In this document: positions 1 through 64,000 of the stretch, piece after piece | Layout: every line of letters starts with the position of its first letter | How positions within the stretch are numbered: position 1 is the first letter of the stretch | NCBI GenBank assembly: GCA_963663275.1 | Contig: OY760183.1 | Coordinates: forward strand, 1,248,001 to 1,312,000 | Direction of reading: 5' to 3' | Length of the DNA stretch: 64,000 nucleotides | Origin: Chloroflexota bacterium | GTDB taxonomy: Bacteria; Chloroflexota; UBA11872; VXOZ01 | Notes under the pieces: generated by a model | The model's database searches: none | Told to the model about the DNA's origin: nothing | What the model saw: the letters and a program-made list of their open reading frames with translations, nothing else | Position numbers and translations under genes: made by a program

Positions 1-78
1 GTTCCGAACCGTTTCGCAAGACTTGGGTATGAGTCGCCACATAATCTCCCCTCACCCTAACCCTCTCCCCAGGGAGAG

Positions 79-226
79 GCTGACAGGGGTAGGCACGTGT
101 CATTCCGAGCGGAGCGCAGCGGAGAGAGGAATCTAAGGCTTTCGCTGCAAAAACGTCGGTTCTAGATTCCTCGCTCCGCTCGGAATGACACGTGAAGTCG
201 GATGTACAATGCCTACCCCTGTCAGC
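79..226. mobile_element. 148-bp MITE (GCTGACAGGGG family), copy 1, inserted in a CCCTCTCCC/GGGAGAGGG REP
   Basis: Perfect 17-bp TIR gctgacaggggtaggca/tgcctacccctgtcagc; 9-bp direct repeat cagggagag at 70-78 and 227-235; internal gtcattccgagc...ggaatgac palindrome. Confidence 0.85.
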
Positions 227-520
227 CAGGGAGAGGGGATAAGACGCGCGCTGGGCTTCGTCTGCTCCCCCTACAATTGCGCAAAGGACTTCCCAGTGGG
301 AGGGAACTTTACGCCTCTCAGCGGGGTTGCGCAAAGGTCTCCTGAGCGCCACCGCCCCCAGGGATACGGCCAAACCGAGAGAGCGCTCGCTCGCGGCGTG
401 CGGCGCTGCCGTCTTGCGTAAGGGGCGCAACCCGTCATCGCCACGGTTCATGTTTGCGCCGGCCGCCCGGCAGTAGCGCGGCACTTTTTCAATCCAGAAT
501 TACGCGGCCTTGTCTGGGCT

Positions 521-560
521 ACTCACGTAGGGGCACGACATGTCGTGCCCCTACGTGAGT
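521..560. repeat. GTAG-type REP family A (gtaggggcacgacatgtcgtgcccctac)
   Basis: Perfect palindrome; same core at 17555, 35037, 36948, 54763 and a variant at 49348. Confidence 0.9.
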
Positions 561-674
561 GCGGGCGTGCGCGCAAGGACGCCGCGCCGCCTCCCTACTT
601 GTGGCTGCGCCTACAGAGTACGTATCATAGGTACATGCGTTGAAAACCGCCAGAAAACGGAATTGAGGTCTGCC

Positions 675-1142
675 ATGCGCGTGATAACCCTGAAGCCCCA
701 GCCGCTTACGCCGGAGAGTTTTGCGCCTTTTGGAAGAATCCTGGATGCGGAGCGCACTGAGATCGTCTGCACGGACGGCGTGCTCACGGCGCGCATTACC
801 CACGCGCCGCTGCGCGACTTCGACGAACTGCGCCCGGACTTCCTCAACCGCCACATGGAAGAGACGCAAATCTTCGTGCCGCTGGGCGGGAAGGACGGCC
901 TCTTCTTCGTCGCGCCGCCCAGCGAGACGCCGGAGTCGTTCGATCCGGAAACGGCGGCGCTCTTCCACTTTCCGGGCGACCGCGCGATCCAGATGCACGT
1001 GGGCACCTGGCACGTGGCGCCGTTCGCCGTGACCGAGCCGATCGACTACATCAATATCCAGGGCGACCAGGTGCGCAATTACACCGATGGCTACGACTTC
1101 AAGGAGCGCGACAACCTGGTCTTTCAGTTCGATCTGGGCTAG
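675..1142 (+). CDS. Ureidoglycolate lyase (AllA) family cupin
   Basis: PLTPESFAPFG N-terminus, RH..ETQIFVPL and GTWH motifs; ATG at 675 after gagg. Confidence 0.8.
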   Translation: MRVITLKPQPLTPESFAPFGRILDAERTEIVCTDGVLTARITHAPLRDFDELRPDFLNRHMEETQIFVPLGGKDGLFFVAPPSETPESFDPETAALFHFPGDRAIQMHVGTWHVAPFAVTEPIDYINIQGDQVRNYTDGYDFKERDNLVFQFDLG

Positions 1143-1194
1143 GCCGGCGCGGAAACTGAGCCGTCATTACCGCGAAAGTGCGCAGCGCGCAATC

Positions 1195-1265
1195 CGTCAT
1201 TCCGGCGGAAGCCGGAATCCATCTCTGCGCATGCGCCCTGGATTCCGGCGAAAGCTGGAATGACA
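1195..1265. repeat. gtcattccggc..gccggaatcc / ggattccggc..ggaatgac palindromic repeat
   Basis: Inverted pair; same family at 25714-25784 and inside elements at 35086, 49943, 57395. Confidence 0.8.
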
Positions 1266-1358
1266 GAAACGAACGGGAACGACACCTCATGCCACCGTGC
1301 CCGCTCCTGACGCGCGGCGTGGAATGCATCCAGAGAATCGCATAGAAGAAAATCGCTC

Positions 1359-1952
1359 ATGACACGCACGGGACAGCACACGCGCCGCACCCACGAGACC
1401 GACGTGGCCGTGAAGATTACGCTGGACGGCAGCGGCAAGGCCGAGATCGCCACCGGCATCGGCATGTTGGACCACATGCTGCGCCAACTCAGCACGCACG
1501 GCCTCTTCGATCTGGACGTGCAAGCCAGCGGCGACCTGGAGGTGGACTCGCATCACACCGTGGAAGACGTGGCCATCTGCCTGGGGCGCGCGCTGGACGC
1601 GGCGCTGGGCGACAAGGCCGGCATCACCCGCATGGGCTGGGCGATCGTGCCGCTGGATGAAGCCTTGGCGTTGGTTTCCGTAGACCTGAGCGGGCGCGGG
1701 GCCGCTGCGGTGGACGTGCCGCTCACCGGCTATAAGCTGGGCGCGCTGCAAAGCGAGATGATTAGCCACTTTCTGGATACGTTCGCCGTGCAGGGGCATT
1801 TCACGCTCCACGCGCGCCTGCTGGCCGGCGCAAACGACCACCACAAGGCCGAGGCGGTCTTCAAAGCCCTCGCCCGCGCGCTGTCACAGGCCGTCCAGCC
1901 CGACCCCCGCCGCGGGCAGTCCGCGCCCAGCAGCAAGGGATCGCTGGAATAA
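1359..1952 (+). CDS. hisB: Imidazoleglycerol-phosphate dehydratase
   Basis: RRTHETD, DHML, DSHHTVED, PLDEAL, NDHHKAEAVFKA, PSSKG motifs. Confidence 0.97.
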   Translation: MTRTGQHTRRTHETDVAVKITLDGSGKAEIATGIGMLDHMLRQLSTHGLFDLDVQASGDLEVDSHHTVEDVAICLGRALDAALGDKAGITRMGWAIVPLDEALALVSVDLSGRGAAAVDVPLTGYKLGALQSEMISHFLDTFAVQGHFTLHARLLAGANDHHKAEAVFKALARALSQAVQPDPRRGQSAPSSKGSLE

Positions 1953-1986
1953 CCGGTTTGTGCGCGTCCTCATTGGAGGGGACGAG

Positions 1987-3054
1987 ATGATACGCAAGTT
2001 TTCCGCACGAAACTTCCGCTGTTTCCGAGATTTCGAGATTGAGCCGCTCGCGCGCGTCAACCTCATTGTGGGTGAAAGCAACGTTGGCAAGACGGCTTTG
2101 CTGGAAGGAGTCTTCATTCTTTGCGGGCCGAATAGTCCGGACTTTTCGTTCACAGTAAACTTCGTACGACGTGCTATTGACAGCGATGAGAGCTCATGGA
2201 AAGCGCTAGAGTGGCTCTTCCATGAGACGCAAACCGCTGCCCCTGCTGAACTCACGAGTGTCGATGTCCAGCAGGAAAAGCGCAGGTTACGCATTTGTCT
2301 GGATGAGCCCGCCGAACGTGCATTGGCTCCTGCTGGATCAGGCGGCAACTATCAAAGTCAGGCGAAGGGTAGCGCAGTATTGAAGAGGTTCAAGGAATTG
2401 GCTCTGACGTATACGGACCATGAGGGTAGGGAATTTCTTTCCCGCGCGGTCAAGACACCTGAAGGCATAAAAGCATCCTCGGCCAAAGTCGATGCTCGGC
2501 CCCCCGTTTGGTACGTACATACGCAAGGGCCACTCTCGGATGATCATGCCCGGTTCTTCAGTGACTTGGCAGAAGCAGGCAGGGAAAACGAACTCCTGTC
2601 GCCGCTCAAGGTGATTGATCCGCGCTTCAAGCGAATTGCACTTCTATATCCGACGGATGGGCCGATGCTATACGCCGACATCGGACTTGAAATCCTCGTG
2701 CCTTTGCCATACATGGGTAGCGGTGTCACAAATCTGCTCTCCTGGCTATTGGCAATTAAGGCGGCTGAGAACGGCACGGTGCTCATCGATGAATTTGAAA
2801 ACGGCTTGCACTACTCGGCCCTGGTTGACGTCTGGAAAGCAGTTTACGCGGCGGCACGGGATTCCAATGTGCAAGTTTTTGCCACGACGCATAGCTGGGA
2901 GTGCGTGATAGCGGCGCAGAACGCTTTTGCGGAGTGTGGTGATGATGAGTTCCGCCTGCACCGCCTGGAGCGCAGGGATGGTGAGGTGGTTGCGATTACG
3001 TATGACAGAGAGCAATTGGACGCTGCGATGAAATTCAATTTCGAGGTGCGTTAG
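1987..3054 (+). CDS. ABC-type AAA ATPase (AAA_15/AAA_21-like)
   Basis: NFRCF, Walker A GESNVGKT, signature MGSG, Walker B VLIDEFENGLH, H-loop ATTHS. Confidence 0.9.
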   Translation: MIRKFSARNFRCFRDFEIEPLARVNLIVGESNVGKTALLEGVFILCGPNSPDFSFTVNFVRRAIDSDESSWKALEWLFHETQTAAPAELTSVDVQQEKRRLRICLDEPAERALAPAGSGGNYQSQAKGSAVLKRFKELALTYTDHEGREFLSRAVKTPEGIKASSAKVDARPPVWYVHTQGPLSDDHARFFSDLAEAGRENELLSPLKVIDPRFKRIALLYPTDGPMLYADIGLEILVPLPYMGSGVTNLLSWLLAIKAAENGTVLIDEFENGLHYSALVDVWKAVYAAARDSNVQVFATTHSWECVIAAQNAFAECGDDEFRLHRLERRDGEVVAITYDREQLDAAMKFNFEVR

Positions 3055-3686
3055 TGGCCATATCGCGACAGGACAGCGAAAACCACGTGCAGATTGAAGC
3101 GCCCAAGATGCTCTTGGTAGAAGGGGACAGCGACCGCCGATTCTTCGAAGCTCTGCTTGGGAAACTCTCTACTACCGAAATCGTTCAAGTCGAACCTTAC
3201 GGAGGAAAGAGCGGACTCAGGCAATTCCTGCGCTTGCTGCAAGTCAGCCCAGACTACTCAAAGCTAGACTCAATCGGCGTCACACGCGACGCGGATTGTT
3301 CGTCGGCTTCCGCGTTTCAGTCGGTCCACGACTTGCTCACGAGCGCCGGGCTGGACGCGCCGGCTGAGCCGATTACGCCAACCCAGAGCAAGCCGCGTGT
3401 TTCGGTCTTTATCCTTCCCGATTGTGAGAGCCCCGGAATGCTTGAAACGCTCTGCCTTCGTGCCGTGCAGGGAGATCCGGCAATGGAGTGCGTGAAGCAG
3501 TATCTACGATGCCTTAAAGAGACAGCCGGTATGCCCCCAAAGAACCGTGATAAAGCGCGCGCTCACGCGTTCCTGGCATCCCGCGAACGGCCTGAGTTAC
3601 GTGTGGGCGAAGCGGCGGAGGCCGGTTACTGGCAATTGGATGCGCCGGTTTTCGCGCCGCTGCATAGCTTTCTGCTGGCGCTGTGA
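3054..3686 (+). CDS. TOPRIM-like DUF3226-type protein
   Basis: LLVEGDSD and GVTRDAD acidic motifs, FILPD..GMLETLCL; start overlaps ATPase stop. Confidence 0.75.
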   Translation: MAISRQDSENHVQIEAPKMLLVEGDSDRRFFEALLGKLSTTEIVQVEPYGGKSGLRQFLRLLQVSPDYSKLDSIGVTRDADCSSASAFQSVHDLLTSAGLDAPAEPITPTQSKPRVSVFILPDCESPGMLETLCLRAVQGDPAMECVKQYLRCLKETAGMPPKNRDKARAHAFLASRERPELRVGEAAEAGYWQLDAPVFAPLHSFLLAL

Positions 3687-3699
3687 CAGAGGCGTAGTC

Positions 3700-5016
3700 A
3701 TGAGTAGGGAGGAACATCCGGAGGCGGCACGTGACGTTCCTCGAGCCGCTGCAGCCGATGGCAGCGTTCAGCACGGGCGCGGGGAGTTTCCGGCGGGAAA
3801 GCCCGCCGTTCCTGACCCCTTGCCCAGCACGCTCTTGCCCCGCGAGTCGATGGCAAAACGCTGGTTGCGGCGCGGGGTGTTGCGGTTGCTGGGCTTCTTT
3901 CGCCCGTACCGTTTTCCCGCTTCTCGCATAGAGCGCATCTTGGTCATTCGCCCCGATCACATTGGCGACGTGCTGCTTGTCACGCCGGCGTTGCGTTTGT
4001 TGCGGCAGGCGTTTCCGGAGAGCGAGATTACGGCGCTGGTGGGTCCGTGGGCGGAAGCTGTATTGGAGAACAACCGGGACATAGACCGGCTCGAGACCTG
4101 CCGCTTTCCGGGCTTCGAGCGCGGCCGGCCGCGGGCCGGCCTGCGGGCGTATGCGCAATTGTGGGAAGAAGCCGGGCGCTTGCGCGGCGAAGAATACCAG
4201 CTTGCCCTCAATCTGCGCGATGACTTCTGGTGGGGCGCGGCGCTGGCGGCGTTCGGCGGCATTCCCTACGTGTGGGGTTTCGACACGCCGGAGTGCGCGC
4301 CGTTCCTGACCCACGCGCTGCCGCTGCGCCATGATGAACATCAGGCGGCGGCCAATCTGCGCGTGGCGCGGGCCGCGGCGGGCGTGGGCGAAGACGTTGG
4401 GGATGTCGGCACGCGCCTGCAATTCGAGTATACACGGGACGACGAGCAGCAAGCCGATGAACTTCTGCGGCGCGCCGGGGTACCTGCCACTGCCACGCTT
4501 GTCGCCATTCATCCCGGTTCCGGCGCGGCGGTCAAGAATTGGCCGGCCGCCGGCTGGCACGCCGTAGGGAACGCCCTGGCGGAAGACCCTAGCGTGTGTT
4601 TTGTCGTCACGTCCGGTCCTACGGAGCGGGAACTCGCCCAGGAAGTCGCCGCCGGTCTGCCGCAAGAGCGCACTCGCCTGGCCGGTGAAACCACGCTTGG
4701 CGTGTTGGCGGCGCTCTACGCCCGCTGCGCGCTGGTGCTGGGGCCGGACTCCGGCCCGCTGCACCTGGCGGTGGCGGTCGGCGCGCCGTCGGTAACGCTC
4801 TACGGCGCCAGCGATCCCGCGCGGTTTGGGCCGTGGGGGCCTGCCGAGAAACATCGAACCGTAGTCTCTTCGATTCCTTGCCGTCACTGCGGGTATCTGG
4901 CGTTGCCCGCTGCGGACCTGCCGCGCCACCCGTGCATGGCGTTCATCGAACCGGCTGCGGTAACGGCGGCGGCGCAAGAGTTGCTAGCGCGGCCGGTTGA
5001 AAGCGTGCCGCTGTGA
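3700..5016 (+). CDS. Glycosyltransferase family 9 (heptosyltransferase-like)
   Basis: ILVIRPDHIGDVLL, IHPGSG..KNWP, DSGPLHLAVA, C-terminal CxxC; start may be 3850. Confidence 0.9.
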   Translation: MSREEHPEAARDVPRAAAADGSVQHGRGEFPAGKPAVPDPLPSTLLPRESMAKRWLRRGVLRLLGFFRPYRFPASRIERILVIRPDHIGDVLLVTPALRLLRQAFPESEITALVGPWAEAVLENNRDIDRLETCRFPGFERGRPRAGLRAYAQLWEEAGRLRGEEYQLALNLRDDFWWGAALAAFGGIPYVWGFDTPECAPFLTHALPLRHDEHQAAANLRVARAAAGVGEDVGDVGTRLQFEYTRDDEQQADELLRRAGVPATATLVAIHPGSGAAVKNWPAAGWHAVGNALAEDPSVCFVVTSGPTERELAQEVAAGLPQERTRLAGETTLGVLAALYARCALVLGPDSGPLHLAVAVGAPSVTLYGASDPARFGPWGPAEKHRTVVSSIPCRHCGYLALPAADLPRHPCMAFIEPAAVTAAAQELLARPVESVPL

Positions 5017-6194
5017 GCGCGTCGCTGAAGCACGTTGCGCGCCGCACCGCCGGGGTGGCGCTGTGGCTGGCCTGCGCCGCCTTGGCCTTGGTTGCCCGAT
5101 TCCGGCACGGGAGCAAGCCCTATCAGCCGGAGAACGTCGAAAGAATCCTCATCATCCGGCTCGATCTCATCGGCGACCTCCTCTTCTCCATTCCGGCCAT
5201 CCGCAACACCCGGCGGCGGTTCCCAGATGCGCTGCTGGACGTGCTCGTTACGCCCAACACGGCGCCGCTGCTTGCGGAGTGCCCGTACGTTGACCGCGTT
5301 CATACCCTCGACGCGCATACGCTCACCCACTTCCCCGGCATTTTCTCTCCAAACCGGTGGCGGCAAGCCTGGCGGCTCATCCGCGCCTTGCGCGCGCGGC
5401 GTTACGACCTTTGCCTCAGCCTCTACGGCGCGCCCGCGGCAACTATCAGCCTGCTCAGCGGCGCGCCGCACCGGGCGGGATTTGCCGACGAAGCGCCGCC
5501 GGGTTCTTTCTCACTGAAGGTGGCGGGCAGCCGTTTGCCCCAAGACCGCCATGAGGCGCATTGCGCCCTGGCGGTGGCGCAGGCGGCGGGCGCTGCCACT
5601 ACGCCCGACCGCATGGAAGCCTGGGTGAGCGCGGCGGATCGCACCTGGGCGGAAGCGACGTTGCCTACGGCAAGCGGCGCGCTCTGGGTAGCCTGCGGAC
5701 ACGGCGCGCGCAACGGCTATGCCAAACGCTGGCCGCGGCGCCATTGGGTTGCGCTCATCGACCAACTCCATCAGGCTGGTTATCGCGCGGTGCTGGTCGG
5801 CGGGCCGGATGAAGCGGATGAGGCGGCGCGGATTGTCCAGGCTTGTAAGAAACCGCCGCTGGCGCTCACCGGCAAGACCACGCTGGGGCAACTGGCCGCC
5901 GTGCTCGCCCACTGCGCGCTCATGATCGGCAGCGACAGCGGGCCGCTGCACCTGGCCGCGGCCTTGGGCACGCGCGTCGTCGGCCTCTACGGGCCTACAA
6001 GCTGGGTGCGCTACGGGCCGTTCGGCCAACCCGACGGCGTGCGCCGGCATCCGATATTTTGCAGTCCGTGTTACCGCCCGGAAACCGGACAGCCGGCCAC
6101 GTGCCGTTACGGCACGGTGGAATGCATGGAGAAGCTTGAGCCGCGTCAGGTGTTGGCGGGCGTGCCGGCTGCAAAGGGGGATGCGGCACAGTAG
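5013..6194 (+). CDS. Glycosyltransferase family 9 (WaaF-like)
   Basis: ILIIRLDLIGD, AKRWP, DSGPLHLAAALG, YGPT, CSPC..C..C. Confidence 0.9.
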   Translation: MSASLKHVARRTAGVALWLACAALALVARFRHGSKPYQPENVERILIIRLDLIGDLLFSIPAIRNTRRRFPDALLDVLVTPNTAPLLAECPYVDRVHTLDAHTLTHFPGIFSPNRWRQAWRLIRALRARRYDLCLSLYGAPAATISLLSGAPHRAGFADEAPPGSFSLKVAGSRLPQDRHEAHCALAVAQAAGAATTPDRMEAWVSAADRTWAEATLPTASGALWVACGHGARNGYAKRWPRRHWVALIDQLHQAGYRAVLVGGPDEADEAARIVQACKKPPLALTGKTTLGQLAAVLAHCALMIGSDSGPLHLAAALGTRVVGLYGPTSWVRYGPFGQPDGVRRHPIFCSPCYRPETGQPATCRYGTVECMEKLEPRQVLAGVPAAKGDAAQ

Positions 6195-6420
6195 AATAGG
6201 TACGGGGCGTGCGCCCGGCGCGGAGCGCAGGTTTGAAACCTGTGCTACCGGAACGTAACGCCTGACGCTTTGGCATCTTGGCACGCAAGAGGGGCGCAAT
6301 TCCTGTAGCGCGGGGGCTCGTCCCCCGCCTCTTGGGGGTCGGAAACAGGCGGACATTCGCCCCAGCAAGACAGACAGTTGTGCAGTGAAAAGCAGCGAAC
6401 CATAAGGAGAGAACAGGATC

Positions 6421-7443
6421 ATGCGCGCAGCGGTTATGGGCATGAGGCACGGACACATCAGCGAGTTCGTGGGCGCCGTAGAGGACAACCCATCGATCAC
6501 GTTCGTCGGCATCGCGGAAGACGAGCCCACGGTTCGCGCCAGGATCGAAGCCGAGCACAGCGTGCCGGTCTACGCGGACTTCGACGAACTGCTTAACAAA
6601 GAGCGGCCGGACGTCGTTGGCGTGGCGCGCACGAACGCCACCAAGTACCTGGCGCTCACCGCCTGCCTGGAGCGCGGCGTGCACGTCATTGCCGACAAGC
6701 CGCTGCTCACGGAGATGGAGCAGCTAACGCAGGTGCGGGCGGCGCATAACCTGGGCAAGGCGCGCCTGGGCATGATGCTCAGCCAACGCTACTCCGCGCC
6801 GCACCGGGCCTTGAAAGCGCGGGTAGATGCGGGAGATTTCGGCGACATCGTGCACATGTACGGCTTCGGCCCCCACAAGTTGCGTCCGCACACCCGCAAT
6901 CCCTGGGAGCTTGACGCGGCGCAGAACGGCGGCGTGCTGGTGGACCTGGGCGTGCACTACTTCGATTCGCTGCGCTGGTTTTCCGGCCAGGAGCCGGTGC
7001 GCGTGGCCGCCGCGCAAGGCAACACGCGCTTCCCCGAACTGCCGCAACTCTACGACCACGCCCATGCGCTGCTGGATTTCGACGGCGGTATGAAAGGCAT
7101 CGTGGTCGCCGACTGGCTCACGCCCGACGCCGCGCCCTACCACGGCGATTACCGGCTTTACATCACCGGCACGCGCGGCACGGCGGAGATCGCCACCGCC
7201 GGCACCCTGGAGCCCTCCGGCCCCAATAAGCAGGGCGGCGTGCGTGCGGTGCTGAACGACAAGGAACCGTTCGACCTGGACATCCCGCCCCTGCAACACT
7301 CCCCCAGCAGCGACTTCCTCGACGCCTTGGTCAACGACCGCGACCCCTACGCCGGCGCGGAAGAGGTGCTCCGCTCCATGGCGGTGACGCTGCACGCCAA
7401 AGCCGCGGCGGAGTCGGGCGAGTGGGTGAGTATTCCGTCTTGA
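6421..7443 (+). CDS. Gfo/Idh/MocA oxidoreductase
   Basis: GVHVIADKP, GGVLVDLGVHYFD; aggag RBS. Confidence 0.9.
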   Translation: MRAAVMGMRHGHISEFVGAVEDNPSITFVGIAEDEPTVRARIEAEHSVPVYADFDELLNKERPDVVGVARTNATKYLALTACLERGVHVIADKPLLTEMEQLTQVRAAHNLGKARLGMMLSQRYSAPHRALKARVDAGDFGDIVHMYGFGPHKLRPHTRNPWELDAAQNGGVLVDLGVHYFDSLRWFSGQEPVRVAAAQGNTRFPELPQLYDHAHALLDFDGGMKGIVVADWLTPDAAPYHGDYRLYITGTRGTAEIATAGTLEPSGPNKQGGVRAVLNDKEPFDLDIPPLQHSPSSDFLDALVNDRDPYAGAEEVLRSMAVTLHAKAAAESGEWVSIPS

Positions 7444-7619
7444 CAAGTTCCTTTGGGCTTGCGCACAGGCCGCGCCAGGGAATGAGGTGGCGACAGGATT
7501 CTTGACTAGGACTTAGAACGCGGCGCAGCCGGAGTCTCATACCGCAGTCAGCGCAGCCGCCGTGTTATACGGATGACAGCGCAGCCGGTATGTCATTGCG
7601 AAACGAAACGCAGCCGCTG

Positions 7620-7722
7620 TGTCATTCCGAACGCAGCGCAGCGAAGTGAGGAATCTAGGAGCCTCAGCGTCGGAGACTTTTCCCGCGCGGGACACGAGAT
7701 TCCTCGCTCCGCTCGGAATGAC
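7620..7722. repeat. gtcattccga..gaggaatct / agattcctcgctccgctcggaatgac palindromic repeat
   Basis: Inverted pair; also at 99-189, 21183-21273, 55047-55135, half copy near 30532. Confidence 0.85.
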
Positions 7723-7818
7723 AGTTAGGACAAATATACAAGTGACAGTCAGGCCCAACTTGCAGGTGACAGTATGGACCAGAGTGCAAAGGACAGTAAG
7801 GTCCAATCTACAGGTGAC
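7718..7818 (+). repeat. Degenerate 24-bp tandem array (4+ units)
   Basis: Units start at 7718, 7742, 7766, 7790, 7814; consensus gtgacagtnaggnccaatntrcar. Confidence 0.75.
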
Positions 7819-7879
7819 GTGTAGAAGCCGACCCTGGGGTGAGAATTCAACAGAAAGCAGTCAATAGGGAGTCAAAGCC

Positions 7880-9025
7880 ATGCGCATTACCGCGGTAGAC
7901 ACGTTCATCATGTGGGGCGACCCGCGTAATTGGGTGTTTGTCAAGATTTCCACCGACGAGCCGGAGGTCTGTGGCTGGGGCGAGGCCACGTTGGAGGGCA
8001 AGGACGACACGGTGCGGGCGGCTATCGGGCAGCTTGGCGAGACCTTGATTGGTAAAGACCCGTTGGAGACCGAGCGCCTCTGGCAATCGCTCTACAAGGA
8101 CGGTTTCTGGAAAGGCGGGGTGGTCATCAACACGGCCATCGCCGGCATCGACCAGGCCCTGTGGGACATCAAGGGCAAGCATTACGGCGCGCCGGTCTAC
8201 CAGTTGCTCGGCGGGCCGGCCCGCGACCGCATCCGGCTCTATACCCACGTCGGCATCTACGAGGCCGACCGCATCGCGCGGGAGGCGGGGCAATTGCTGG
8301 CGGCCGGCTTCACCGCCCTGAAGACCGGCGCGTGGGCCACGGACGAGCCGATGGGCGACCATCGGGCCGCGGCGCTCCTGGGCGAACGCATCGCCATCCT
8401 GCGCCAGGCCGTGGGGCGGGACGTGGACCTGATGATCGATAACCACGGCAAGAGCCGTCCGGCCCAGGCCGTGCGCCAGTTGCACGCCGTCAAGGATAGC
8501 CGCATCACCTTCTTCGAGGAGCCGGTGCCGCCGGACAATATCGAGGCCTTTCGCCCCGTGCGCGAGACCGCCCGCGAACTGGGCATCGACCTGGCCACCG
8601 GCGAACGCTACTTCACCAAGTGGCAGTTCGCGCCCCTGCTGGCGGGCCAGTTCGTGGACGTGATCCAGCCGGACCTCTGCCACGCCGGCGGCATTACCGA
8701 GGTGAAGAAGATCGCCGCGCTGGCCGAGGTGCACCACGTGCTCGTGGCGCCGCATAATCCCATGGGACCGGTCTCCACCGCCGCCGCGGCCCATATCGGC
8801 ATGAGCGTTCCCAACTTCCACCTGCTGGAATACGTGCCCAGCCAACCCTACCGCGACCGGGTGGTCAAAGAGCCGTGGCAAATAAAGGACGGCTACCTCC
8901 ACGTGCCCGACACCCCAGGCCTGGGCGCAGACCTGGACGAAGCCGTCATCGCCAATAACCCACCCCGCAAATTCGCGTATTTCAAGAACCTCCGCGACGA
9001 CACCGGGGCGGTAATGGACATTTGA
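7880..9025 (+). CDS. Mandelate racemase subgroup enzyme, galactonate dehydratase-like
   Basis: GWGEATLEG, GIDQALWDIKGK, D.H, FFEEP, ATGER, QPDLCHAGGITE, PHNPMGP. Confidence 0.9.
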   Translation: MRITAVDTFIMWGDPRNWVFVKISTDEPEVCGWGEATLEGKDDTVRAAIGQLGETLIGKDPLETERLWQSLYKDGFWKGGVVINTAIAGIDQALWDIKGKHYGAPVYQLLGGPARDRIRLYTHVGIYEADRIAREAGQLLAAGFTALKTGAWATDEPMGDHRAAALLGERIAILRQAVGRDVDLMIDNHGKSRPAQAVRQLHAVKDSRITFFEEPVPPDNIEAFRPVRETARELGIDLATGERYFTKWQFAPLLAGQFVDVIQPDLCHAGGITEVKKIAALAEVHHVLVAPHNPMGPVSTAAAAHIGMSVPNFHLLEYVPSQPYRDRVVKEPWQIKDGYLHVPDTPGLGADLDEAVIANNPPRKFAYFKNLRDDTGAVMDI

Positions 9026-9410
9026 TAGCGGTAAGCCACTAACAACACTGCTAGAGGGGCACTCTTGCCTGCGCGCAGCAGTGCAGGCAGTTCAGGGCTC
9101 TCCCAGCAAACCCTACTTCTGCTGCAATTGAGCAACTATTGCGGGTCCGGGATCTGAATGAATCCCTTTAGCCCAAATTGGCCGTGCGAGCAATCGTCTT
9201 TGTGCGTCTGCGCTCCAAACCTCCTGAATGGTCAGAACCCCTTGTGAAGGAGTTAGCACAGTCTCATCTCTTGACTATTCCCTCTTGGCGCGCGGTCATC
9301 CAAACTATCCTTGCCCTTAAGGCCCAGATCAGAGGAACACACTTCGTCCCACTTTAAAGGTGTATACTACGGGACAAGTGAATAGTGCCGGAGTGAGGAC
9401 TGCAATTGTC

Positions 9411-12400
9411 ATGGGCAGACTTGTAACCATAGCTATACTTGGCTTAGTGGTGTCGCTAAGTGCAGCTGGACTGGTGTCTTGCGGTCCGCCGCCACGATCC
9501 ATAGATCATGTGCACGGTCCCAATACGCCGGTCAGGCCGACGCCTTCTCCCATCCCTGATCTGTCTGCAAACCTCCTATGGCACTACAAACTTAGTATTC
9601 AGATATTTGCACGGTTATATACAGCGCCGGCCGTAGCTGATGGCGTGGCCTATGTTGGATCGAATGACGGTCAAGTCTTTGCGCTTGATGCCGATACTGG
9701 TGAAATGCGTTGGCGGTCCCTCGTTAGCGATGGGCCGCTCAGTTCCCCGGTGGTGGCAAACGGCTTGGTCTTCATTTTGTCGTCTGGCAATCGTCTGCAA
9801 GCGCTCGACGCCAAGACCGGCAAATTGCTTTGGCGCCAGTGGTTCCATAAGGGAGTACATTCCACGCCGGCGGTGGCTGACGGGGTAGTCTATATTGGCT
9901 CTCGTGAACACTGGGTGTACTCGCTTGATGCTGCTACCGGTGAACTGCGCTGGGCGCATGAAACGGGCGGAACTGTGAATTCCACCCCGGCACTGCATGA
10001 CGGCGTTGTATATATCGGCTCAGATGACCACCGCATCTATGCGCTCGACACTGTTACCGGCGAAGAGCGGTGGCACTTCCTGACTCGGGGTGTTGTGGAT
10101 TCCTCTCCAGCGGTGGCAGACGGCAGGGTGTTCGCCAGTTCAAGAGACGGCTATGTGTATGCACTTGCCGCCGCGACCGGAGAAGTCCTTTGGCAATTTG
10201 AGACCAAGGACGAAGCATATTCGTCCCCAGTCGTAGGGACTGGAGCGGTTTTCGTTGGTTCTGGTGATGGGTTTCTGTATGCCTTGAGTATAGATTCCGG
10301 CGAACCTCTCTGGCGCTTCAAGACAGAAGGTATTAACTACACTGTAGCGGTAGCTGAAGGAGTGGTTTATGCTGGCTCACCTGGAAGATTCTACGCACTG
10401 GATGCCATCAGTGGCGACGTACGCTGGAACATAGAGGTCGATGCATCGCCTTTCGTCGCCCCGGTAGTAGAGGACGGCAAAGTCTATTTCGAAACTTCCG
10501 ACGGTCATGTTAACGCCCTGGATGCCGCCACTGGCGAACCGCTCTGGCGCTTTCTCTTGGGGGGTGTCATGCCGTGTTTGCCGAAAGAGGACGACAGCGT
10601 GCTCTTCATCAAGTCGGGTGGCAATCACATTTACGCGCTGGCTGCCGAGACCGGAGGATTGTATTGGCTCTTTCGTACCGGCGGTGAAGTGTGGACCAAC
10701 TCACAAGCGGTTAACGGCGCGTATTATGCCACTTCCCAATTCGGTTATGTGTACGCATTTGATGCAAGAACCGGCGAGTTGCGCTGGCGCTTTCGAACTG
10801 GTGGTGAAATAAGGGCATCGCCGGCAGTAGCGGGCGACACAGTCTATGCCACGTCTCTGGATGGCTTCGTCTACGCGCTCGCTGTCGCTAACGGCGAACT
10901 CCTGTGGAAGTCGCAGACTGGAGGGGAAGTTTGGTCTACTCCGGTAGTCGGGGATGGCGTAGTCTCCGTTGTCTCTCACGATGGCTACGCGTACGGTCTT
11001 GATGCCGAAAGCGGAGAACAGCGCTGGCGTATAGAGAGCGGGTACTTCGTCGAGGCTTCTCCAACGATGGTTGGCGGTGTGGTCTACGTGGGTTCGGATG
11101 ATGGACATCTTTATGCACTGGACGCCGCCAGCGGCGAACTGTTGTGGCGCTATCAGACCGCTGGGGAAGCGCAGGGATCTCCTCTCATGACTTGGGGCGT
11201 CGTGTATGTAGGCGCCGACGACGGCTACTTGTATGCCTTGGATGCCGAAGACGGTAGGCTGCTTTGGCGCTCCCAGATCGGCGACTTTGTCTTCCATGCT
11301 CCGGTCAGGATTGGCGATGCGATTTTTGCGGCATCGGAAGCCGGCTATGTCTACGTCCTGGTTGCCGAGAGTGGTGAGCTGGTGGGGAGATTTAGCATCG
11401 ATGGTGCGCCGCAGGGCTCGCCAATCAAAGGAGACGGGAAGATCTACGTAAGTTCGCAGAACGGCGCCGTCTACGCGCTTGCCAGCTCAGGCGCAGCATC
11501 TCGGTCAGTGAGAGATGAGCCCGTACAGACAGTACTAAACAAACCTTGCAGCGGAGTATTGCGCTGGCGTGCCCAATTTGACGGTTCTGTCAACTCCCCT
11601 CCGGCAGTGACTGACGATGTCGTCTACATTTTGTCTACAAATGGCGTTCATGCCTTTGATGTTGGTTCTGGCGACCCGCGGTGGAACTACGAGTTTGATG
11701 ATTCCGTGCGGTCTTCTCTAGCATTTGCCGACGGAGTAACCTATGTCGGCTCGCAATCTGGCCAGGTCTACGCTCTTTCCGTCGAGACTGGTAAGCTTCT
11801 TTGGGAGGCGTCGATTTTAGGGAGCACGTATTACTTTTCGCCGGCCGTTGCCGATGGAGTGGTCTACATCAGCACAGATGGCGGTTACTTCTACGCACTT
11901 GACGCCAGAACTGGCGGGCAACTCTGGCGCAGTAAGGTTTCGCAAGACGTGCGCTATTCCCCGGTCGTGGCTGGCGACACAGTTTATTATGTCTCCTATA
12001 GTCATGTTCTCGCGCTGTCTACCAGCACCGGTGGCGTGCGTTGGCTAAAGCAAACTAACACGGCATTGGGGTCGTCGCCTGTGGTATCCCATGGTGTTGT
12101 CTACGTTGGCGCGCGGGACGGCCGTGTCTTGGCGCTGGACGCCAGCACTGGAGAACTGCGCTCGAGTGTAGAGACAGACGATTCTCCGCAGCCACGTCAG
12201 GGCCTGTCAGATGGAACAGCCTTAGACTACGCACATTATGGCGGATTCTTCTCTCTGGATAACGTCGCCGAGGGGGTCTTGTATACCAGCTCATCGGATG
12301 GTTATGTTCGCGCGTTGGATGCCGCCACCGGCGAACTGCTTTGGCGCCGTTTCATGTTCGCCAGGGTTTCCGCTACCCCAACCGTTGCTGGCGGCGCCAT

Positions 12401-12593
12401 CTACGTCAATACTCTGAATGGTCACATCTACGCGCTGGATACTGCAACCGGTGATCTACTTTGGCGTTACAGGACACAACGCGGGGCAGTTTATTCCCCA
12501 ACGCTAGCCGGTGGAGTGGTCTACGCTTCCACATGGGGTGATTACAGATATGGTGACTACATCTACTCGCTGAAGGCCCGCCCTAGTGAGTGA
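9411..12593 (+). CDS. PQQ-like beta-propeller repeat lipoprotein (about 24 repeats)
   Basis: Hydrophobic signal ending LVSC; about 40-aa repeats SPAVADGVVYVGS.DG.VYALDA.TGELLW. Confidence 0.92.
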   Translation: MGRLVTIAILGLVVSLSAAGLVSCGPPPRSIDHVHGPNTPVRPTPSPIPDLSANLLWHYKLSIQIFARLYTAPAVADGVAYVGSNDGQVFALDADTGEMRWRSLVSDGPLSSPVVANGLVFILSSGNRLQALDAKTGKLLWRQWFHKGVHSTPAVADGVVYIGSREHWVYSLDAATGELRWAHETGGTVNSTPALHDGVVYIGSDDHRIYALDTVTGEERWHFLTRGVVDSSPAVADGRVFASSRDGYVYALAAATGEVLWQFETKDEAYSSPVVGTGAVFVGSGDGFLYALSIDSGEPLWRFKTEGINYTVAVAEGVVYAGSPGRFYALDAISGDVRWNIEVDASPFVAPVVEDGKVYFETSDGHVNALDAATGEPLWRFLLGGVMPCLPKEDDSVLFIKSGGNHIYALAAETGGLYWLFRTGGEVWTNSQAVNGAYYATSQFGYVYAFDARTGELRWRFRTGGEIRASPAVAGDTVYATSLDGFVYALAVANGELLWKSQTGGEVWSTPVVGDGVVSVVSHDGYAYGLDAESGEQRWRIESGYFVEASPTMVGGVVYVGSDDGHLYALDAASGELLWRYQTAGEAQGSPLMTWGVVYVGADDGYLYALDAEDGRLLWRSQIGDFVFHAPVRIGDAIFAASEAGYVYVLVAESGELVGRFSIDGAPQGSPIKGDGKIYVSSQNGAVYALASSGAASRSVRDEPVQTVLNKPCSGVLRWRAQFDGSVNSPPAVTDDVVYILSTNGVHAFDVGSGDPRWNYEFDDSVRSSLAFADGVTYVGSQSGQVYALSVETGKLLWEASILGSTYYFSPAVADGVVYISTDGGYFYALDARTGGQLWRSKVSQDVRYSPVVAGDTVYYVSYSHVLALSTSTGGVRWLKQTNTALGSSPVVSHGVVYVGARDGRVLALDASTGELRSSVETDDSPQPRQGLSDGTALDYAHYGGFFSLDNVAEGVLYTSSSDGYVRALDAATGELLWRRFMFARVSATPTVAGGAIYVNTLNGHIYALDTATGDLLWRYRTQRGAVYSPTLAGGVVYASTWGDYRYGDYIYSLKARPSE

Positions 12594-12767
12594 TGCGCCG
12601 AACGCAGCAAAGACCGTGAACTGGCCGTCCTTGATCTAGGGGAAGATCATGGGTCTGAGTGCTTTTCGTTGCGATCATTGCACATGAGGCTTACTGTGAT
12701 CCAGTCTACTGAGCGGTGCAAGTGATTCTTCGCTCTGTGGTGAAGTTTCAGGATGCTGTGATCCTAA

Positions 12768-12986
12768 AGCGATGAGGTGTGATCTTCTCCGGCAGTGGCT
12801 GGAGGCGTGGTCTATGCGGGCTCAGATGATGGCAATCTCTACGCCTAGATGCCGCCCCATGGGGAACTGCTGTGGCGTTATTTGACACATGGCGAAGTTT
12901 GGGGCTCTCCGTCGGTGACTGGCGGCATCGTCTCCGCAGGCTCGGATGATGGGCACGTCTACGCGCTGCTAGCCTCTGAATGTTGA
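12768..12986 (+). pseudogene. Decayed PQQ-repeat fragment
   Basis: Translates SDEV*SSPAVAGGVVYAGSDDGNLYA*MPPHGELLWRYLTHGEVWGSPSVTGGIVSAGSDDGHVYALLASEC*. Confidence 0.85.
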
Positions 12987-13075
12987 AGCTCACTGTACCT
13001 ATGGCTCAGTCCAAGAGTTGCGGACAGCGTCGTGCGGAACGCATTAGCAGAGCAGAATCGGAACAGACCTGCAAG

Positions 13076-14098
13076 CTACGCCTTGTAGCAGGCGACTTCT
13101 TGTTCCTGGCCTTTGTGTTCCAGGGGTGGGTGGTCGTTGGTTTGGCAGAAGTCGTCGGCTTGGGGGCAGCGGGGGTAGAAGCGGCATTGGGGTGGGGGAT
13201 TGACCAAGGTGGCCACGCCGCCTTTGATGCTGACCGGCGGGCGCGCGACCGTCGGGTCGGGGATGGGCACCGCTGAGAGCAGGGCCTGGGTATAGGGGTG
13301 TTGCGGGCGGCGCAAGATTTCCTCCGTATCGCCGATTTCGACGATCTTGCCCAGGTACATCACGGCGATGCGGCTGCACATGTAGCGCGCCACCGCCAGG
13401 TCGTGGGTAATGTAGAGGTAGCCGATGCCCAAGCCGGCGGCCAGGTCCGCCATCAGGCGCATCACGCCGGTGCGCACGGAGACGTCCAGCATGGAGGTCG
13501 GCTCGTCGGCGACGACGAACGACGGTTCGACGATAAGCGCCCGGGCGATAGCGACGCGCTGGCGCTGACCGCCGGAGAGTTCGTGGGGGAAGCGGAAGAG
13601 GAAGGCGCGGGGCGGCGTCAGGCCCACCAGCGCCAGCATCTCCGATACCCGGTCCAGGCGATCCGCCAGGGTGCCGATCTGCTGCACCCGCAACGGCTCG
13701 GCAATGGTGTCGAAGATCGTGCGCCGGGGGTTCATGGATTCGTAGGGGTCCTGGAAGATCATCTGGGCGTGGCGTCGGAAGTCTTTGAGGGGCTGGCCGC
13801 GCAGGGTGGCGATGTCCGTGGGTTCGCCCGCGCCGTCGTCGAAGATGACCTGTCCGTCCGTGGGGTCTATCAGGCGCACCAGCATCTTGCCGGTGGTGGT
13901 CTTGCCGCAGCCGGATTCGCCCACCAGCCCCAGGCTTTCGCCTCTGCCCAGGGTGAAGTTGACGTCGTCCACGGCGTGGATGAAGCGCCGGTTGCGCCGG
14001 AAGCGCGAGGTGGCGGCGGGGAAATGCTTGCGCAGGCCTTCCACCCGCAACAGCGGGCGCGCATCGGCGGAGGCTGCCGCATTAGCCGACTCGCTCAT
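13076..14098 (-). CDS. Oligopeptide/dipeptide ABC ATPase (OppF/DppF-like)
   Basis: GESGCGKTT, ELSGGQRQR, ADEPTSMLD, HPYT, C-terminal Cys cluster. Confidence 0.95.
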   Translation of the reverse strand: MSESANAAASADARPLLRVEGLRKHFPAATSRFRRNRRFIHAVDDVNFTLGRGESLGLVGESGCGKTTTGKMLVRLIDPTDGQVIFDDGAGEPTDIATLRGQPLKDFRRHAQMIFQDPYESMNPRRTIFDTIAEPLRVQQIGTLADRLDRVSEMLALVGLTPPRAFLFRFPHELSGGQRQRVAIARALIVEPSFVVADEPTSMLDVSVRTGVMRLMADLAAGLGIGYLYITHDLAVARYMCSRIAVMYLGKIVEIGDTEEILRRPQHPYTQALLSAVPIPDPTVARPPVSIKGGVATLVNPPPQCRFYPRCPQADDFCQTNDHPPLEHKGQEQEVACYKA

Positions 14099-14138
14099 GG
14101 CCTTCTTTCCCTTTCGACTTCACTCGTTCTACGCTTAC

Positions 14139-14253
14139 ACCCTCACCCCGGCCCTCTCCCTCAGGGAGAGGGGGCTTTTGCCGCCTGCCGGCGCGGGCCC
14201 CATCATCATACGACTTCACCCTCACCCCGGCCCTCTCCCTCAGGGAGAGGGGG
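14139..14253. repeat. Two ccctcaccccggccctctccctcagggagagggg REP copies
   Basis: Identical hairpin units near 14139 and 14218, between the two ABC ATPase genes. Confidence 0.85.
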
Positions 14254-14287
14254 TCTTGCCGTCTGACGCATTGATCTGGAAACGGCG

Positions 14288-15253
14288 CTAGTCCTCCGGT
14301 GGGTTCCAGCAGTCGGCCCAGTGGGCGCCTTGGCGCACGGTGGGCGGTTCCTGTTCGGCGCAGACGTCGGTCGCGTGGGGACAGCGGGGATGGAAGCGGC
14401 AGCCGGTCGGCAGTTCCAGCGGGTTTGGCGGCTCGCCGCCAAGGGTTGCCAGTTCGTGCTTCTCGCCGGTCACGCTGGGAAACGCCGACATCAAGGCGCG
14501 AGTGTACGGGTGAATCGGGCGCGTAAAGACCTCCTCCGCCGTGCCGTACTCCACGATCTTGCCCGCGTACATCACCGCCACCACGTCGCTCACCTCGGCA
14601 ATCACGGCCATATCGTGGGAGATGTAGAGCATGCTCATGTTCAGTTCCGCGCGGATGTTTTGCAGTTCGCGCAGGATGTGGTCTTGCACGATCACGTCCA
14701 GAGCCGTGGTCGGCTCGTCGGCGATGATCAGGTCCGGCTCGCAGGCCAGGGCCATGGCGATGATGGCGCGCTGCTTCATGCCGCCGCTGTATTCGTGCGG
14801 GTAGCGTGGAATGAAGCTGTGAGAGAGATTGACCAGGTCGTAGAGCGCGTGAACGCGCTCGACCATCTCCGGCCGCGAGGAATTGACGTGCTGTTCCAGC
14901 GCCTCGATGATCTGGTCGCCGACGCGGTACACCGGGTCCAGCGCGTTCATGGCGGATTGGAAGACCATGGCGATGCGGTCCCAGCGGTACTTGCGCATCT
15001 CTTCATCGGAGAGCGCAACCAGGTCCACGCCGTTCAGCAGGATCTTGCCGCCGAGAATGCGGGCGTTTTCCGGCTGGAGCCGCAGCAGGGCCAGCGCCAG
15101 GGACGACTTGCCGCAGCCGGATTCCCCCACCAGCCCCAGCGATTGCCCTCTTTCCAGGGCGAGCGAAACGCCGTCCACGGCGCAGACTTCACCGGCCCGC
15201 GTGTTGTAGTGCAGGGTGAGGTCTTCCACGGCCAGCAGGGAGGAGGTGCTCAT
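14288..15253 (-). CDS. Oligopeptide/dipeptide ABC ATPase (OppD/DppD-like)
   Basis: GESGCGKSS, YPHEYSGGMKQR, ADEPTTALD. Confidence 0.95.
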   Translation of the reverse strand: MSTSSLLAVEDLTLHYNTRAGEVCAVDGVSLALERGQSLGLVGESGCGKSSLALALLRLQPENARILGGKILLNGVDLVALSDEEMRKYRWDRIAMVFQSAMNALDPVYRVGDQIIEALEQHVNSSRPEMVERVHALYDLVNLSHSFIPRYPHEYSGGMKQRAIIAMALACEPDLIIADEPTTALDVIVQDHILRELQNIRAELNMSMLYISHDMAVIAEVSDVVAVMYAGKIVEYGTAEEVFTRPIHPYTRALMSAFPSVTGEKHELATLGGEPPNPLELPTGCRFHPRCPHATDVCAEQEPPTVRQGAHWADCWNPPED

Positions 15254-16200
15254 AAGCGCCGCAGCCTCGGGTTGACGATCTCATCCATCGCCCGCCCCAC
15301 CAGGTAGAACGAGGTGCAGAGCAGCGTGATGGAGAGGCTGGCCGGGAAGATGAGCCACCAGTACGCGCCCACTTGCAGCAGGTAGCCCGCCGCCTCAGTG
15401 GTGTGGATCATCAGACCCCAACTCATGCGCACGTCCAACAAGCCCAGGAAGCTCAAGACCGCTTCCGAGAAGATCGCGCCGGTGACGGTGAACATCATGT
15501 AGAGGAACGAGAGCGGCAGCAGGTTGGGGACGATGTGGATGAAGATGATGTGCGCCGGGCCGCCGCCCGCGGCGCGCGCCGCCTCGATATATGGCTTGAC
15601 AACCACGGAAAGCGCCTGTGACTTCAAAAGAATACTGGCGCCGCCGAAGCCGGAGAGAATGCCGATGATGAGCGCCAACTCCAGGTGTTCCACCCCGATC
15701 AGCGCGCTCAGGACGATGAGGATGCTAATGCCCGGCATCATGACCATGAGGTCGGCAAAGCGCATCAATATCGTGTCGATAACGCCGCCGTAGTACGCCG
15801 CGATCGCGCCGACGGTGGTGCCAATGGTGACAGTCACAATAGCGGCCAGCAGACCGAGCAAGAACTCCGTGCGGGTGCTGTACATGAGTTGGCTGAGGAT
15901 GTCCCGGCCCAGGGGGTCGGTGCCGAGCAGGTGGCTGCGGCTGGGCGGCGCGGGCTGGCGGGTCTCGTCGAACGCGTAACCGACAACGGGGTCGTAGATG
16001 CGTTCGTCCCAAACGGTGTTCATGAGTATGGGATGGGCAAGGGCAAGCACCAGATAGAAGATGATGATTACGAGGCCGATGATGCCGATGCGCGTGCCGA
16101 GGAAGAGCGACCAGTTCTCCCGCAGGCTCCGCATGGCCAGGCTGAGCCGCACTTTCCTGAGTGAGGGCGCGGCCTTTTGGGGGGCAACGTCTACAGCCAC
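15250..16200 (-). CDS. Peptide ABC permease (OppC/DppC-like)
   Basis: HLLGTDPLGRD, EAA loop YIEAARAAG, hydrophobic helices. Confidence 0.95.
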   Translation of the reverse strand: MAVDVAPQKAAPSLRKVRLSLAMRSLRENWSLFLGTRIGIIGLVIIIFYLVLALAHPILMNTVWDERIYDPVVGYAFDETRQPAPPSRSHLLGTDPLGRDILSQLMYSTRTEFLLGLLAAIVTVTIGTTVGAIAAYYGGVIDTILMRFADLMVMMPGISILIVLSALIGVEHLELALIIGILSGFGGASILLKSQALSVVVKPYIEAARAAGGGPAHIIFIHIVPNLLPLSFLYMMFTVTGAIFSEAVLSFLGLLDVRMSWGLMIHTTEAAGYLLQVGAYWWLIFPASLSITLLCTSFYLVGRAMDEIVNPRLRRL

Positions 16201-17348
16201 TAGTACCTGATCCTTGGATCCAGGAAGACATAAATCACGTCCACCGCCAAATGGGCGAGCAGGACGAAAATGCCGACGAAGACGAACGCGCCGACCGCCA
16301 GCGGTAGGTCTTCCGCTACGGCCGCCGAGACCAGCGTCTGCCCCATGCCGGGCCAGGAGAAGACCGACTCGATGATGACGCCGCCGTCCACGGCAAACGC
16401 CAGGCTGAAGACGAGGCTGGTGACCACCGGCAGCAAGGCGTTCCGCGCCACGTGCTTATCGCGCACGGCTTTTTCCGGCAGGCCCTTGGCCCGGGCCGCC
16501 AGCACAAAGTCCTCGCGCATGGTCTCCAACATGCTGTTGCGCGTGAGCAGCATGGTGCCGGCAAAGCTGATGAGAGTGAGCGTAAACACCGGCAGTATCA
16601 TGTGGCCGATGATGTCCCAGGCCAGATGGCCGTAGCCGGTTGCCCACCAAATGCCGACCATCGCGGCCACCGCGACGATAATGCTGCCAAGCTGGATGAA
16701 GCGCGCGCCGGCCATGCGCCGCCGGGTCGTGATGAGAAAGACGGCGAACACGACGATCGAGAGCGCCAGCGCGGTGAGCATCATGCGCCCAAACAATGTG
16801 TTCGCCTCGATTGGGGCGTCCCGCCATAGCACCGGGTCGAGGAACTTGCCGATGGGGAACCACCCGGCTTTGAAAGCAAAGAGCCAGATCATCATGAGGG
16901 CGAACCACGGCGTGAACACCGTGTAGAGCGTCACGCCGCCCAGGGTGGTGGCGTACTCGGTCCAGCCACCGCGCTTCCAGGCGATGATCTTGCCGAGCAG
17001 GAAACCCAGATAGAAGGAAAACACCGTGGCGGTAAAGAAGAGCGCCACGGTGCGCGGCAGGCGCTCGGCAATCACGTCGGCCACGGTGCGGGGATAGTGG
17101 GTGAACGAAACGCCAAGGCTGCCGGTGAAGATGTTCCGGACGTAGACGAGAAACTGCTTCCAGAGCGGCTCGTCCAAACCAAACTGGCTTTGCAGCCGCT
17201 CACGGGCGTCCGGCGGCAACTCGGGATTCATGGCGTAGACGTTGCTGATGTCGCCCGGCTGCGCGTTGACCAGGAAGAAGACGATGCAGATGAAGGCGAA
17301 GAGCGTGACCAGAATCTGAAGCGTTCTGCTGAGCAGATAGGTAGCCAT
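16200..17348 (-). CDS. Peptide ABC permease (OppB/DppB-like)
   Basis: FGLDEPLWKQF, ARAKGL, ESVFSWPGMG; start MATYLLSR. Confidence 0.95.
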   Translation of the reverse strand: MATYLLSRTLQILVTLFAFICIVFFLVNAQPGDISNVYAMNPELPPDARERLQSQFGLDEPLWKQFLVYVRNIFTGSLGVSFTHYPRTVADVIAERLPRTVALFFTATVFSFYLGFLLGKIIAWKRGGWTEYATTLGGVTLYTVFTPWFALMMIWLFAFKAGWFPIGKFLDPVLWRDAPIEANTLFGRMMLTALALSIVVFAVFLITTRRRMAGARFIQLGSIIVAVAAMVGIWWATGYGHLAWDIIGHMILPVFTLTLISFAGTMLLTRNSMLETMREDFVLAARAKGLPEKAVRDKHVARNALLPVVTSLVFSLAFAVDGGVIIESVFSWPGMGQTLVSAAVAEDLPLAVGAFVFVGIFVLLAHLAVDVIYVFLDPRIRY

Positions 17349-17657
17349 CCGCGGTCGCCACTCCAATGTGAATTTGCTATTGCGCCCCATTATTCACGTT
17401 ACGGGCAGTGGCGTCAAACCCGCGCCGGGCGCGGAGGGGTACGGGCGCCAGGCAAACGGGGGCAGAGAGGCGAGACGTGCGCGGATGCGGCACGACGCGC
17501 AAACGCGGCAGGGGCGCGAGACGCGCGTGCGCGCGTCCCGGATACGCAAACGTGGTAGGGGCACGACATGTCGTGCCCCTACCACGTTGCGGTAATCGCA
17601 ATTGCTGCGCGTCTTACGCCACTGCGTGCGCCATTGCGCGCGCCGTTGCGGACGTCG

Positions 17658-19634
17658 TTACTTCACCTGCACCGCCGTCTGCATTCCGCCCACGCCTTCC
17701 AATCCGCCGAGGACCTCGGTGTACGGGAACTCGACGCTGGCCGGCCGGTAGGAATCCAGCTTCGGAATAGTGAAGAGCGTCACGTAGGGCAGATCTTCGG
17801 CAAGGAAGTTCTGCAATTGGAACACCTTGTCGCGCGCGCCCTCGATGGTCGTCTCGGAGAGCAGGCTGAACGAGATGTCGTCGAACTCCGGATTGGCGTA
17901 GCCGCCCCAGTTATAGCCGCCCTCGTTCTCCGGCGCGTGGCGACTGTTGAAGAAGACCTCCAGGTAGTCCGGGAAGAGGCTCAGGCTCCAACCCAGGATC
18001 CACATGTCCAGATCTTCTTGCACGGTATCGCTGAACAGCACGCCCACGATGACGTTGAAGCCGGTGAGGTTGGCCCGCACCGGAATGCCGACGTCGTTCA
18101 ACCAGCGCTCGATCCAGATGGCGAACGTGGCGCGCAGCGGGTCGTAGCCCGCGCTCGGCGCGATGATCGTCAGCGCCGGCACGTCCGAGCCGTCGGGCAG
18201 CTTGAGGCCCTTGCCGGCCTTGGCGACGAAGTTGCCGTCCTCGCTGATCTCCGGCTCTTCCTCATAGGTGAAGCCGGCGCTCTTGAGCAATTCCACGGCC
18301 TGCTGCAGCCGCTCGCCCCGGCTCAGGTTCGCGCCGAGGCTGGGCGTGTCGGCGTTGAACCACGCCGCGTTGCCGGACGGCACCATGGAGTACGCCGGAA
18401 TGGCTGCGCCTTGCAGCACGGTCTGGGTGACGAACTCCTTGTCGATCATGATCGCCACCGCTTGCCGGAACTCGCGGATATTCATAGGCTCCTTGCGCAC
18501 GTTGAAGCCCAGGTAGAACATGCCGTTGTCCAGGTTGGTGACGATTTCCAGGTCGCCCGCCGCCTGGATGCGCTCCCGAAAGCCTTTCTCCAGGCCCAAG
18601 GGGTTGAAGACGTAGTCGATGTCGCCCTTGGTCAGGGCCAGGATGGCGGCGTCCTGGTTGCCGTAGATGCTGAAGAGCGCGGAATCCACGTGGGGGCCGA
18701 CCGTATACTCCAGTTCCTTGTCACCGCCGGGCTCGCCGAAGTAGGTGGCGGTGTAGCCCAGCCGCTCGTTCTGTTCCTGCAACGTGCCGCTGGCGTACCG
18801 CGTGATGACGGAGCCGGTGGCGTAGTAGTTGTCGGCCCGCTCGTTCTCGAGGAACGCGCCCGCCTCCCACTTAGCGAACACGAAGCCGCCCAGGGTGGGA
18901 TCGTTCTCGGGCACGTGCGCCATCAGCGCCTCGATCTGCGCCTCGGCGTCACCGGCCTTCTTGGCCTCTTCAACCACGGGGGCCCAGTAGTGCTCCGGCA
19001 GGATCGGCATGAAGGCCAGGCCGAATTGCCAGACGCTCAGGCCGGGCGTCTGCGGGTTGCCCTCGTCGTCGTTGGCCTTGAAGAAGATCTTGATGCGATG
19101 GCTGTCGATGGCCTCGATGCGGTCGAGGAAGGCGGAGTCCACCGCGGCGCCAAAGTTGCCGCTGATGCCCATTTCGAGCACGGTGTGCGCGGTGAAGATC
19201 ACGTCATCCGCCGTGAGTTCCTCGCCGTCGCTCCACATGATGCCCGCTCTGATTGGCACCTCGGTCGTCCAGTACTCGGTACCGTCAACCGTTTCCTTCG
19301 TCAAGTCCGTGGGGAAGTCGGCCGCCAGACTGGGAATCCACTCGAACGTCTGGTCGGAGTAGCCGTAGAGCCCCCCGGTATAGCCGCTCAGGACGTACTG
19401 CGTCCACACGGAGCCGCCGGCGCCGCCGTAGTAATTCCAGAAGTTGCGCGTAATCGGCTCCTCGAAGATGCCCATGCGGTAGACGGACGGACCGGCCGGC
19501 TCCGCCGGGGCTTCTACCTCTTCCTCCACCGGGGCCTCGGGCGCGGCCGGCGGCTCCTGGGCGCACGACGCCAGCGCCGCCGCGGCCAAGATAGCGACCA
19601 GGAAGACGGCCGCTCTCATCCACAATGACTTCAT
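17658..19634 (-). CDS. Peptide ABC substrate-binding lipoprotein (family 5)
   Basis: Lipobox LASC, WSDGEELTADDVIFT; aggaggag RBS. Confidence 0.93.
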   Translation of the reverse strand: MKSLWMRAAVFLVAILAAAALASCAQEPPAAPEAPVEEEVEAPAEPAGPSVYRMGIFEEPITRNFWNYYGGAGGSVWTQYVLSGYTGGLYGYSDQTFEWIPSLAADFPTDLTKETVDGTEYWTTEVPIRAGIMWSDGEELTADDVIFTAHTVLEMGISGNFGAAVDSAFLDRIEAIDSHRIKIFFKANDDEGNPQTPGLSVWQFGLAFMPILPEHYWAPVVEEAKKAGDAEAQIEALMAHVPENDPTLGGFVFAKWEAGAFLENERADNYYATGSVITRYASGTLQEQNERLGYTATYFGEPGGDKELEYTVGPHVDSALFSIYGNQDAAILALTKGDIDYVFNPLGLEKGFRERIQAAGDLEIVTNLDNGMFYLGFNVRKEPMNIREFRQAVAIMIDKEFVTQTVLQGAAIPAYSMVPSGNAAWFNADTPSLGANLSRGERLQQAVELLKSAGFTYEEEPEISEDGNFVAKAGKGLKLPDGSDVPALTIIAPSAGYDPLRATFAIWIERWLNDVGIPVRANLTGFNVIVGVLFSDTVQEDLDMWILGWSLSLFPDYLEVFFNSRHAPENEGGYNWGGYANPEFDDISFSLLSETTIEGARDKVFQLQNFLAEDLPYVTLFTIPKLDSYRPASVEFPYTEVLGGLEGVGGMQTAVQVK

Positions 19635-19771
19635 CACCGTATCTCCTCCTTCTCTACCACTATTCTGCCGGCAGCGCCCGTGCCGCCCCGTGCCGGGCGG
19701 CAAACGCCTTGCTTGGGAACTACCGCCGCAACGCGTACCACGCTCTAAGTGTACACGCTCCGCCACACCCG

Positions 19772-21064
19772 TCAAGTCTGTGGTTGATGTCGCGCCCGCT
19801 CCCAGGCGCGGAGTTCGTCCTGATTGCTCCGGAGTTTGTCGAGGACGTCCAGGATGCGGTCCATGTCGCGCCGCGGCCCCAGGAAGGTGGCGTGCGGCAG
19901 GCAGAGGGCCTCTGCCTTGTAGATGCGCTCCGCTTCCGGGCAGTAGACCGCGCGGTAGTCGATCTCCTTGCCGTAGAAAGAACAGGTGAACGGATGCCCG
20001 GTGCGGCCAAAGTTCATCTCCTGGAAGAGCGGATTGCGGTAGACCGGGTGGGTATGGCCGGTGTGGACGCGCAACCCCTCGGCGTTCAGCGCCTGCATGA
20101 CGGTGTCCCTCCCGATGCCGCCAAACGCCGCGCTATGGTACTTGACGTGCCAGAAGTAGAAACCCCAGCGGGTCACGCGGGGATCGCGGTAGATGGGCGT
20201 GAAACCATCGATTTGTCCAAGTTGTTCGGATAGGTACGTCACGTTCCGTTCGCGGACGGCGGTCTGCGCCTCCAGGCGGCCGAGTTGCGCGTTGCCCACT
20301 GCGCCTTGCCACTCGGTCATGCGCAGGTTGGTGCTCGGAATGTGGTGCTCGTAGAACGGGCGGCCCGGGAAGCGCCCGATGTTGTGGAAGGAGGAGGCGC
20401 GCTGCGCGACTTCCTCACGATTGGTGAGCACCATGCCGCCCTCGCCGGTGGTCAGGGTCTTCCCCATCTGGAAGCTGAAACCGCCGCAGTCGCCCAGCGC
20501 GCCCGTACCGACGCCCTTCCACTGGGAGCCATGTGAGTGGGCGCAGTCTGAGACGATGGCGATACCGTGTTTGGCGGCGATGGTTTGGAGGGCGTCCACG
20601 TCGCACGGCATGCCGCCGTAGTCAACCGGCATCATGGCGCGGGTCTTGGGCGTAATCGCGGCGGCGACAGCCTGGGGGTCGATGGTGTAGTCGCGCGGGT
20701 CGCAATCCACGAAGATGGGAATGGCGTTGGCTTGCAGCACGGCGGAGGCGGTAGCCACGAAGGTCACGGCCGGGACGATCACCTCGTCTCCCGCTTCCAC
20801 GCCCACGGCCCGCAGCGCCGCCTCCAGCGCCACGGTGCCATTGGCAACGGCAATGCCGTACTGGGCGTCCTGGAAGTGCGCGAAATCGCGCTCGAAGCGT
20901 CCCACCTGGGATTCGTCCTGGTCGGCGTGCCCGCCCCGCCACCAGATGCCGCTCTCCAGCACGCCTTGGAGCAAGCGTTGTTCCTCCGCGCCAAAGACCG
21001 GCCAGGACGTGCCCAGCGGCTGTGCGAGCGCGGGCCCGCCGCCGGTAAGGGCCAGGTTTCCCAT
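19772..21064 (-). CDS. DegT/DnrJ/EryC1/StrS PLP aminotransferase
   Basis: NGTVAL, TFVATA, DCAHSHG, FSFQMGKTLTTGEGG, NLRMTEWQ. Confidence 0.93.
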   Translation of the reverse strand: MGNLALTGGGPALAQPLGTSWPVFGAEEQRLLQGVLESGIWWRGGHADQDESQVGRFERDFAHFQDAQYGIAVANGTVALEAALRAVGVEAGDEVIVPAVTFVATASAVLQANAIPIFVDCDPRDYTIDPQAVAAAITPKTRAMMPVDYGGMPCDVDALQTIAAKHGIAIVSDCAHSHGSQWKGVGTGALGDCGGFSFQMGKTLTTGEGGMVLTNREEVAQRASSFHNIGRFPGRPFYEHHIPSTNLRMTEWQGAVGNAQLGRLEAQTAVRERNVTYLSEQLGQIDGFTPIYRDPRVTRWGFYFWHVKYHSAAFGGIGRDTVMQALNAEGLRVHTGHTHPVYRNPLFQEMNFGRTGHPFTCSFYGKEIDYRAVYCPEAERIYKAEALCLPHATFLGPRRDMDRILDVLDKLRSNQDELRAWERARHQPQT

Positions 21065-21162
21065 GCGATTGTGCTCCTTGCTGCCGTCGTCACCCGCCGC
21101 GCCCACGCTCTCCCGTGGAGAGCTCGGAAATTCCCCTCACCCCGCCCCTCTCCCCAGCGAGA

Positions 21163-21310
21163 GTTGACAGGGGTATGTAAATGTCATTCCGAGCGGAGCG
21201 AGGAATCTAGGGAAGACATTCTTGCAGGGCAAGCCTTAGATTCCTCTCTCCGCTGCGCTCCGTTCGGAATGACACGTGAAGTCGATTATAGCTTACAGAC
21301 CCCTGTCAGC
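21163..21310. mobile_element. 148-bp MITE (GCTGACAGGGG family), copy 2, in a CCCTCTCCC REP
   Basis: TIR gttgacaggggtatgtaa/ttacagacccctgtcagc; flanks cagcgaga/cagggaga; same length as copy 1. Confidence 0.85.
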
Positions 21311-21337
21311 CAGGGAGAGGGGAAAAGAGTCGCGGCC

Positions 21338-22615
21338 TCAGACCGCTACCGGCTCGCGGATGCCGACGAGCAGGTCGATGGCGGCTTGGCGGATCAGTGG
21401 CTCGCTGGAGGGCGCGATCGCCGCCAGGTTGGGTTCCATGCCGCCCTGGTCGAACGCTTCCGGCGTGGGCACGTAGGCCACCTCGCGCGTCGGACGGCTG
21501 ATCACGACCGTGTGGCGGAACGGCGACGCCGCCTTGATCGCCAGCGCCGTATCGTGGAACAACTCGCCCGGCATGTGAATGAGCGCCGTATCGCCCAGTG
21601 TGACGACCTTGAGCGGGTACCGGATGGTGGGATTCCGTTCGTACCACTCGTAGAGGAAGCGGTGGTAGCGGTTGTGCATCGCCTTGAAATTGAAGCGCAT
21701 CTCCTCCGGCTCTTCCGGCATCACGCGCGCCGGAATTTCCACCTCGCGCACGTGCGTCTCCATGGGGGGAGCGGTGTCCGGCTTGATTTGCTCGAAGACG
21801 TAGAGCGCCTGCGCGCCGACGGAACGCCCGACGCGGCGGGCCGCCCAGCCGTCGCGCTCGATTGGCACCACGTCGCCCAGCCCGCCCTGGGCAAAGACGA
21901 TGGGCAGTCCGGCCACCTCGCCAAAGACGTCCGCCACGTAGCGGGGATAGTCCGCCGAAATGCCGCCGTACTTGTCGGTGGAGCAGAGCGCGTGGCAGCC
22001 GAAGTTGATGAACGCGCCGATGGCCTCGCCGTCGAGCGAATCGAAGCGCAGCACGCTCACCTCGTCGTCCTTTCCCTGCTCGCGCCACTCCGGTTCCGGC
22101 GGCGCTTCCTGGCGGTTGAAGACCATGTGTACCGTGCCGTCGGGCTTGATGAAGCGGCGGTTGTAGCAGACGTCCGGCGCGCGGCCGCCGCTTGACGCCA
22201 TCCGCACCGGTGCCAGCTTGTCGAAAGCGTCCTGGATGCCGTCCGCGACGCGCGCGCTGATCTCATCTTCATAGCCCTCGATGATGAGGTCCTGGGCGAA
22301 GATCATGATGTACGCGCCATAGTTGGAGATGGGCGTGGAGCCGATGTGGGAGGGACAGAAGAGCGTGGGAAACGGCGCGATGCCGCGCGCCTGCAGGGCG
22401 GCGGCCACTTTTGCATCGAAGCCGATGCCAAGCTCGAATGCGTCCACCGCGACGACGGCGGCCGTTTCGTCCCCATCGCGCAGCAGCAGTATCCGCGCCT
22501 TGAGGGGGTCGTAGACCGGATAACTGCGTTCCTTCTTGTTGCCGTTGGCCGTGCGCCGGCCCTGGTCCGGCGTGATGTCAACTTCCATAAACGCGGCGTG
22601 CAAGCTGTCTCTCAC
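21338..22615 (-). CDS. Neutral/alkaline ceramidase N-terminal-like hydrolase
   Basis: VDITP, DPLKAR, SH, YNRR, NFGCHA, ISADYP, GDVVP, PGELF motifs; GTG after ggagaggag. Confidence 0.7.
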   Translation of the reverse strand: MRDSLHAAFMEVDITPDQGRRTANGNKKERSYPVYDPLKARILLLRDGDETAAVVAVDAFELGIGFDAKVAAALQARGIAPFPTLFCPSHIGSTPISNYGAYIMIFAQDLIIEGYEDEISARVADGIQDAFDKLAPVRMASSGGRAPDVCYNRRFIKPDGTVHMVFNRQEAPPEPEWREQGKDDEVSVLRFDSLDGEAIGAFINFGCHALCSTDKYGGISADYPRYVADVFGEVAGLPIVFAQGGLGDVVPIERDGWAARRVGRSVGAQALYVFEQIKPDTAPPMETHVREVEIPARVMPEEPEEMRFNFKAMHNRYHRFLYEWYERNPTIRYPLKVVTLGDTALIHMPGELFHDTALAIKAASPFRHTVVISRPTREVAYVPTPEAFDQGGMEPNLAAIAPSSEPLIRQAAIDLLVGIREPVAV

Positions 22616-22726
22616 GGGCGCTCTCCTCTCCACTATGCGGGCGTACGCGTACTATTCTACTCCATCAGTCGCAGAACCATCTACACGGAGTGTGGCCGGC
22701 GCGGCGCCAAGAAGTGTATCCGGATA

Positions 22727-24421
22727 TCAGTGGTCGCGCGCCCGTCCGGTCGCGCTGAGCGCCGACGCGATACGATCGAGTTTCTCATGGACTTCCGGAT
22801 GGATCTCGTCTTCCCGCATGGTGGCGGCAAGCAGGTACATGTCTCTCTTGAGTGTTTCCCTATCCAGAGACTTCAGGAGAGGGGACAAGAATTCGCCGCT
22901 GGCTTTGACGCGCACAAGCGCGACGTGGTCGCCAAACAGATCCGTTCCCGGCGGCACTTGGCTCCAAAACGCCGTTTCAACCTGCTGTCCCAGCAGTGGA
23001 TGATCTGGGAACGCAAAGCGCCTGATGGCTTCGGGATGCAAGAGGTAGTTCTCGATCTCGTAGCGGCGCCAGCGCAGCACGACCAAGCCCGCGCGCGTCA
23101 TCTCCTCATCCGGCTCATCCCGGTTGTCGCCGTCGAGAAGGCAGAGAGCGCGCACGTCCGGCAAAGCCGCCTGCATGGCGAAGAAGTGCGCTTTCGCTTC
23201 GCGCAGGCTTCTGCCGCCAATCCGGTGCACGAAAGGCCGTTCCAGGAAACGCCGCGCCGGATGATCGAGAATGCGCGCCCACTCCCCCAGTATCTTCTCA
23301 TCCGTCTCTCCCTCCACGTAGAGCAAGCCCCCCACTTCCCGGGCGAGGAGCAGGTCGGTAGTGGTGACCCGCTTGAGGGCCTCGCGGAGTTGGTCGCGCT
23401 CGGTCTGGCTGGCCAGGGCGCGCGGCGCTTCCCCGAAGAATCCCAGCACCCGCGACGGTTCCGTTGCGTCGATGACCGCCTCGGAGTGCGTCGCCACAAT
23501 GACCTGTCCGCCGCGTTCCCGGGCAACCTTGCGGACCAGGCCGTATACCTGCTTCTGCAGGATGACGTGCTGGTGCGCATCCGGCTCGTCGAGCAGGATT
23601 ACGGTTGCGGGCCGCGCGTACAGGAAGGCGAAGAGAAGGAGTACCTGGAGGGTGCCGCTCCCCGCGTTAGAGAGGTCCAGGGGCCGCGAGCGGGCGCTTT
23701 CACGGTATTCGCACACGATGTAGGGCTGGGCCGGCGCATAAACCGGCCTGTCCAGTTCGATACCAAAGAGGTCTTGCACGTGCCCGGCGAGCGACTGCCA
23801 GTTTTCAGGATTGTCACTCTCGGCAATCTCCAGCAGGAGATTCCGCAGTATCTCGCCCGGCCGCCCTTGCCCGACGAGCAGGTCCTGCATGCCCCGGTCG
23901 CGCCGGGGCTCGTCGCGCTCGACTCCCGATAGTGGGGGAACGTGCACAACGTCGAGGCTCTTTGCCGCCTCGGCGGGAAACTCCCGGATGGAAGCGGGGG
24001 CGAGATTCTTGGCGTCAAGGGGCCGCGCGTATACCATCTCGGAATTCGCGTACTGGAACTCGAACCCGCACCGCCACGGGCTGTCCCCCGCTTGCCCTTC
24101 CAAGGTAATCTCTATCAGCCGGGGCGTGCCGGACATACCTTGGGGGCCGGTCACCCTCCGATCCTCCCACAGGAGGTTCATCTCGCGGAGCGGCACGGCG
24201 GTGAAGTCGGCGCGCGGTATGGCAACGCCGGAGCGCCGCACGGCCTTGCCGCCTCCGCGCTGGGAGACCCAGCGATCCAGGCCGACCTTCCAAGACGCGA
24301 TGGCCTGAAGTAGGGTAGACTTTCCGGTGTTGTTAGGCCCGGCCAGCACGACGGAGTCCGCGAGTTCGAACGTCTGCTCGCGAAAACGCTTGAAGTGCCT
24401 GATCGTTACTCGCTGGATCAT
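22727..24421 (-). CDS. Fused ABC-ATPase + TOPRIM nuclease (OLD/PARIS-like)
   Basis: MIQRVTIRHFKRF, GPNNTGKST, AGSG, LLDEPDAH, ATHS; then YVEGETD, LLDGD, YEIENY. Confidence 0.85.
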   Translation of the reverse strand: MIQRVTIRHFKRFREQTFELADSVVLAGPNNTGKSTLLQAIASWKVGLDRWVSQRGGGKAVRRSGVAIPRADFTAVPLREMNLLWEDRRVTGPQGMSGTPRLIEITLEGQAGDSPWRCGFEFQYANSEMVYARPLDAKNLAPASIREFPAEAAKSLDVVHVPPLSGVERDEPRRDRGMQDLLVGQGRPGEILRNLLLEIAESDNPENWQSLAGHVQDLFGIELDRPVYAPAQPYIVCEYRESARSRPLDLSNAGSGTLQVLLLFAFLYARPATVILLDEPDAHQHVILQKQVYGLVRKVARERGGQVIVATHSEAVIDATEPSRVLGFFGEAPRALASQTERDQLREALKRVTTTDLLLAREVGGLLYVEGETDEKILGEWARILDHPARRFLERPFVHRIGGRSLREAKAHFFAMQAALPDVRALCLLDGDNRDEPDEEMTRAGLVVLRWRRYEIENYLLHPEAIRRFAFPDHPLLGQQVETAFWSQVPPGTDLFGDHVALVRVKASGEFLSPLLKSLDRETLKRDMYLLAATMREDEIHPEVHEKLDRIASALSATGRARDH

Positions 24422-24574
24422 CCGCTTACTCCCAGGGTCTTTCACAGTATAGCAGTACGGCAGTCCAACACTCTCTTCGCCAGCGGACAAGAACGGCGGT
24501 GGACTTTCTTCTCTGCCGGTCCGCTCACTTATAATGAAGAAGTGCGGTTTCAACCGGATAGGGGAAAGCGGCTT

Positions 24575-25783
24575 GTGAAGAAGCGCGTGCTGGTGCTGGG
24601 TTCCACCGGCTCCATCGGTCGGCAGACGCTGGACGTGATTCGCGCCAATCCGGGCGCGTTCACCGTGGTGGGGTTGGCGGCGGGCCGTGACTTGGACGCG
24701 CTGGCGGCGCAGATCGCCGAGTTCAAACCGCAGGCGGCGTATTGCATAGACGGCGGCGCGGCCAAGCGCCTGGCGGCAGGTACGCGCATCTTCTCCGGCG
24801 ATGACGGCCTCACCCAGCTTGTGGGGGAGGTGGACGCCGATGTCACGGTGGTGGGCACGCCGGGCATGGCGGGGGCGCGTCCGACCATGGCGGCGCTGGC
24901 GCGCGGGCAGGACGTGGCGCTGGCGAACAAGGAAATCCTGGTCATGGCCGGAGACCTGGTGATGCAAGCCGCCGCCGCCCACGGCGCCGCCGTCCTGCCG
25001 ACCGACAGCGAGCACAGCGCCATTTGGCAGTGCCTGCGCGGTGAAGACGAGGCGGCCATCCGGCGGCTCATCCTGGCGGCGTCCGGCGGGCCGTTCCGCG
25101 CGGCGTCGGACCGGGAACTGGCAACCGTCACGCCGGAGCAGGCCCTGCGGCATCCCACCTGGTCCATGGGCGCAAAGATTACAATAGATTCTGCTACCAT
25201 GCTCAACAAGGGCTTGGAAGTCATCGAGGCGCACTGGCTGTTCAGCATTCCGTACGCCAAGATCGAGGTGGTGATTCATCCGCAGAGCATCGTGCACGCC
25301 TTGGTGGAATTCACGGACGGGGCGGTGATGGCGCAGTTGAGCCATCCCGACATGCGCCTGCCCATCCAGCACGCGCTGAGCTATCCGGCGCGCTTGCCGA
25401 CGCACTGGGGCGGCCTGGACTTTGCCCGTGCGCCAGTGCTGGAGTTTGCCCCGCCGGACGACACTCGCTTTCCCTGCCTGGCCCTGGCCCGGCAGGCGGC
25501 GGAAACCGGCGGCACCGCGCCCACGGTACTGTGCGCCGCCGACGAGGCGGCGGTTGCGCTCTTCCTGGCGGGCAAGATCGGCTTTCTGGACATTGCGCGC
25601 CTCATCGAGCGCGCGCTGGATTCCCACGTAAGCGCGCCGGTAGAGTCCGTGGACCACGTGCTGGCGGTTGCCGAGGAGACGAGGCGGCTGTTGCAGGACA
25701 CGCTCAGGTCCTCCGTCACTCCGGCGAAAGCCGGAGTCCAGGGTGCGACCGGCGAAGATGGATTCCGGCTTCCGCCGGAATGA
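24575..25783 (+). CDS. dxr: 1-deoxy-D-xylulose-5-phosphate reductoisomerase
   Basis: LGSTGSIG, ALANKE, DSEHSAIWQC, HPTWSMGAKITIDSAT, NKGLEVIEA. Confidence 0.97.
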   Translation: MKKRVLVLGSTGSIGRQTLDVIRANPGAFTVVGLAAGRDLDALAAQIAEFKPQAAYCIDGGAAKRLAAGTRIFSGDDGLTQLVGEVDADVTVVGTPGMAGARPTMAALARGQDVALANKEILVMAGDLVMQAAAAHGAAVLPTDSEHSAIWQCLRGEDEAAIRRLILAASGGPFRAASDRELATVTPEQALRHPTWSMGAKITIDSATMLNKGLEVIEAHWLFSIPYAKIEVVIHPQSIVHALVEFTDGAVMAQLSHPDMRLPIQHALSYPARLPTHWGGLDFARAPVLEFAPPDDTRFPCLALARQAAETGGTAPTVLCAADEAAVALFLAGKIGFLDIARLIERALDSHVSAPVESVDHVLAVAEETRRLLQDTLRSSVTPAKAGVQGATGEDGFRLPPE

Positions 25784-25849
25784 CAGAGTCTGGACTTGCA
25801 CAAATGACGGAGTTTGGACTTGTATGAATGACGGAGTCTGGACTTGCGC
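25778..25849 (+). repeat. 24-bp tandem array (3 units)
   Basis: gaatgacagagtctggacttgcac / aaatgacggagtttggacttgtat / gaatgacggagtctggacttgcgc. Confidence 0.9.
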
Positions 25850-25882
25850 GTTTGAAATTACATACCCGGAACGGTTCGCACA

Positions 25883-26911
25883 ATGGTAATCTCGATAGTA
25901 GCCTTCCTCTTCGTTCTCTCCTTTCTCGTGCTCGTGCATGAGATTGGGCATTTCGCGGCGGCGCGGTACATGGGCATTCGCGTCGTGGAGTTCGGCATCG
26001 GCTGGCCGCCCCGGCTCGTTTCGCGGCGCTACGGCGATACGCTCTACTCGCTCAACCTGCTGCCCCTGGGCGGTTTCGTGCGCATGTTTGGCGAATTCGG
26101 CGGCGTGGAGCCCGGCAGTTTCATGAGCAAGCGGCCGCGGGAGCGCGCGGTAGTAATCCTGGCCGGCGTTGCCATGAACTTCCTGATCGCGCCGGTGCTC
26201 TTCGCCTTCTCCTTCATGGCCGGTGAGCCGGTGAACACCGAGCGCATCTTCGTGCGCGAAGTGGTGGCGGAAAGTCCAGCGGCCGCGGTGGATCTCAAGG
26301 AGGGCGACCGCGTTCTCACAATCAACGGAACGGCCCTCACCACCCCGCAGCAATTCAGCGAGCAGATAGACCGCACCCCGGCGGGCACGCCCATTCGCCT
26401 CACGATTCTGCGGGAAGGCCAGGAACGGTCGCTGCGCGTCGTGCCCGCCTACAACCCGGACGTGGAGCGCCGCACGGTTGGCGTCGTCCTGCTGCCGGAG
26501 CGGACCGTCCAGCGTTACTTGCCGTGGGCGGCGGCCTGGCGCGGCGTGGAGCGCACCGGCGAGATCTTTGCGCTCCTCGGCATTGGGGTGGCCAGCATCA
26601 TTCGGGGTGAAGAAGAGGCGGACGTTATCGGGCCGGTGGGCATCGCCTCGTTGACCGGGCAAATCGCCCGCGCCGGTCTCTACCAACTCCTGACGTTCAC
26701 CGGATTCTTGAGTATGAACTTAGCCATCATCAATCTTCTGCCCTTTCCCGGCCTGGACGGCGCGCGGTTCGTCTTCACCGTGGTGGAGATGATACGGGGA
26801 CGTCCCATGAATCCCCGGCGGGAGGCGATCATCAACTTTACCGGCATTGTCATTCTGCTGGCGCTCATCGTGTTCATTACCTATCGTGACATTGCGCGGC
26901 TGTTGGGGTAG
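25883..26911 (+). CDS. rseP: RIP metalloprotease RseP (M50, PDZ)
   Basis: HEIGH, LPLGGFVRM, PDZ segment, NLLPFPGLDG; follows dxr. Confidence 0.93.
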   Translation: MVISIVAFLFVLSFLVLVHEIGHFAAARYMGIRVVEFGIGWPPRLVSRRYGDTLYSLNLLPLGGFVRMFGEFGGVEPGSFMSKRPRERAVVILAGVAMNFLIAPVLFAFSFMAGEPVNTERIFVREVVAESPAAAVDLKEGDRVLTINGTALTTPQQFSEQIDRTPAGTPIRLTILREGQERSLRVVPAYNPDVERRTVGVVLLPERTVQRYLPWAAAWRGVERTGEIFALLGIGVASIIRGEEEADVIGPVGIASLTGQIARAGLYQLLTFTGFLSMNLAIINLLPFPGLDGARFVFTVVEMIRGRPMNPRREAIINFTGIVILLALIVFITYRDIARLLG

Positions 26912-26976
26912 CGCAGTGTGCTACAATGTGGAGCGTCCTCCCACCGCCCTGAGGGTGCAGCGCAGGGAAATCGCGC

Positions 26977-28122
26977 GTGTCACAGGTTTTTTCCTTTCGG
27001 ATTCCACAGGTCTTCCACGTTGGCCCCGGTGTCTATCGCCGCCTGCCGGCGTTGGCGCGCGCCCACGCGCCGGAGCGCTTACTGCTGATTACCGATGCCG
27101 GTCTGGTGGACGCGGGCGTCGCGCCGCTGGTGGAAGACGCGCTGACCGGCGCCGGCATCGCGGTGGCGCGCTATCAGGACATTCCGGCGGAACCGCATCT
27201 CGAAGACGTGGAGCGGTGCCGCGCTTTTGCCGCCGCCCAGGGCGCGGCGGCGGTGGTGGGCGTGGGGGGCGGGAGCGTGCTCGACGCCGCCAAGATCGTC
27301 GGCGGCTTCGCGGCTTGCGCGCAGCCGCTGGAGAGTCTGCTCGACCGTGAAGACGAATCCATCGCGCCCGGGTTGCCGCTCTTCCTCCTGCCCACCACGG
27401 CCGGCTCGGGCGCGGAGGCCACGGCCGGCGCGACCGTGACCTATCGAGGTCGGAAACGCCGCCTGGTGGGACGCTGTCCGCAGCCGGTGGTTGCCCTCAT
27501 CGACCCCACCTTCACCCGCAGCCTGCCGCGCGGCGTCACGCTGGCCAGCGGCCTGGACGCGCTGACCCACGCGCTGGAGTCTCACGCCGCGCGCCGCGCC
27601 GGCCCCATGAGCCAACTGTATTCGCGGGAAGCCTATCAATTGATCATGGAGTGGCTGCCCCGCGCGCTGGCGGATGGGGACGACCTGGAGGCGCGCGGCA
27701 AGATGGCGCACGCGGCGCTGTACGCCGGCATCGCGGTGGCGAACGCCGGCGCCGGCGCGGTGCACGCCCTGGCGTATCCCCTGGGCGGCCGCGCGTCTGC
27801 GCTGCCCCACGGCATCGCGAACGCCATTCTGCTGCCCCACGTGCTGCGGCGAAACATCGCCGCCTGCCCCGATGCCTACGCGGCTCTCGGCAACGAGAAC
27901 GACGCGCGCGGCGCGGCGGCGGAGGCCGACGCCGTGCTGGACGCGGTGCGGGAACTACTCGACGCGCTGGAAACGCCCGCCCGGCTCGCCGACTTTGGCG
28001 TGCAGCGGGCCGCGTTGCCCGCGCTGGCGCAAGAGGCGCACACAATCCGGCGGCTTCTGGACAATAACGTCCGCCGCTTCGAGGTCGATGAAATCGAAGC
28101 GCTCTACGCGGCCGCGTGGTGA
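26977..28122 (+). CDS. Iron-containing alcohol dehydrogenase
   Basis: GGGSVLDAAK, PTTAGSGAEAT, DALTHALE, HALAYP, HGIAN. Confidence 0.93.
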   Translation: MSQVFSFRIPQVFHVGPGVYRRLPALARAHAPERLLLITDAGLVDAGVAPLVEDALTGAGIAVARYQDIPAEPHLEDVERCRAFAAAQGAAAVVGVGGGSVLDAAKIVGGFAACAQPLESLLDREDESIAPGLPLFLLPTTAGSGAEATAGATVTYRGRKRRLVGRCPQPVVALIDPTFTRSLPRGVTLASGLDALTHALESHAARRAGPMSQLYSREAYQLIMEWLPRALADGDDLEARGKMAHAALYAGIAVANAGAGAVHALAYPLGGRASALPHGIANAILLPHVLRRNIAACPDAYAALGNENDARGAAAEADAVLDAVRELLDALETPARLADFGVQRAALPALAQEAHTIRRLLDNNVRRFEVDEIEALYAAAW

Positions 28123-30449
28123 CACCTATGGAAGTTCAGCGACAACGACCGTTCATCTTCGACCTGGCCGCCTTGGCGAGTTTCCTGCTCATCGCGCTGG
28201 TGTTCTTTTGGAAATCGGTCCTGGGACAGGGCGTCATCGGCGGCGCCGACCTGGTCTTGCAGTTCTACCCCTACAAAGCCTACGCCCGCGACCTGATCAG
28301 CCAGGGGGAGTTGCCGCTCTGGAACCCCCTCGTCTACCTTGGCGCGCCCCTGCTCGCCAACGCGCAGGCGGGACTGCTCTATCCGCCTAACGTCCTCTTC
28401 CTGCTCTTCTCGTTCCCCTCGGCCCTCACGTGGAGCGCGGTGCTGCACGTCTGGTGGGCGTTGGCCGGGATGTACCTCTTCTTGCGGCACGGGCTGGGCA
28501 CAACGGTCTTCGGGGCGTGGATTGGCGCGTTGTGCTTTGGCGCGGGCGGCTTCCTGCTGCCGCACCTGGAGCAATTGCATCTGGCGCATACCGCCGCGTG
28601 GCTGCCGTGGCTGCTGCTTTGCGCGCGCCGCGCCAGCGTGCCGCCCGCCACCACGTGGCTGCTGTTGGGGGGCATCGCCACGGCCTTTAGCTTCACCGCC
28701 GGGCACACCCAGGCGTTCTACTACGCGTTTGGCGCGGTCGGCTTGTTCTGCGCGTTCCTGCTCTTCGCGCCGCCGCCCGAACAGTCCTCGCGCTGGTGGC
28801 CGTTGTTCGTGCCGGTAATCTTCCTGGTGATTGGGGGCATTCTGAGCGCGGCGCAACTCCTGCCCACGCTGGAAGCGATGGCGCACGCCTACGCCGGCGG
28901 CGCGGCCTTGCCGGAATCAGCGGCGGCGGTGAACCGGAGTGAAGTCTTGTACTCGCTGCTGCCGCGCTACTGGGCGGGGCCGGGAGTGGGGGCGGTCGGC
29001 TACATTGGCGCGGGCGGCGCGCTGCTGGCCTTCTTCGGCGCCGTGCAGGTGGCGCGGGAGAGGTGGGTGGGCTTCTTTCTCTTTCTCGTGGTGTTTGGCT
29101 TCATCCTGGCGCTGGGCGCGGCCACGCCTTTCTATGGGATGCTGCACGCGGTAATGCCCGGGTCGGGGGCGTTCCAGGCGGCCGGGCCGTGGTTGCTGCT
29201 CGTCAGCTTCGGCCTGGCGGCGCTGGCGGCGCTGGGCGCGGACCGGCTGCGCGACGACATCCGCCCGGAGGAACGGCGCCGTCTGGCGCAGGCGCTCCTT
29301 CTGGGCACCGTGGCGATCCTCATCGCGCTGCTCGCCCTCATGGCCCGCATGTATCTTGCCGGCGCGGAGCAGGCATTGCCGGAGCCCCGGGTCGTGCTGT
29401 TTTGGACCATAGCCGGCGCTCTCGTCTACGCCGCGATTCTACTGACGCTCAGCCACGGCACGGCCAACGTGTTGGCCTATTCGCTGGTGGGCGTGATTGT
29501 GGTCGTGGAACTCTTCTACGCCTCCCGGCCGCTGGCGTTCAACCGGGTTATGCCGCCGGAGATCTACGCGCCGACGGTCGCCACGCGCCAACTGGCGCAG
29601 CACTGGAGCGGCGCGCGCTACGTCAGCATTGCGGCGGAACGTTTTCCGTTGGAAGATGAAGAGGCGCGCACACGCGACCTCCTGGAGACGTTGCCCGCCG
29701 CGTGGGCGGAGCGCGCCCTGGCGTATGCCAAGTACAGCGAGGAACTGCGCCCCAATCTCAATCTCGCCGTGGGGTTGGCCAGCGCCGACGGCTACGACGC
29801 CGGCGTAGTGCCCAGCCGCCACTACGCCGATCTGCGCGCGGCTCTGGGCGATGCGGCCCAGCCGCCGGACGCGGCGCTGTGGGGCGTGCTGAACGTGCGC
29901 TATCTGATCGCGGACCTGGAGCAGACCGCGCCGGGGCCGGGGTGGGAACTGATCGGCCAGGCAAGGCCGGAAGGCCCGCTGCTCTTCGAGAACACCGCCG
30001 TCTTGCCCCGCGCCTTCATCGTCTACGAAACGGTGGTGGACGACGATCCCCAACGGCTGCGGACACTGGACGCGGCCCGGCAGGCGCTCGTGCCGCGGCC
30101 GATACCGGAACTGGTGGGCGCCACCGGCGCGCCCGCGCCCGCCGCGATCACGTCGGCATCCGCGCTGCGCGTGGTCGTCCAGGCGGCAACCCCGCGCCCG
30201 GGCCTGCTGGTGCTCTCCGACGCTTTCTATCCGGGGTGGACGGCCACGATCGACGGCAATCCGGCGGAGGTGCATCGGGTGAATACGGCCCTGCGCGGCG
30301 TGCTGCTCCCCTCGGGCGAACATACCGTGGTCTTCCAGTACGCGTCGCGCTGGTTTCAAGTCGGCGCCGCTACCAGCGTGATCAGTTGGCTGCTGGCGCT
30401 GCTCGTCTTCCTGCCGCGCATCCTCCGCCCCGGCGGCAGACGGCGGTGA
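28116..30449 (+). CDS. YfhO-family polytopic membrane protein (GT-C-like)
   Basis: GELPLWNP..LGAP, YPPN, AAQLLPTLE, C-terminal LSDAFYPGWTATIDG..LRGV. Confidence 0.85.
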   Translation: MVTPMEVQRQRPFIFDLAALASFLLIALVFFWKSVLGQGVIGGADLVLQFYPYKAYARDLISQGELPLWNPLVYLGAPLLANAQAGLLYPPNVLFLLFSFPSALTWSAVLHVWWALAGMYLFLRHGLGTTVFGAWIGALCFGAGGFLLPHLEQLHLAHTAAWLPWLLLCARRASVPPATTWLLLGGIATAFSFTAGHTQAFYYAFGAVGLFCAFLLFAPPPEQSSRWWPLFVPVIFLVIGGILSAAQLLPTLEAMAHAYAGGAALPESAAAVNRSEVLYSLLPRYWAGPGVGAVGYIGAGGALLAFFGAVQVARERWVGFFLFLVVFGFILALGAATPFYGMLHAVMPGSGAFQAAGPWLLLVSFGLAALAALGADRLRDDIRPEERRRLAQALLLGTVAILIALLALMARMYLAGAEQALPEPRVVLFWTIAGALVYAAILLTLSHGTANVLAYSLVGVIVVVELFYASRPLAFNRVMPPEIYAPTVATRQLAQHWSGARYVSIAAERFPLEDEEARTRDLLETLPAAWAERALAYAKYSEELRPNLNLAVGLASADGYDAGVVPSRHYADLRAALGDAAQPPDAALWGVLNVRYLIADLEQTAPGPGWELIGQARPEGPLLFENTAVLPRAFIVYETVVDDDPQRLRTLDAARQALVPRPIPELVGATGAPAPAAITSASALRVVVQAATPRPGLLVLSDAFYPGWTATIDGNPAEVHRVNTALRGVLLPSGEHTVVFQYASRWFQVGAATSVISWLLALLVFLPRILRPGGRRR

Positions 30450-30757
30450 TGCCCAGGCGCGTCCCCGCCGCTTGCGCCTGCGCGGAAGCAAACCGGAGCG
30501 GGGGCCAAATTTTCGCTTGCTCAGAGCGCACGTAGATTCCTCGCTGCGCTCTGAATGACGGTTGCCGCGCCTCTCGGGCTGCAACGCTGCGCCTCTCGCG
30601 CCGCATCGCTAAGCCTCTCGAGCTCCATTGCAAAGCCTCTCCCGCGCACTCCGCACCCGGTCGATAGGGGTGCGCAGGTTACAAACCTACGCTACCGGAG
30701 TGCGCTGTTCAGGGGACGCAGGTTGTGCAAACCTACGCTACCGCTTCTCTTGACTTA

Positions 30758-30953
30758 GAGCCTGTTTACGATCTGCTAAGTGGGGAGTTTTCAAAGCCGA
30801 TAAAGACCGTTGGTGCTGAGCACTTCGGCAAGCTCAGTACAGGCCTGTCGAAGCATGAACGGCTATTCGCCATCGTGCGGCGGTTCCGTTCACCCTTCGA
30901 CGCGGCTCAGGGCGAACCGTCCTCGTTCAGACAAGACGATCGTAAACAGGCTC
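30758..30953. mobile_element. 196-bp IS5-like MITE
   Basis: Perfect 16-bp TIR gagcctgtttacgatc/gatcgtaaacaggctc, TTA on both sides, internal cttcgac..gctcag palindromes. Confidence 0.85.
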
Positions 30954-30991
30954 TTAGGCGCGCGGCGGATGGGGCTTGGAATTTAGACGGG

Positions 30992-32656
30992 CTAGTCTAC
31001 GCCGCTGACGGCGCCGGCGGCGTCGATGGTCATGCCGTCGGCGGCGGGCGTGGCGGGCAGGCCCGGTAGGGTCATGATGTCGCCGGTCATGGGGATGATG
31101 AAGCCCGCGCCGGCCGCCAGCTTGACCTCGCGCACGGTGATGGTGAAGCCAGTGGGACGGCCCAGCAGGCGCGGGTTATCGGAGAACGAGGACTGGGTCT
31201 TGGCCATGCAGATCGGCAACTTGCCGAAGCCGCGCCGTTCGAGTTGCCGCAGGGCGCGGCTGGCGGCCGGCGCGTAGTTCACCTTGGCCGCGCCGTAGAT
31301 CTCGGCGGCGACGGTCGCGATCTTCTCTTTCAGCGGCGCGTCGTCGGGATAGAGCAACTGGAACGCGCCCGGCCGCGCATTCTCCACCAGCGGCAGCACC
31401 GCTTCCGCCAAGGCCCGGCCGCCGTCTATGCCGCCGCCGAAAACGTCGGTATCGGCAACGGGCACGCCGGCCGCGGCGCAAAAGTCCGCAACGGCGCGCA
31501 TCTCGTTGGCGGTGTCGGAGGGAAAGCGGTTGAGCGCCACCACCAGGTCGAGCCCAAACCGCTTGATGTTCTCGATATGCTTCCCCAGGTTGGCGAGGCC
31601 CTTGGACACGGCGTCCGTATTCTCCGTCTCCAGGTCGGCGGGGCGCACGCCGCCGTGGAGCTTGAGGGCGCGCACGGTGGCTACCAGCGCCACGGCGTCC
31701 GGCGCCAGGCCGGCGCGGCGGCACTTGATGTTGAAGAACTTTTCCGCGCCCAGGTCGGTGCCAAAGCCGGCCTCGGTGACCACGTAGTCGGCCAGTTTCA
31801 GGCCCACCCGCGTGGCGATGATGGAGTTGCAGCCGTGGGCGATGTTGCCAAAGGGGCCGCCGTGCACCAGCGCCGGCCCGCCGGCCATGTTCTGCGCCAG
31901 GTTGGGGTGAATGGCCTCGCGCAGCAGGATGGTCATGGCGGTGTGGGCGTTCAGGTCGGCGGCGGTGACCGGCCGGCGGTCGTACGTCTCGCCCACGATG
32001 ATGCGGCCCAGCCGCCGCTTAAGGTCGGCCAGGTCGCCGGAAAGGCAGAGTATCGCCATGATTTCGGAGGCCGGTGTGATGTCGAAGCCGCTTTCGCGGG
32101 GCACGCCCTCGGCCCGGCCGCCCAGGCCGATGACGATGTTGCGCAAGGCGCGGTCGTTCATGTCGATCGTGCGCCGCCAGGTGACGCGCCGGGGGTCGAT
32201 GCCCAGCGCGTTCCCCTGATGCAGGTGGTTGTCCAGCATGGCGGCCAGCAGGTTGTGCGCGGCGGTGATGGCGTGGAAATCGCCGGTGAAGTGGAGGTTG
32301 ATTTCCAATGAGGGAGCCAGCGTGGCCTTGCCGCCGCCGGTGGCGCCGCCCTTGATGCCGAAGACCGGGCCCAGCGACGGCTCGCGGGTGCAGGAAAGCG
32401 CGTTCTTGCCCATGCTGAAGAGCGTCTGCGCCAGGCCCACGGTGACGGTGGTCTTGCCTTCGCCGGCCGCGGTGGGCGAGATGGCGGTGACGAGGATCAG
32501 CTTGCCGTCGGGCTTGGCCGCCAGCCGCTCCAAGACCTGCGCGCGCACTTTGCCCATCAGCGGCCCGTAACTGCTGAATTCGTCGTCCTGAAGGCCGAGG
32601 CGCCCGGCAATCTCGGTAATCGGCCGGGGGGTGTAGGCGTCGTGTGTGCTTGGCAC
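30992..32656 (-). CDS. fhs: Formate--tetrahydrofolate ligase
   Basis: PTAAGEGKTT, GIKGGATGGG, INLHFTGDFHAI, HGGPFGNIAHG, TEAGFG, CMAKTQ. Confidence 0.98.
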   Translation of the reverse strand: MPSTHDAYTPRPITEIAGRLGLQDDEFSSYGPLMGKVRAQVLERLAAKPDGKLILVTAISPTAAGEGKTTVTVGLAQTLFSMGKNALSCTREPSLGPVFGIKGGATGGGKATLAPSLEINLHFTGDFHAITAAHNLLAAMLDNHLHQGNALGIDPRRVTWRRTIDMNDRALRNIVIGLGGRAEGVPRESGFDITPASEIMAILCLSGDLADLKRRLGRIIVGETYDRRPVTAADLNAHTAMTILLREAIHPNLAQNMAGGPALVHGGPFGNIAHGCNSIIATRVGLKLADYVVTEAGFGTDLGAEKFFNIKCRRAGLAPDAVALVATVRALKLHGGVRPADLETENTDAVSKGLANLGKHIENIKRFGLDLVVALNRFPSDTANEMRAVADFCAAAGVPVADTDVFGGGIDGGRALAEAVLPLVENARPGAFQLLYPDDAPLKEKIATVAAEIYGAAKVNYAPAASRALRQLERRGFGKLPICMAKTQSSFSDNPRLLGRPTGFTITVREVKLAAGAGFIIPMTGDIMTLPGLPATPAADGMTIDAAGAVSGVD

Positions 32657-32951
32657 TGGGCTTCTCCTTGCTAGGGGATTTGAGGAGTAGTCTTTGAATC
32701 CGCGCGCGCGTTTGCGCCCCGCCGCTGCGAGAGCGCAGGTTACAAACCTACGCTACCGGAAAGATGCAGACCTGCGCTAACCGAAAAGGTTGCGGATCTG
32801 CGTTGTGCGCAGGTTACAAACCTACGCTACCGGATAGTTGCGGTTCAATGCTGAGCGCGGTCGTTGTGGTGTTGCGTCGTTGTCATCCTGGCGGGGCGAT
32901 GCTTGAACCGGTGCGGCCCGTTGCGGTTGGTATTCGCGGCCGCCGCCGGGG

Positions 32952-33953
32952 TCAGGCGAGCGTCCGGCGCACGCGATGCGTGGCTTCCACGAGGTTCCGC
33001 AGTTTGGCAACGGCGGCGTCGTGGGGAACAACCTGCAAGCCGCAGTCAGGATTGATCCACAGTTGCTCCGGCGTGAAGTACTCCAGCGCCAACCGGATGC
33101 GCGCCTCGATCTCCTCCACCGATTCTACACGGGGGTCTTGGGCGTCCACAACGCCATAGCCCATGCCCCGGTCCGCGGGAAACGGGTGCTTGCGCAGGAT
33201 GTCGAGCATCTCCGGCGCGACGTGGGCCAACTCCAGGCAAAAGACGTGCGCCGGCAGTTCCAGCATCTTGGGGTAGACCTCGTGAAACGCGCCGTAGCAC
33301 ATGTGGGTGAAAACGGTGACGCCCTCCGGCAAACCGTCGCAGATGCGCCTCATGCCCCCGATGGCAACGTCAAGCTCGGCGGGCTGGTCGTAGCGCGTGA
33401 CGAACGCGGGTTCGTCGATTTGCAGGTAGCGCACGCCTGCCGCGACAAGCGCCTGCACCTCTTCCCGGACGTACTCCGCCAGGTCCAGCACCGCCGCGCG
33501 GCGGTCCGGATAGTAGAGGTCGAAGACCCAATCGCGCAGGGTGTAGGGGCCGGTGACGGTGACTTTCAGATCGCTCGTGGCCCGAGACGCGGCGAATTCG
33601 TACCAGTCCGCAAGCAGCGTGCGCGGTGCGGATGCTTCACGCTTGATCACCGCCCGCTGGCCGTACATGTTGTCCAAGACCCACACCGGATCGGGATCGA
33701 TGTCGGCGCAGCCCCAGCCTTCCAGGAAGTAGGTGGTCATGGAGCGCCGGTACTGTTCGCCGTCCACGAGCACGTCGATGCCGAGGGATTCCTGAATGCC
33801 GATCCAGTCCGCTACCGCCGCCTCCTGGGACTGGCGCATCCAGGCGCGGTCCTGCTGCTCCAGCGGCGCCATTTCCGCCTGAAAGAGGTCGGGCGGCTTC
33901 GGCAAACTGCCAATGCTGGAGATGGGCAAAAGGGGTAGCCGGCTCATTGTCAC
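32952..33953 (-). CDS. Cobalamin-independent methionine synthase, catalytic (C-terminal-like) subunit
   Basis: IGSLPKP, DGEQ, TGPYTL, QIDEPA, Zn ligands HMC..E..NPDCGL. Confidence 0.88.
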   Translation of the reverse strand: MTMSRLPLLPISSIGSLPKPPDLFQAEMAPLEQQDRAWMRQSQEAAVADWIGIQESLGIDVLVDGEQYRRSMTTYFLEGWGCADIDPDPVWVLDNMYGQRAVIKREASAPRTLLADWYEFAASRATSDLKVTVTGPYTLRDWVFDLYYPDRRAAVLDLAEYVREEVQALVAAGVRYLQIDEPAFVTRYDQPAELDVAIGGMRRICDGLPEGVTVFTHMCYGAFHEVYPKMLELPAHVFCLELAHVAPEMLDILRKHPFPADRGMGYGVVDAQDPRVESVEEIEARIRLALEYFTPEQLWINPDCGLQVVPHDAAVAKLRNLVEATHRVRRTLA

Positions 33954-34960
33954 GCTCCCTTGCCGTTGAATGTATGGGCGGCGCGCGCCAGCGTTGTCAG
34001 CTTGTCAAATGCCGCATGGCGCGGCAAATGGAGCAGCGCCGTGCTTGGCGCGGCCCAGCAACGCTCCGCCGGAACGATGGCGGTTATCGCGTTCAGGGTT
34101 TCGTGCAGTTCCGCATCGCTTTCGACGCGGATGTGGCGAGAGTCCGCAATGCCGGCCTGGAGGATGGCATCGCCGTGCCACCCTGCCAGCGCGGCGAGAT
34201 TCGGCGCGCGATACGCGTCGGTAAAGTCCAGTCCCAACCCGCCAAGGCCGGGAATTGCAAGAAAGGGCCGGAGCAGATCGCCAATCGCGCCGCACGCCAG
34301 GTGGACGACGATTGTAGCTCCCGCCGCCGCGCTGGCTATGCGTTCGACGGCCTGCGCTACCAGCGGGAAGTCGGCGCGGTGCTTGGGACGCAAGACGACC
34401 GATTCATCGATTTGTATGTACTGGGCCCCGGCGGCAGCCAGCGCTGCGGCGTCCGCCGCCCACATGTCCACCAGCGCGGCGAAGGCCGACGGCGTGTCCC
34501 CCGCCTCTTGCCGGTCGGCGTAGGCATAGATGGTGTACGGGCCGAAGAGCGCGGGTTTGATGGGTTTGCCGGTAAGCCCGGCGGCATGACGGTACGCGCT
34601 CACAATCGGGCTCTCGCTTTCGCGTGCCGGTGCCTTGTCCAAGACCCAGTGGTGGTAGTACGTGTTCGTATCGAGATAGCGGAGCGGTGCGGCAACTTCC
34701 AGATCGGGCACGGCCCGCGCCATCTGAAACCACTCGTCGTAGACGGGCACGTAGCCGGTATCCAAGATGTCCACGCCCGCCTCCCCTTGCGCCGCCAGCA
34801 ATTCCGCCTGGGTCTCGGCCTGCACGGCGCGCAATTGTGCGTCTTGCCACGCCGCTTCAGGTGTGGGCGTCACCCGTGCGCGCCAATCCTCAACGGCGGC
34901 GCGCAAGGGGTGTTGGCCGTTGCTGACGATGGGAAACCGTCCGGTGGTCGTAACGAGCAT
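33950..34960 (-). CDS. MetE N-terminal-like (folate-binding) subunit
   Basis: RYLDTNTYYH, KPALFGPYT, QIDE, GLGLDF, APSTALLHLP; lacks the HxC..C Zn set. Confidence 0.8.
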   Translation of the reverse strand: MLVTTTGRFPIVSNGQHPLRAAVEDWRARVTPTPEAAWQDAQLRAVQAETQAELLAAQGEAGVDILDTGYVPVYDEWFQMARAVPDLEVAAPLRYLDTNTYYHHWVLDKAPARESESPIVSAYRHAAGLTGKPIKPALFGPYTIYAYADRQEAGDTPSAFAALVDMWAADAAALAAAGAQYIQIDESVVLRPKHRADFPLVAQAVERIASAAAGATIVVHLACGAIGDLLRPFLAIPGLGGLGLDFTDAYRAPNLAALAGWHGDAILQAGIADSRHIRVESDAELHETLNAITAIVPAERCWAAPSTALLHLPRHAAFDKLTTLARAAHTFNGKGA

Positions 34961-35067
34961 ACGTATCTGGCCTTATGCAATGGAATTGCCGCGCCGGTGT
35001 AGGGGCACGAGCCAGCGCGCGGGTACGACACCCGGTGTAGGGGCACGACATGTCGTGCCCCTACACG

Positions 35068-35208
35068 GAGACCTTTGCGTAACTCCGTCATTCCGGTGCA
35101 AACCGGAATCCAGACGTGCGTTTACCGTTTCCGATTGCTTGCCATCGAGCCTTCTCACCCCCATCCCAGCCATTCTCGACACGAGGGGATGAGTTACGCA
35201 AAGGTCTC
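35068..35208. mobile_element. 141-bp MITE (GAGACCTTTGC family) in the right arm of a REP A copy
   Basis: Perfect TIR gagacctttgcgtaactc/gagttacgcaaaggtctc; imperfect flank duplication ctacac/ctacc. Confidence 0.85.
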
Positions 35209-35291
35209 CTACCCGGGTGTGGCGCCCCCAGAAGCGGGGGACAAGCCCCCGCGCTACGGGAAGGCGCCCCCACGCCGGTGTTGCGCAGTTA

Positions 35292-36671
35292 CTATTCCGC
35301 CATCAGCGCGTTGGCGCGCGCGGCGGCGTCGGTGAACGCTTCCGCCACCGTGATCTTGTCCTCCACGATCGCCGTCTGCCAGGCCTCCGCCAGCAGCCCG
35401 AATACCTCGGCGTCCTTGCGGAAGAGGCCGCCGTTGGGCCAGGCGTACTTGCCGCGCACCGGATGCGCGAACGCGTCGAGATTCTTGTCCGCCAGCGCCG
35501 GGAAGTTCTCGCTCATGATGCTGATGTAGCGGTCTTGCAGCGAGGCGCGCGGATGTTGGATGCTGGCAATCTGGCATTGCAGGTCGAGGTACGTATCGGT
35601 CTGCAGGAACTTCATGAAGTCCCACGCCGTATCCGGGTCTTTGGTGTTTGCCCAGACCACCCACGCGTCGATGGAACCCTGGGTGGCGCGGGCCGCCGGG
35701 CCCTGGGGCAGTGGGACCACGTCCCAGTCCTCAACGTTATCGGGGTAGTCAGCCGAGTACTGCCCCGGCCCCCAGGAGCCTTCCTCCCAGGTTGCCAGTG
35801 TGCCCTGCATCAGGGCCTGGACCTTGCTGCGATCCAGCGCCGCCCATTCCTCACCGTGCACAATGCTCCGGTCCTGGTGGTAGCGAGCGTGTACCCACTC
35901 CATGGCCTCGATGGCTTCCGGACTATCGAAGGTGGCGTGGCGGTCGTCTTCCGGATCGACCACGGTACCGCCGTTCTGCACGATCTTCCAGATGCCGCGT
36001 CCCCAGCCCGCGTCCACGCCGCCAAAGACGGTGTTCGGGCGGTCGGTGAGCCTGAGCATCGCATCCTGGTATTCGTCCCAGCCCCACGTGTCGTCGGGGA
36101 ACGCCAGACCCTGCTTTTCGAAGACTTGCTTGTTGTACCAGAGCACGTACACGTTGATGTACATGGGCAGACCGTACTGGCCCGTCTCCGGCCAGCGCAT
36201 TGCGGCGAGCTGGAAGGGGATGTAGTCGTCCATGGGGAAGCCGTCGCGCTTGATGAAGGGATCCATGTCGAGCAGCAGACCTTCCCGTCCCGCCTGGACG
36301 AGATTCGTGCCCCACGTCATCGCGATGTCGGGTCCGGACCCGGCCACCCAGGAGGTGATGTAGACTGACGGGCTGTCCTTTACGCCGAGGACGTTTAGGG
36401 TGACGTTGGGGTTGTCCGCCGTGTACGCATCGGCGCCGGCCTGCGCCGCTGCCACCCAGGTGGAGTCGCCCCAGAGCGCCCAATCCAGGGTAATGGGCTC
36501 TGCCTGCGGCTCCGGCTCTTTGGCTTCCTTCTCTTCTGGGGCATCGTCCGTTGTCGCCGCGGGCATGGTCGCCTGGCCGCAGGCGGCCAGGGCGATTGCG
36601 CCCAGCGCGCCGCCGCCCAGCCACAGCGCCGAGCGTCGCGTCAAACGGGTTTCGCTGTCACCGGTCTTCAT
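35292..36671 (-). CDS. Sugar ABC substrate-binding Tat lipoprotein
   Basis: LTRRSAL, LAACG, YGLP, WYNK, PDDTWGWDE; aggaggt RBS. Confidence 0.9.
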   Translation of the reverse strand: MKTGDSETRLTRRSALWLGGGALGAIALAACGQATMPAATTDDAPEEKEAKEPEPQAEPITLDWALWGDSTWVAAAQAGADAYTADNPNVTLNVLGVKDSPSVYITSWVAGSGPDIAMTWGTNLVQAGREGLLLDMDPFIKRDGFPMDDYIPFQLAAMRWPETGQYGLPMYINVYVLWYNKQVFEKQGLAFPDDTWGWDEYQDAMLRLTDRPNTVFGGVDAGWGRGIWKIVQNGGTVVDPEDDRHATFDSPEAIEAMEWVHARYHQDRSIVHGEEWAALDRSKVQALMQGTLATWEEGSWGPGQYSADYPDNVEDWDVVPLPQGPAARATQGSIDAWVVWANTKDPDTAWDFMKFLQTDTYLDLQCQIASIQHPRASLQDRYISIMSENFPALADKNLDAFAHPVRGKYAWPNGGLFRKDAEVFGLLAEAWQTAIVEDKITVAEAFTDAAARANALMAE

Positions 36672-36941
36672 TTCCCTTACCTCCTTGCTTGCCCCTGCGG
36701 CAAGCCGTTCGCATGAGAGCAACACGAACTGAACGTACGGGCGACGCGCGGCTCTGCCGCACTCTCGCCACTGGCCAAAAACCGGTCACGCCACCTCCTT
36801 TCGCTTGCCAAGACACGACCAACGGTATCTTTGCCTGACATTATTACGAAATCGCTCCCGCGAATGCAACACGTGAGGGCTCGCTAACGCAACGAGCGCA
36901 CTGTCGCGGCGATGGCCTGGGAGCCGATGGCGTGGCCGTCT

Positions 36942-37316
36942 GCGCCCGTAGGGGCACGACATGTCGTGCCCCTACGGGCGCCGTAGCGCGGGAATGACGG
37001 ACTTTGCTTTAAGTCCTGTAGCGCGGGGGCTTGTCCCCCGCACGGGAAATCGCGAAGAGGTAGGCGGGGGAAGATGGATTCCCGCGTGCGCGGGAATGCC
37101 GGTCACTGTTTTGACCCCGTAGCGCGGGGGCTTGTCCCCAATGCTGTCGCGTAAACGTAGCGCGGGGGCTTGTCCCCCGCCGGAGCAAGCAAAGTGAGAA
37201 CGAAATGGATTGACCCTACGGAAGACGCAGGTTACAAACCTGCGCTACCGGAGAAACGAGCGTTGTTTTCACTCTCATTGTGTTTAATGCGACAGCATTG
37301 GGGCTTGTCCCCCGCC
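36942..37316. repeat. Cluster of REP families A, B (gtagcgcgggggcttgtcccccgc) and C (gcaggttacaaacctgcgctac)
   Basis: Copies at 36948, 37018, 37119, 37157, 37227. Confidence 0.85.
37139..37300. mobile_element. 162-bp MITE (CAATGCTGTCGC family, IS4-like ends) inserted in REP B
   Basis: TIR caatgctgtcgc/gcgacagcattg; 11-bp duplication gggcttgtccc at 37128-37138 and 37301-37311. Confidence 0.85.
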
Positions 37317-37384
37317 TTTGCGCGTGAGACACAAGCTCTGCCACACCTGCTCTCTTGGGTCAGAAGGAGAGCGGGCGACCGGAC

Positions 37385-38392
37385 CTATGCCAGCAACCCC
37401 AACTCCCGCTGCGTTTCCGCGATGCGCGCCAGCGCCGCTTCCGGCAGGGGGCCTTTGTCGGAGATCGCCACGTTCTGCTCGAGCTCCTCAGGATTCATGG
37501 CGCCGGGAATCACCGACGTTACCCCGGAAAAGCTGAGGATGTACCGCAAAGCGGCCTCACTCAAACTCCCCGCCACGCCCTCATCGACCAACCACATGAA
37601 AGAATTCGCCTCCCGCAGCCGCGCGGCGAACCGCTCCCGCGGCATGAGGCTGCGGTGGTCGTCCGGCTCGAATTCATGGTCTGCCGTGAACGAGCCGGAG
37701 AGAAATCCCGAGGCGAGCGGCGAGCGGATGACGATGCCGATGCCGCGCTCTTCGGCCAGAGGCAGGAGCCGCTCGGTGGGTTCCGGTTCCAAGAGGCTGA
37801 ACCCGATTTGGATGATCTCCGCGCGGCCGTCTTCCTCGATGAGCCGGATGGCTTCCGTCACGTCGCTGCCGGAGACGCCAATGTGCCCGACGTGCCTTTC
37901 CGCGCGCATTTCGACCAGCAGACCCAGCGGGTCTTCTCCCATCTCGCTGGCGACCGGACTATGCAGCAGCACAGCTTCGATGAGGTCCGTTTGCAGGCGT
38001 TCCTTGCTGCGGTGCACGCTGGCGCGCAAGGCGTCGCGGGAGAAGTCCCGCGCCAGCACGGGCGGCCCGCCGCCCGCGACCGGGCGAACGTGCTCGCCGC
38101 CTTTGGTTTCCACGAAGACTTCCATGCCCTGGAGGTGGGGCGGGCGTTGGCGCAACGCTTCAGGGATGTAGACTTCGGCTTCCGCATACACCGGCGCGGT
38201 GTCGATGAAGTTGAGCCCCAACGACAGGCCGTGATGAATTGTCTCTACCGCAGTCTCCAGCGTCACGGTGCCGTACGTGGCCGGACCCGACCAGTAACTG
38301 CCGCTCGTAATGAGCGCGCCCCCCAGCGGGTAGGTTCCCAGCCCAACCTCGGATACGTCGTGACCTGTGTTTCCCAGCGGACGATAGCGCAT
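37385..38392 (-). CDS. Aldo/keto reductase
   Basis: MRYRPLGNTG..VSEVGLG, FIDTAPVY, TK, LHSP, SPLASGFL, VIPG. Confidence 0.93.
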   Translation of the reverse strand: MRYRPLGNTGHDVSEVGLGTYPLGGALITSGSYWSGPATYGTVTLETAVETIHHGLSLGLNFIDTAPVYAEAEVYIPEALRQRPPHLQGMEVFVETKGGEHVRPVAGGGPPVLARDFSRDALRASVHRSKERLQTDLIEAVLLHSPVASEMGEDPLGLLVEMRAERHVGHIGVSGSDVTEAIRLIEEDGRAEIIQIGFSLLEPEPTERLLPLAEERGIGIVIRSPLASGFLSGSFTADHEFEPDDHRSLMPRERFAARLREANSFMWLVDEGVAGSLSEAALRYILSFSGVTSVIPGAMNPEELEQNVAISDKGPLPEAALARIAETQRELGLLA

Positions 38393-38534
38393 GAATATCA
38401 CCCTTTCTTGCCGTCTGCACAGTGATCAGTTTGCCAAGTGGCCTATCACCGCAGCCAACGGCCTCCAATCGCTCAATCACTCCAGCGCCGGATCCACTTT
38501 CATCCCGCGCTCCCATTATCCTCAAGCGCGAACC

Positions 38535-39707
38535 TCAAACCGGACCGCGCAACGACTCCCAATCCCGCAGCGGGAACTCGATGAGCCGTCCTTCCTGCGC
38601 TGCCAGATACGCGCCTTCCACCACCTCCAGCGAGCGGGCGCCGTCGATGCCGTTGGACTCCGGCTCGCGGTCCTCGCGGATGGCTGTCAGCAGTTCCTTC
38701 TCTTGCGCGTAGAAGCCCGCCGCGTAGGGCACGTGCAGCACCAGCTTTTCATTGGCCATTTCCGGATTGTTGCGGCGCGGCTGCTCGAAAGTGCAATCGG
38801 CGAAGGCTTGAGCAACCTGCGGCTCTTCGAACGTCAACCAAGGCAGTTTGTTGCTGTAGAGGGTGATCGTGGCATCGGAGCCATGCCCAATTCCACCCTC
38901 CATAATCAGGTAGCCCTCGCTGCCGTTGATGACGATCTGGCGGTGCTGCGGCCCCTGCAAGCACCACACCATCTCGAACACCCCGATCGCGCCGCTGTTG
39001 AAGCGGAAGAGCACGTGGGACGTGGTCTCGATTTCCGCGGTTTCCCACAGGAAGTTATCGAACTCCGCGCCCGCGATGTGCTTGACCCCGCTGCCCTCCC
39101 AGAAGAGCAGGGTATCGATGTAGTAGCAGCCGTCGCGGTGGAGCGCGCCGCCGCCGGCCGTGGCTTTGCCGAGTTTCCAACCCATGTTGGAGCGGGAACC
39201 CTGCGTGATCACGTCCTTGTGGAGCATGTGGCGCTCCAGCACGTGGTAGACGTCGCCGATGAGGCCGGCGTCCAGGATGCGCTTCACGGCGCGGGCGGGC
39301 GGTTCGAAGCGGTCCCGGTCGGCGATCATGAGCTTGACGCCGGCGTCGCGGCAGGCGCGGATGGCTGCAACGGATTCGTCCAGATCGAGCGTCAGCGGCT
39401 TTTCGCAGATTACGTGAACGCCGGCCTCCGCCGCCGCCAGTATGGCGGGCAGATGCAGGTGATGCGGCAAACAGATGTCCACCGCCTGCACCTCCGGGCG
39501 TTGCACCACCTCGGCGAAGTCGGTTGCCGCCGCCCGCGCGCCATACTGCCGGACTCTGGCTTCGGCCCGCTCCACGTCACTGTCGCAGGCCACTTCCAGC
39601 CGCGCCTCGCCGGCGCGCTCCAACCGCTGCCAGCCGTCGAAATGAGGATGGGATATGCTGCCGCAGCCAATCACGGCTACGCCAATTGGATCACCATTCG
39701 TTGCCAT
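38535..39707 (-). CDS. Gfo/Idh/MocA oxidoreductase
   Basis: VIGCGSIS, HVICEKP, GGGALHRDGC. Confidence 0.9.
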   Translation of the reverse strand: MATNGDPIGVAVIGCGSISHPHFDGWQRLERAGEARLEVACDSDVERAEARVRQYGARAAATDFAEVVQRPEVQAVDICLPHHLHLPAILAAAEAGVHVICEKPLTLDLDESVAAIRACRDAGVKLMIADRDRFEPPARAVKRILDAGLIGDVYHVLERHMLHKDVITQGSRSNMGWKLGKATAGGGALHRDGCYYIDTLLFWEGSGVKHIAGAEFDNFLWETAEIETTSHVLFRFNSGAIGVFEMVWCLQGPQHRQIVINGSEGYLIMEGGIGHGSDATITLYSNKLPWLTFEEPQVAQAFADCTFEQPRRNNPEMANEKLVLHVPYAAGFYAQEKELLTAIREDREPESNGIDGARSLEVVEGAYLAAQEGRLIEFPLRDWESLRGPV

Positions 39708-39836
39708 TGTTGCTCGCTTTCTCGAGTTTCCGCGCTGCCGTATGCTGCGGGATGTGTGTATAGTACGCCAATGACGGTACTGATTGCCACGCTGCGCGCC
39801 TTGCCCGCGGTGGTGTGAGCGAGGTGGCGCCCAAGA

Positions 39837-40178
39837 GGCGGGGGACAAGCCCCCGCGCTACGTTTCGTAGTGGAGCAGCGTAAAGTCCGGGAAGGCGACA
39901 GATCCGCGTAAGGGCGGTTCGCGAACCGCCCCTACCGCATGGTCGGATACGGGGGACAGGCTCCAATGCCGTCGCATCAACGCAATGTGTGTGAAAGCGG
40001 TGGCTCAGATTTCTGGTAGCGCAGGTTTGTAACCTGCGGCTTCGTTCTTCGATCTTGCGAATTGGTTTTCCTTGCTCCGGCGGGGGACAAGCCCCCGCGC
40101 TACGTGACGTAATGGAGTACCGAAAAGACTGGGAAGGCAAGTAATCCGCGTAGGGGCGGTTCGCGAACCGCCCCTACT
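39837..40178. repeat. Duplicated composite of inverted REP B + REP D (gtaggggcggttcgcgaaccgcccctac), with REP C between the two units
   Basis: About 100-bp units at 39837-39935 and 40079-40177. Confidence 0.85.
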
Positions 40179-40395
40179 ACCGCACGATAACCGGGATGGC
40201 GCGAGAAAGAGCGCCGCGTCATCTCCGGTTGAGGTTGCGAGAAAGAACCTACTCTCGTATCGGCTCTGCACCGGCATAGTACAATGTGTTTGGAAGACTG
40301 CGTGATTCCGAATGCAATCCAACGCGCAGCCTGAACTCTAGGCGGGAAAGAGCCCGCTCCGATTCCTTGAAGACCGGCACGCGAGGGCAGCGAGC

Positions 40396-40899
40396 ATGAG
40401 CAAGAGAAGACCCATAGAGGGACGCGGACTGCTGGCAAAGCCACTGTTCGTTGGCGCCGCCGCCGTGGTCGCGGTTGCCATCGGGCTGGCGGGCCTGTGG
40501 CTGTTCGTCTGGAACGCCGACGCGCCGCAGCGGGCGGACGCCAGCGACCGGGCGCTGGTCGCTCGCGGCGAAGTCCTCTACCAACTGCACTGCGCCAGTT
40601 GCCACGGCGCGAACCTGGAAGGGCAGCCGAACTGGCGCGAACGCGATGAAGACGGCATGTTGCCCGCCCCGCCCCACGACGCCACCGGCCACACCTGGCA
40701 CCACAGCGACGGGCTGCTCTTCGACGTGACGAAATACGGCTCCACCGCCGTGATCGGCAGCGACTACATGAGCAATATGCCCGGCTTCAGCGAAAACCTC
40801 AGCGACGGCGACATCTGGGCAATTCTCTCATTCATCAAAAGCACCTGGCCGCCGGATATCCAGGAAATCCAGTCTGAATTGGAGGATACACGACAGTAG
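40396..40899 (+). CDS. Membrane-anchored c-type cytochrome
   Basis: N-terminal TM helix, CASCH, PAPPHDATGHTWHH, MP axial Met. Confidence 0.92.
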   Translation: MSKRRPIEGRGLLAKPLFVGAAAVVAVAIGLAGLWLFVWNADAPQRADASDRALVARGEVLYQLHCASCHGANLEGQPNWRERDEDGMLPAPPHDATGHTWHHSDGLLFDVTKYGSTAVIGSDYMSNMPGFSENLSDGDIWAILSFIKSTWPPDIQEIQSELEDTRQ

Positions 40900-40967
40900 T
40901 AAATGCTTGCTACTTTTTCCTGCTGAACGAACTACTGTGCTCTAGAGCGAGCATATGCGGTCCGAGT

Positions 40968-41747
40968 TCATCCTTGAAAGATGTGTTCCCTGTGGTAAGC
41001 CAGAAACTCCCTTCCCGGTTCGTACATCAAGGGAAGGCGAATTTGCATCCCATTGTACTTCTGAATTGCAGCCACATAGAACCTGTCATCTTCGTCTGCT
41101 TCTTTCCGCGATACCCGGACAGTCATGTCGTCGTCAATTGTAATTAATCCGATATCAAATGCCTTGTCATGCAACGAAGACAGGAGAAGGCCGTTGCATG
41201 GGTTTAGTCGGTTGCACCTGTCGTCGTGCCACGGAACAATGTGGCTTGCGACAAGCAACTGGGGCACTGATAAACCAGTAATGCAGCACCGACCCTCGTA
41301 AGCACCTAAGAGGAGTGATCGAAAAAACGCCTGATGGGTGCGTGCAGTGGTTTGCACAGGCCGATCTTCACCAATCCGGTCATCGACAGATTTGCCTTCG
41401 AGAGAGTATTCCGCCGATTCTTCCTCAACCCCAAGTTCCACTCTTGCTCGATAGGAATCGACAGCGAAAGACTCTACGTTGCCTTGCATTTCCTCCCAGA
41501 TTTCACGGTCTTTAGAAGATGCATGTTGCAGCCCTTTACGGCCTGAGGCTAGGACCTTAGGGTCAAGGCTGGCGAAGTTTCCGAGTTTCAATTTCACGGC
41601 CGAAGGAGTCCTGTCAATAGCACTTGCAACTCGCCGGATTTCAGGGTTGTTGCTCTGAATCTTGTTGAACGGAGTTCGCATATACAATTCGAGCGCTACC
41701 AACAACTGTTGACGATTCCATGGATTCCTAGTGGGCATAGCAGACAT
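40968..41747 (-). CDS. HNH endonuclease (putative restriction enzyme)
   Basis: Q..FR..LL.AY, CCITG, ASHIVPW, NGLLL..LHDKAFD. Confidence 0.9.
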   Translation of the reverse strand: MSAMPTRNPWNRQQLLVALELYMRTPFNKIQSNNPEIRRVASAIDRTPSAVKLKLGNFASLDPKVLASGRKGLQHASSKDREIWEEMQGNVESFAVDSYRARVELGVEEESAEYSLEGKSVDDRIGEDRPVQTTARTHQAFFRSLLLGAYEGRCCITGLSVPQLLVASHIVPWHDDRCNRLNPCNGLLLSSLHDKAFDIGLITIDDDMTVRVSRKEADEDDRFYVAAIQKYNGMQIRLPLMYEPGREFLAYHREHIFQG

Positions 41748-41774
41748 CCTTGCCTTCTTTGCGAATATTGACAG

Positions 41775-43124
41775 CTAAGCTCTAACGACGAGTTTCCAGT
41801 TGTAGTGGGCCGAGCCGTTAGCATTTTGGACCCTGCACTTGACATATTGGGCCCCTGGGGATTTCGGGCGGTAATTCAGAGAGTGCGCACGACGAGAATA
41901 AAGCTCGCCGTCAACTAACCACGTATAGCTGAGCGTGGGGTCGGTGTGTTCCTCAGCGTCCAGCGTGGCGTAGCCGATATGGCGGTAGGCGAAGCCGCGG
42001 CCGGGGCCTGGGGTACCGTCGGCTTGCAGCCAGCCTTCCTGCATGTCGCGGGCGGAGTAGTAGAGCGTGTAGCGGCCCGGCTCTTTGAGCACGTGGGGCG
42101 TGGAGGTATAGCGGGCGTCGAAGGCGTCGCGATCGTCGTTCGGGGGAAAGACGGGAAGATTAGAGCGTTCGGTCCATGCCAGGCCGTCGGCTGAGCGGGC
42201 AATCGTGAGGTCGAACCAATCGCCGTAGGCGTCGTCCAGTTGCGCGCGGGTGAAGCGCACGTCGTCGTGCAACGCCGCGCGGTGGCCGCCGTGCCACATG
42301 ACCAAGCCCGGGCCGTCGCGCATGACAAAGGGATAAACGCACGATTTGTAGATGCCCGCCGGTTGGAGCACGTCGGCAATCTCTTCCCAATGGACGCCGT
42401 CGGGCGAGCGCAAGACCATGACGTGGCCGTAGATCGAACTGGGGTCGGGGTCGCCTTCCGGCCGGGCGTTCACCCACATGGTGAAACTGCCGTCGTCCTC
42501 CTGGATGACCGAGGGACAGCGCCCGCTGCGCGTGACCGGCTGCGGGTGAAACTCCCACGCGATGCCGTCCGCGCTTTCGGCGTAGCCTACTTGCTGGGTC
42601 ATCTCCACCAGTTCGCCGACGGCGGTCTGCTCCCAATGGGTGAGCGCCGAGAACCACATGCGGTAGATGCGCCGCTCCAGGTCGTAGAGCACGAACGGAC
42701 TCTGAAAGCACCACCCCCAGCCGACCGCGTCCTGAAACGCCTGGTCGGTGACGATGGGGTTACCGGGATATTCCTCCCAGTGGATGCCGTCGCGCGAGGT
42801 TGCGTAGCCCAGATGGCAGTTGGCGGGCCGCGGCGGGCCGGAGGTGCCAACGTACCACATCTTGTACACGCCGTCGGCGCGAATGACGCCCGGCATGTAG
42901 AGCATCACCCGCGACCAGTCCTGCCTGGTGTTGGTCGTAGAAAGCACCGGCGCCCCCCGCCGCCGCCACCCCTGCTCCACCGGCACGGTCTGCCAAGGCT
43001 CGATCTCCACGCTGAGGTCAACAGTCTCACCCACTGCCAGCGGAATTTCCGGCCCGGTAGGGCTTATAGCTGAGATGCGGGGTACGTACCAGTCAGGTGG
43101 GAGTTCTTGTGACGAATTCGGCAC
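41775..43124 (-). CDS. Five-bladed beta-propeller glycoside hydrolase-like protein with split Ig/PKD-like domain
   Basis: Repeated P.V..DG.YKMWY and GYA.S.DGI.W blades; Ig-like strands at both termini. Confidence 0.7.
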   Translation of the reverse strand: MPNSSQELPPDWYVPRISAISPTGPEIPLAVGETVDLSVEIEPWQTVPVEQGWRRRGAPVLSTTNTRQDWSRVMLYMPGVIRADGVYKMWYVGTSGPPRPANCHLGYATSRDGIHWEEYPGNPIVTDQAFQDAVGWGWCFQSPFVLYDLERRIYRMWFSALTHWEQTAVGELVEMTQQVGYAESADGIAWEFHPQPVTRSGRCPSVIQEDDGSFTMWVNARPEGDPDPSSIYGHVMVLRSPDGVHWEEIADVLQPAGIYKSCVYPFVMRDGPGLVMWHGGHRAALHDDVRFTRAQLDDAYGDWFDLTIARSADGLAWTERSNLPVFPPNDDRDAFDARYTSTPHVLKEPGRYTLYYSARDMQEGWLQADGTPGPGRGFAYRHIGYATLDAEEHTDPTLSYTWLVDGELYSRRAHSLNYRPKSPGAQYVKCRVQNANGSAHYNWKLVVRA

Positions 43125-43163
43125 TAGCAGGCTCCTTAGTCCAAGCTCATCCGAAAGCGATTG

Positions 43164-43934
43164 TCATTGAATGTGTGGATCCTTTTGTGCTACGGGCACT
43201 TGCCGCCATTGGCGGCCGTCGATCACAGCAGCGTCTCCGCCGCGTTTGTTTCTCGCCCCTCCAAGCTGCTTCAAGAAGAATGCAATCTTGAAGTCTGCGG
43301 TCTGGTCGCGCAGGCTTCGTACCCAGTCTAGCTCCATGGGCCTAGCGCCGAAGCCGCTCTCTCCCCCGGCTATTACCCACTGAAGCGTACCGTCTCTTAG
43401 CCAGGGGGTTAGCTCGATCTGTTCCAACAAAGGTTCGGCAGAGACGAACCGTATGGGTGCAGGCAGTCGCGCAAGGACGGTGAGGCGTGGAGCATACTTC
43501 TGGTTTTCTACAGATGTGCCGATCCAAATGTTAGGGTGCCAGCCATCGGGAAAGAATTCTTCGTATTGCTTCCACCAACCAACAGCTCTGCCCGGTCTCT
43601 TCGTTAACACTTGGAAAATGTGACCGCGCTCCAATGCCGCTTGCTCCATCACTCTGAACATCTCGAATACGAACTCAAAAGGGACACGGGGATGGAAGAG
43701 ATCAGACATACTATTGACAAATACACGCCTTGGCCTTTTCCATGTTAGCGGTAGGCTCAATCGCTCAGGCAGCAATTGAACATCGCTTGGAGCGGTACCG
43801 TATCCTTTAACCCCCATGCCCTTTAGGCGCGGATACATCGCGTACATGTAGCAATTGTCGCAGCCGGGCGAAACGCGCGTGCAGCCCGTTACCGGATTCC
43901 AGGTTTCGTCTGTCCATTCAATTGCGGACGGCAT
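43164..43934 (-). CDS. DUF5131 / phage Gp37-Gp68 family protein
   Basis: SAIEWTDETWNPVTGCTRVSPGCDNCY, FVNSMSDLFH, LTKRP, SAEPLL, GGESG, FFLKQ. Confidence 0.93.
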   Translation of the reverse strand: MPSAIEWTDETWNPVTGCTRVSPGCDNCYMYAMYPRLKGMGVKGYGTAPSDVQLLPERLSLPLTWKRPRRVFVNSMSDLFHPRVPFEFVFEMFRVMEQAALERGHIFQVLTKRPGRAVGWWKQYEEFFPDGWHPNIWIGTSVENQKYAPRLTVLARLPAPIRFVSAEPLLEQIELTPWLRDGTLQWVIAGGESGFGARPMELDWVRSLRDQTADFKIAFFLKQLGGARNKRGGDAAVIDGRQWRQVPVAQKDPHIQ

Positions 43935-44010
43935 GTCAGAAACCCTATTGGAGAGTTTGGGAATTACCCTCTTCCGCCTGTTTGATTCAGGCAGCCGCTA
44001 TTTTTCACAT

Positions 44011-44598
44011 TCATCCACTGGAGCTCGAGGAAATGAAGTCCTTCACCAATTTCCCCGCGTCAGCGACATTCCTGCCAATAGTGAGCCTATTCGCCCATCT
44101 TCTGCCGGGATGCAGCGTATCCCACCAGCTTCGTTGGCTATTCCGCCGGCCACTACCCGGGTCGTGATCGCCAAAACCCTCCAGGCACAGATTCCACACC
44201 GGCTTGTAGTAGTCGATCAGGAATCGTTCCGCCAGGGTGATCCAGACCGGGACGACAGCCAAGTAGCGACAGGAGAAATCGGATACTTCAAGGTTGCTCG
44301 CCTCGCTGATGGACTTGGCATGCTCTCTGATTCTGCGCTGCAATGCAGGGCTTCCTACATCCACCTGTTCCCCTTTTCGCGAACCGGGCGGTACAGCCTT
44401 GCCAACGTAAATCGGTCTCTCACTACCCGATATCGGCGTGTAGACGGGCAATGATCCCGAGTAGAACAATGCGTATATCCCTGGTCCGGCGACACCCGCA
44501 ATGCCGTCCAGGCGTTCTTTGGTTTGCTTCTCGAAATGCAGAACCATCCCCGCCATGAGGTTGTCATACGTAAGCGGATCGTAAAGTTCGACCGTCAT
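44011..44598 (-). CDS. Eco29kI-family GIY-YIG restriction endonuclease
   Basis: GIYALFY, IYVGKAVP, EHAKSI, WITLAE, PVWN, GFG.HDPG.GR, WDTLHPGR.WA. Confidence 0.9.
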   Translation of the reverse strand: MTVELYDPLTYDNLMAGMVLHFEKQTKERLDGIAGVAGPGIYALFYSGSLPVYTPISGSERPIYVGKAVPPGSRKGEQVDVGSPALQRRIREHAKSISEASNLEVSDFSCRYLAVVPVWITLAERFLIDYYKPVWNLCLEGFGDHDPGSGRRNSQRSWWDTLHPGRRWANRLTIGRNVADAGKLVKDFISSSSSG

Positions 44599-45914
44599 AG
44601 GCAGCGCATTTCGATGACGGATTCGTACAGTCGATGCCCGTTCACGGCGCCCGCGCGCACGCTGGAATTGATGATACTGTTCCCCACGCGCGTTCCTCGC
44701 GGCACGTGGATATCAACGATTTTGAAGCCATGCGTTTCTGCGATCCTAGCCAGGAAGCGATCCGTTGGGATTGGGACGCCCTGCAAGATGCTGTTGCCAA
44801 TCACAATCAGAGCGGTTGCGCCGGGTTTGAGGCACCAACTCGCCCCCCGTGCGAAACGGGCGCAATCGTTGAAGTACAGCGCCGCATAGTTGGCCCAACC
44901 ATGCCCGCCGTAGATTCCTTTCTCTGGGTTCTTTTTGCGCACCAGGTCGAGTGTGCGCTCGATATCGCCATCTCCAATCGATGGATCTAGCTCGACGTTT
45001 TCCCGATCTCGGGCATTCTGCCAATAGGTGCCGAAGTTCATCTTCTCCAAGCGCTTGAAGTCCTTCGGAGAACGACAAAACCCCAACCAATAGAGATGCG
45101 GTCGTGTATTCCGATTGTAGTGATAATTGTTGAGATAGGGCGGCGAGGTAATGAGCAAGTCTATGCTTTGCTGGCCGACGTTGTGAAAACCATCGAAGAA
45201 GGACTGTTCCAAGACGCGGCCATTCCGCCGCTCGCTTGCGATCCTTGCGCGGCGGTACCAAGCCACGTCGTCTGCCATCTGCGAAACCTTCTTGGTCAAC
45301 GCCTCAGCCACGGGGAAATCATCCACTTCGGGACGTCCGACAGTCACTTTGCGGCCCAGACTTGGTTCGTACGAGTAATTGGAGAAGTCAACCATCGATG
45401 ACGCAAATGCGAGCCGAAAGATATCTGCAAGGCGCGCATCTTGCTCGCCGATGAAGTCCAGCGCCAGCAGCACTTTACGCTCGACTCTGGAACTATAGAA
45501 CGGGGAGCGTGTGCGGAATCCGGGGGGAGGTTGGGTACGAGGTCCGACATCATCTTGGAGAGCATTGCGCATGAATGCGCGAAACGCTTCAACTGTTTCC
45601 CGCAAAGTGTCTGGGTCTAGCCGATGCGCGTTCAGCTTCGTTTGCGAAGCAAAGGCAGCGTAGGGATTAATCTCAAAGCCAACGGCTTCATGCCCGGCAA
45701 GGTCGGCTTCAACGAGGGTGGTCCCAACACCGGCGAATGGGTCCAGGACCACACACTGACCATTCGTGTAACGGGCGATGGCGTCTTCAACGAAGTGCTT
45801 CGAGTAGCCGGCAATCCAGGGAACCCACCGGTGAACCGGCGCGTCCCGGTTTGCCATGAAGGCCGGGTCGCGAAAGGCGCTTTCATCGATCTGCAAGGCA
45901 ATTTGAGCGCCCAT
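44595..45914 (-). CDS. DNA amino-methyltransferase (likely N4-cytosine, alpha class)
   Basis: Motif I VLDPFAGVGTT precedes motif IV ITSPPY; stop overlaps the REase start. Confidence 0.88.
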   Translation of the reverse strand: MGAQIALQIDESAFRDPAFMANRDAPVHRWVPWIAGYSKHFVEDAIARYTNGQCVVLDPFAGVGTTLVEADLAGHEAVGFEINPYAAFASQTKLNAHRLDPDTLRETVEAFRAFMRNALQDDVGPRTQPPPGFRTRSPFYSSRVERKVLLALDFIGEQDARLADIFRLAFASSMVDFSNYSYEPSLGRKVTVGRPEVDDFPVAEALTKKVSQMADDVAWYRRARIASERRNGRVLEQSFFDGFHNVGQQSIDLLITSPPYLNNYHYNRNTRPHLYWLGFCRSPKDFKRLEKMNFGTYWQNARDRENVELDPSIGDGDIERTLDLVRKKNPEKGIYGGHGWANYAALYFNDCARFARGASWCLKPGATALIVIGNSILQGVPIPTDRFLARIAETHGFKIVDIHVPRGTRVGNSIINSSVRAGAVNGHRLYESVIEMRCL

Positions 45915-45947
45915 ACCGTCAACTTTCCAAGGTGAGCACACCCATCG

Positions 45948-47489
45948 CTACCGCGAGTAGTTCGGCGCTTCTTTGGTCAGAATCACGTCGTGGGGGTGGG
46001 CTTCGCGGAGGCCGGCGGGGGACATGCGGACGAAGCGGGCGTCGGTTTTCATATCCTGGATAGTGGCGGCGCCGCAGTAGCCCATGGCCTGGCGCAGGCC
46101 GCCGACCAGTTGGGTGACCATGGCCGCAAGCGGGCCTTTGTACTGCACGCGGCCCTCGATGCCTTCCGGCACCAGTTTCGATTCCTCGCCGATGTAGTCC
46201 TGGAAGTAGCGGTCGCGGCTGGCGGTGCGCGCCTTCATCGCGCCCAGCGAGCCCATGCCGCGGTACTCTTTGAACTGCTCGCCTTGGTAGAGCACCACCT
46301 CGCCGGGGCTTTCTTCCACGCCGGCGAAGAGCGAGCCGATCATCACCGTATCCGCGCCCGCGGCAATCGCCTTGGCCACGTCGCCGGCGAACTGGATGCC
46401 GCCGTCGGCGATCACGGGGATGCCGTATTGGGTGGCGACGCCGGCCACGTCGGCAATGGCCGTAATCTGGGGCACGCCGGTGCCGGTCACGACCCGCGTG
46501 GTGCAGATGGAGGCCGGCCCCACACCGACTTTCAAGGCGTCGGCCCCCGCCTCTATAAGGTCTTCCGCCGCGGCGGCCGTGGCGATGTTGCCGGCGATCA
46601 CCGGCACGTCGAACAACGTCTTGAGCTTGCGCAGCGTCTCGATGACGCCGGCCGAGTGGCCGTGGGCGCTGTCCAGCACCAGCACGTCAACGCCGGCCGC
46701 CACCGTTTCCTGGGCGCGCTCGATGCCTTCCACGTTCGTGCCCACGGCCGCGCCCACGCGCAGGCGGCCTTTTTCGTCCTTGGTCGCCAGCGGAAACTGG
46801 ATCTTCTTGGCGATGTCCTTGACCGTAATCAACCCTTTGAGCATGAAAGCGTCGTCCACCACCGGCACTTTCTCGATGCGGTGGCGGCGCAGGATTTCTT
46901 TTGCCTCTTCCAGCGTGGTGCCGACGGGGACGGTGACGAGATTCTCTTTCGTCATCACGTTCACCACCGGCTGGTCGAGATTTTCCTCGAAGCGGATGTC
47001 GCGGTTGGTGAGGATGCCGACCAGCTTGCCGTTCTCGGTGATGGGCACGCCGGAGATGTGGTAGCGTTCCATCAGGTCCACCGCCTGGCGCACGGTGGCG
47101 TTGGGCCCCAGGGTGATCGGATCCACGATCATGCCGGCTTCCGAACGCTTGACCTTGTCCACCTCGGCGGCTTGGACGTCTACCGCCAGGTTGCGGTGAA
47201 TCACGCCGAGGCCGCCCTCCCGCGCCAGCGCAATCGCCAGCCGCGCTTCGGTGACGGTATCCATGGCGGCGGAGATCAGCGGGATATTGAGCGCAATCGC
47301 CGGGGTCAGCCGCGCGCGGGTGTCGGCGTCTTTGGGCAGCACGGCGGAATAGGCGGGAATGAGCACAACGTCGTCGAAGGTCAGGCCCTGCTTAACCAGC
47401 TTGGCGTCGGACGCGGGTTCGTTGGTGGGAGCAAGGGGCTCAGGCGCGGCGCTCAGGCCCGTTCTCCCGGCGGCATCGTTCCGTATCAC
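45948..47489 (-). CDS. guaB: IMP dehydrogenase
   Basis: LTFDDV, CBS pair, [36 protein letters not shown]. Confidence 0.98.
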
Positions 47490-47631
47490 CGGCAGTCTCT
47501 CCTCTGGTGCAAAGGGGATGGCTCACGCGTGCGGGGACCTCTTGGGGTCTATTATACGGTACGGCGCTGGCGTTCGGAGGAGATTCTGCCGAGGTACGGA
47601 GAAAACCGTCCAATTTCCTTGACCGCGCCCC

Positions 47632-47666
47632 TTGCAATCGACAAGCTACTTAGATATTCTATATAC
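47632..47666 (+). promoter_or_regulatory. Sigma70-type promoter giving a probably leaderless padR mRNA, overlapped by a palindrome
   Basis: ttgcaa-17-tattct-6-ATG; taga-tat-tcta inverted repeat over the -10. Confidence 0.6.
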
Positions 47667-48041
47667 ATGTTACGCGAATTACGCAAAGGCACGGCCAGCC
47701 TGCTGCTGCTCGACCTGCTGGCGGCGCGGCCCATGTACGGGTTCGAGCTTGCCGAGGCGCTGCGGGAGCGCACCAACGGCGTGCTCGCCTTCAAGGAGGG
47801 CACGCTCTACCCGGCGCTGCACCGTCTGGAAGCCGAGGGGCTGGTGACGCCCTACTGGCAAGACAGCCCGCGCGGGCCGCGCCGCCGCTACTACCGCCTG
47901 ACGGCGCGCGGCCGCCAGGCGCTGGATGAACGCCGCGCACAGTGGCGCACACTGGTGGAGGCTATCGATGGCGCGCTTGACACCGGAAACGAAACGCTTT
48001 CTCCGCAAGGCCGTGGCGGGACTGCCCCCGCCGAAACGTAA
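47667..48041 (+). CDS. PadR family transcriptional regulator
   Basis: ELRKGT..LLL, PMYGFEL, KEGTLYPALHRLE, RRRYYRLT. Confidence 0.95.
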   Translation: MLRELRKGTASLLLLDLLAARPMYGFELAEALRERTNGVLAFKEGTLYPALHRLEAEGLVTPYWQDSPRGPRRRYYRLTARGRQALDERRAQWRTLVEAIDGALDTGNETLSPQGRGGTAPAET

Positions 48042-49143
48042 AGAGGCCAGAGACGAATTGCGCGCGCACCTGGCGGACGCTATCGAGCACCGGGTGGCGC
48101 GGGGCGCTGAACATGCGCAAGCGGAGCGGGAAGCCGTCGCGGCCTTGGGCGAGGTGGAGACGCTCAACCGCGGACTGCTCCGCGCGCACTATGGCAGGAA
48201 GTGGCTGGTTCACATCTTGCTCCACACGTTCGGCTGGTGGATTCCGGAATTGCCGCGCATCCGCTTGCGCCCGAAATTCGCGATCTGGAAGTATGCGAGC
48301 AAGTACCGCCGCCAGTATGCTGAGGGCCGTTACGACGAGATTATCGCACGCTTAGAACGGGAACTTGCGTCGCCAAACCGCGACGACGACCTGCACAGCG
48401 ATCTTGGCTTGGCATACAACGCCATCGGCGAGCATGAGCGCGCGTTGACGCACCTGCAAGCGGCTGTGGACTGGTACAAGGCGCATCCGGCGTTGCAGAA
48501 GTCTGACGATGGGAGAGACGTGGGACTGGCGGGCGCTTACAGCAATCTGGCCGGTGTTCTGGAAACGTTGGGCAGAGAGGACGAGGCTGAGGCGGCGGTC
48601 CAAGCCGGGCTCGCGGCGGACGATAGGCTCTTTCTGCTGAACTTCCAGCAGGCGAGCTTCTGCCTGAGGCGTGGAGACCGTGACGGGGTTCTTGCTCATC
48701 TCGAAGCGTCCCTGAGTCAGAATGACAGCGATATGACAAAGGGCGGTCACGGCAGGACGCTCCTCCTCATTCTGTGCGCATCAGACTATGACGCCTTGCG
48801 CCCGGATCCGCGCTTTAGCGCGCTCGCCTATCGTGCCTACCGCAGCCTGCCCGATGCACATAAGACTTTGGGAAGTGAATACGAGGAACTGGCGGCCATG
48901 CCGAGCGGCCTTGCCGTGGACGGCCAGGACTTCCTGCACAACTGCCAGCAGGCAAGAAGCCGCCTTGAGCGGGGCGACATAGACGGCGCTTTCCATCATC
49001 TTGAAGCGTGCTTGGACGCTACCGTGAAAAACGGCAATCCTGGGGCAATCCTCCTGCTTGTATTGAGCGCCGCTACGTTCGACCCCTTGCGCAAAGAGTC
49101 GCGGTTCGACCGCCTGCTGGACCGGGCCTACTCCAGCCGGTAG
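47968..49143 (+). CDS. HAAS/permease-prefix domain + TPR protein
   Basis: ELRAHLADA..AEREAVAALGE, TPR helices, duplicated D.LR..RF C-terminal module; ggagg RBS. Confidence 0.75.
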   Translation: MARLTPETKRFLRKAVAGLPPPKRKEARDELRAHLADAIEHRVARGAEHAQAEREAVAALGEVETLNRGLLRAHYGRKWLVHILLHTFGWWIPELPRIRLRPKFAIWKYASKYRRQYAEGRYDEIIARLERELASPNRDDDLHSDLGLAYNAIGEHERALTHLQAAVDWYKAHPALQKSDDGRDVGLAGAYSNLAGVLETLGREDEAEAAVQAGLAADDRLFLLNFQQASFCLRRGDRDGVLAHLEASLSQNDSDMTKGGHGRTLLLILCASDYDALRPDPRFSALAYRAYRSLPDAHKTLGSEYEELAAMPSGLAVDGQDFLHNCQQARSRLERGDIDGAFHHLEACLDATVKNGNPGAILLLVLSAATFDPLRKESRFDRLLDRAYSSR

Positions 49144-49266
49144 CATCGTCCAGCCGCTTTCCGTCTCCCAGCCTTGCGCCGATATGCCGCCGGGACCGGT
49201 AGCGCGTTCCGCAAGCCGCGGCGCGCCCAGATGTGGTCGCGTAAACGGAGCGCGGGGGCTTGTCCC

Positions 49267-49441
49267 CAATGCTGTCGCATTAACTTCTGACTAAGGCAAC
49301 CACGCAGAACCCGCGCTGCTAATGCGCTTGATCTCTCGTCAACCCGGTGTAAGGGCATGACATGTCGTGCCCCTACACCGGGTTGACAAGCCGCGTAGGG
49401 GCTCATACTCGTGACTCTCTACTCTTAATGCGACGGCATTG
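49267..49441. mobile_element. 175-bp MITE (CAATGCTGTCGC family) inserted in REP B
   Basis: 17-bp TIR caatgctgtcgcattaa/ttaatgcgacggcattg (1 mismatch); 11-bp duplication gggcttgtccc at 49256-49266 and 49442-49452. Confidence 0.88.
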
Positions 49442-49782
49442 GGGCTTGTCCCCCGCCGGAGCACGCGGAACTGCCGCCAAGAGAGCAGCACGGGGCGTGC
49501 ATTAGTGACTCTCGCTGCGGGATAGTCAGGGCGGCAACATTGAGGGAGCGCCCCTCTGCTCCCTGAGAGTTGGCCGCATTGGCGCTCCTCTACGCTGTGC
49601 TAGTATGAGCCTATAGTTCCCCTTTCCTCTGAATCAGGAATCTACCGCGAAAGTGTCGAGAAGGTTGGACAGAGCGCCGCTCATGGTTGGAGTCTACGGC
49701 AAGCCCGGCGCCGGCACGGTTAGCCAGGAGTGGAAGCGACACTTGTCCGTGTCCCTGGCCCGCATCCGTTCATCCTTCGACA

Positions 49783-50169
49783 GGCTCAGGACGAACGGAA
49801 GCAACAGTCGTCTTGGGACGAGCGGATGCGACCGTCGGCTCAGGACGAACGGATGCGACCGTCGGCTTGGGACGGACGGATGCTACTGTTGGCTTGGGAC
49901 GGACGGATGCGACACTCGGCTTAGGAGACCTTTGCGTAACGCCGTCATTCCGGCGAAAGCCGGAATCCAGGGAGCTTTTTCAACTAAAGATTGCAAAGAG
50001 CCAAGCCGTTTCACACCCATCCCAACCTTCCCCCTCAATGGGGAAGGGGTAATACAGAGGTCTTTTAGGACGAACGGATGCTGTTTTCGGCTTAGGTCGA
50101 ATGGATGCTACTCTCGGGTGAGAACGAACGGATGCTTCTCTCGGCTCGAGATGAACGGATGCGCTGCTT
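49783..50169 (+). repeat. 27-bp tandem array (9 units) interrupted by a MITE
   Basis: Consensus ggcttaggacgaacggatgcnactntc; first unit is the end of palindrome ccgttcatccttcgacaggctcaggacgaacgg. Confidence 0.9.
49925..50064. mobile_element. 140-bp MITE (GAGACCTTTGC family)
   Basis: gagacctttgcgtaac ... gtaatacagaggtctt, TTAG duplicated at 49921-49924 and 50065-50068. Confidence 0.85.
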
Positions 50170-50271
50170 GCGCTAGATGCTTCTCTAGCGCGTGCCGTTG
50201 GCTCATAAGCATCGTCCTTTCCGTCTTTCCCGCCAATGCCGCTGTTCCCGCGTACTGCGCGCCATCTCATC

Positions 50272-51852
50272 ATGTCTGCTTCTGACAAGCCGGCATTCCC
50301 CTGGCGGTTCTGGTGGCTGCGCGCCGGGGGCGGCAGCGTGGTGAGCGGCGCGACCATCCTGATGGCGAGTTTCGTGCTCTCGCGCGTGTTGGGGTTAGCG
50401 CGGGAGGTAGCCATCAGCGCGCAGTTTGGCACGTCGAATGAGTTTGCCGCCTACGTAGCGGCATTCCGGTTGCCGGACCTGGCGTTTCTGCTCTTTGCCG
50501 GCGGCGCGTTGAGTTCCGCCTACATCCCGCTCTACCGCGAGGCGCTGGGGCGCAACGACCGCGCCGCCGCGCGGGCGTTCTGCAGCACGGCGCTCAACGC
50601 CGTGATAATGGCGGTGGGATTCTTCGTCGTCGGCGTCGTATTGCTGGCGCCGTTGATCGTGCCGCTCTTTACGCCCGGCTTCGATAGCGAGACCCGCCGG
50701 CTCACCGTCGCGCTGCTGGGCATCGTCGCCTTCTCGCCCTTGTTCCTCGCCGCCAGCGAAGTGCTCACGGCCACGCTGCACACCCGGCGGCACTTCCTGC
50801 TGCCCGCCCTGGCGCCGCTGCTCTACAATCTGGCAATCGTCGCCGGCGCCGTCGCGCTGGCGCTGCGGTGGGGCATCTTTGGCGTGGCGGCCGGCGTGGT
50901 GATTGGCGCGGTGTTGCACGTGCTCGTGCAGATTCCCGCCTTCCGGGCCTTGGGACCGGGCCTTAGCCTGACCCTCGACCCGCGCCTGCCGGAACTGAAG
51001 CGTCTGATACGGAGCGCCGCGCCGCGCATGGCCGGGCTGGTCGCCGTCCATCTCTCGCTGATGTTCATCACGGTCACGCTCGCCTCCACGCTGGGGGAGG
51101 GCATGGTGGCGGCGCTGCACTATGCCTGGATTCTGATGATGCTGCCGCTGGGGGTGTTTGGCATGTCGGTGGCGCGGGCCTGGTTTCCCCGCTTTGCCGC
51201 CGCCGCCGTCTCCGGTCCCACGCCGTTGCTGGCGCGGCAACTCACCGCGGCCATGCGCGCCGTGCTCTTCTTCCTGCTGCCGGCCGCCGCCGGGCTGATG
51301 CTCTTCGCGCCGCTGGTGGTGGCCGCGCTCTTGGAGCGGGGCGAGTTCGACGCCGCCTCCACCGACCTCACCGCCTGGGCGCTGCTCTTCTTTGCGATCG
51401 GCCTGGCCGGGCACGGCGCGGTGGAGGTGCTGAACCGGGGCTTCTTCGCGCTTCAGGATACGCGCACGCCGGTGTTGATCGGCATCGCCAGCATGGGACT
51501 GGGCATCGGGCTGGCCGCGCTGCTCATGCGGCCGCTGGCGCAGGGCGGCCTGGCGCTGGGCATCTCGCTTGCGGTCTTGCTGGAGGCGGTCTGGCTGTGG
51601 CTGCTGCTGGCGCGGCGCGTGGCGGGATTCCGCTTTCTCGGCGGCATACTCCCGCTACTCATCTGTACGTTCGCCGCCGCGGCCGCCAGTGGCGGGTTGC
51701 AATGGCTGGCGCCGCTCTCCGGCGCGCCCGCCGTCGTTCGGCTCGTTCTCTACGGCTTTGTGCTAATTGGCGTCTACGCCGCGTCCGCGCTGCTGCTCGG
51801 CGTGCCGGAAGCGCGCACCGCGTGGCAGCGCCTGCCGCTCGGGCGCCGGTAG
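50272..51852 (+). CDS. murJ: Lipid II flippase MurJ
   Basis: SRVLGLARE, AFRLPD, GALSSAYIP, LPLGVFG, ERGEFD, FFALQDTRTP. Confidence 0.92.
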   Translation: MSASDKPAFPWRFWWLRAGGGSVVSGATILMASFVLSRVLGLAREVAISAQFGTSNEFAAYVAAFRLPDLAFLLFAGGALSSAYIPLYREALGRNDRAAARAFCSTALNAVIMAVGFFVVGVVLLAPLIVPLFTPGFDSETRRLTVALLGIVAFSPLFLAASEVLTATLHTRRHFLLPALAPLLYNLAIVAGAVALALRWGIFGVAAGVVIGAVLHVLVQIPAFRALGPGLSLTLDPRLPELKRLIRSAAPRMAGLVAVHLSLMFITVTLASTLGEGMVAALHYAWILMMLPLGVFGMSVARAWFPRFAAAAVSGPTPLLARQLTAAMRAVLFFLLPAAAGLMLFAPLVVAALLERGEFDAASTDLTAWALLFFAIGLAGHGAVEVLNRGFFALQDTRTPVLIGIASMGLGIGLAALLMRPLAQGGLALGISLAVLLEAVWLWLLLARRVAGFRFLGGILPLLICTFAAAAASGGLQWLAPLSGAPAVVRLVLYGFVLIGVYAASALLLGVPEARTAWQRLPLGRR

Positions 51853-51997
51853 AGCAAGGCGCGGGGCGCGTACGAGGGCGCCGGCAACGGCCGCACGACG
51901 ACAATTAAGAGCCGCCTTCACACTTTCACCACAGTTTGTTGGCACAATGTACGTTTGAACGCAGACGAAAGCGACCGCAGTCTCGCAAGAGGAGCAC

Positions 51998-53166
51998 ATG
52001 CCGTTGGCAGCACAAACCCAGACCACAGACGCCGGTCCCATCCGCGACCAGGCGCGCATCACCGCCCTCGACCTGATACGCGGCGTGGCGGTGCTGGGCA
52101 TTCTGTTGATGAACGCCGTATCGTTCGCGTTCGTGGAAGCGGCGTACTACAACGTCAGCGCGGACGGTACCGAGACGTGGCTGGATTGGGTCGTGGGCAT
52201 CTTTGGCGAGATCTTCATCGACCAGAAGTTCATGGGGATGTTCTCGCTGCTGTTCGGGGCGGGGATAATCCTGTTCATCGACCGCGCCGCCCGGCGCGGC
52301 GCGCGCGCCGTGCTGCTGAGCCTGTGGCGCAACGTTCTGCTGCTGGGCATCGGCATAGCGCACTTCACGCTGTGGTATGGCGACGTGCTCTGGATCTACG
52401 CGGTGTCGGCCTTCATTCTGCTCCCGCTGCGCAGACTGCCAAACCGGGCGCTGCTGGCGCTGGGCGCAGCCGTGTTCATGGTGAGCGTTGCCAGCGATTT
52501 GTACGGACAGTCCCTTGTCAACGCGGGCGCGCCGCTGGGCGGCACGTGGTCTACCACCGAGGCGGAGGACGCCACGCTGGGGTATCTCTCCTGGTTCTCG
52601 TACATCGCGCGCGGGCCGGGGATGGTGCTCATCGGCGCGGCGCTCTACCGCATGGGCTTCATGGACGGCGGCAAGCCGGCAAAGACGTACCGCGTGACCG
52701 CGGTCATTGGCTGGGCGTCGGCCTGGCGCTGGCCGCCCTGGGTGCGGCGCTTACGGCCGCGGCGGACTACTCCGGAGAGGTCGCGCTGCTGGGGCAGGTA
52801 CCGAACAGCCTGGGCACGATCCCGGCGGCGTTGGGCTACGCGAGCCTCATCATGCTGTGGAACAAGGGCGCCGACAATTGGCTCAAGCGGCGGCTGCGCG
52901 CCGTGGGCAGGATGGCGCTGACGAACTATCTGACGCAGTCGATCCTGGGCGTGCTCGTTTTGACCTACGCGCTGGCCGACGCCGGCTTCGTGAGCCGCAG
53001 CGCCGTCTTGCTTTTCGTGTTCGCGGTGTGGACGCTGCAAGTGTGGTGGTCGCAGGCGTGGCTGAGCCGCTTCTCCTTCGGGCCCGTGGAGTGGCTCTGG
53101 CGGGTGGCTACCTATCGCCGCCTCCAACCCTTGCGCCGCCCCCGGGACGCGCGGGGAGCGGCATAG
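51998..53166 (+). pseudogene. DUF418-family membrane protein, frameshifted near 52711
   Basis: N-half (RITALDLIRGVAVLGILLMN, FSLLFGAG) and C-half (GRMALTNYLTQS, FGPVEWLWR) lie in different frames. Confidence 0.85.
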
Positions 53167-53260
53167 GCAAGCCGCCGACCCGCCCGGCGCGGGGGAGTCT
53201 GGCCGCTTCCGCGCGGGGTTGATATTGAGCGCCGTCCGCTTCCCGTCTCTACCCGCTTGA

Positions 53261-53289
53261 TTGACACGCTCTCGCAACTGGATTAGAGT
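53261..53289 (+). promoter_or_regulatory. Sigma70-type promoter
   Basis: ttgaca-17-tagagt, about 55 bp upstream of the SBP start. Confidence 0.6.
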
Positions 53290-53343
53290 CGTGGCATGGG
53301 TAAATGGGATTGACCATCCCCCAGTCAGGCAAGGAGAGGCGAA

Positions 53344-54732
53344 ATGTTAACACGGCGAAACTTTCTGCGCTTCAGCGGCGTAGCGGCTACGGCGGTTGTC
53401 GCGGCGGCTTGCGGCACGGCGCAGATGGCCCCGGCGGCTGAAGAGCCGGCCGCGGAGGAGAAAGAAGCCCCCAAGGAGGCTGCCGCGGAAGCGCCGGCCA
53501 AGGAGTTGCGGAAACTCTCCATCCATAGCTACGGCAACGCCGCCGTGCTCGAGCGCTACGTGCGCGTCTTAGGCGTCTTCAACGAGACGTTTGCCGGTGA
53601 GTATGAGGCGGAAGCGACCATTACACCCTTCTCCGAGTACAACCCCAAGCTGATCTCTCAGATTACGGCGGGTGTGCCGCCGGACGTCTGGAACATGTGG
53701 GCGCAGTTCAAGTCCAATTACGTGGAACAAGGCATTGTGCTCGACGTTACCGATCGCGTCAAAGCGAGCGCGACTGCCAGCCTGGACCACTACGTCCAGC
53801 CGATGCACGAAGCCATGTCGTATCAAGGCCGCATCTGGGGCACGGCGCAGGACTTCAACGGCACCTTGATCTATCTCAACCTGACCATCTTCCAGAACGC
53901 GGGATTGGAATTGCCGGCCGAAGGCTGGACGATGGATGACCTGCGCGACATTGCGAAGCGCACCGTCAATCCGGAGGAGAACATCTGGGGCGGCAAGAAT
54001 CTCGCGAACAACACCGGCTCCGACAATTTTGCGGTGATGTGGAATTACGGCCAGCACTTCTGGGTGGACGACGAGCAGACCAATTCGTTGGTCAATAGTC
54101 CGGCCGCCGTTGCCATGTATACCATCTACCAGGACATGGCGTATGCCGACCGCAGCATGCCGTCGGCGGCCAATCCCCAGGAAAGCGGCCTCGGTTCCCA
54201 TCAAGGGTACTATGCCACGTGGGACGCCTGGGGCAACGAGCCCTGGTGGATCGATTTCCGTAATGAGGGCAACGTGCCGTTCGAATGGCAGGCCCATACG
54301 TATCCCGCCGGCCCCATGGACCAGAAGCACTTCTCCCAGGGCCACCTGTGGTCGATTGCGGAGTCCCATGCGGACCACGATACCGCTTGGTTCCTTGCCG
54401 AGTGGATCGGCGGTCTCGAGGGCTGGAAACAGTGGGTAGCCCTGGGACAGGGTCAGCCGCTGCCGGTCTCCGACCGCGCGCTGTGGGAGCAGTATTACAG
54501 CTTCCTGCCGCCGGAAAAGGCGCAGATACAGACGGACTTCATGCTGGAGCGCATGTACAACGGCCTGGCCTTCAACTTCCAGTACTGGCCGACGTACGGC
54601 GATTGCAGCGGCATTATGCGCGAGGCGCACAAGGTCATCTTTGGTGAATCGCCGGGCGACGTGAAGTCCAACCTCGACGAGGCCGCCAAGCGCATGGAAG
54701 CGGTGCTGGACGAGTACAAGAACCGCTCGTAA
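53344..54732 (+). CDS. Sugar ABC substrate-binding Tat lipoprotein
   Basis: LTRRNFL, AAACG, WTMDDL; aaggagagg RBS. Confidence 0.9.
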   Translation: MLTRRNFLRFSGVAATAVVAAACGTAQMAPAAEEPAAEEKEAPKEAAAEAPAKELRKLSIHSYGNAAVLERYVRVLGVFNETFAGEYEAEATITPFSEYNPKLISQITAGVPPDVWNMWAQFKSNYVEQGIVLDVTDRVKASATASLDHYVQPMHEAMSYQGRIWGTAQDFNGTLIYLNLTIFQNAGLELPAEGWTMDDLRDIAKRTVNPEENIWGGKNLANNTGSDNFAVMWNYGQHFWVDDEQTNSLVNSPAAVAMYTIYQDMAYADRSMPSAANPQESGLGSHQGYYATWDAWGNEPWWIDFRNEGNVPFEWQAHTYPAGPMDQKHFSQGHLWSIAESHADHDTAWFLAEWIGGLEGWKQWVALGQGQPLPVSDRALWEQYYSFLPPEKAQIQTDFMLERMYNGLAFNFQYWPTYGDCSGIMREAHKVIFGESPGDVKSNLDEAAKRMEAVLDEYKNRS

Positions 54733-54777
54733 TCCCTCTGGCAGGCGGTAATCGAGCAACGGGTAGGGGCACGACAT

Positions 54778-54920
54778 GTCGTGCCCCTACCCGTCTTGCG
54801 TAAAGCGGGCATTGACGGTCGTGCCCCTACCCGTTATGCGTAGCGCGCGCGTTGACGGTCGTGCCCCTACCCGTTTTGCATAAAGGGTACGTTGACGGTT
54901 GTGCCCCTACACCGTTTTTG
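54778..54920 (+). repeat. 40-bp tandem array (about 3.5 units) beginning in a REP A right arm
   Basis: gtcgtgcccctacccgt..ttgacg at 54778, 54818, 54858, 54898. Confidence 0.9.
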
Positions 54921-55192
54921 CGAGGCCCTGCTCGAATGCGGCATGCCATCCGTCGCGGGCGGTTGCCGCCGCGCTGTGCGCGCCTGCGCGCGGGGCGTTC
55001 CTCGCCTTGCCGCCCTCGCTCAAGCACTAGTGCGCTGTGCTGGACTGTCATTCCGAGCGGAGCGAGGAATCTAGGATGCCCGCACACAGTCCGATTGGCT
55101 CAGCACTCTAGATTCCTCGCTCCGCTCGGAATGACGCAATTGGGGCAATGACGCGAAGCGCGCTCCGATAACGGAATCGAGTCCGGGTCTAC

Positions 55193-56215
55193 CTATTCTG
55201 TGACTTCAGCGCGCTCCACGGCGCGGCGCTCCTGGCTGGAGCGGCAGAGCATCTCGCAGGCGCGGAGCACTTCCAGGTTGTTGCGCCCGCTGATCTCCGG
55301 CTCGACGCCGTCCGCGATATAGCGGTAGAAGTCGTCGATCACGCCGTGCTCGCTGCGGGTTGGCGCCGGCGCGTGGGGAACGGGCCGCGGCGGCCGCGCT
55401 TTGCCAAAGTCCGCGTCCGGCGTGGTCTGCCACTGCCAGTTTTCGCCGTCCCAGTCCAGCACGCCCTCCGCGCTCTGCACCGCGAAACGGTAGTCGTTGA
55501 AACTGGCGACGTGCGACATGGCGTAGGTAGTAATCGCGCCGCTCGCAAAGCGCAGGGTCGCCGCAATCCCGGCGTCGTGGGGGTATTGCGACCACGGCGC
55601 GCTGAAACTGCGGGCCGTAACTTCCGCAATCGGCCCAAAGCAGCAGACCAGGTTGTCCAGGTGGTGCACGCTCATGTCCCACACCATCGCGAACGGATAG
55701 TCCAGCGTGCGCGGTGTGGGCCGGTAGCGGTGGTGAATCAGGTCGATCAGGTGGGGCGTGCCGTAGTCTCCGCTTGCGATTGCGGCTTTCAGCGTGCGCA
55801 CCTCGGGGCGGTAGCGGTAGTTCTGCGAGACGCAGAAGCGCACCCCGGCGCGTTCCGCCGCCGCCACCAACGCAATGGCGTCCGGCCAGTTCGTCGTCAT
55901 GCCTTTCTCGACCAGCACGTGCTTGCTGGCTTGAAACGCCAGCCGGGCTAAGGGCGCGTGGTAAATCGTGGGCGCGCAGATGATGACGGCGTCGGCCTCT
56001 ACGGCGTCAAGCGCCTCGTCCAGTTGCGTAAATGAGACCGCCGCGCCAAGCCCGGTGTGCGCCCGCGCCGCCGCGAGCAGTTCCGGCGAAACGTCCACCA
56101 GCGCCGCCGGCTGAAACCGGGGATCGGCCGTCAACACCTCCAGGGGCCACTGGCCCCGGCGGCCGACGCCGACGTGGATGGTGCGAATAGGGGCGCGCTC
56201 GGTCATGATTGTCAT
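55193..56215 (-). CDS. Gfo/Idh/MocA oxidoreductase
   Basis: VGVGRRG, HVLVEKG, SQNYRY, WDMSVHHLD. Confidence 0.9.
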   Translation of the reverse strand: MTIMTERAPIRTIHVGVGRRGQWPLEVLTADPRFQPAALVDVSPELLAAARAHTGLGAAVSFTQLDEALDAVEADAVIICAPTIYHAPLARLAFQASKHVLVEKGMTTNWPDAIALVAAAERAGVRFCVSQNYRYRPEVRTLKAAIASGDYGTPHLIDLIHHRYRPTPRTLDYPFAMVWDMSVHHLDNLVCCFGPIAEVTARSFSAPWSQYPHDAGIAATLRFASGAITTYAMSHVASFNDYRFAVQSAEGVLDWDGENWQWQTTPDADFGKARPPRPVPHAPAPTRSEHGVIDDFYRYIADGVEPEISGRNNLEVLRACEMLCRSSQERRAVERAEVTE

Positions 56216-57342
56216 TCCTCCCGCGCGGCGAGATGCCGGACTTTGTCTTCGTCAACCTCGATGCCCAGTCCCGGAGCGTCCGTCACGAGCACGGCGTCGC
56301 CTTCACGGGGGAGCGTTTTGGCGGCGATGTCGTCGGTAAGGAATTGCGGGCCGTTGAGAGCGCACGGCTGCATAATGCCCCAGGCCGCGGCCAGGTGGAC
56401 GCTGGCGGCGAACGCCACGCTGCACTCGGTGAGGCCGCTGCACACCAGCATCAGCCCGGCGGCGTCGGCGAGCGCGGCGCAAGTGCGGGAGGGCCAGAGG
56501 CCGCCGGTGCGCGTGACCTTGAACGTGAACGCCGTCAGCGCCTCCTGTTTGATCAGCGTGAGCAACGGCACCGGGCCGCTGACGGCCTCATCCTGCGCCA
56601 CCGGGATTGGCGATTCCGCCGCAAGGCGCGCCGCCGCGCCGGGCCGGTCCGGCGCAACCGGCTGTTCCAGCAGGGCCACGCCGGCGTCCGCCAAGTCATG
56701 CATCCGCCGGCGCGCCTCGTGGGGCGGAAAGCCGCCGTTGGCGTCGGCCCAGAGGAAGCCGTCGGGAAAGGCGCGCCGCACCAGCGCGCACAGTTCGAGA
56801 TCCCAGTCCATCGCGCCGCCGACCTTCACGTTGCAACTGGTGTAGCCGCGTTCCTCAGCCTCGCGCAGGCTGTCCGCCACTTCCGCCGCATCGCCGCCGG
56901 TCACCGTCCAACTCAGGCGCGCGCCGTCCGCCCGCCGGTGGCCGAAGAGGTCGCGCAGCGGCACGCCGTAATGCCGCGCCAGGGCGTCGTGGGCGGCCAC
57001 GTCGATCGCGGCGCGGGCAATCGGCATGCTCAGGCCCCAGAGGGGGGCGATGGCGCCGTTCATCGCGTCGTGCAGCCCGTCGAAGTCTGCCAACGGGACC
57101 CCAATCACGGCGGGTATGAAATGGTCCTGGAGCACGCTCACTACGGATTCGCGGGTTTCCGGCGACCAGGTGTGGGAAGGCGAACCCTCGCCCCAGCCGA
57201 CGGTTCCGTCGCTGGCGGTGAGTTTCGTGAGCACGATCGGGCGGCCGGCGGCGGCGCTGCCCACGGTGCCCCGCGACGTGCGAAAGAGACCCTTGAACGG
57301 CAGCGTGAACGAGAAAACTTCAATGCGTGCTATCGTGGGCAT
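56212..57342 (-). CDS. Muconate-lactonizing/enolase superfamily enzyme
   Basis: GWGEG, ADANGG, LEQP, AQDE, KVTRTGG, PGLGIEVD. Confidence 0.9.
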   Translation of the reverse strand: MPTIARIEVFSFTLPFKGLFRTSRGTVGSAAAGRPIVLTKLTASDGTVGWGEGSPSHTWSPETRESVVSVLQDHFIPAVIGVPLADFDGLHDAMNGAIAPLWGLSMPIARAAIDVAAHDALARHYGVPLRDLFGHRRADGARLSWTVTGGDAAEVADSLREAEERGYTSCNVKVGGAMDWDLELCALVRRAFPDGFLWADANGGFPPHEARRRMHDLADAGVALLEQPVAPDRPGAAARLAAESPIPVAQDEAVSGPVPLLTLIKQEALTAFTFKVTRTGGLWPSRTCAALADAAGLMLVCSGLTECSVAFAASVHLAAAWGIMQPCALNGPQFLTDDIAAKTLPREGDAVLVTDAPGLGIEVDEDKVRHLAAREE

Positions 57343-57376
57343 GGTTGCTCCTTCGTGAGCGGCGGTTCTCCCAGAA

Positions 57377-57518
57377 GTGGCGTTTACATAAGTCCGTCAT
57401 TCCGGCGAAAGCCGGAATCCAGAGGGCTGTTGCACGTTAAGGATAGCATGATGAAAAGCCATGTTGTCCCCCCATCCCAACCTTCCCCCCAAAGGAGAAG
57501 GGGTTAGGCAAAGGTCTC
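57377..57518. mobile_element. Degenerate GAGACCTTTGC-family MITE
   Basis: Right end gttaggcaaaggtctc; same internal order (gtcattccggcgaaagccggaatccag ... ccatcccaaccttcccc) as 49925 and 35068; left end eroded. Confidence 0.65.
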
Positions 57519-57534
57519 CCAAAGGGGAAAGGGG

Positions 57535-57771
57535 CTATAGAGTGGGTTCCAGAGGTTTCATGCGCAGCGGCGTATCCATGAGATACGTGAGCGCGACGCG
57601 GTGGCCGGCCTGGGGGTTGGCGTACACGCAGTCCGCAGCCAGGTGCACCTCATGGATGGTGTGGCGGTCCTCTTGCCAAACGAGCGTCAGCTTGTAGTGT
57701 TCCACTCCTTGCAGGTCGTAGGCCTCGACCTGGAGCAGCAGCGCCGGGCGCTCCTGGGTGGCGCGCATCAT
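57535..57771 (-). CDS. Small hypothetical protein (78 aa)
   Basis: MMRATQERPALLLQVEAY..; gagga RBS; ATGA overlap with the upstream gene. Confidence 0.6.
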   Translation of the reverse strand: MMRATQERPALLLQVEAYDLQGVEHYKLTLVWQEDRHTIHEVHLAADCVYANPQAGHRVALTYLMDTPLRMKPLEPTL

Positions 57772-58304
57772 GGCGATTCCTCGCGTTGCTCTGCCAGGCG
57801 CGCGTTCACGCGCTCCAGGACGTATGCTACCAGGCGCGCCGCACTGGATTCTACGACCGCCGTCGTCAGCGGCGCGGTTGCGTTTGTCGTCGCGTTCTCC
57901 GGGCCGCGCAGCGCCAGATGGAGCGTACCGGCGCGCGGCGTGCGTTCCCACTCCACCGCCAGGCCCCATTCCGCGCCGAAGGCCGCCTGCGCCAGCGCGG
58001 CCAGTCCGCGCAGGCGCGCCGGGCTGCCGGGCGGTTCCGTCTGCCAGCCGCCGTCTCCGGTGAGCGCGCGCGGCCAGGCGGCGGCGTCCGCCGTGAGAAT
58101 GAGCGCGCCCCTGTAGAAGGCGGAACTGCCCGCCTCCGCCGTGAAAGCCTGGGAAACCAAGCCGCCGCTGCCGATCTCCACGCAGGCCAGCGTCTCATGC
58201 CGCGCCGCCAGGCGGGCCCCGATGCGCCGGCGCAACGCAGCGGCAGACTGGGGCTCACGTGGACGAGAAAGGCCGTTCACCGCTACCGCCAGACTATTTC
58301 CCAT
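57768..58304 (-). CDS. Degenerate CinA C-terminal (PncC-like) protein
   Basis: ETLACVEIGSGGLVSQAFT..GSSAFYRG; start may be GTG at 58280. Confidence 0.65.
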   Translation of the reverse strand: MGNSLAVAVNGLSRPREPQSAAALRRRIGARLAARHETLACVEIGSGGLVSQAFTAEAGSSAFYRGALILTADAAAWPRALTGDGGWQTEPPGSPARLRGLAALAQAAFGAEWGLAVEWERTPRAGTLHLALRGPENATTNATAPLTTAVVESSAARLVAYVLERVNARLAEQREESP

Positions 58305-58537
58305 TGCACCGGCGCGTCGTTGAGCGGCTGATTGTACTCGTCGAGCACGTTGAAGCGCAGGCCGTCCGCCCGCCGCGCCTCGATGCGCACCATGCGCACC
58401 TCGTCCGTCAGGGCGTAGCAGAGGACTTTGCGGGGCACGCCGCGCCCCTGCGCCACAATCTCGGCGGGAAACGCCAGCGTCCGCGCGCCCCGCGCGGTCT
58501 CCGTCTTGAACGTCAGCGGCTCTCGTTCTTCCGGCAC
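58283..58537 (-). CDS. Small hypothetical protein (84 aa)
   Basis: aaggag RBS + GTG; reads VPEEREPLTFKTE...WEIVWR. Confidence 0.6.
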   Translation of the reverse strand: MPEEREPLTFKTETARGARTLAFPAEIVAQGRGVPRKVLCYALTDEVRMVRIEARRADGLRFNVLDEYNQPLNDAPVQWEIVWR

Positions 58538-58792
58538 GTCGGTCTCCTTGCGAACTCGCGGCGACTTGGTGGCGACCTGGTGGCGACCTCTTTGCCACCC
58601 CTTGGTGTTTTCCGGCGCCCCCTGCGCGCGTCTGCCACTGTATGATAGCATTACTGTGTACGCTCTGAGCGTGGCCCCCCTGATCGTGCAACCCCCGTTG
58701 GCTGCTTGCCCCAGCCGCGCGCGCCGAATCCGCAGTGGCGTATCTCGACACGATTGTGCCCACTTCTTCAAGAGACGCAGTAGGAGGAGCGA

Positions 58793-59770
58793 GTGGTGAA
58801 AACGGCCTTGATAACCGGCATTACCGGACAGGACGGCACGTATCTCGCCGAGTATCTTCTCGGCCTGGGATACACGGTGCACGGTCTCATTCGCGGCCAG
58901 AACAATCCCAAAGCGGAGGCCGTGCGGCGGCTCATTCCGGACTTGGAACTCATCGAGGGGGATCTCCTGGACCAGAGTTCGCTCATCGGCGCCGTGGAGG
59001 CCGCGCAACCGGATGAGGTCTATAATCTGGGGGCGATCAGCTTCATCCCGGTGTCGTGGCGGCAGCCGGTGCTTACCAGCGAGATTACGGGTCTGGGCGT
59101 CACGCGGATGCTGGAGGCCATTCGCATCGTGAACCGGGACATTCGCTTCTACCAGGCGTCCAGCAGCGAGATGTTCGGCAAGGTGCGCGAGGTGCCGCAG
59201 AGCGAGACCACGCCCTTCCATCCGCGCAGCCCGTACGGCGCGGCCAAGGCGTTTGGGCACTACACCACGGTGAATTACCGCGAGAGTTACGACATGTTCG
59301 CGTGCTCGGGCATTCTCTTCAACCATGAATCGCCGCGCCGGGGCCTGGAGTTCGTGACGCGAAAGACGACGAACGCGGCGGCGCGCATCAAGCTGGGCAC
59401 GCAGTCGGAACTCGTGATGGGCGATCTGACGCCAAAGCGCGATTGGGGCTACGCCGGCGACTACGTGCGGGCGATGCATCTGATGCTGCAACAGGACGAG
59501 CCGGACGACTACGTGGTCGGCACCGGCGAAACGCACTCGATCCAGGAGATGTGCGCGGCGGCGTTTGCCCACGTGGGTTTGGACTGGCGGGACTACGTGC
59601 GCACCGACCCGCGCTTCCTGCGTCCGGCGGAGGTGAGCCTCTTGATCGCCGACAGCGCGAAAGCGCGCGAGAAGCTGGGGTGGCGGCCGACCGTGGACTT
59701 TCCGGGTCTGATCGAGATGATGGTGGAGAGCGATCTGGAGCGCGAGCGCGCCAACGGCGGGGGCGAATGA
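58793..59770 (+). CDS. gmd: GDP-mannose 4,6-dehydratase
   Basis: [49 protein letters not shown]. Confidence 0.97.
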
Positions 59771-59876
59771 TTCTTGGATTGTTGCGCAGCGTGAAGTATG
59801 GTATTCTAAGTAGCCTAGTGTGCGAGCGCGGTGTTTGCACGTGTGGCGACGCGAAAACACAAGGAGTGTGGGTGAT

Positions 59877-60086
59877 TTGTCAGCAGTGACCTTGCGCGAC
59901 GGTGAAAGCTTCGAGAGTTTCTTGCAGCGATTCCGCTCGTCGGTAAACCGTTCGGGAGTGATGCGGGAAGTCCGCTTGCGGCGCTTCTATCGCTCGAAAG
60001 CAGAAAAAGAACGTTTGGCGCTCCAGCGGGCTATTCGCCGCCAGCGCCGGCGCGAGGCCAAAGTGCGCAAGTCGATGGGGGGCTAG
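59877..60086 (+). CDS. rpsU: 30S ribosomal protein S21
   Basis: V.LRDGESFESFLQRF..V.RSG..REV..RRFY, basic tail; aaggag + TTG. Confidence 0.85.
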   Translation: MSAVTLRDGESFESFLQRFRSSVNRSGVMREVRLRRFYRSKAEKERLALQRAIRRQRRREAKVRKSMGG

Positions 60087-60137
60087 GAGAGTCCGATCCT
60101 CCGCGCTCCGCCCACGCAGCCTGTGCAACGGAGATGA

Positions 60138-60175
60138 CAATAGCGCGCGACGGAGTCGCGCGCTATTGCTTTTCT
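60138..60175 (+). terminator. Intrinsic terminator after rpsU
   Basis: 14-bp stem caatagcgcgcgac/gtcgcgcgctattg followed by cttttct. Confidence 0.8.
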
Positions 60176-60390
60176 ATCAATAGGCCAGCGTGTGCACGCG
60201 ACAGGGCGCCTAACCCTGTTGCCCTATATAGGGCCGCTTTTGTACTTGCCATTCTAGCATCCAGGTTGACCGAAGGTGTCGGCGCAAGTACAATTAATAG
60301 AGAACTGATGTGTCGGGGCGGCTTCCCGGTAGAGTTGAGTTTGAAAGAAGAGGCCGCTTCCGATTTTTTGTGTAGCGTGCGAAGGAGGAG

Positions 60391-61782
60391 ATGCACGTGC
60401 AGCGGATTAGTCGACGCAAGTTTCTCTATGGCAGCGCCTTAGCCGGTCTTGGCTCGGCCTTGCTGGCCGCCTGCGGCCAGGGCATGGCCCCGGCCACCGC
60501 GCCGGCGGACGCGCCGGCAGCGGAGGATGAAGCGCCCCAGGCCGAAGAGTCGATGAGCATGGCCGACGGTCGCACCATCATTTCGTTCTGGTCGTACATC
60601 GGCTTTGGCTCCACCGGCTTGCACCCGCAGGTGCAGGGCCTTTCGGACATGGTCGTCAAGTACAACTCCGAGAATGAAGACAACATCCTCGTCGAGATCG
60701 TGCCCGGCAAGGGCACCGACGAGGCGAAGACCGCGGCCGCGGGCGGCGTGCCCCCGGCGGTGCACTGGCACGCCTGGCCGGATAGCACCAACTTCTTTGC
60801 CGCCGGTGTGACGGTGGACCACGAGGAAGAGTTGAAGCGCTTCCCGGGCTGGACCGAGCAGCGGGCCGACTACTTCGAGCCCATGACCGTCAGCACCACC
60901 TGGCAGGGCAAGCTGACCGGCCTGCCGATCAATACCAACAACAACATCATGATCTGGAACCCGGACATCCTCTCCACGGCCGGCGTCAGCGATCCGGAAG
61001 AGGGCTGGACGTGGGACGACATGCTGGAGATGGCGCAGAAGGCGGCCAATCCGCCGGAAGTCTGGGGCTGGGACTACCACCCGCGCAGCATCACCCGCTG
61101 GGACCAGGTGGCCGGCAGCGCCGGCTTCAAGTGGCTGAACGAGGAACAGACCCGTTGGAACTTCGACTCCGACGAGGCAATCTGGGCCACGCAGATGATC
61201 AGCGACTGGATGAACGCCTACCAACTCGCGCCGTATAAGGACGAGTGGGGCGGCGAGTTGTTTCACGACGGCAAGACGGTCTTCGAGTCGCAAGGCCCCT
61301 ACCGCCTGCCGACGCTGCGCAAGCGCGGCGACGTCTTCAAGGCCATCCACACGCCGATTCAGACCAAGCGCCACGCGCCCAACGGCGGCCAGAACATTGC
61401 CGTCTTCGTGCAGGCCAACGCGGACATCCTCGACGCGGGCCTGCGCTTTGCGCAGTACGCCGTTTCGGCGGACGCCCAGGTCTTCGTCATCACGGCGTCC
61501 GGCGGCACGAACCTGCCGGTGAGCAAGTCCGTGCTGAACCACGAGGGCTACCAGGGCCTGATCGCCAACGACCCGGATTACGCCACGTTCGCGGCGGAAC
61601 TGCCCAACGGCGGCCGCTATCCCGGTCTGCCGTCCGGTTACGGCGGCTTCCAGGGCCAACTCTTCAGCGAGGGCTTCCACAAGGTCTGGCGCGGCGAGTT
61701 GACCGCCGAGGAAGGCATGAAGGTCATCCAGGACATCGCGCAGGTGCAGCTCGAGGCCGACATCGCCCGCATGGGCGGCTAA
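60391..61782 (+). CDS. Sugar ABC substrate-binding Tat lipoprotein
   Basis: ISRRKFL, LAACG, WTWDDM; aaggaggag RBS. Confidence 0.9.
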   Translation: MHVQRISRRKFLYGSALAGLGSALLAACGQGMAPATAPADAPAAEDEAPQAEESMSMADGRTIISFWSYIGFGSTGLHPQVQGLSDMVVKYNSENEDNILVEIVPGKGTDEAKTAAAGGVPPAVHWHAWPDSTNFFAAGVTVDHEEELKRFPGWTEQRADYFEPMTVSTTWQGKLTGLPINTNNNIMIWNPDILSTAGVSDPEEGWTWDDMLEMAQKAANPPEVWGWDYHPRSITRWDQVAGSAGFKWLNEEQTRWNFDSDEAIWATQMISDWMNAYQLAPYKDEWGGELFHDGKTVFESQGPYRLPTLRKRGDVFKAIHTPIQTKRHAPNGGQNIAVFVQANADILDAGLRFAQYAVSADAQVFVITASGGTNLPVSKSVLNHEGYQGLIANDPDYATFAAELPNGGRYPGLPSGYGGFQGQLFSEGFHKVWRGELTAEEGMKVIQDIAQVQLEADIARMGG

Positions 61783-61871
61783 GTCGCCCTCGGCTAGCGG
61801 CGCTGGCGAGCACTGGCGACAGCCGGGCTGCCGCCTGAGTTGCCACGCCGCTCCATAGCTTGATGGACTTC

Positions 61872-61907
61872 CAAGAAGCCAGCTAGGATAGACTAGCTGG
61901 CTTCTTG
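61872..61907. terminator. Hairpin after the SBP gene
   Basis: 15-bp stem caagaagccagctag/ctagctggcttcttg; weak U tract. Confidence 0.6.
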
Positions 61908-62015
61908 CCTTAAACTGAACAGTGCACTTACAACGTCCATCGCCCGCTGCGGGATGAGACTGCGGGCTATAGGCCGCGTCTCAGTACGACAGCGCCAAAC
62001 AAGGGAAACTCATCT

Positions 62016-63062
62016 ATGGCATATCGAGTGGGTGTGATCGGCTGCGGCCGCATCGGCAGCACGATTGACGACGAGGTGCACGGCAACGCCAGTGTCATCC
62101 TGCCGTTTGCGCACACGGCGGCCTACGTGGAAGAGCCGCGCGTGCGCGTGGTTGCCGCCGCGGACGTAGATCCACAGAAGCGCGACGCCTACCGGCGGCG
62201 CTGGGGCGTGGAGCGCGTCTATGAATCCCATGAGACGCTGCTGGCGAGCGAGAGGCTGGACATCGTCAGCGTCTGCACCCGCACCGAGGAACGGCCGGCG
62301 GTGGTTGCCGCCTGCGCGGAGGCGGGCGTGAAGGTCATCTTTGCCGAAAAGCCGCTGGCGTGGTCGCTCGGCGAGGCGGAAGCGATGCTGGCCGCCTGCC
62401 GCCAACACGGCGTCAAGCTCGGCGTGGGCTGTCTCCGCCGCTGGCATCCCTTCTACCGCCAGGCAAAGCGGTTGATCGACGAGGGCGAAATCGGCGCGGT
62501 GCTTCAGATTACCGGCTATTGTGGCTCCACGCTCTCCCACGACGGCAGCCATTGGATGGACCTCATGCGCTACTTTGCCAACGACGCGCCGGTGGACTGG
62601 CTCGTGGGCGAGATGGGCAACGCGGAAGCCCTGACCGACGACCGGGACGTTCACGGCGGCAACGCCTACGTCGCGTTTCGCAACGGCGCGCGCGGGTACT
62701 TGCGCATGACGGCAACGGGCGCGGCGGTGCAGGAGTGGGACATCATCGGCGAGCGGGGGCGCATCCGGGCGCTGGACGGCGGGCGGGAGTTCGAACTCTG
62801 GCAGCGCGCCGGCGGCGGCAAGACCGACCGTCCGGTACGCGAGGCGTTTCCAAGGCCGCAGCGGCTGCCCAGCCCCACGGCGCAAGCGGTTGCCGACATG
62901 ATCGAATGCCTGGAAACCGCCAAGGAGCCGGACTGCGACGGCGCGGATGGCTACGCCGCGCTGGAAATCGCGCTCGCCATGCGGGAGTCGTACCGGCACG
63001 GCTGCGCGCGTATAGACTTCCCCTTCGAGGACAAGGACGCCAAACTGATTACGCCTACCTGA
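62016..63062 (+). CDS. Gfo/Idh/MocA oxidoreductase
   Basis: VIGCGRIG, IFAEKP, HDGSHWMD. Confidence 0.9.
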   Translation: MAYRVGVIGCGRIGSTIDDEVHGNASVILPFAHTAAYVEEPRVRVVAAADVDPQKRDAYRRRWGVERVYESHETLLASERLDIVSVCTRTEERPAVVAACAEAGVKVIFAEKPLAWSLGEAEAMLAACRQHGVKLGVGCLRRWHPFYRQAKRLIDEGEIGAVLQITGYCGSTLSHDGSHWMDLMRYFANDAPVDWLVGEMGNAEALTDDRDVHGGNAYVAFRNGARGYLRMTATGAAVQEWDIIGERGRIRALDGGREFELWQRAGGGKTDRPVREAFPRPQRLPSPTAQAVADMIECLETAKEPDCDGADGYAALEIALAMRESYRHGCARIDFPFEDKDAKLITPT

Positions 63063-63123
63063 AATTAAGGCTGCGGAAGATGAGGTCCGGGTCTGATTTC
63101 GGCTACGTCAGAAGGAGGATGCA

Positions 63124-64000
63124 ATGACACCTGAGAAACCGCTGCGGGTCGCCATGATTGGGCTGCGCCACCCGCACGTGGGCAGTCTGGATCCGGCGCG
63201 GCCGGCGCCGGGCTACATTCATACTTTCAAGCAGATTCCCAATGTGGAGATTGTCGCCTATTGCGAGGACAGCGATTCTTCCTTGCTGGATCTGGCGCGG
63301 GCGTTCGACCCCGGCGCGCGCGTCTACACGAGCGTGGACGACCTCTTGGCAAAAGAGGATTTCGCGCTGGCGTGCGTCGTGTTGCCCGCCAACGAAATAC
63401 CGGGCGTTGGCATCAAGCTGGCCGAGGCCGGCAAGCACTTCTTCGTGGAGAAGCAATTCGCCCGCACGGCGGCGGATCTGGCGCCTTTGGTGGAGGCCGT
63501 AGAACGGAATCAGGTCAAAGCGCTGGCTGGCTACCCCTGGCGCTTTCATCCGGCGATGCGGGACTTGAAGCAACTCATCGACCAAGGGGTGTTCGGCCCG
63601 CCGCTCTCGCTGGAGAGCCGGCTGGTAACCACCCAGGTGCGGCCCGGCAGCCGCGAGCCGGCACACTTCATGTTCACCGCCGAGAACGAGGGCGGCGGCG
63701 TGCTGCACATGCTTGGCGGGCACTACATCGAGTTCATGCGGCACCTCATGCAGTGCGAGGTCAAGAGTGTCCAGGCGCTGGCGGCCCGGCCGGTGGGATA
63801 CATCGACGCGCCGCTGGAAGACGTGGCGGTGGTGGCCATGGAGTACGAGAACGGCGCGCTGGGCAGCCTGCACGCCGCGTACGCGCAACCGCCGCTTTCC
63901 GATGGATACGACTCGTGCTTCGTCTATCGCGGGTTGCACGGTTGGGCCGACTGGACGCCCGTCGGCGGCAATCGCCTGAAGGTCGTCAGCGACGCGCCCG
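63124..64000 (+). CDS. Gfo/Idh/MocA oxidoreductase, truncated by the window end
   Basis: aggagg + ATG; MTPEKPLRVAMIGLRHPH, HFFVEKQ, GGGVLHMLGGH; no stop before 64000. Confidence 0.85.
   Translation, partial: MTPEKPLRVAMIGLRHPHVGSLDPARPAPGYIHTFKQIPNVEIVAYCEDSDSSLLDLARAFDPGARVYTSVDDLLAKEDFALACVVLPANEIPGVGIKLAEAGKHFFVEKQFARTAADLAPLVEAVERNQVKALAGYPWRFHPAMRDLKQLIDQGVFGPPLSLESRLVTTQVRPGSREPAHFMFTAENEGGGVLHMLGGHYIEFMRHLMQCEVKSVQALAARPVGYIDAPLEDVAVVAMEYENGALGSLHAAYAQPPLSDGYDSCFVYRGLHGWADWTPVGGNRLKVVSDAP

Follow-up and report, generated by a model that had tools for sequence, protein, structure and literature searches.

Several ISs are known to insert into REPs, including ISRm22 of Sinorhizobium meliloti (IS4 family), IS1397, ISKpn1, IS621, ISPpu9, ISPpu10 and ISPa11 (Tobes & Pareja 2006, PMC1525189). 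IS186 of E. coli, which belongs to the IS231 group of the IS4 family, is specific for 5'-GGGG(N6/N7)CCCC-3' in either orientation (PMC5009759). Bacterial MITEs such as Nezha and Chunjie are moved in trans by an IS whose inverted ends match theirs (reviewed in PMC3184786), and in Anabaena variabilis GTAG-15 dimers were found "within long palindromic sequences" (Di Nocera et al. 2013, PMC3733652), a layout read there as REPs inserted into palindromes, with no transposase proposed in the part of that paper available to us. REPs are usually seen as the product of one system (RAYT), and the ISs that hit them as occasional visitors.

Here we analysed a stretch of 64,000 nucleotides from the genome of a Chloroflexota bacterium (the window). 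It contains three non-autonomous members (MITEs) of one transposon family, the autonomous partner of which is located elsewhere in the genome. Very probably, an IS4-family transposase mobilises these MITEs into the apex of one REP (REP B), the main MITE type renews the target that it consumes, and nesting of elements within each other produces composites.

MITEs in the window

The first element (37139-37300, plus strand) is a type A MITE of 162 bp, bounded by the 17-bp inverted ends that are common to the IS; it starts with CAATGCTGTCGC and ends with GCGACAGCATTG. Perfect copies of the 11-bp sequence GGGCTTGTCCC are located on both sides, at 37128-37138 and 37301-37311. On the plus strand, the left half of the target REP B (GTAGCGCGG) and the left duplication copy occupy 37119-37138, while the right copy and the right half of the target (CCGCC) occupy 37301-37316. 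Inside the element, 18 nt from the left tip, there is an intact version of its own target (cargo REP B; 37157-37180, plus strand), as the preliminary description had noticed, followed by REP C in inverted orientation (37226-37248; GTAGCGCAGGTTTGTAACCTGCG on the minus strand). The same intergenic region contains an intact, unoccupied REP B (37018-37041, plus strand) with a 7-bp stem, a 5-nt loop and a hairpin energy of -9.6 kcal/mol as DNA. Two other copies in the genome are 100% identical to this element.

The second element (49267-49441, plus strand) is a type B MITE of 175 bp with the same ends as type A, starting with CAATGCTGTCGC and ending with GCGACGGCATTG, and its cargo is a REP A-like palindrome (49349-49376). 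It is flanked by perfect copies of the same GGGCTTGTCCC (49256-49266 and 49442-49452), so the earlier observation of two elements with common ends, an identical 11-bp duplication and different cargo is confirmed at exact coordinates. When either element is taken out with one duplication copy, GTAGCGCGGGGGCTTGTCCCCCGC is restored, as had been noted, and this sequence matches the intact copy at 37018-37041.

The surroundings of the second element resemble a type A MITE. On its left (49229-49266, plus strand) we found the arm of an older type A relative, consisting of a degenerate end, GTAAAC and the left half of REP B, including the left duplication. On its right (49442-49466, plus strand) the second duplication copy is followed by CCGCCGGAGCA, where the older arm resumes up to its position 52. 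The site restored in silico is 95.6% identical over 45 nt to positions 8-52 of the 162-bp element, and the match extends 10 nt into the element end and 11 nt past the REP. The proposal that this element landed in the cargo of an older relative therefore holds as far as the sequence context is concerned, but the host is an arm fragment of 45 nt and not a whole element. A candidate for the old right end (49531-49542) contains 2 mismatches; at this stringency 11 matches occur in the window, versus 9.2 expected by chance.

The third member is an older type A copy without a recognisable left end (39964-40105, minus strand), with 76.9% identity to positions 17-162 of the first element. Its right end adjoins a degenerate REP B half, and it contains REP C (40017-40039) and a cargo REP B (40080-40103). 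This copy had been overlooked in the preliminary description, although it lies inside the range given there.

Insertion sites and self-nesting across the genome

Searching the genome with the 17-bp end (up to 3 mismatches), we detected 193 matches, versus 1 in the reversed-genome control; the observation in the window is real and far beyond chance. According to the interior sequence next to the ends, 61 belong to the type A left cluster (plus 10 nested arms) and 55 to the type A right cluster, while type B accounts for 13 and 9, a third type for 4, and the IS for 4 and 4. Type A is the commonest MITE, with about 53 near-full copies of 162-177 bp, and inside it two different GTAG REPs, REP B and REP C, form an inverted pair about 45 nt apart. 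There are also 51 partial matches which reach from REP B to REP C, about 25 of which (by eye) begin at the head of REP B without an element end upstream; such matches without element ends show about 70-80% identity.

Complete elements with 11-bp duplications number 51 (duplication copies no more than 2 mismatches apart), and 42 of these have a duplication that differs from the REP B apex at no more than 2 positions. Across the whole family, 129 of 193 ends are located in REP B, so the suggestion that most copies lie there is borne out genome-wide. Variant apexes (GGGCTCATCCC, GGGACGAGCCC, GGGCTCGTCCC and GGGGACGGCCC) are copied faithfully on both sides. The other 64 ends are more than 2 mismatches away from the REP B apex, and about 15 of them (counted from the list of ends) are in an unrelated, non-palindromic repeat (GGGTGAGGGGG / CCCCCTCACCC). 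Of the 9 complete elements located elsewhere than in REP B, only 3 have a target that is clearly palindromic. Thus targeting is not absolute, and a rule based purely on hairpins does not explain all sites, nor does one based purely on GGG(N5)CCC. For IS231A, a preference for GGG(N)5CCC, repeats about 11 bp long and cassette derivatives (MIC231) have been reported. Relative to the target REP, type A elements have the same orientation in 18 cases and the opposite orientation in 17. No excision footprints were found in a search for them.

Empty sites had been suggested as a check, and they were found in comparisons between sister species; contigs from public short-read runs break at these repeats. 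G015 contains a 204-bp type A-like element with a GGGCTTGTCCC duplication, and at the same site G007 and G003 have an intact REP B with identical flanks. For the first element of the window, G011 has an intact orthologous REP B ahead of the downstream gene, and the distance from REP B to the gene end is 77 nt there, versus 72 nt in the window (counted from the sequences).

Because type A carries the REP B hairpin, elements land inside one another. We identified 13 junctions in which a left arm, a duplication and an element end are joined, versus 0 in the control. One IS copy (3018017-3019210) has inserted into a type A element at its cargo REP, and is flanked by the left arm of that element and, opposite, by its body. 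REP B copies bearing an element arm make up 8 of 56 occupied sites and 78 of 520 intact sites (odds ratio 0.94, p = 1), which means that cargo REPs are neither favoured nor shunned and are struck in proportion to their abundance.

Dimers with duplications of their own were also observed. The genome under study contains a 312-bp dimer with perfect duplications, and G011 contains three at different loci, namely L045 (1 mismatch; its internal REP is opposite in orientation to the target), L049 (1 mismatch) and L044 (2 mismatches). The dimers start at position 27-28 of the second unit, where the 11-bp duplication begins. Dimers derived from nesting have moved as units.

An alternative is that the apparent nesting reflects slippage or unequal recombination among REP Bs, with the second element of the window having struck a REP B with flanks similar by chance. 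In line with this, solo arms are common, as are REP arrays that lack a complete outer element; such an outer element was not seen around most of the 13 junctions either, and the host of the second element resembles type A at positions 8-52 only. However, the IS is bracketed by type A left arm and body as insertion predicts, the dimers begin at the start of the duplication and carry their own target duplications at different loci, and the arm match of the second element extends into the element end and beyond the REP. We consider this alternative unlikely, and self-nesting, as the preliminary description had supposed, is real. Many left arms adjoin REP B while the remainder of the element is missing; as 78 intact REP Bs bear an arm, versus about 53 near-full type A copies, deletion or recombination also shapes the arrays.

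The autonomous IS and its transposase

A transposase gene between the same ends had been sought as the missing partner, and it is found in an IS of 1194 bp present in four copies, which are 99.3-100% identical. Its terminal inverted repeats of 17 bp, CAATG[C/T]TGTCGCATTAA, are the same as those of the MITEs, and all four copies are located in REP B with perfect 11-bp duplications. Each copy has one open frame of 377 codons with no stops and no frameshift, and the single gene encodes an IS4-family DDE transposase of 367 aa. This protein matches Pfam PF01609 (DDE_Tnp_1; 7.5e-23, 81.8 bits, cut-off 23) and NCBIfam NF033592 (transpos_IS4_1; 155.9 bits, cut-off 115).

Members of the IS4 family carry a Y-(2)-R-(3)-E-(6)-K signature, and their catalytic residues are spaced as D(60-110)D(100-150)E (PMC2266710). 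Both features are present in the transposase: the signature is exact (YRKRWQIELFFRWLK, residues 291-305), and the putative catalytic residues D122, D190 and E298, of which the D's were assigned by motif inspection, are separated by 67 and 107 residues. The single ORF and the duplication of about one helical turn (11 bp) also agree with the family. Table 1 of PMC2266710 gives ends -AATR--------WTW, direct repeats of 10-13 bp and a size of 1400-1650 bp for the subgroup IS4, and the ends (CAATGCTGTCGCATTAA) and 11-bp repeats fit, as the earlier guess of an IS4-like element had implied, while 1194 bp is too short. For the subgroup IS4Sa, which includes ISRm22, the same table gives ends CA------T, direct repeats of 8-10 bp and 1150-1750 bp; here the ends (C1, A2, T9) and size fit, and the 11-bp repeat is outside the range.

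With the IS as query, no MITE was matched at E <= 1e-5, so the ends alone are common to both. The MITEs are non-coding elements of 162-205 bp, with 17-bp ends matching an IS in the same genome, 11-bp duplications and filled and empty sites, as expected of this class. The transposase was detected in only 2 of 17 genomes of the genus (G000 and G011) and is broken in G011; MITE-like copies exist in other species of the genus without a resident transposase.

It could be argued that the MITEs are relics of a different or extinct transposase, and that the 1194-bp IS shares ends and target with them by common descent. The IS and the MITEs have only 17 bp in common, most genomes of the genus have MITE-like sequence and no transposase copy, and type B copies are 80-91% identical to each other and therefore old. 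On the other hand, type A includes three copies with 100% identity, and about 25 reach at least 93% identity to the copy in the window; since the IS copies are 99.3-100% identical, type A MITEs and the IS are both recent in the same genome. Among the matches listed, many near-full-length MITEs exist only in G000 and G011, which are also the only genomes of the 17 bearing the transposase, and the transposase gene is the only one in the genome that the 17-bp ends enclose. A relic origin is thus very improbable, and mobilisation of the MITEs by the IS transposase remains our reading.

Proposed mechanism and comparison with known systems

The target, REP B, is GTAG-headed and folds into a hairpin of -9.6 kcal/mol, in which a 7-bp G/C stem carries the loop CTTGT; 520 intact copies exist in the genome (up to 2 mismatches). 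A single Y1_Tnp (RAYT-like) gene was detected (43.7 bits, cut-off 23), with REP B upstream on the plus strand and four copies downstream on the minus strand. A GTAG-headed, high-copy palindrome with a RAYT gene between inverted copies is what characterises REP/RAYT systems. The preliminary description proposed that the element disperses its own landing sites. Type A does deliver an intact REP B, but the claim was overstated, since only 78 of the 520 intact copies are linked to an element arm and 85% are not MITE-borne. The RAYT gene is a likelier main spreader of REP B than the MITEs, and the IS family probably lives on sites that the RAYT system spreads.

According to our model, the transposase would act in trans on any DNA with the 17-bp ends and join it into the REP B apex, probably by cut-and-paste chemistry as in studied members of the IS4 family. 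Two strand transfers with an 11-bp stagger, symmetric about the loop, would duplicate GGG-CTTGT-CCC, and insertion occurs in either orientation. The substrate may be the palindromic duplex or an extruded hairpin. Each type A insertion splits one REP B and brings one intact REP B 18 nt inside its left tip, leaving the number of sites unchanged, so that transposition does not use up the target supply. The cargo REP serves as a full-value target, into which MITEs and the IS itself insert. After nesting, pairing of an inner end with an outer end would create new mobile composites, namely arms with a duplicated head (38 bp) and dimers with a duplicated tail (about 297-312 bp). The family exemplifies how nesting followed by re-mobilisation can give rise to longer mobile units and REP arrays.

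That the elements are mosaic REP clusters (BIME-like) built by RAYT or recombination, with CAATGCTGTCGC as just one module and no DDE transposon involved, is scarcely tenable: the cargo is made of REPs, REP B / REP C doublets without terminal inverted repeats exist, the RAYT gene is flanked by REP B, and REP B and the 38-bp arm units form tandem arrays, but the same 17-bp inverted ends bound the 1194-bp IS with its IS4-family transposase, direct duplications of 11 bp, exact or nearly so and including faithfully copied variant apexes, flank 51 elements, a precise filled/empty pair exists between sister species, and HUH/Y1 transposases of the IS200/IS605 type are not known to make target duplications.

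As to the origin of type A, it may tentatively be a REP pair of the RAYT type captured between DDE IS ends, a chimera which two unrelated systems could move and which renews the site it consumes. If this less certain reading is true, recursive insertion would generate mobile head-duplicated arms and tail-duplicated dimers, and IS-driven self-nesting would be a general route by which REP clusters and composite MITEs grow. Related IS4 elements of 1.2-1.5 kb were examined at 10 loci in other Chloroflexota; 3 of the 6 loci with recognisable ends are in dispersed repeats with 10-11-bp duplications, so repeat-targeting may be a trait of the whole clade.

The type A interior, an inverted REP pair, and the single RAYT-like gene between inverted copies of the GTAG-headed hairpin REP B resemble the REPIN/RAYT system (Bertels & Rainey, PMC3337134). 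Unlike a REPIN, the pair is composed of different REPs (B and C) and not of two copies of one REP. The Anabaena variabilis GTAG-15 dimers (PMC3733652) are formally arranged in the same way, with inverted repeats on both sides of a REP pair, while the flanking repeats here are identified DDE IS ends and 11-bp duplications are made. Like Nezha and Chunjie, the MITEs described here are short and non-coding, with IS-matching ends, target duplications and filled/empty sites. However, their interior is not a deleted IS but host REPs, including their own target; in the part of PMC3184786 available to us no nested or REP-carrying MITEs are mentioned, and the word "nested" occurs 0 times.

IS186 likewise recognises a palindrome of G-run, spacer and C-run in either orientation, here GGGGG-CTTGT-CCCCC with 18 versus 17 insertions. 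It differs in that its duplicated core is 6-7 bp with the G and C runs flanking, while here 3 bp of each run and the 5-nt loop make up 11 bp, and in that it uses rare, single sites (54 in E. coli) and no dispersed REP family (PMC5009759). ISRm22 and the other REP-targeting ISs insert at the palindrome axis, as 4 of 4 IS copies do here, and together with the 129 of 193 family ends this corresponds to the type 1 association of Tobes & Pareja (2006, PMC1525189). ISRm22, compared by description only, makes 6-bp repeats (PMC1525189) versus 11 bp for the present IS, and the transposase shares only about 29-33% identity with named plasmid-borne relatives (ISRm16 and ISRel1 families). The available part of PMC1525189 mentions no related MITEs, REP cargo or nesting for these ISs.

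Since REP targeting by the IS4 family (ISRm22) was already published in 2006 (PMC1525189), the IS by itself is ordinary; the new part is the layer of MITEs that carry REPs and nest within each other. With a transposase of 367 aa, ends of 17 bp and a hairpin target of 19 bp, the family forms a compact experimental system, suited to telling apart a palindromic duplex and an extruded hairpin as the substrate of an IS4-family transposase. In summary, a DDE transposon family that is specialised on one REP, and whose most abundant MITE contains this REP and another one as cargo, provides a concrete and countable case of one selfish element living off the progeny of another.

Two MITEs at the apex of a REP hairpin

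Element 1, a type A MITE of 162 bp (37139-37300), and element 2, a type B MITE of 175 bp (49267-49441), share the left tip CAATGCTGTCGC. The right tip is the reverse complement of this sequence, which in element 2 has a single mismatch. Each element has perfect 11-bp direct repeats, GGGCTTGTCCC, on both sides. When the element and one copy of the repeat are taken out, GTAGCGCGGGGGCTTGTCCCCCGC is restored, which is REP B, one of three GTAG-headed hairpin repeat families (REP A, REP B and REP C). The shared ends, the duplications and the restored REP B, all reported in the preliminary description, were confirmed in the sequence. The same holds for the differing cargo: element 1 contains a REP B (37157-37180) and, on the opposite strand, the GTAG-headed hairpin REP C (37226-37248), while element 2 contains a REP A-like palindrome (49349-49376). 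Moreover, an intact REP B (37018-37041) lies 100 bp upstream of element 1, and a third, older copy without a left end (39964-40105; 76.9% identical), absent from the preliminary description, was located.

Folded as DNA, REP B forms a stem of 7 bp capped by the loop CTTGT (-9.6 kcal/mol, z = -3.8). The 11-bp duplication consists of the inner three stem pairs, the loop and the same three pairs, so both joining points are symmetric about the hairpin tip.

Empty sites were sought in 16 other species genomes of the genus, in which the neighbouring genes of element 1 have 77-89% identity. A clean filled/empty pair is formed by G015 versus G007 and G003: the orthologous spacer of G015 holds a 204-bp type A-like element between GGGCTTGTCCC repeats, whereas REP B is intact at the same spot in the other two, with the left flank …ggccatgcgctcttct and the right flank …tcttcgcgcactaggcagacacgg… as in G015. 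This comparison is read from the printed flanks; the MAFFT alignment put the gap in the wrong place. At the site of element 1, the REP nearest to the downstream gene in the genome G011 is an intact REP B, and its distance to the conserved gene end is 77 nt, versus 72 nt in the window (counted from the sequences). Intact REP B copies likewise lie within this orthologous spacer in G006 and G001. For element 2, both REP B and element ends are absent from the orthologous spacer in four relatives (G004, G005, G016 and G012), which agrees with a putative lineage-specific insertion, and identity of about 70% there means that the exact empty site is not definable.

Public-read Logan contigs from four runs (window 36000-50500) break at repeats, with ends at 36971 and 49267 and a start at 37288; no contig spans element 1 or 2, and the listed joints, which have short sides, are artefacts that connect one repeat to another. 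No excision footprints, in the form of two 11-mer copies at most 12 nt apart, were detected in the genome. Among the read sets, one run contains 96% of the sampled words of window 36300-38000 and six others 5-30%; five of these six are labelled sponge metagenome, labels that are no evidence of habitat.

Another repeat, about 140 bp long and bounded by the imperfect inverted ends GGAGACCTTTG … CAGAGGTCTTT, is found at 49924-50064 (unit roughly 49926-50066). The genome contains at least 9 further copies (82-87% identity), many more occur in two genomes of the genus (G008 and G009), and the depth of public-read contigs peaks across the repeat. This repeat is probably a separate, unrelated MITE family.

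The element family and its autonomous IS

The genome is a single 3.53-Mb contig with 64.3% G+C, in which the window occupies 1248001-1312000. The 17-nt end, CAATGCTGTCGCATTAA, has 193 matches genome-wide with up to 3 mismatches, versus 1 in the reversed genome, which serves as chance control. Most of these ends (129 of 193) adjoin an outside 11-mer with at most 2 mismatches from the REP B apex in either orientation; some of the remaining 64 lie beside degenerate REP B copies, and about 15 of them (counted from the listing) are in an unrelated dispersed repeat, …GGGTGAGGGGG / CCCCCTCACCC…. By end pairing, 51 complete elements whose 11-bp duplications have up to 2 mismatches were recovered (30 of 162 bp, 7 of 177 bp, 4 of 1194 bp, 4 of 174-176 bp, and others), and the duplication is at most 2 mismatches from the REP B apex in 42 of them. 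Variant target apexes (GGGCTCATCCC, GGGACGAGCCC, GGGCTCGTCCC and GGGGACGGCCC, the last with a 4-nt loop) are present identically at both flanks, which is the signature of staggered cleavage and not of a common repeat module. Type A copies are oriented as their target REP in 18 cases and opposite to it in 17.

Clustering of the 58 nt inside each end gave type A left arms (61, plus 10 nested arms) and right arms (55), two type B clusters (13 and 9), a third type (4), IS left and IS right arms (4 each) and 29 singletons. There are 53 near-full type A copies, with 72-100% identity to the window copy; three have the same sequence, and about 25 reach 93% or more. The type A layout is an end, 6 nt, REP B, about 45 nt, inverted REP C, about 40 nt and an end. 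In addition, 51 partial matches cover REP B to REP C, and roughly 25 of these (judged by eye) begin at the REP B head without an upstream end, at about 70-80% identity, indicating that REP B / REP C pairs occur independently too. The type A query finds matches in all 16 other genomes of the genus, many of them to REP parts alone. In its structure, type A resembles a REP pair caught between the ends of the IS.

A matching autonomous transposase was sought in the genome and found in four copies of a 1194-bp IS (genome 381634-382827, 1063162-1064355, 1098012-1099205 and 3018017-3019210), which are 99.3-100% identical to each other. The IS ends, CAATG[C/T]TGTCGCATTAA, are the same as the MITE ends, and left and right match at 16 of 17 positions; outside these 17 bp, no similarity between the IS and the MITEs was detected (E <= 1e-5). 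All four copies share the target as well, lying inside REP B with perfect 11-bp duplications.

A 367-aa protein is encoded by a single open frame in each copy; it matches Pfam DDE_Tnp_1 (7.5e-23) and NCBIfam transpos_IS4_1 (155.9 bits; cut-off 115). The residues D122, D190 and E298, with spacers of 67 and 107 residues, and an exact Y(2)R(3)E(6)K signature are present; such residues, spacing and signature are IS4-family hallmarks in the accessible portion of PMC2266710. In that portion, the IS ends match the ‘IS4’ subgroup (-AATR--------WTW; repeats 10-13 bp), with a length below its 1400-1650 bp, and the ends and size also match ‘IS4Sa’, with 11-bp repeats outside its 8-10 bp. The kin of the transposase are a large set of metagenomic proteins of 365-380 aa, about 50-56% identical and frequently encoded on contigs about 1.2 kb long, while named plasmid-borne relatives (tblastn against plasmids) have a low identity of about 27-33%. 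No relative of solved structure was found among PDB chains by phmmer, the single match (E = 0.56) being an unrelated protein. Within the genus, the transposase was found in 2 of 17 genomes, intact here and broken in G011 (77-79% identity).

Landing sites, nesting and composites

REP B has 567 genome matches (<=3 mismatches), of which about 30 are occupied left halves (counted from the context tally), and 520 intact copies (<=2 mismatches). REP C has 374 matches, and REP A (GTAGGGGCACGACATGTCGTGCCCCTAC; window 36948-36975), a perfect palindrome with a 13-bp stem (-16.6 kcal/mol as DNA), has 137; the GTAG start is common to all three. The genome contains a single Y1_Tnp gene (about 382945-383436, 43.7 bits; locus L035, 382860-383865) resembling a REP-associated Y1-type transposase (RAYT). 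It is flanked by two REP B upstream (+) and four downstream (-) at exactly 124-bp spacing, and the next REP B upstream is occupied by one of the four IS copies. With inverted copies on either side of the RAYT-like gene, REP B is thus a classical RAYT-associated REP. Tandem arrays of REP B only, with 5-6 units at a period of 43-45 bp and without element ends, exist at genome 970177-970444 and 3023681-3023886.

The preliminary description regarded the MITE as an element that disperses its own landing sites. Type A does deliver one REP B, but each insertion also splits one, and insertions of the IS and of type B consume REP B sites without bringing any. The idea of mainly MITE-dispersed landing sites is limited by the arm (the end portion of an element), which is missing at 85% of intact REP B, and by the RAYT present in the genome.

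Element 2 was also described as nested in an older relative. Its restored site is 95.6% identical to type A positions 8-52, spanning a partial end, the REP and 11 nt past the REP, which indicates that element 2 inserted into the REP cargo carried by an older type A arm. This part of the claim stands, but a complete outer element was rejected: type A similarity stops at position 52. A candidate old right end at 49531-49542 is no proof of one, with 11 matches at 2 mismatches in the window versus 9.2 expected by chance. Genome-wide, the junction of left arm (27 nt), duplication and element end occurs 13 times versus 0 in the control, and the IS at 3018017-3019210 is enclosed between a type A left arm and the type A body. 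The arm is present at 8 of 56 occupied and 78 of 520 intact REP B (odds ratio 0.94, p = 1.0); with such equal frequencies, cargo REPs are used as their number predicts, with neither preference nor immunity.

Composites are found as well. For example, a 312-bp unit (genome 212423-212734) joins type A(1-162) to type A(28-162) and has perfect duplications, and dimers built in this way, about 297 bp long, lie at separate loci in G011, each with its own duplications. In one of these (L045), the internal REP is oriented opposite to the target REP. The separate duplications at distinct loci, together with this reversed REP, indicate that the dimer moved as a unit, which may have been mobilised when the inner left end paired with the outer right end. 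Stacked 38-bp arm units before a type A copy (genome 1042720-1042807) represent the reciprocal product. At genome 2896484-2896800, three tandem 101-bp units each begin with a type B-like left end (CAATGCTGTCTC) adjoining a truncated REP A hairpin, which suggests, by analogy with the REP B arm arrays, a REP A-associated type B arm array.

Target choice and comparison with known systems

By analogy with studied members of the family, the IS4-family transposase would bind the 17-bp ends and excise or copy the element. It might then capture a target whose halves are related by the REP B symmetry, as duplex or extruded hairpin, and join both 3' ends to the target 11 bp apart. The hairpin alone was rejected as the full target rule, in that only 3 of the 9 complete elements with a target other than REP B are in clear palindromes; one of these three targets, CCC-ACAAG-GGG, has the REP B loop and an inverted stem. 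A second hot spot lies beside GGGTGAGGGGG / CCCCCTCACCC, in the repeat …GGGAGAGGGTTAGGGTGAGGGGG… (e.g. 1928525-1928701, 362660-362836 and 3019248), with no palindrome around the duplication.

In other Chloroflexota, ten loci that carry related ISs were inspected, and ends were recognisable at six. One IS, with an 11-bp duplication, occupies a different GTAG hairpin (L004), the G011 copy is in REP B (L005), and two are in a …CCCTCTCCC… type repeat, of the same kind as the second hot spot, with 10- and 11-bp duplications (L008 and L010). Another has a 9-10-bp duplication at a site without obvious repetition (L006), and the last is interrupted by a contig end (L007).

The autonomous IS is a new element of a kind already known. 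In the open-access literature searched, we found neither these elements nor bacterial MITEs that are REP-made, target-carrying or self-nesting, and no description of nesting proportional to target abundance or of mobile composites born from nesting. The nearest printed observation, in section 7 of PMC3733652 as far as its text was available, is that some REP dimers are ‘within long palindromic sequences’. As for the target, IS186 uses symmetric sites of G-run, spacer and C-run, GGGG(N6/N7)CCCC, according to the available text of PMC5009759, and every copy of ISRm22, an IS4-family member, is reported in REPs at the palindrome axis in the accessible part of PMC1525189.
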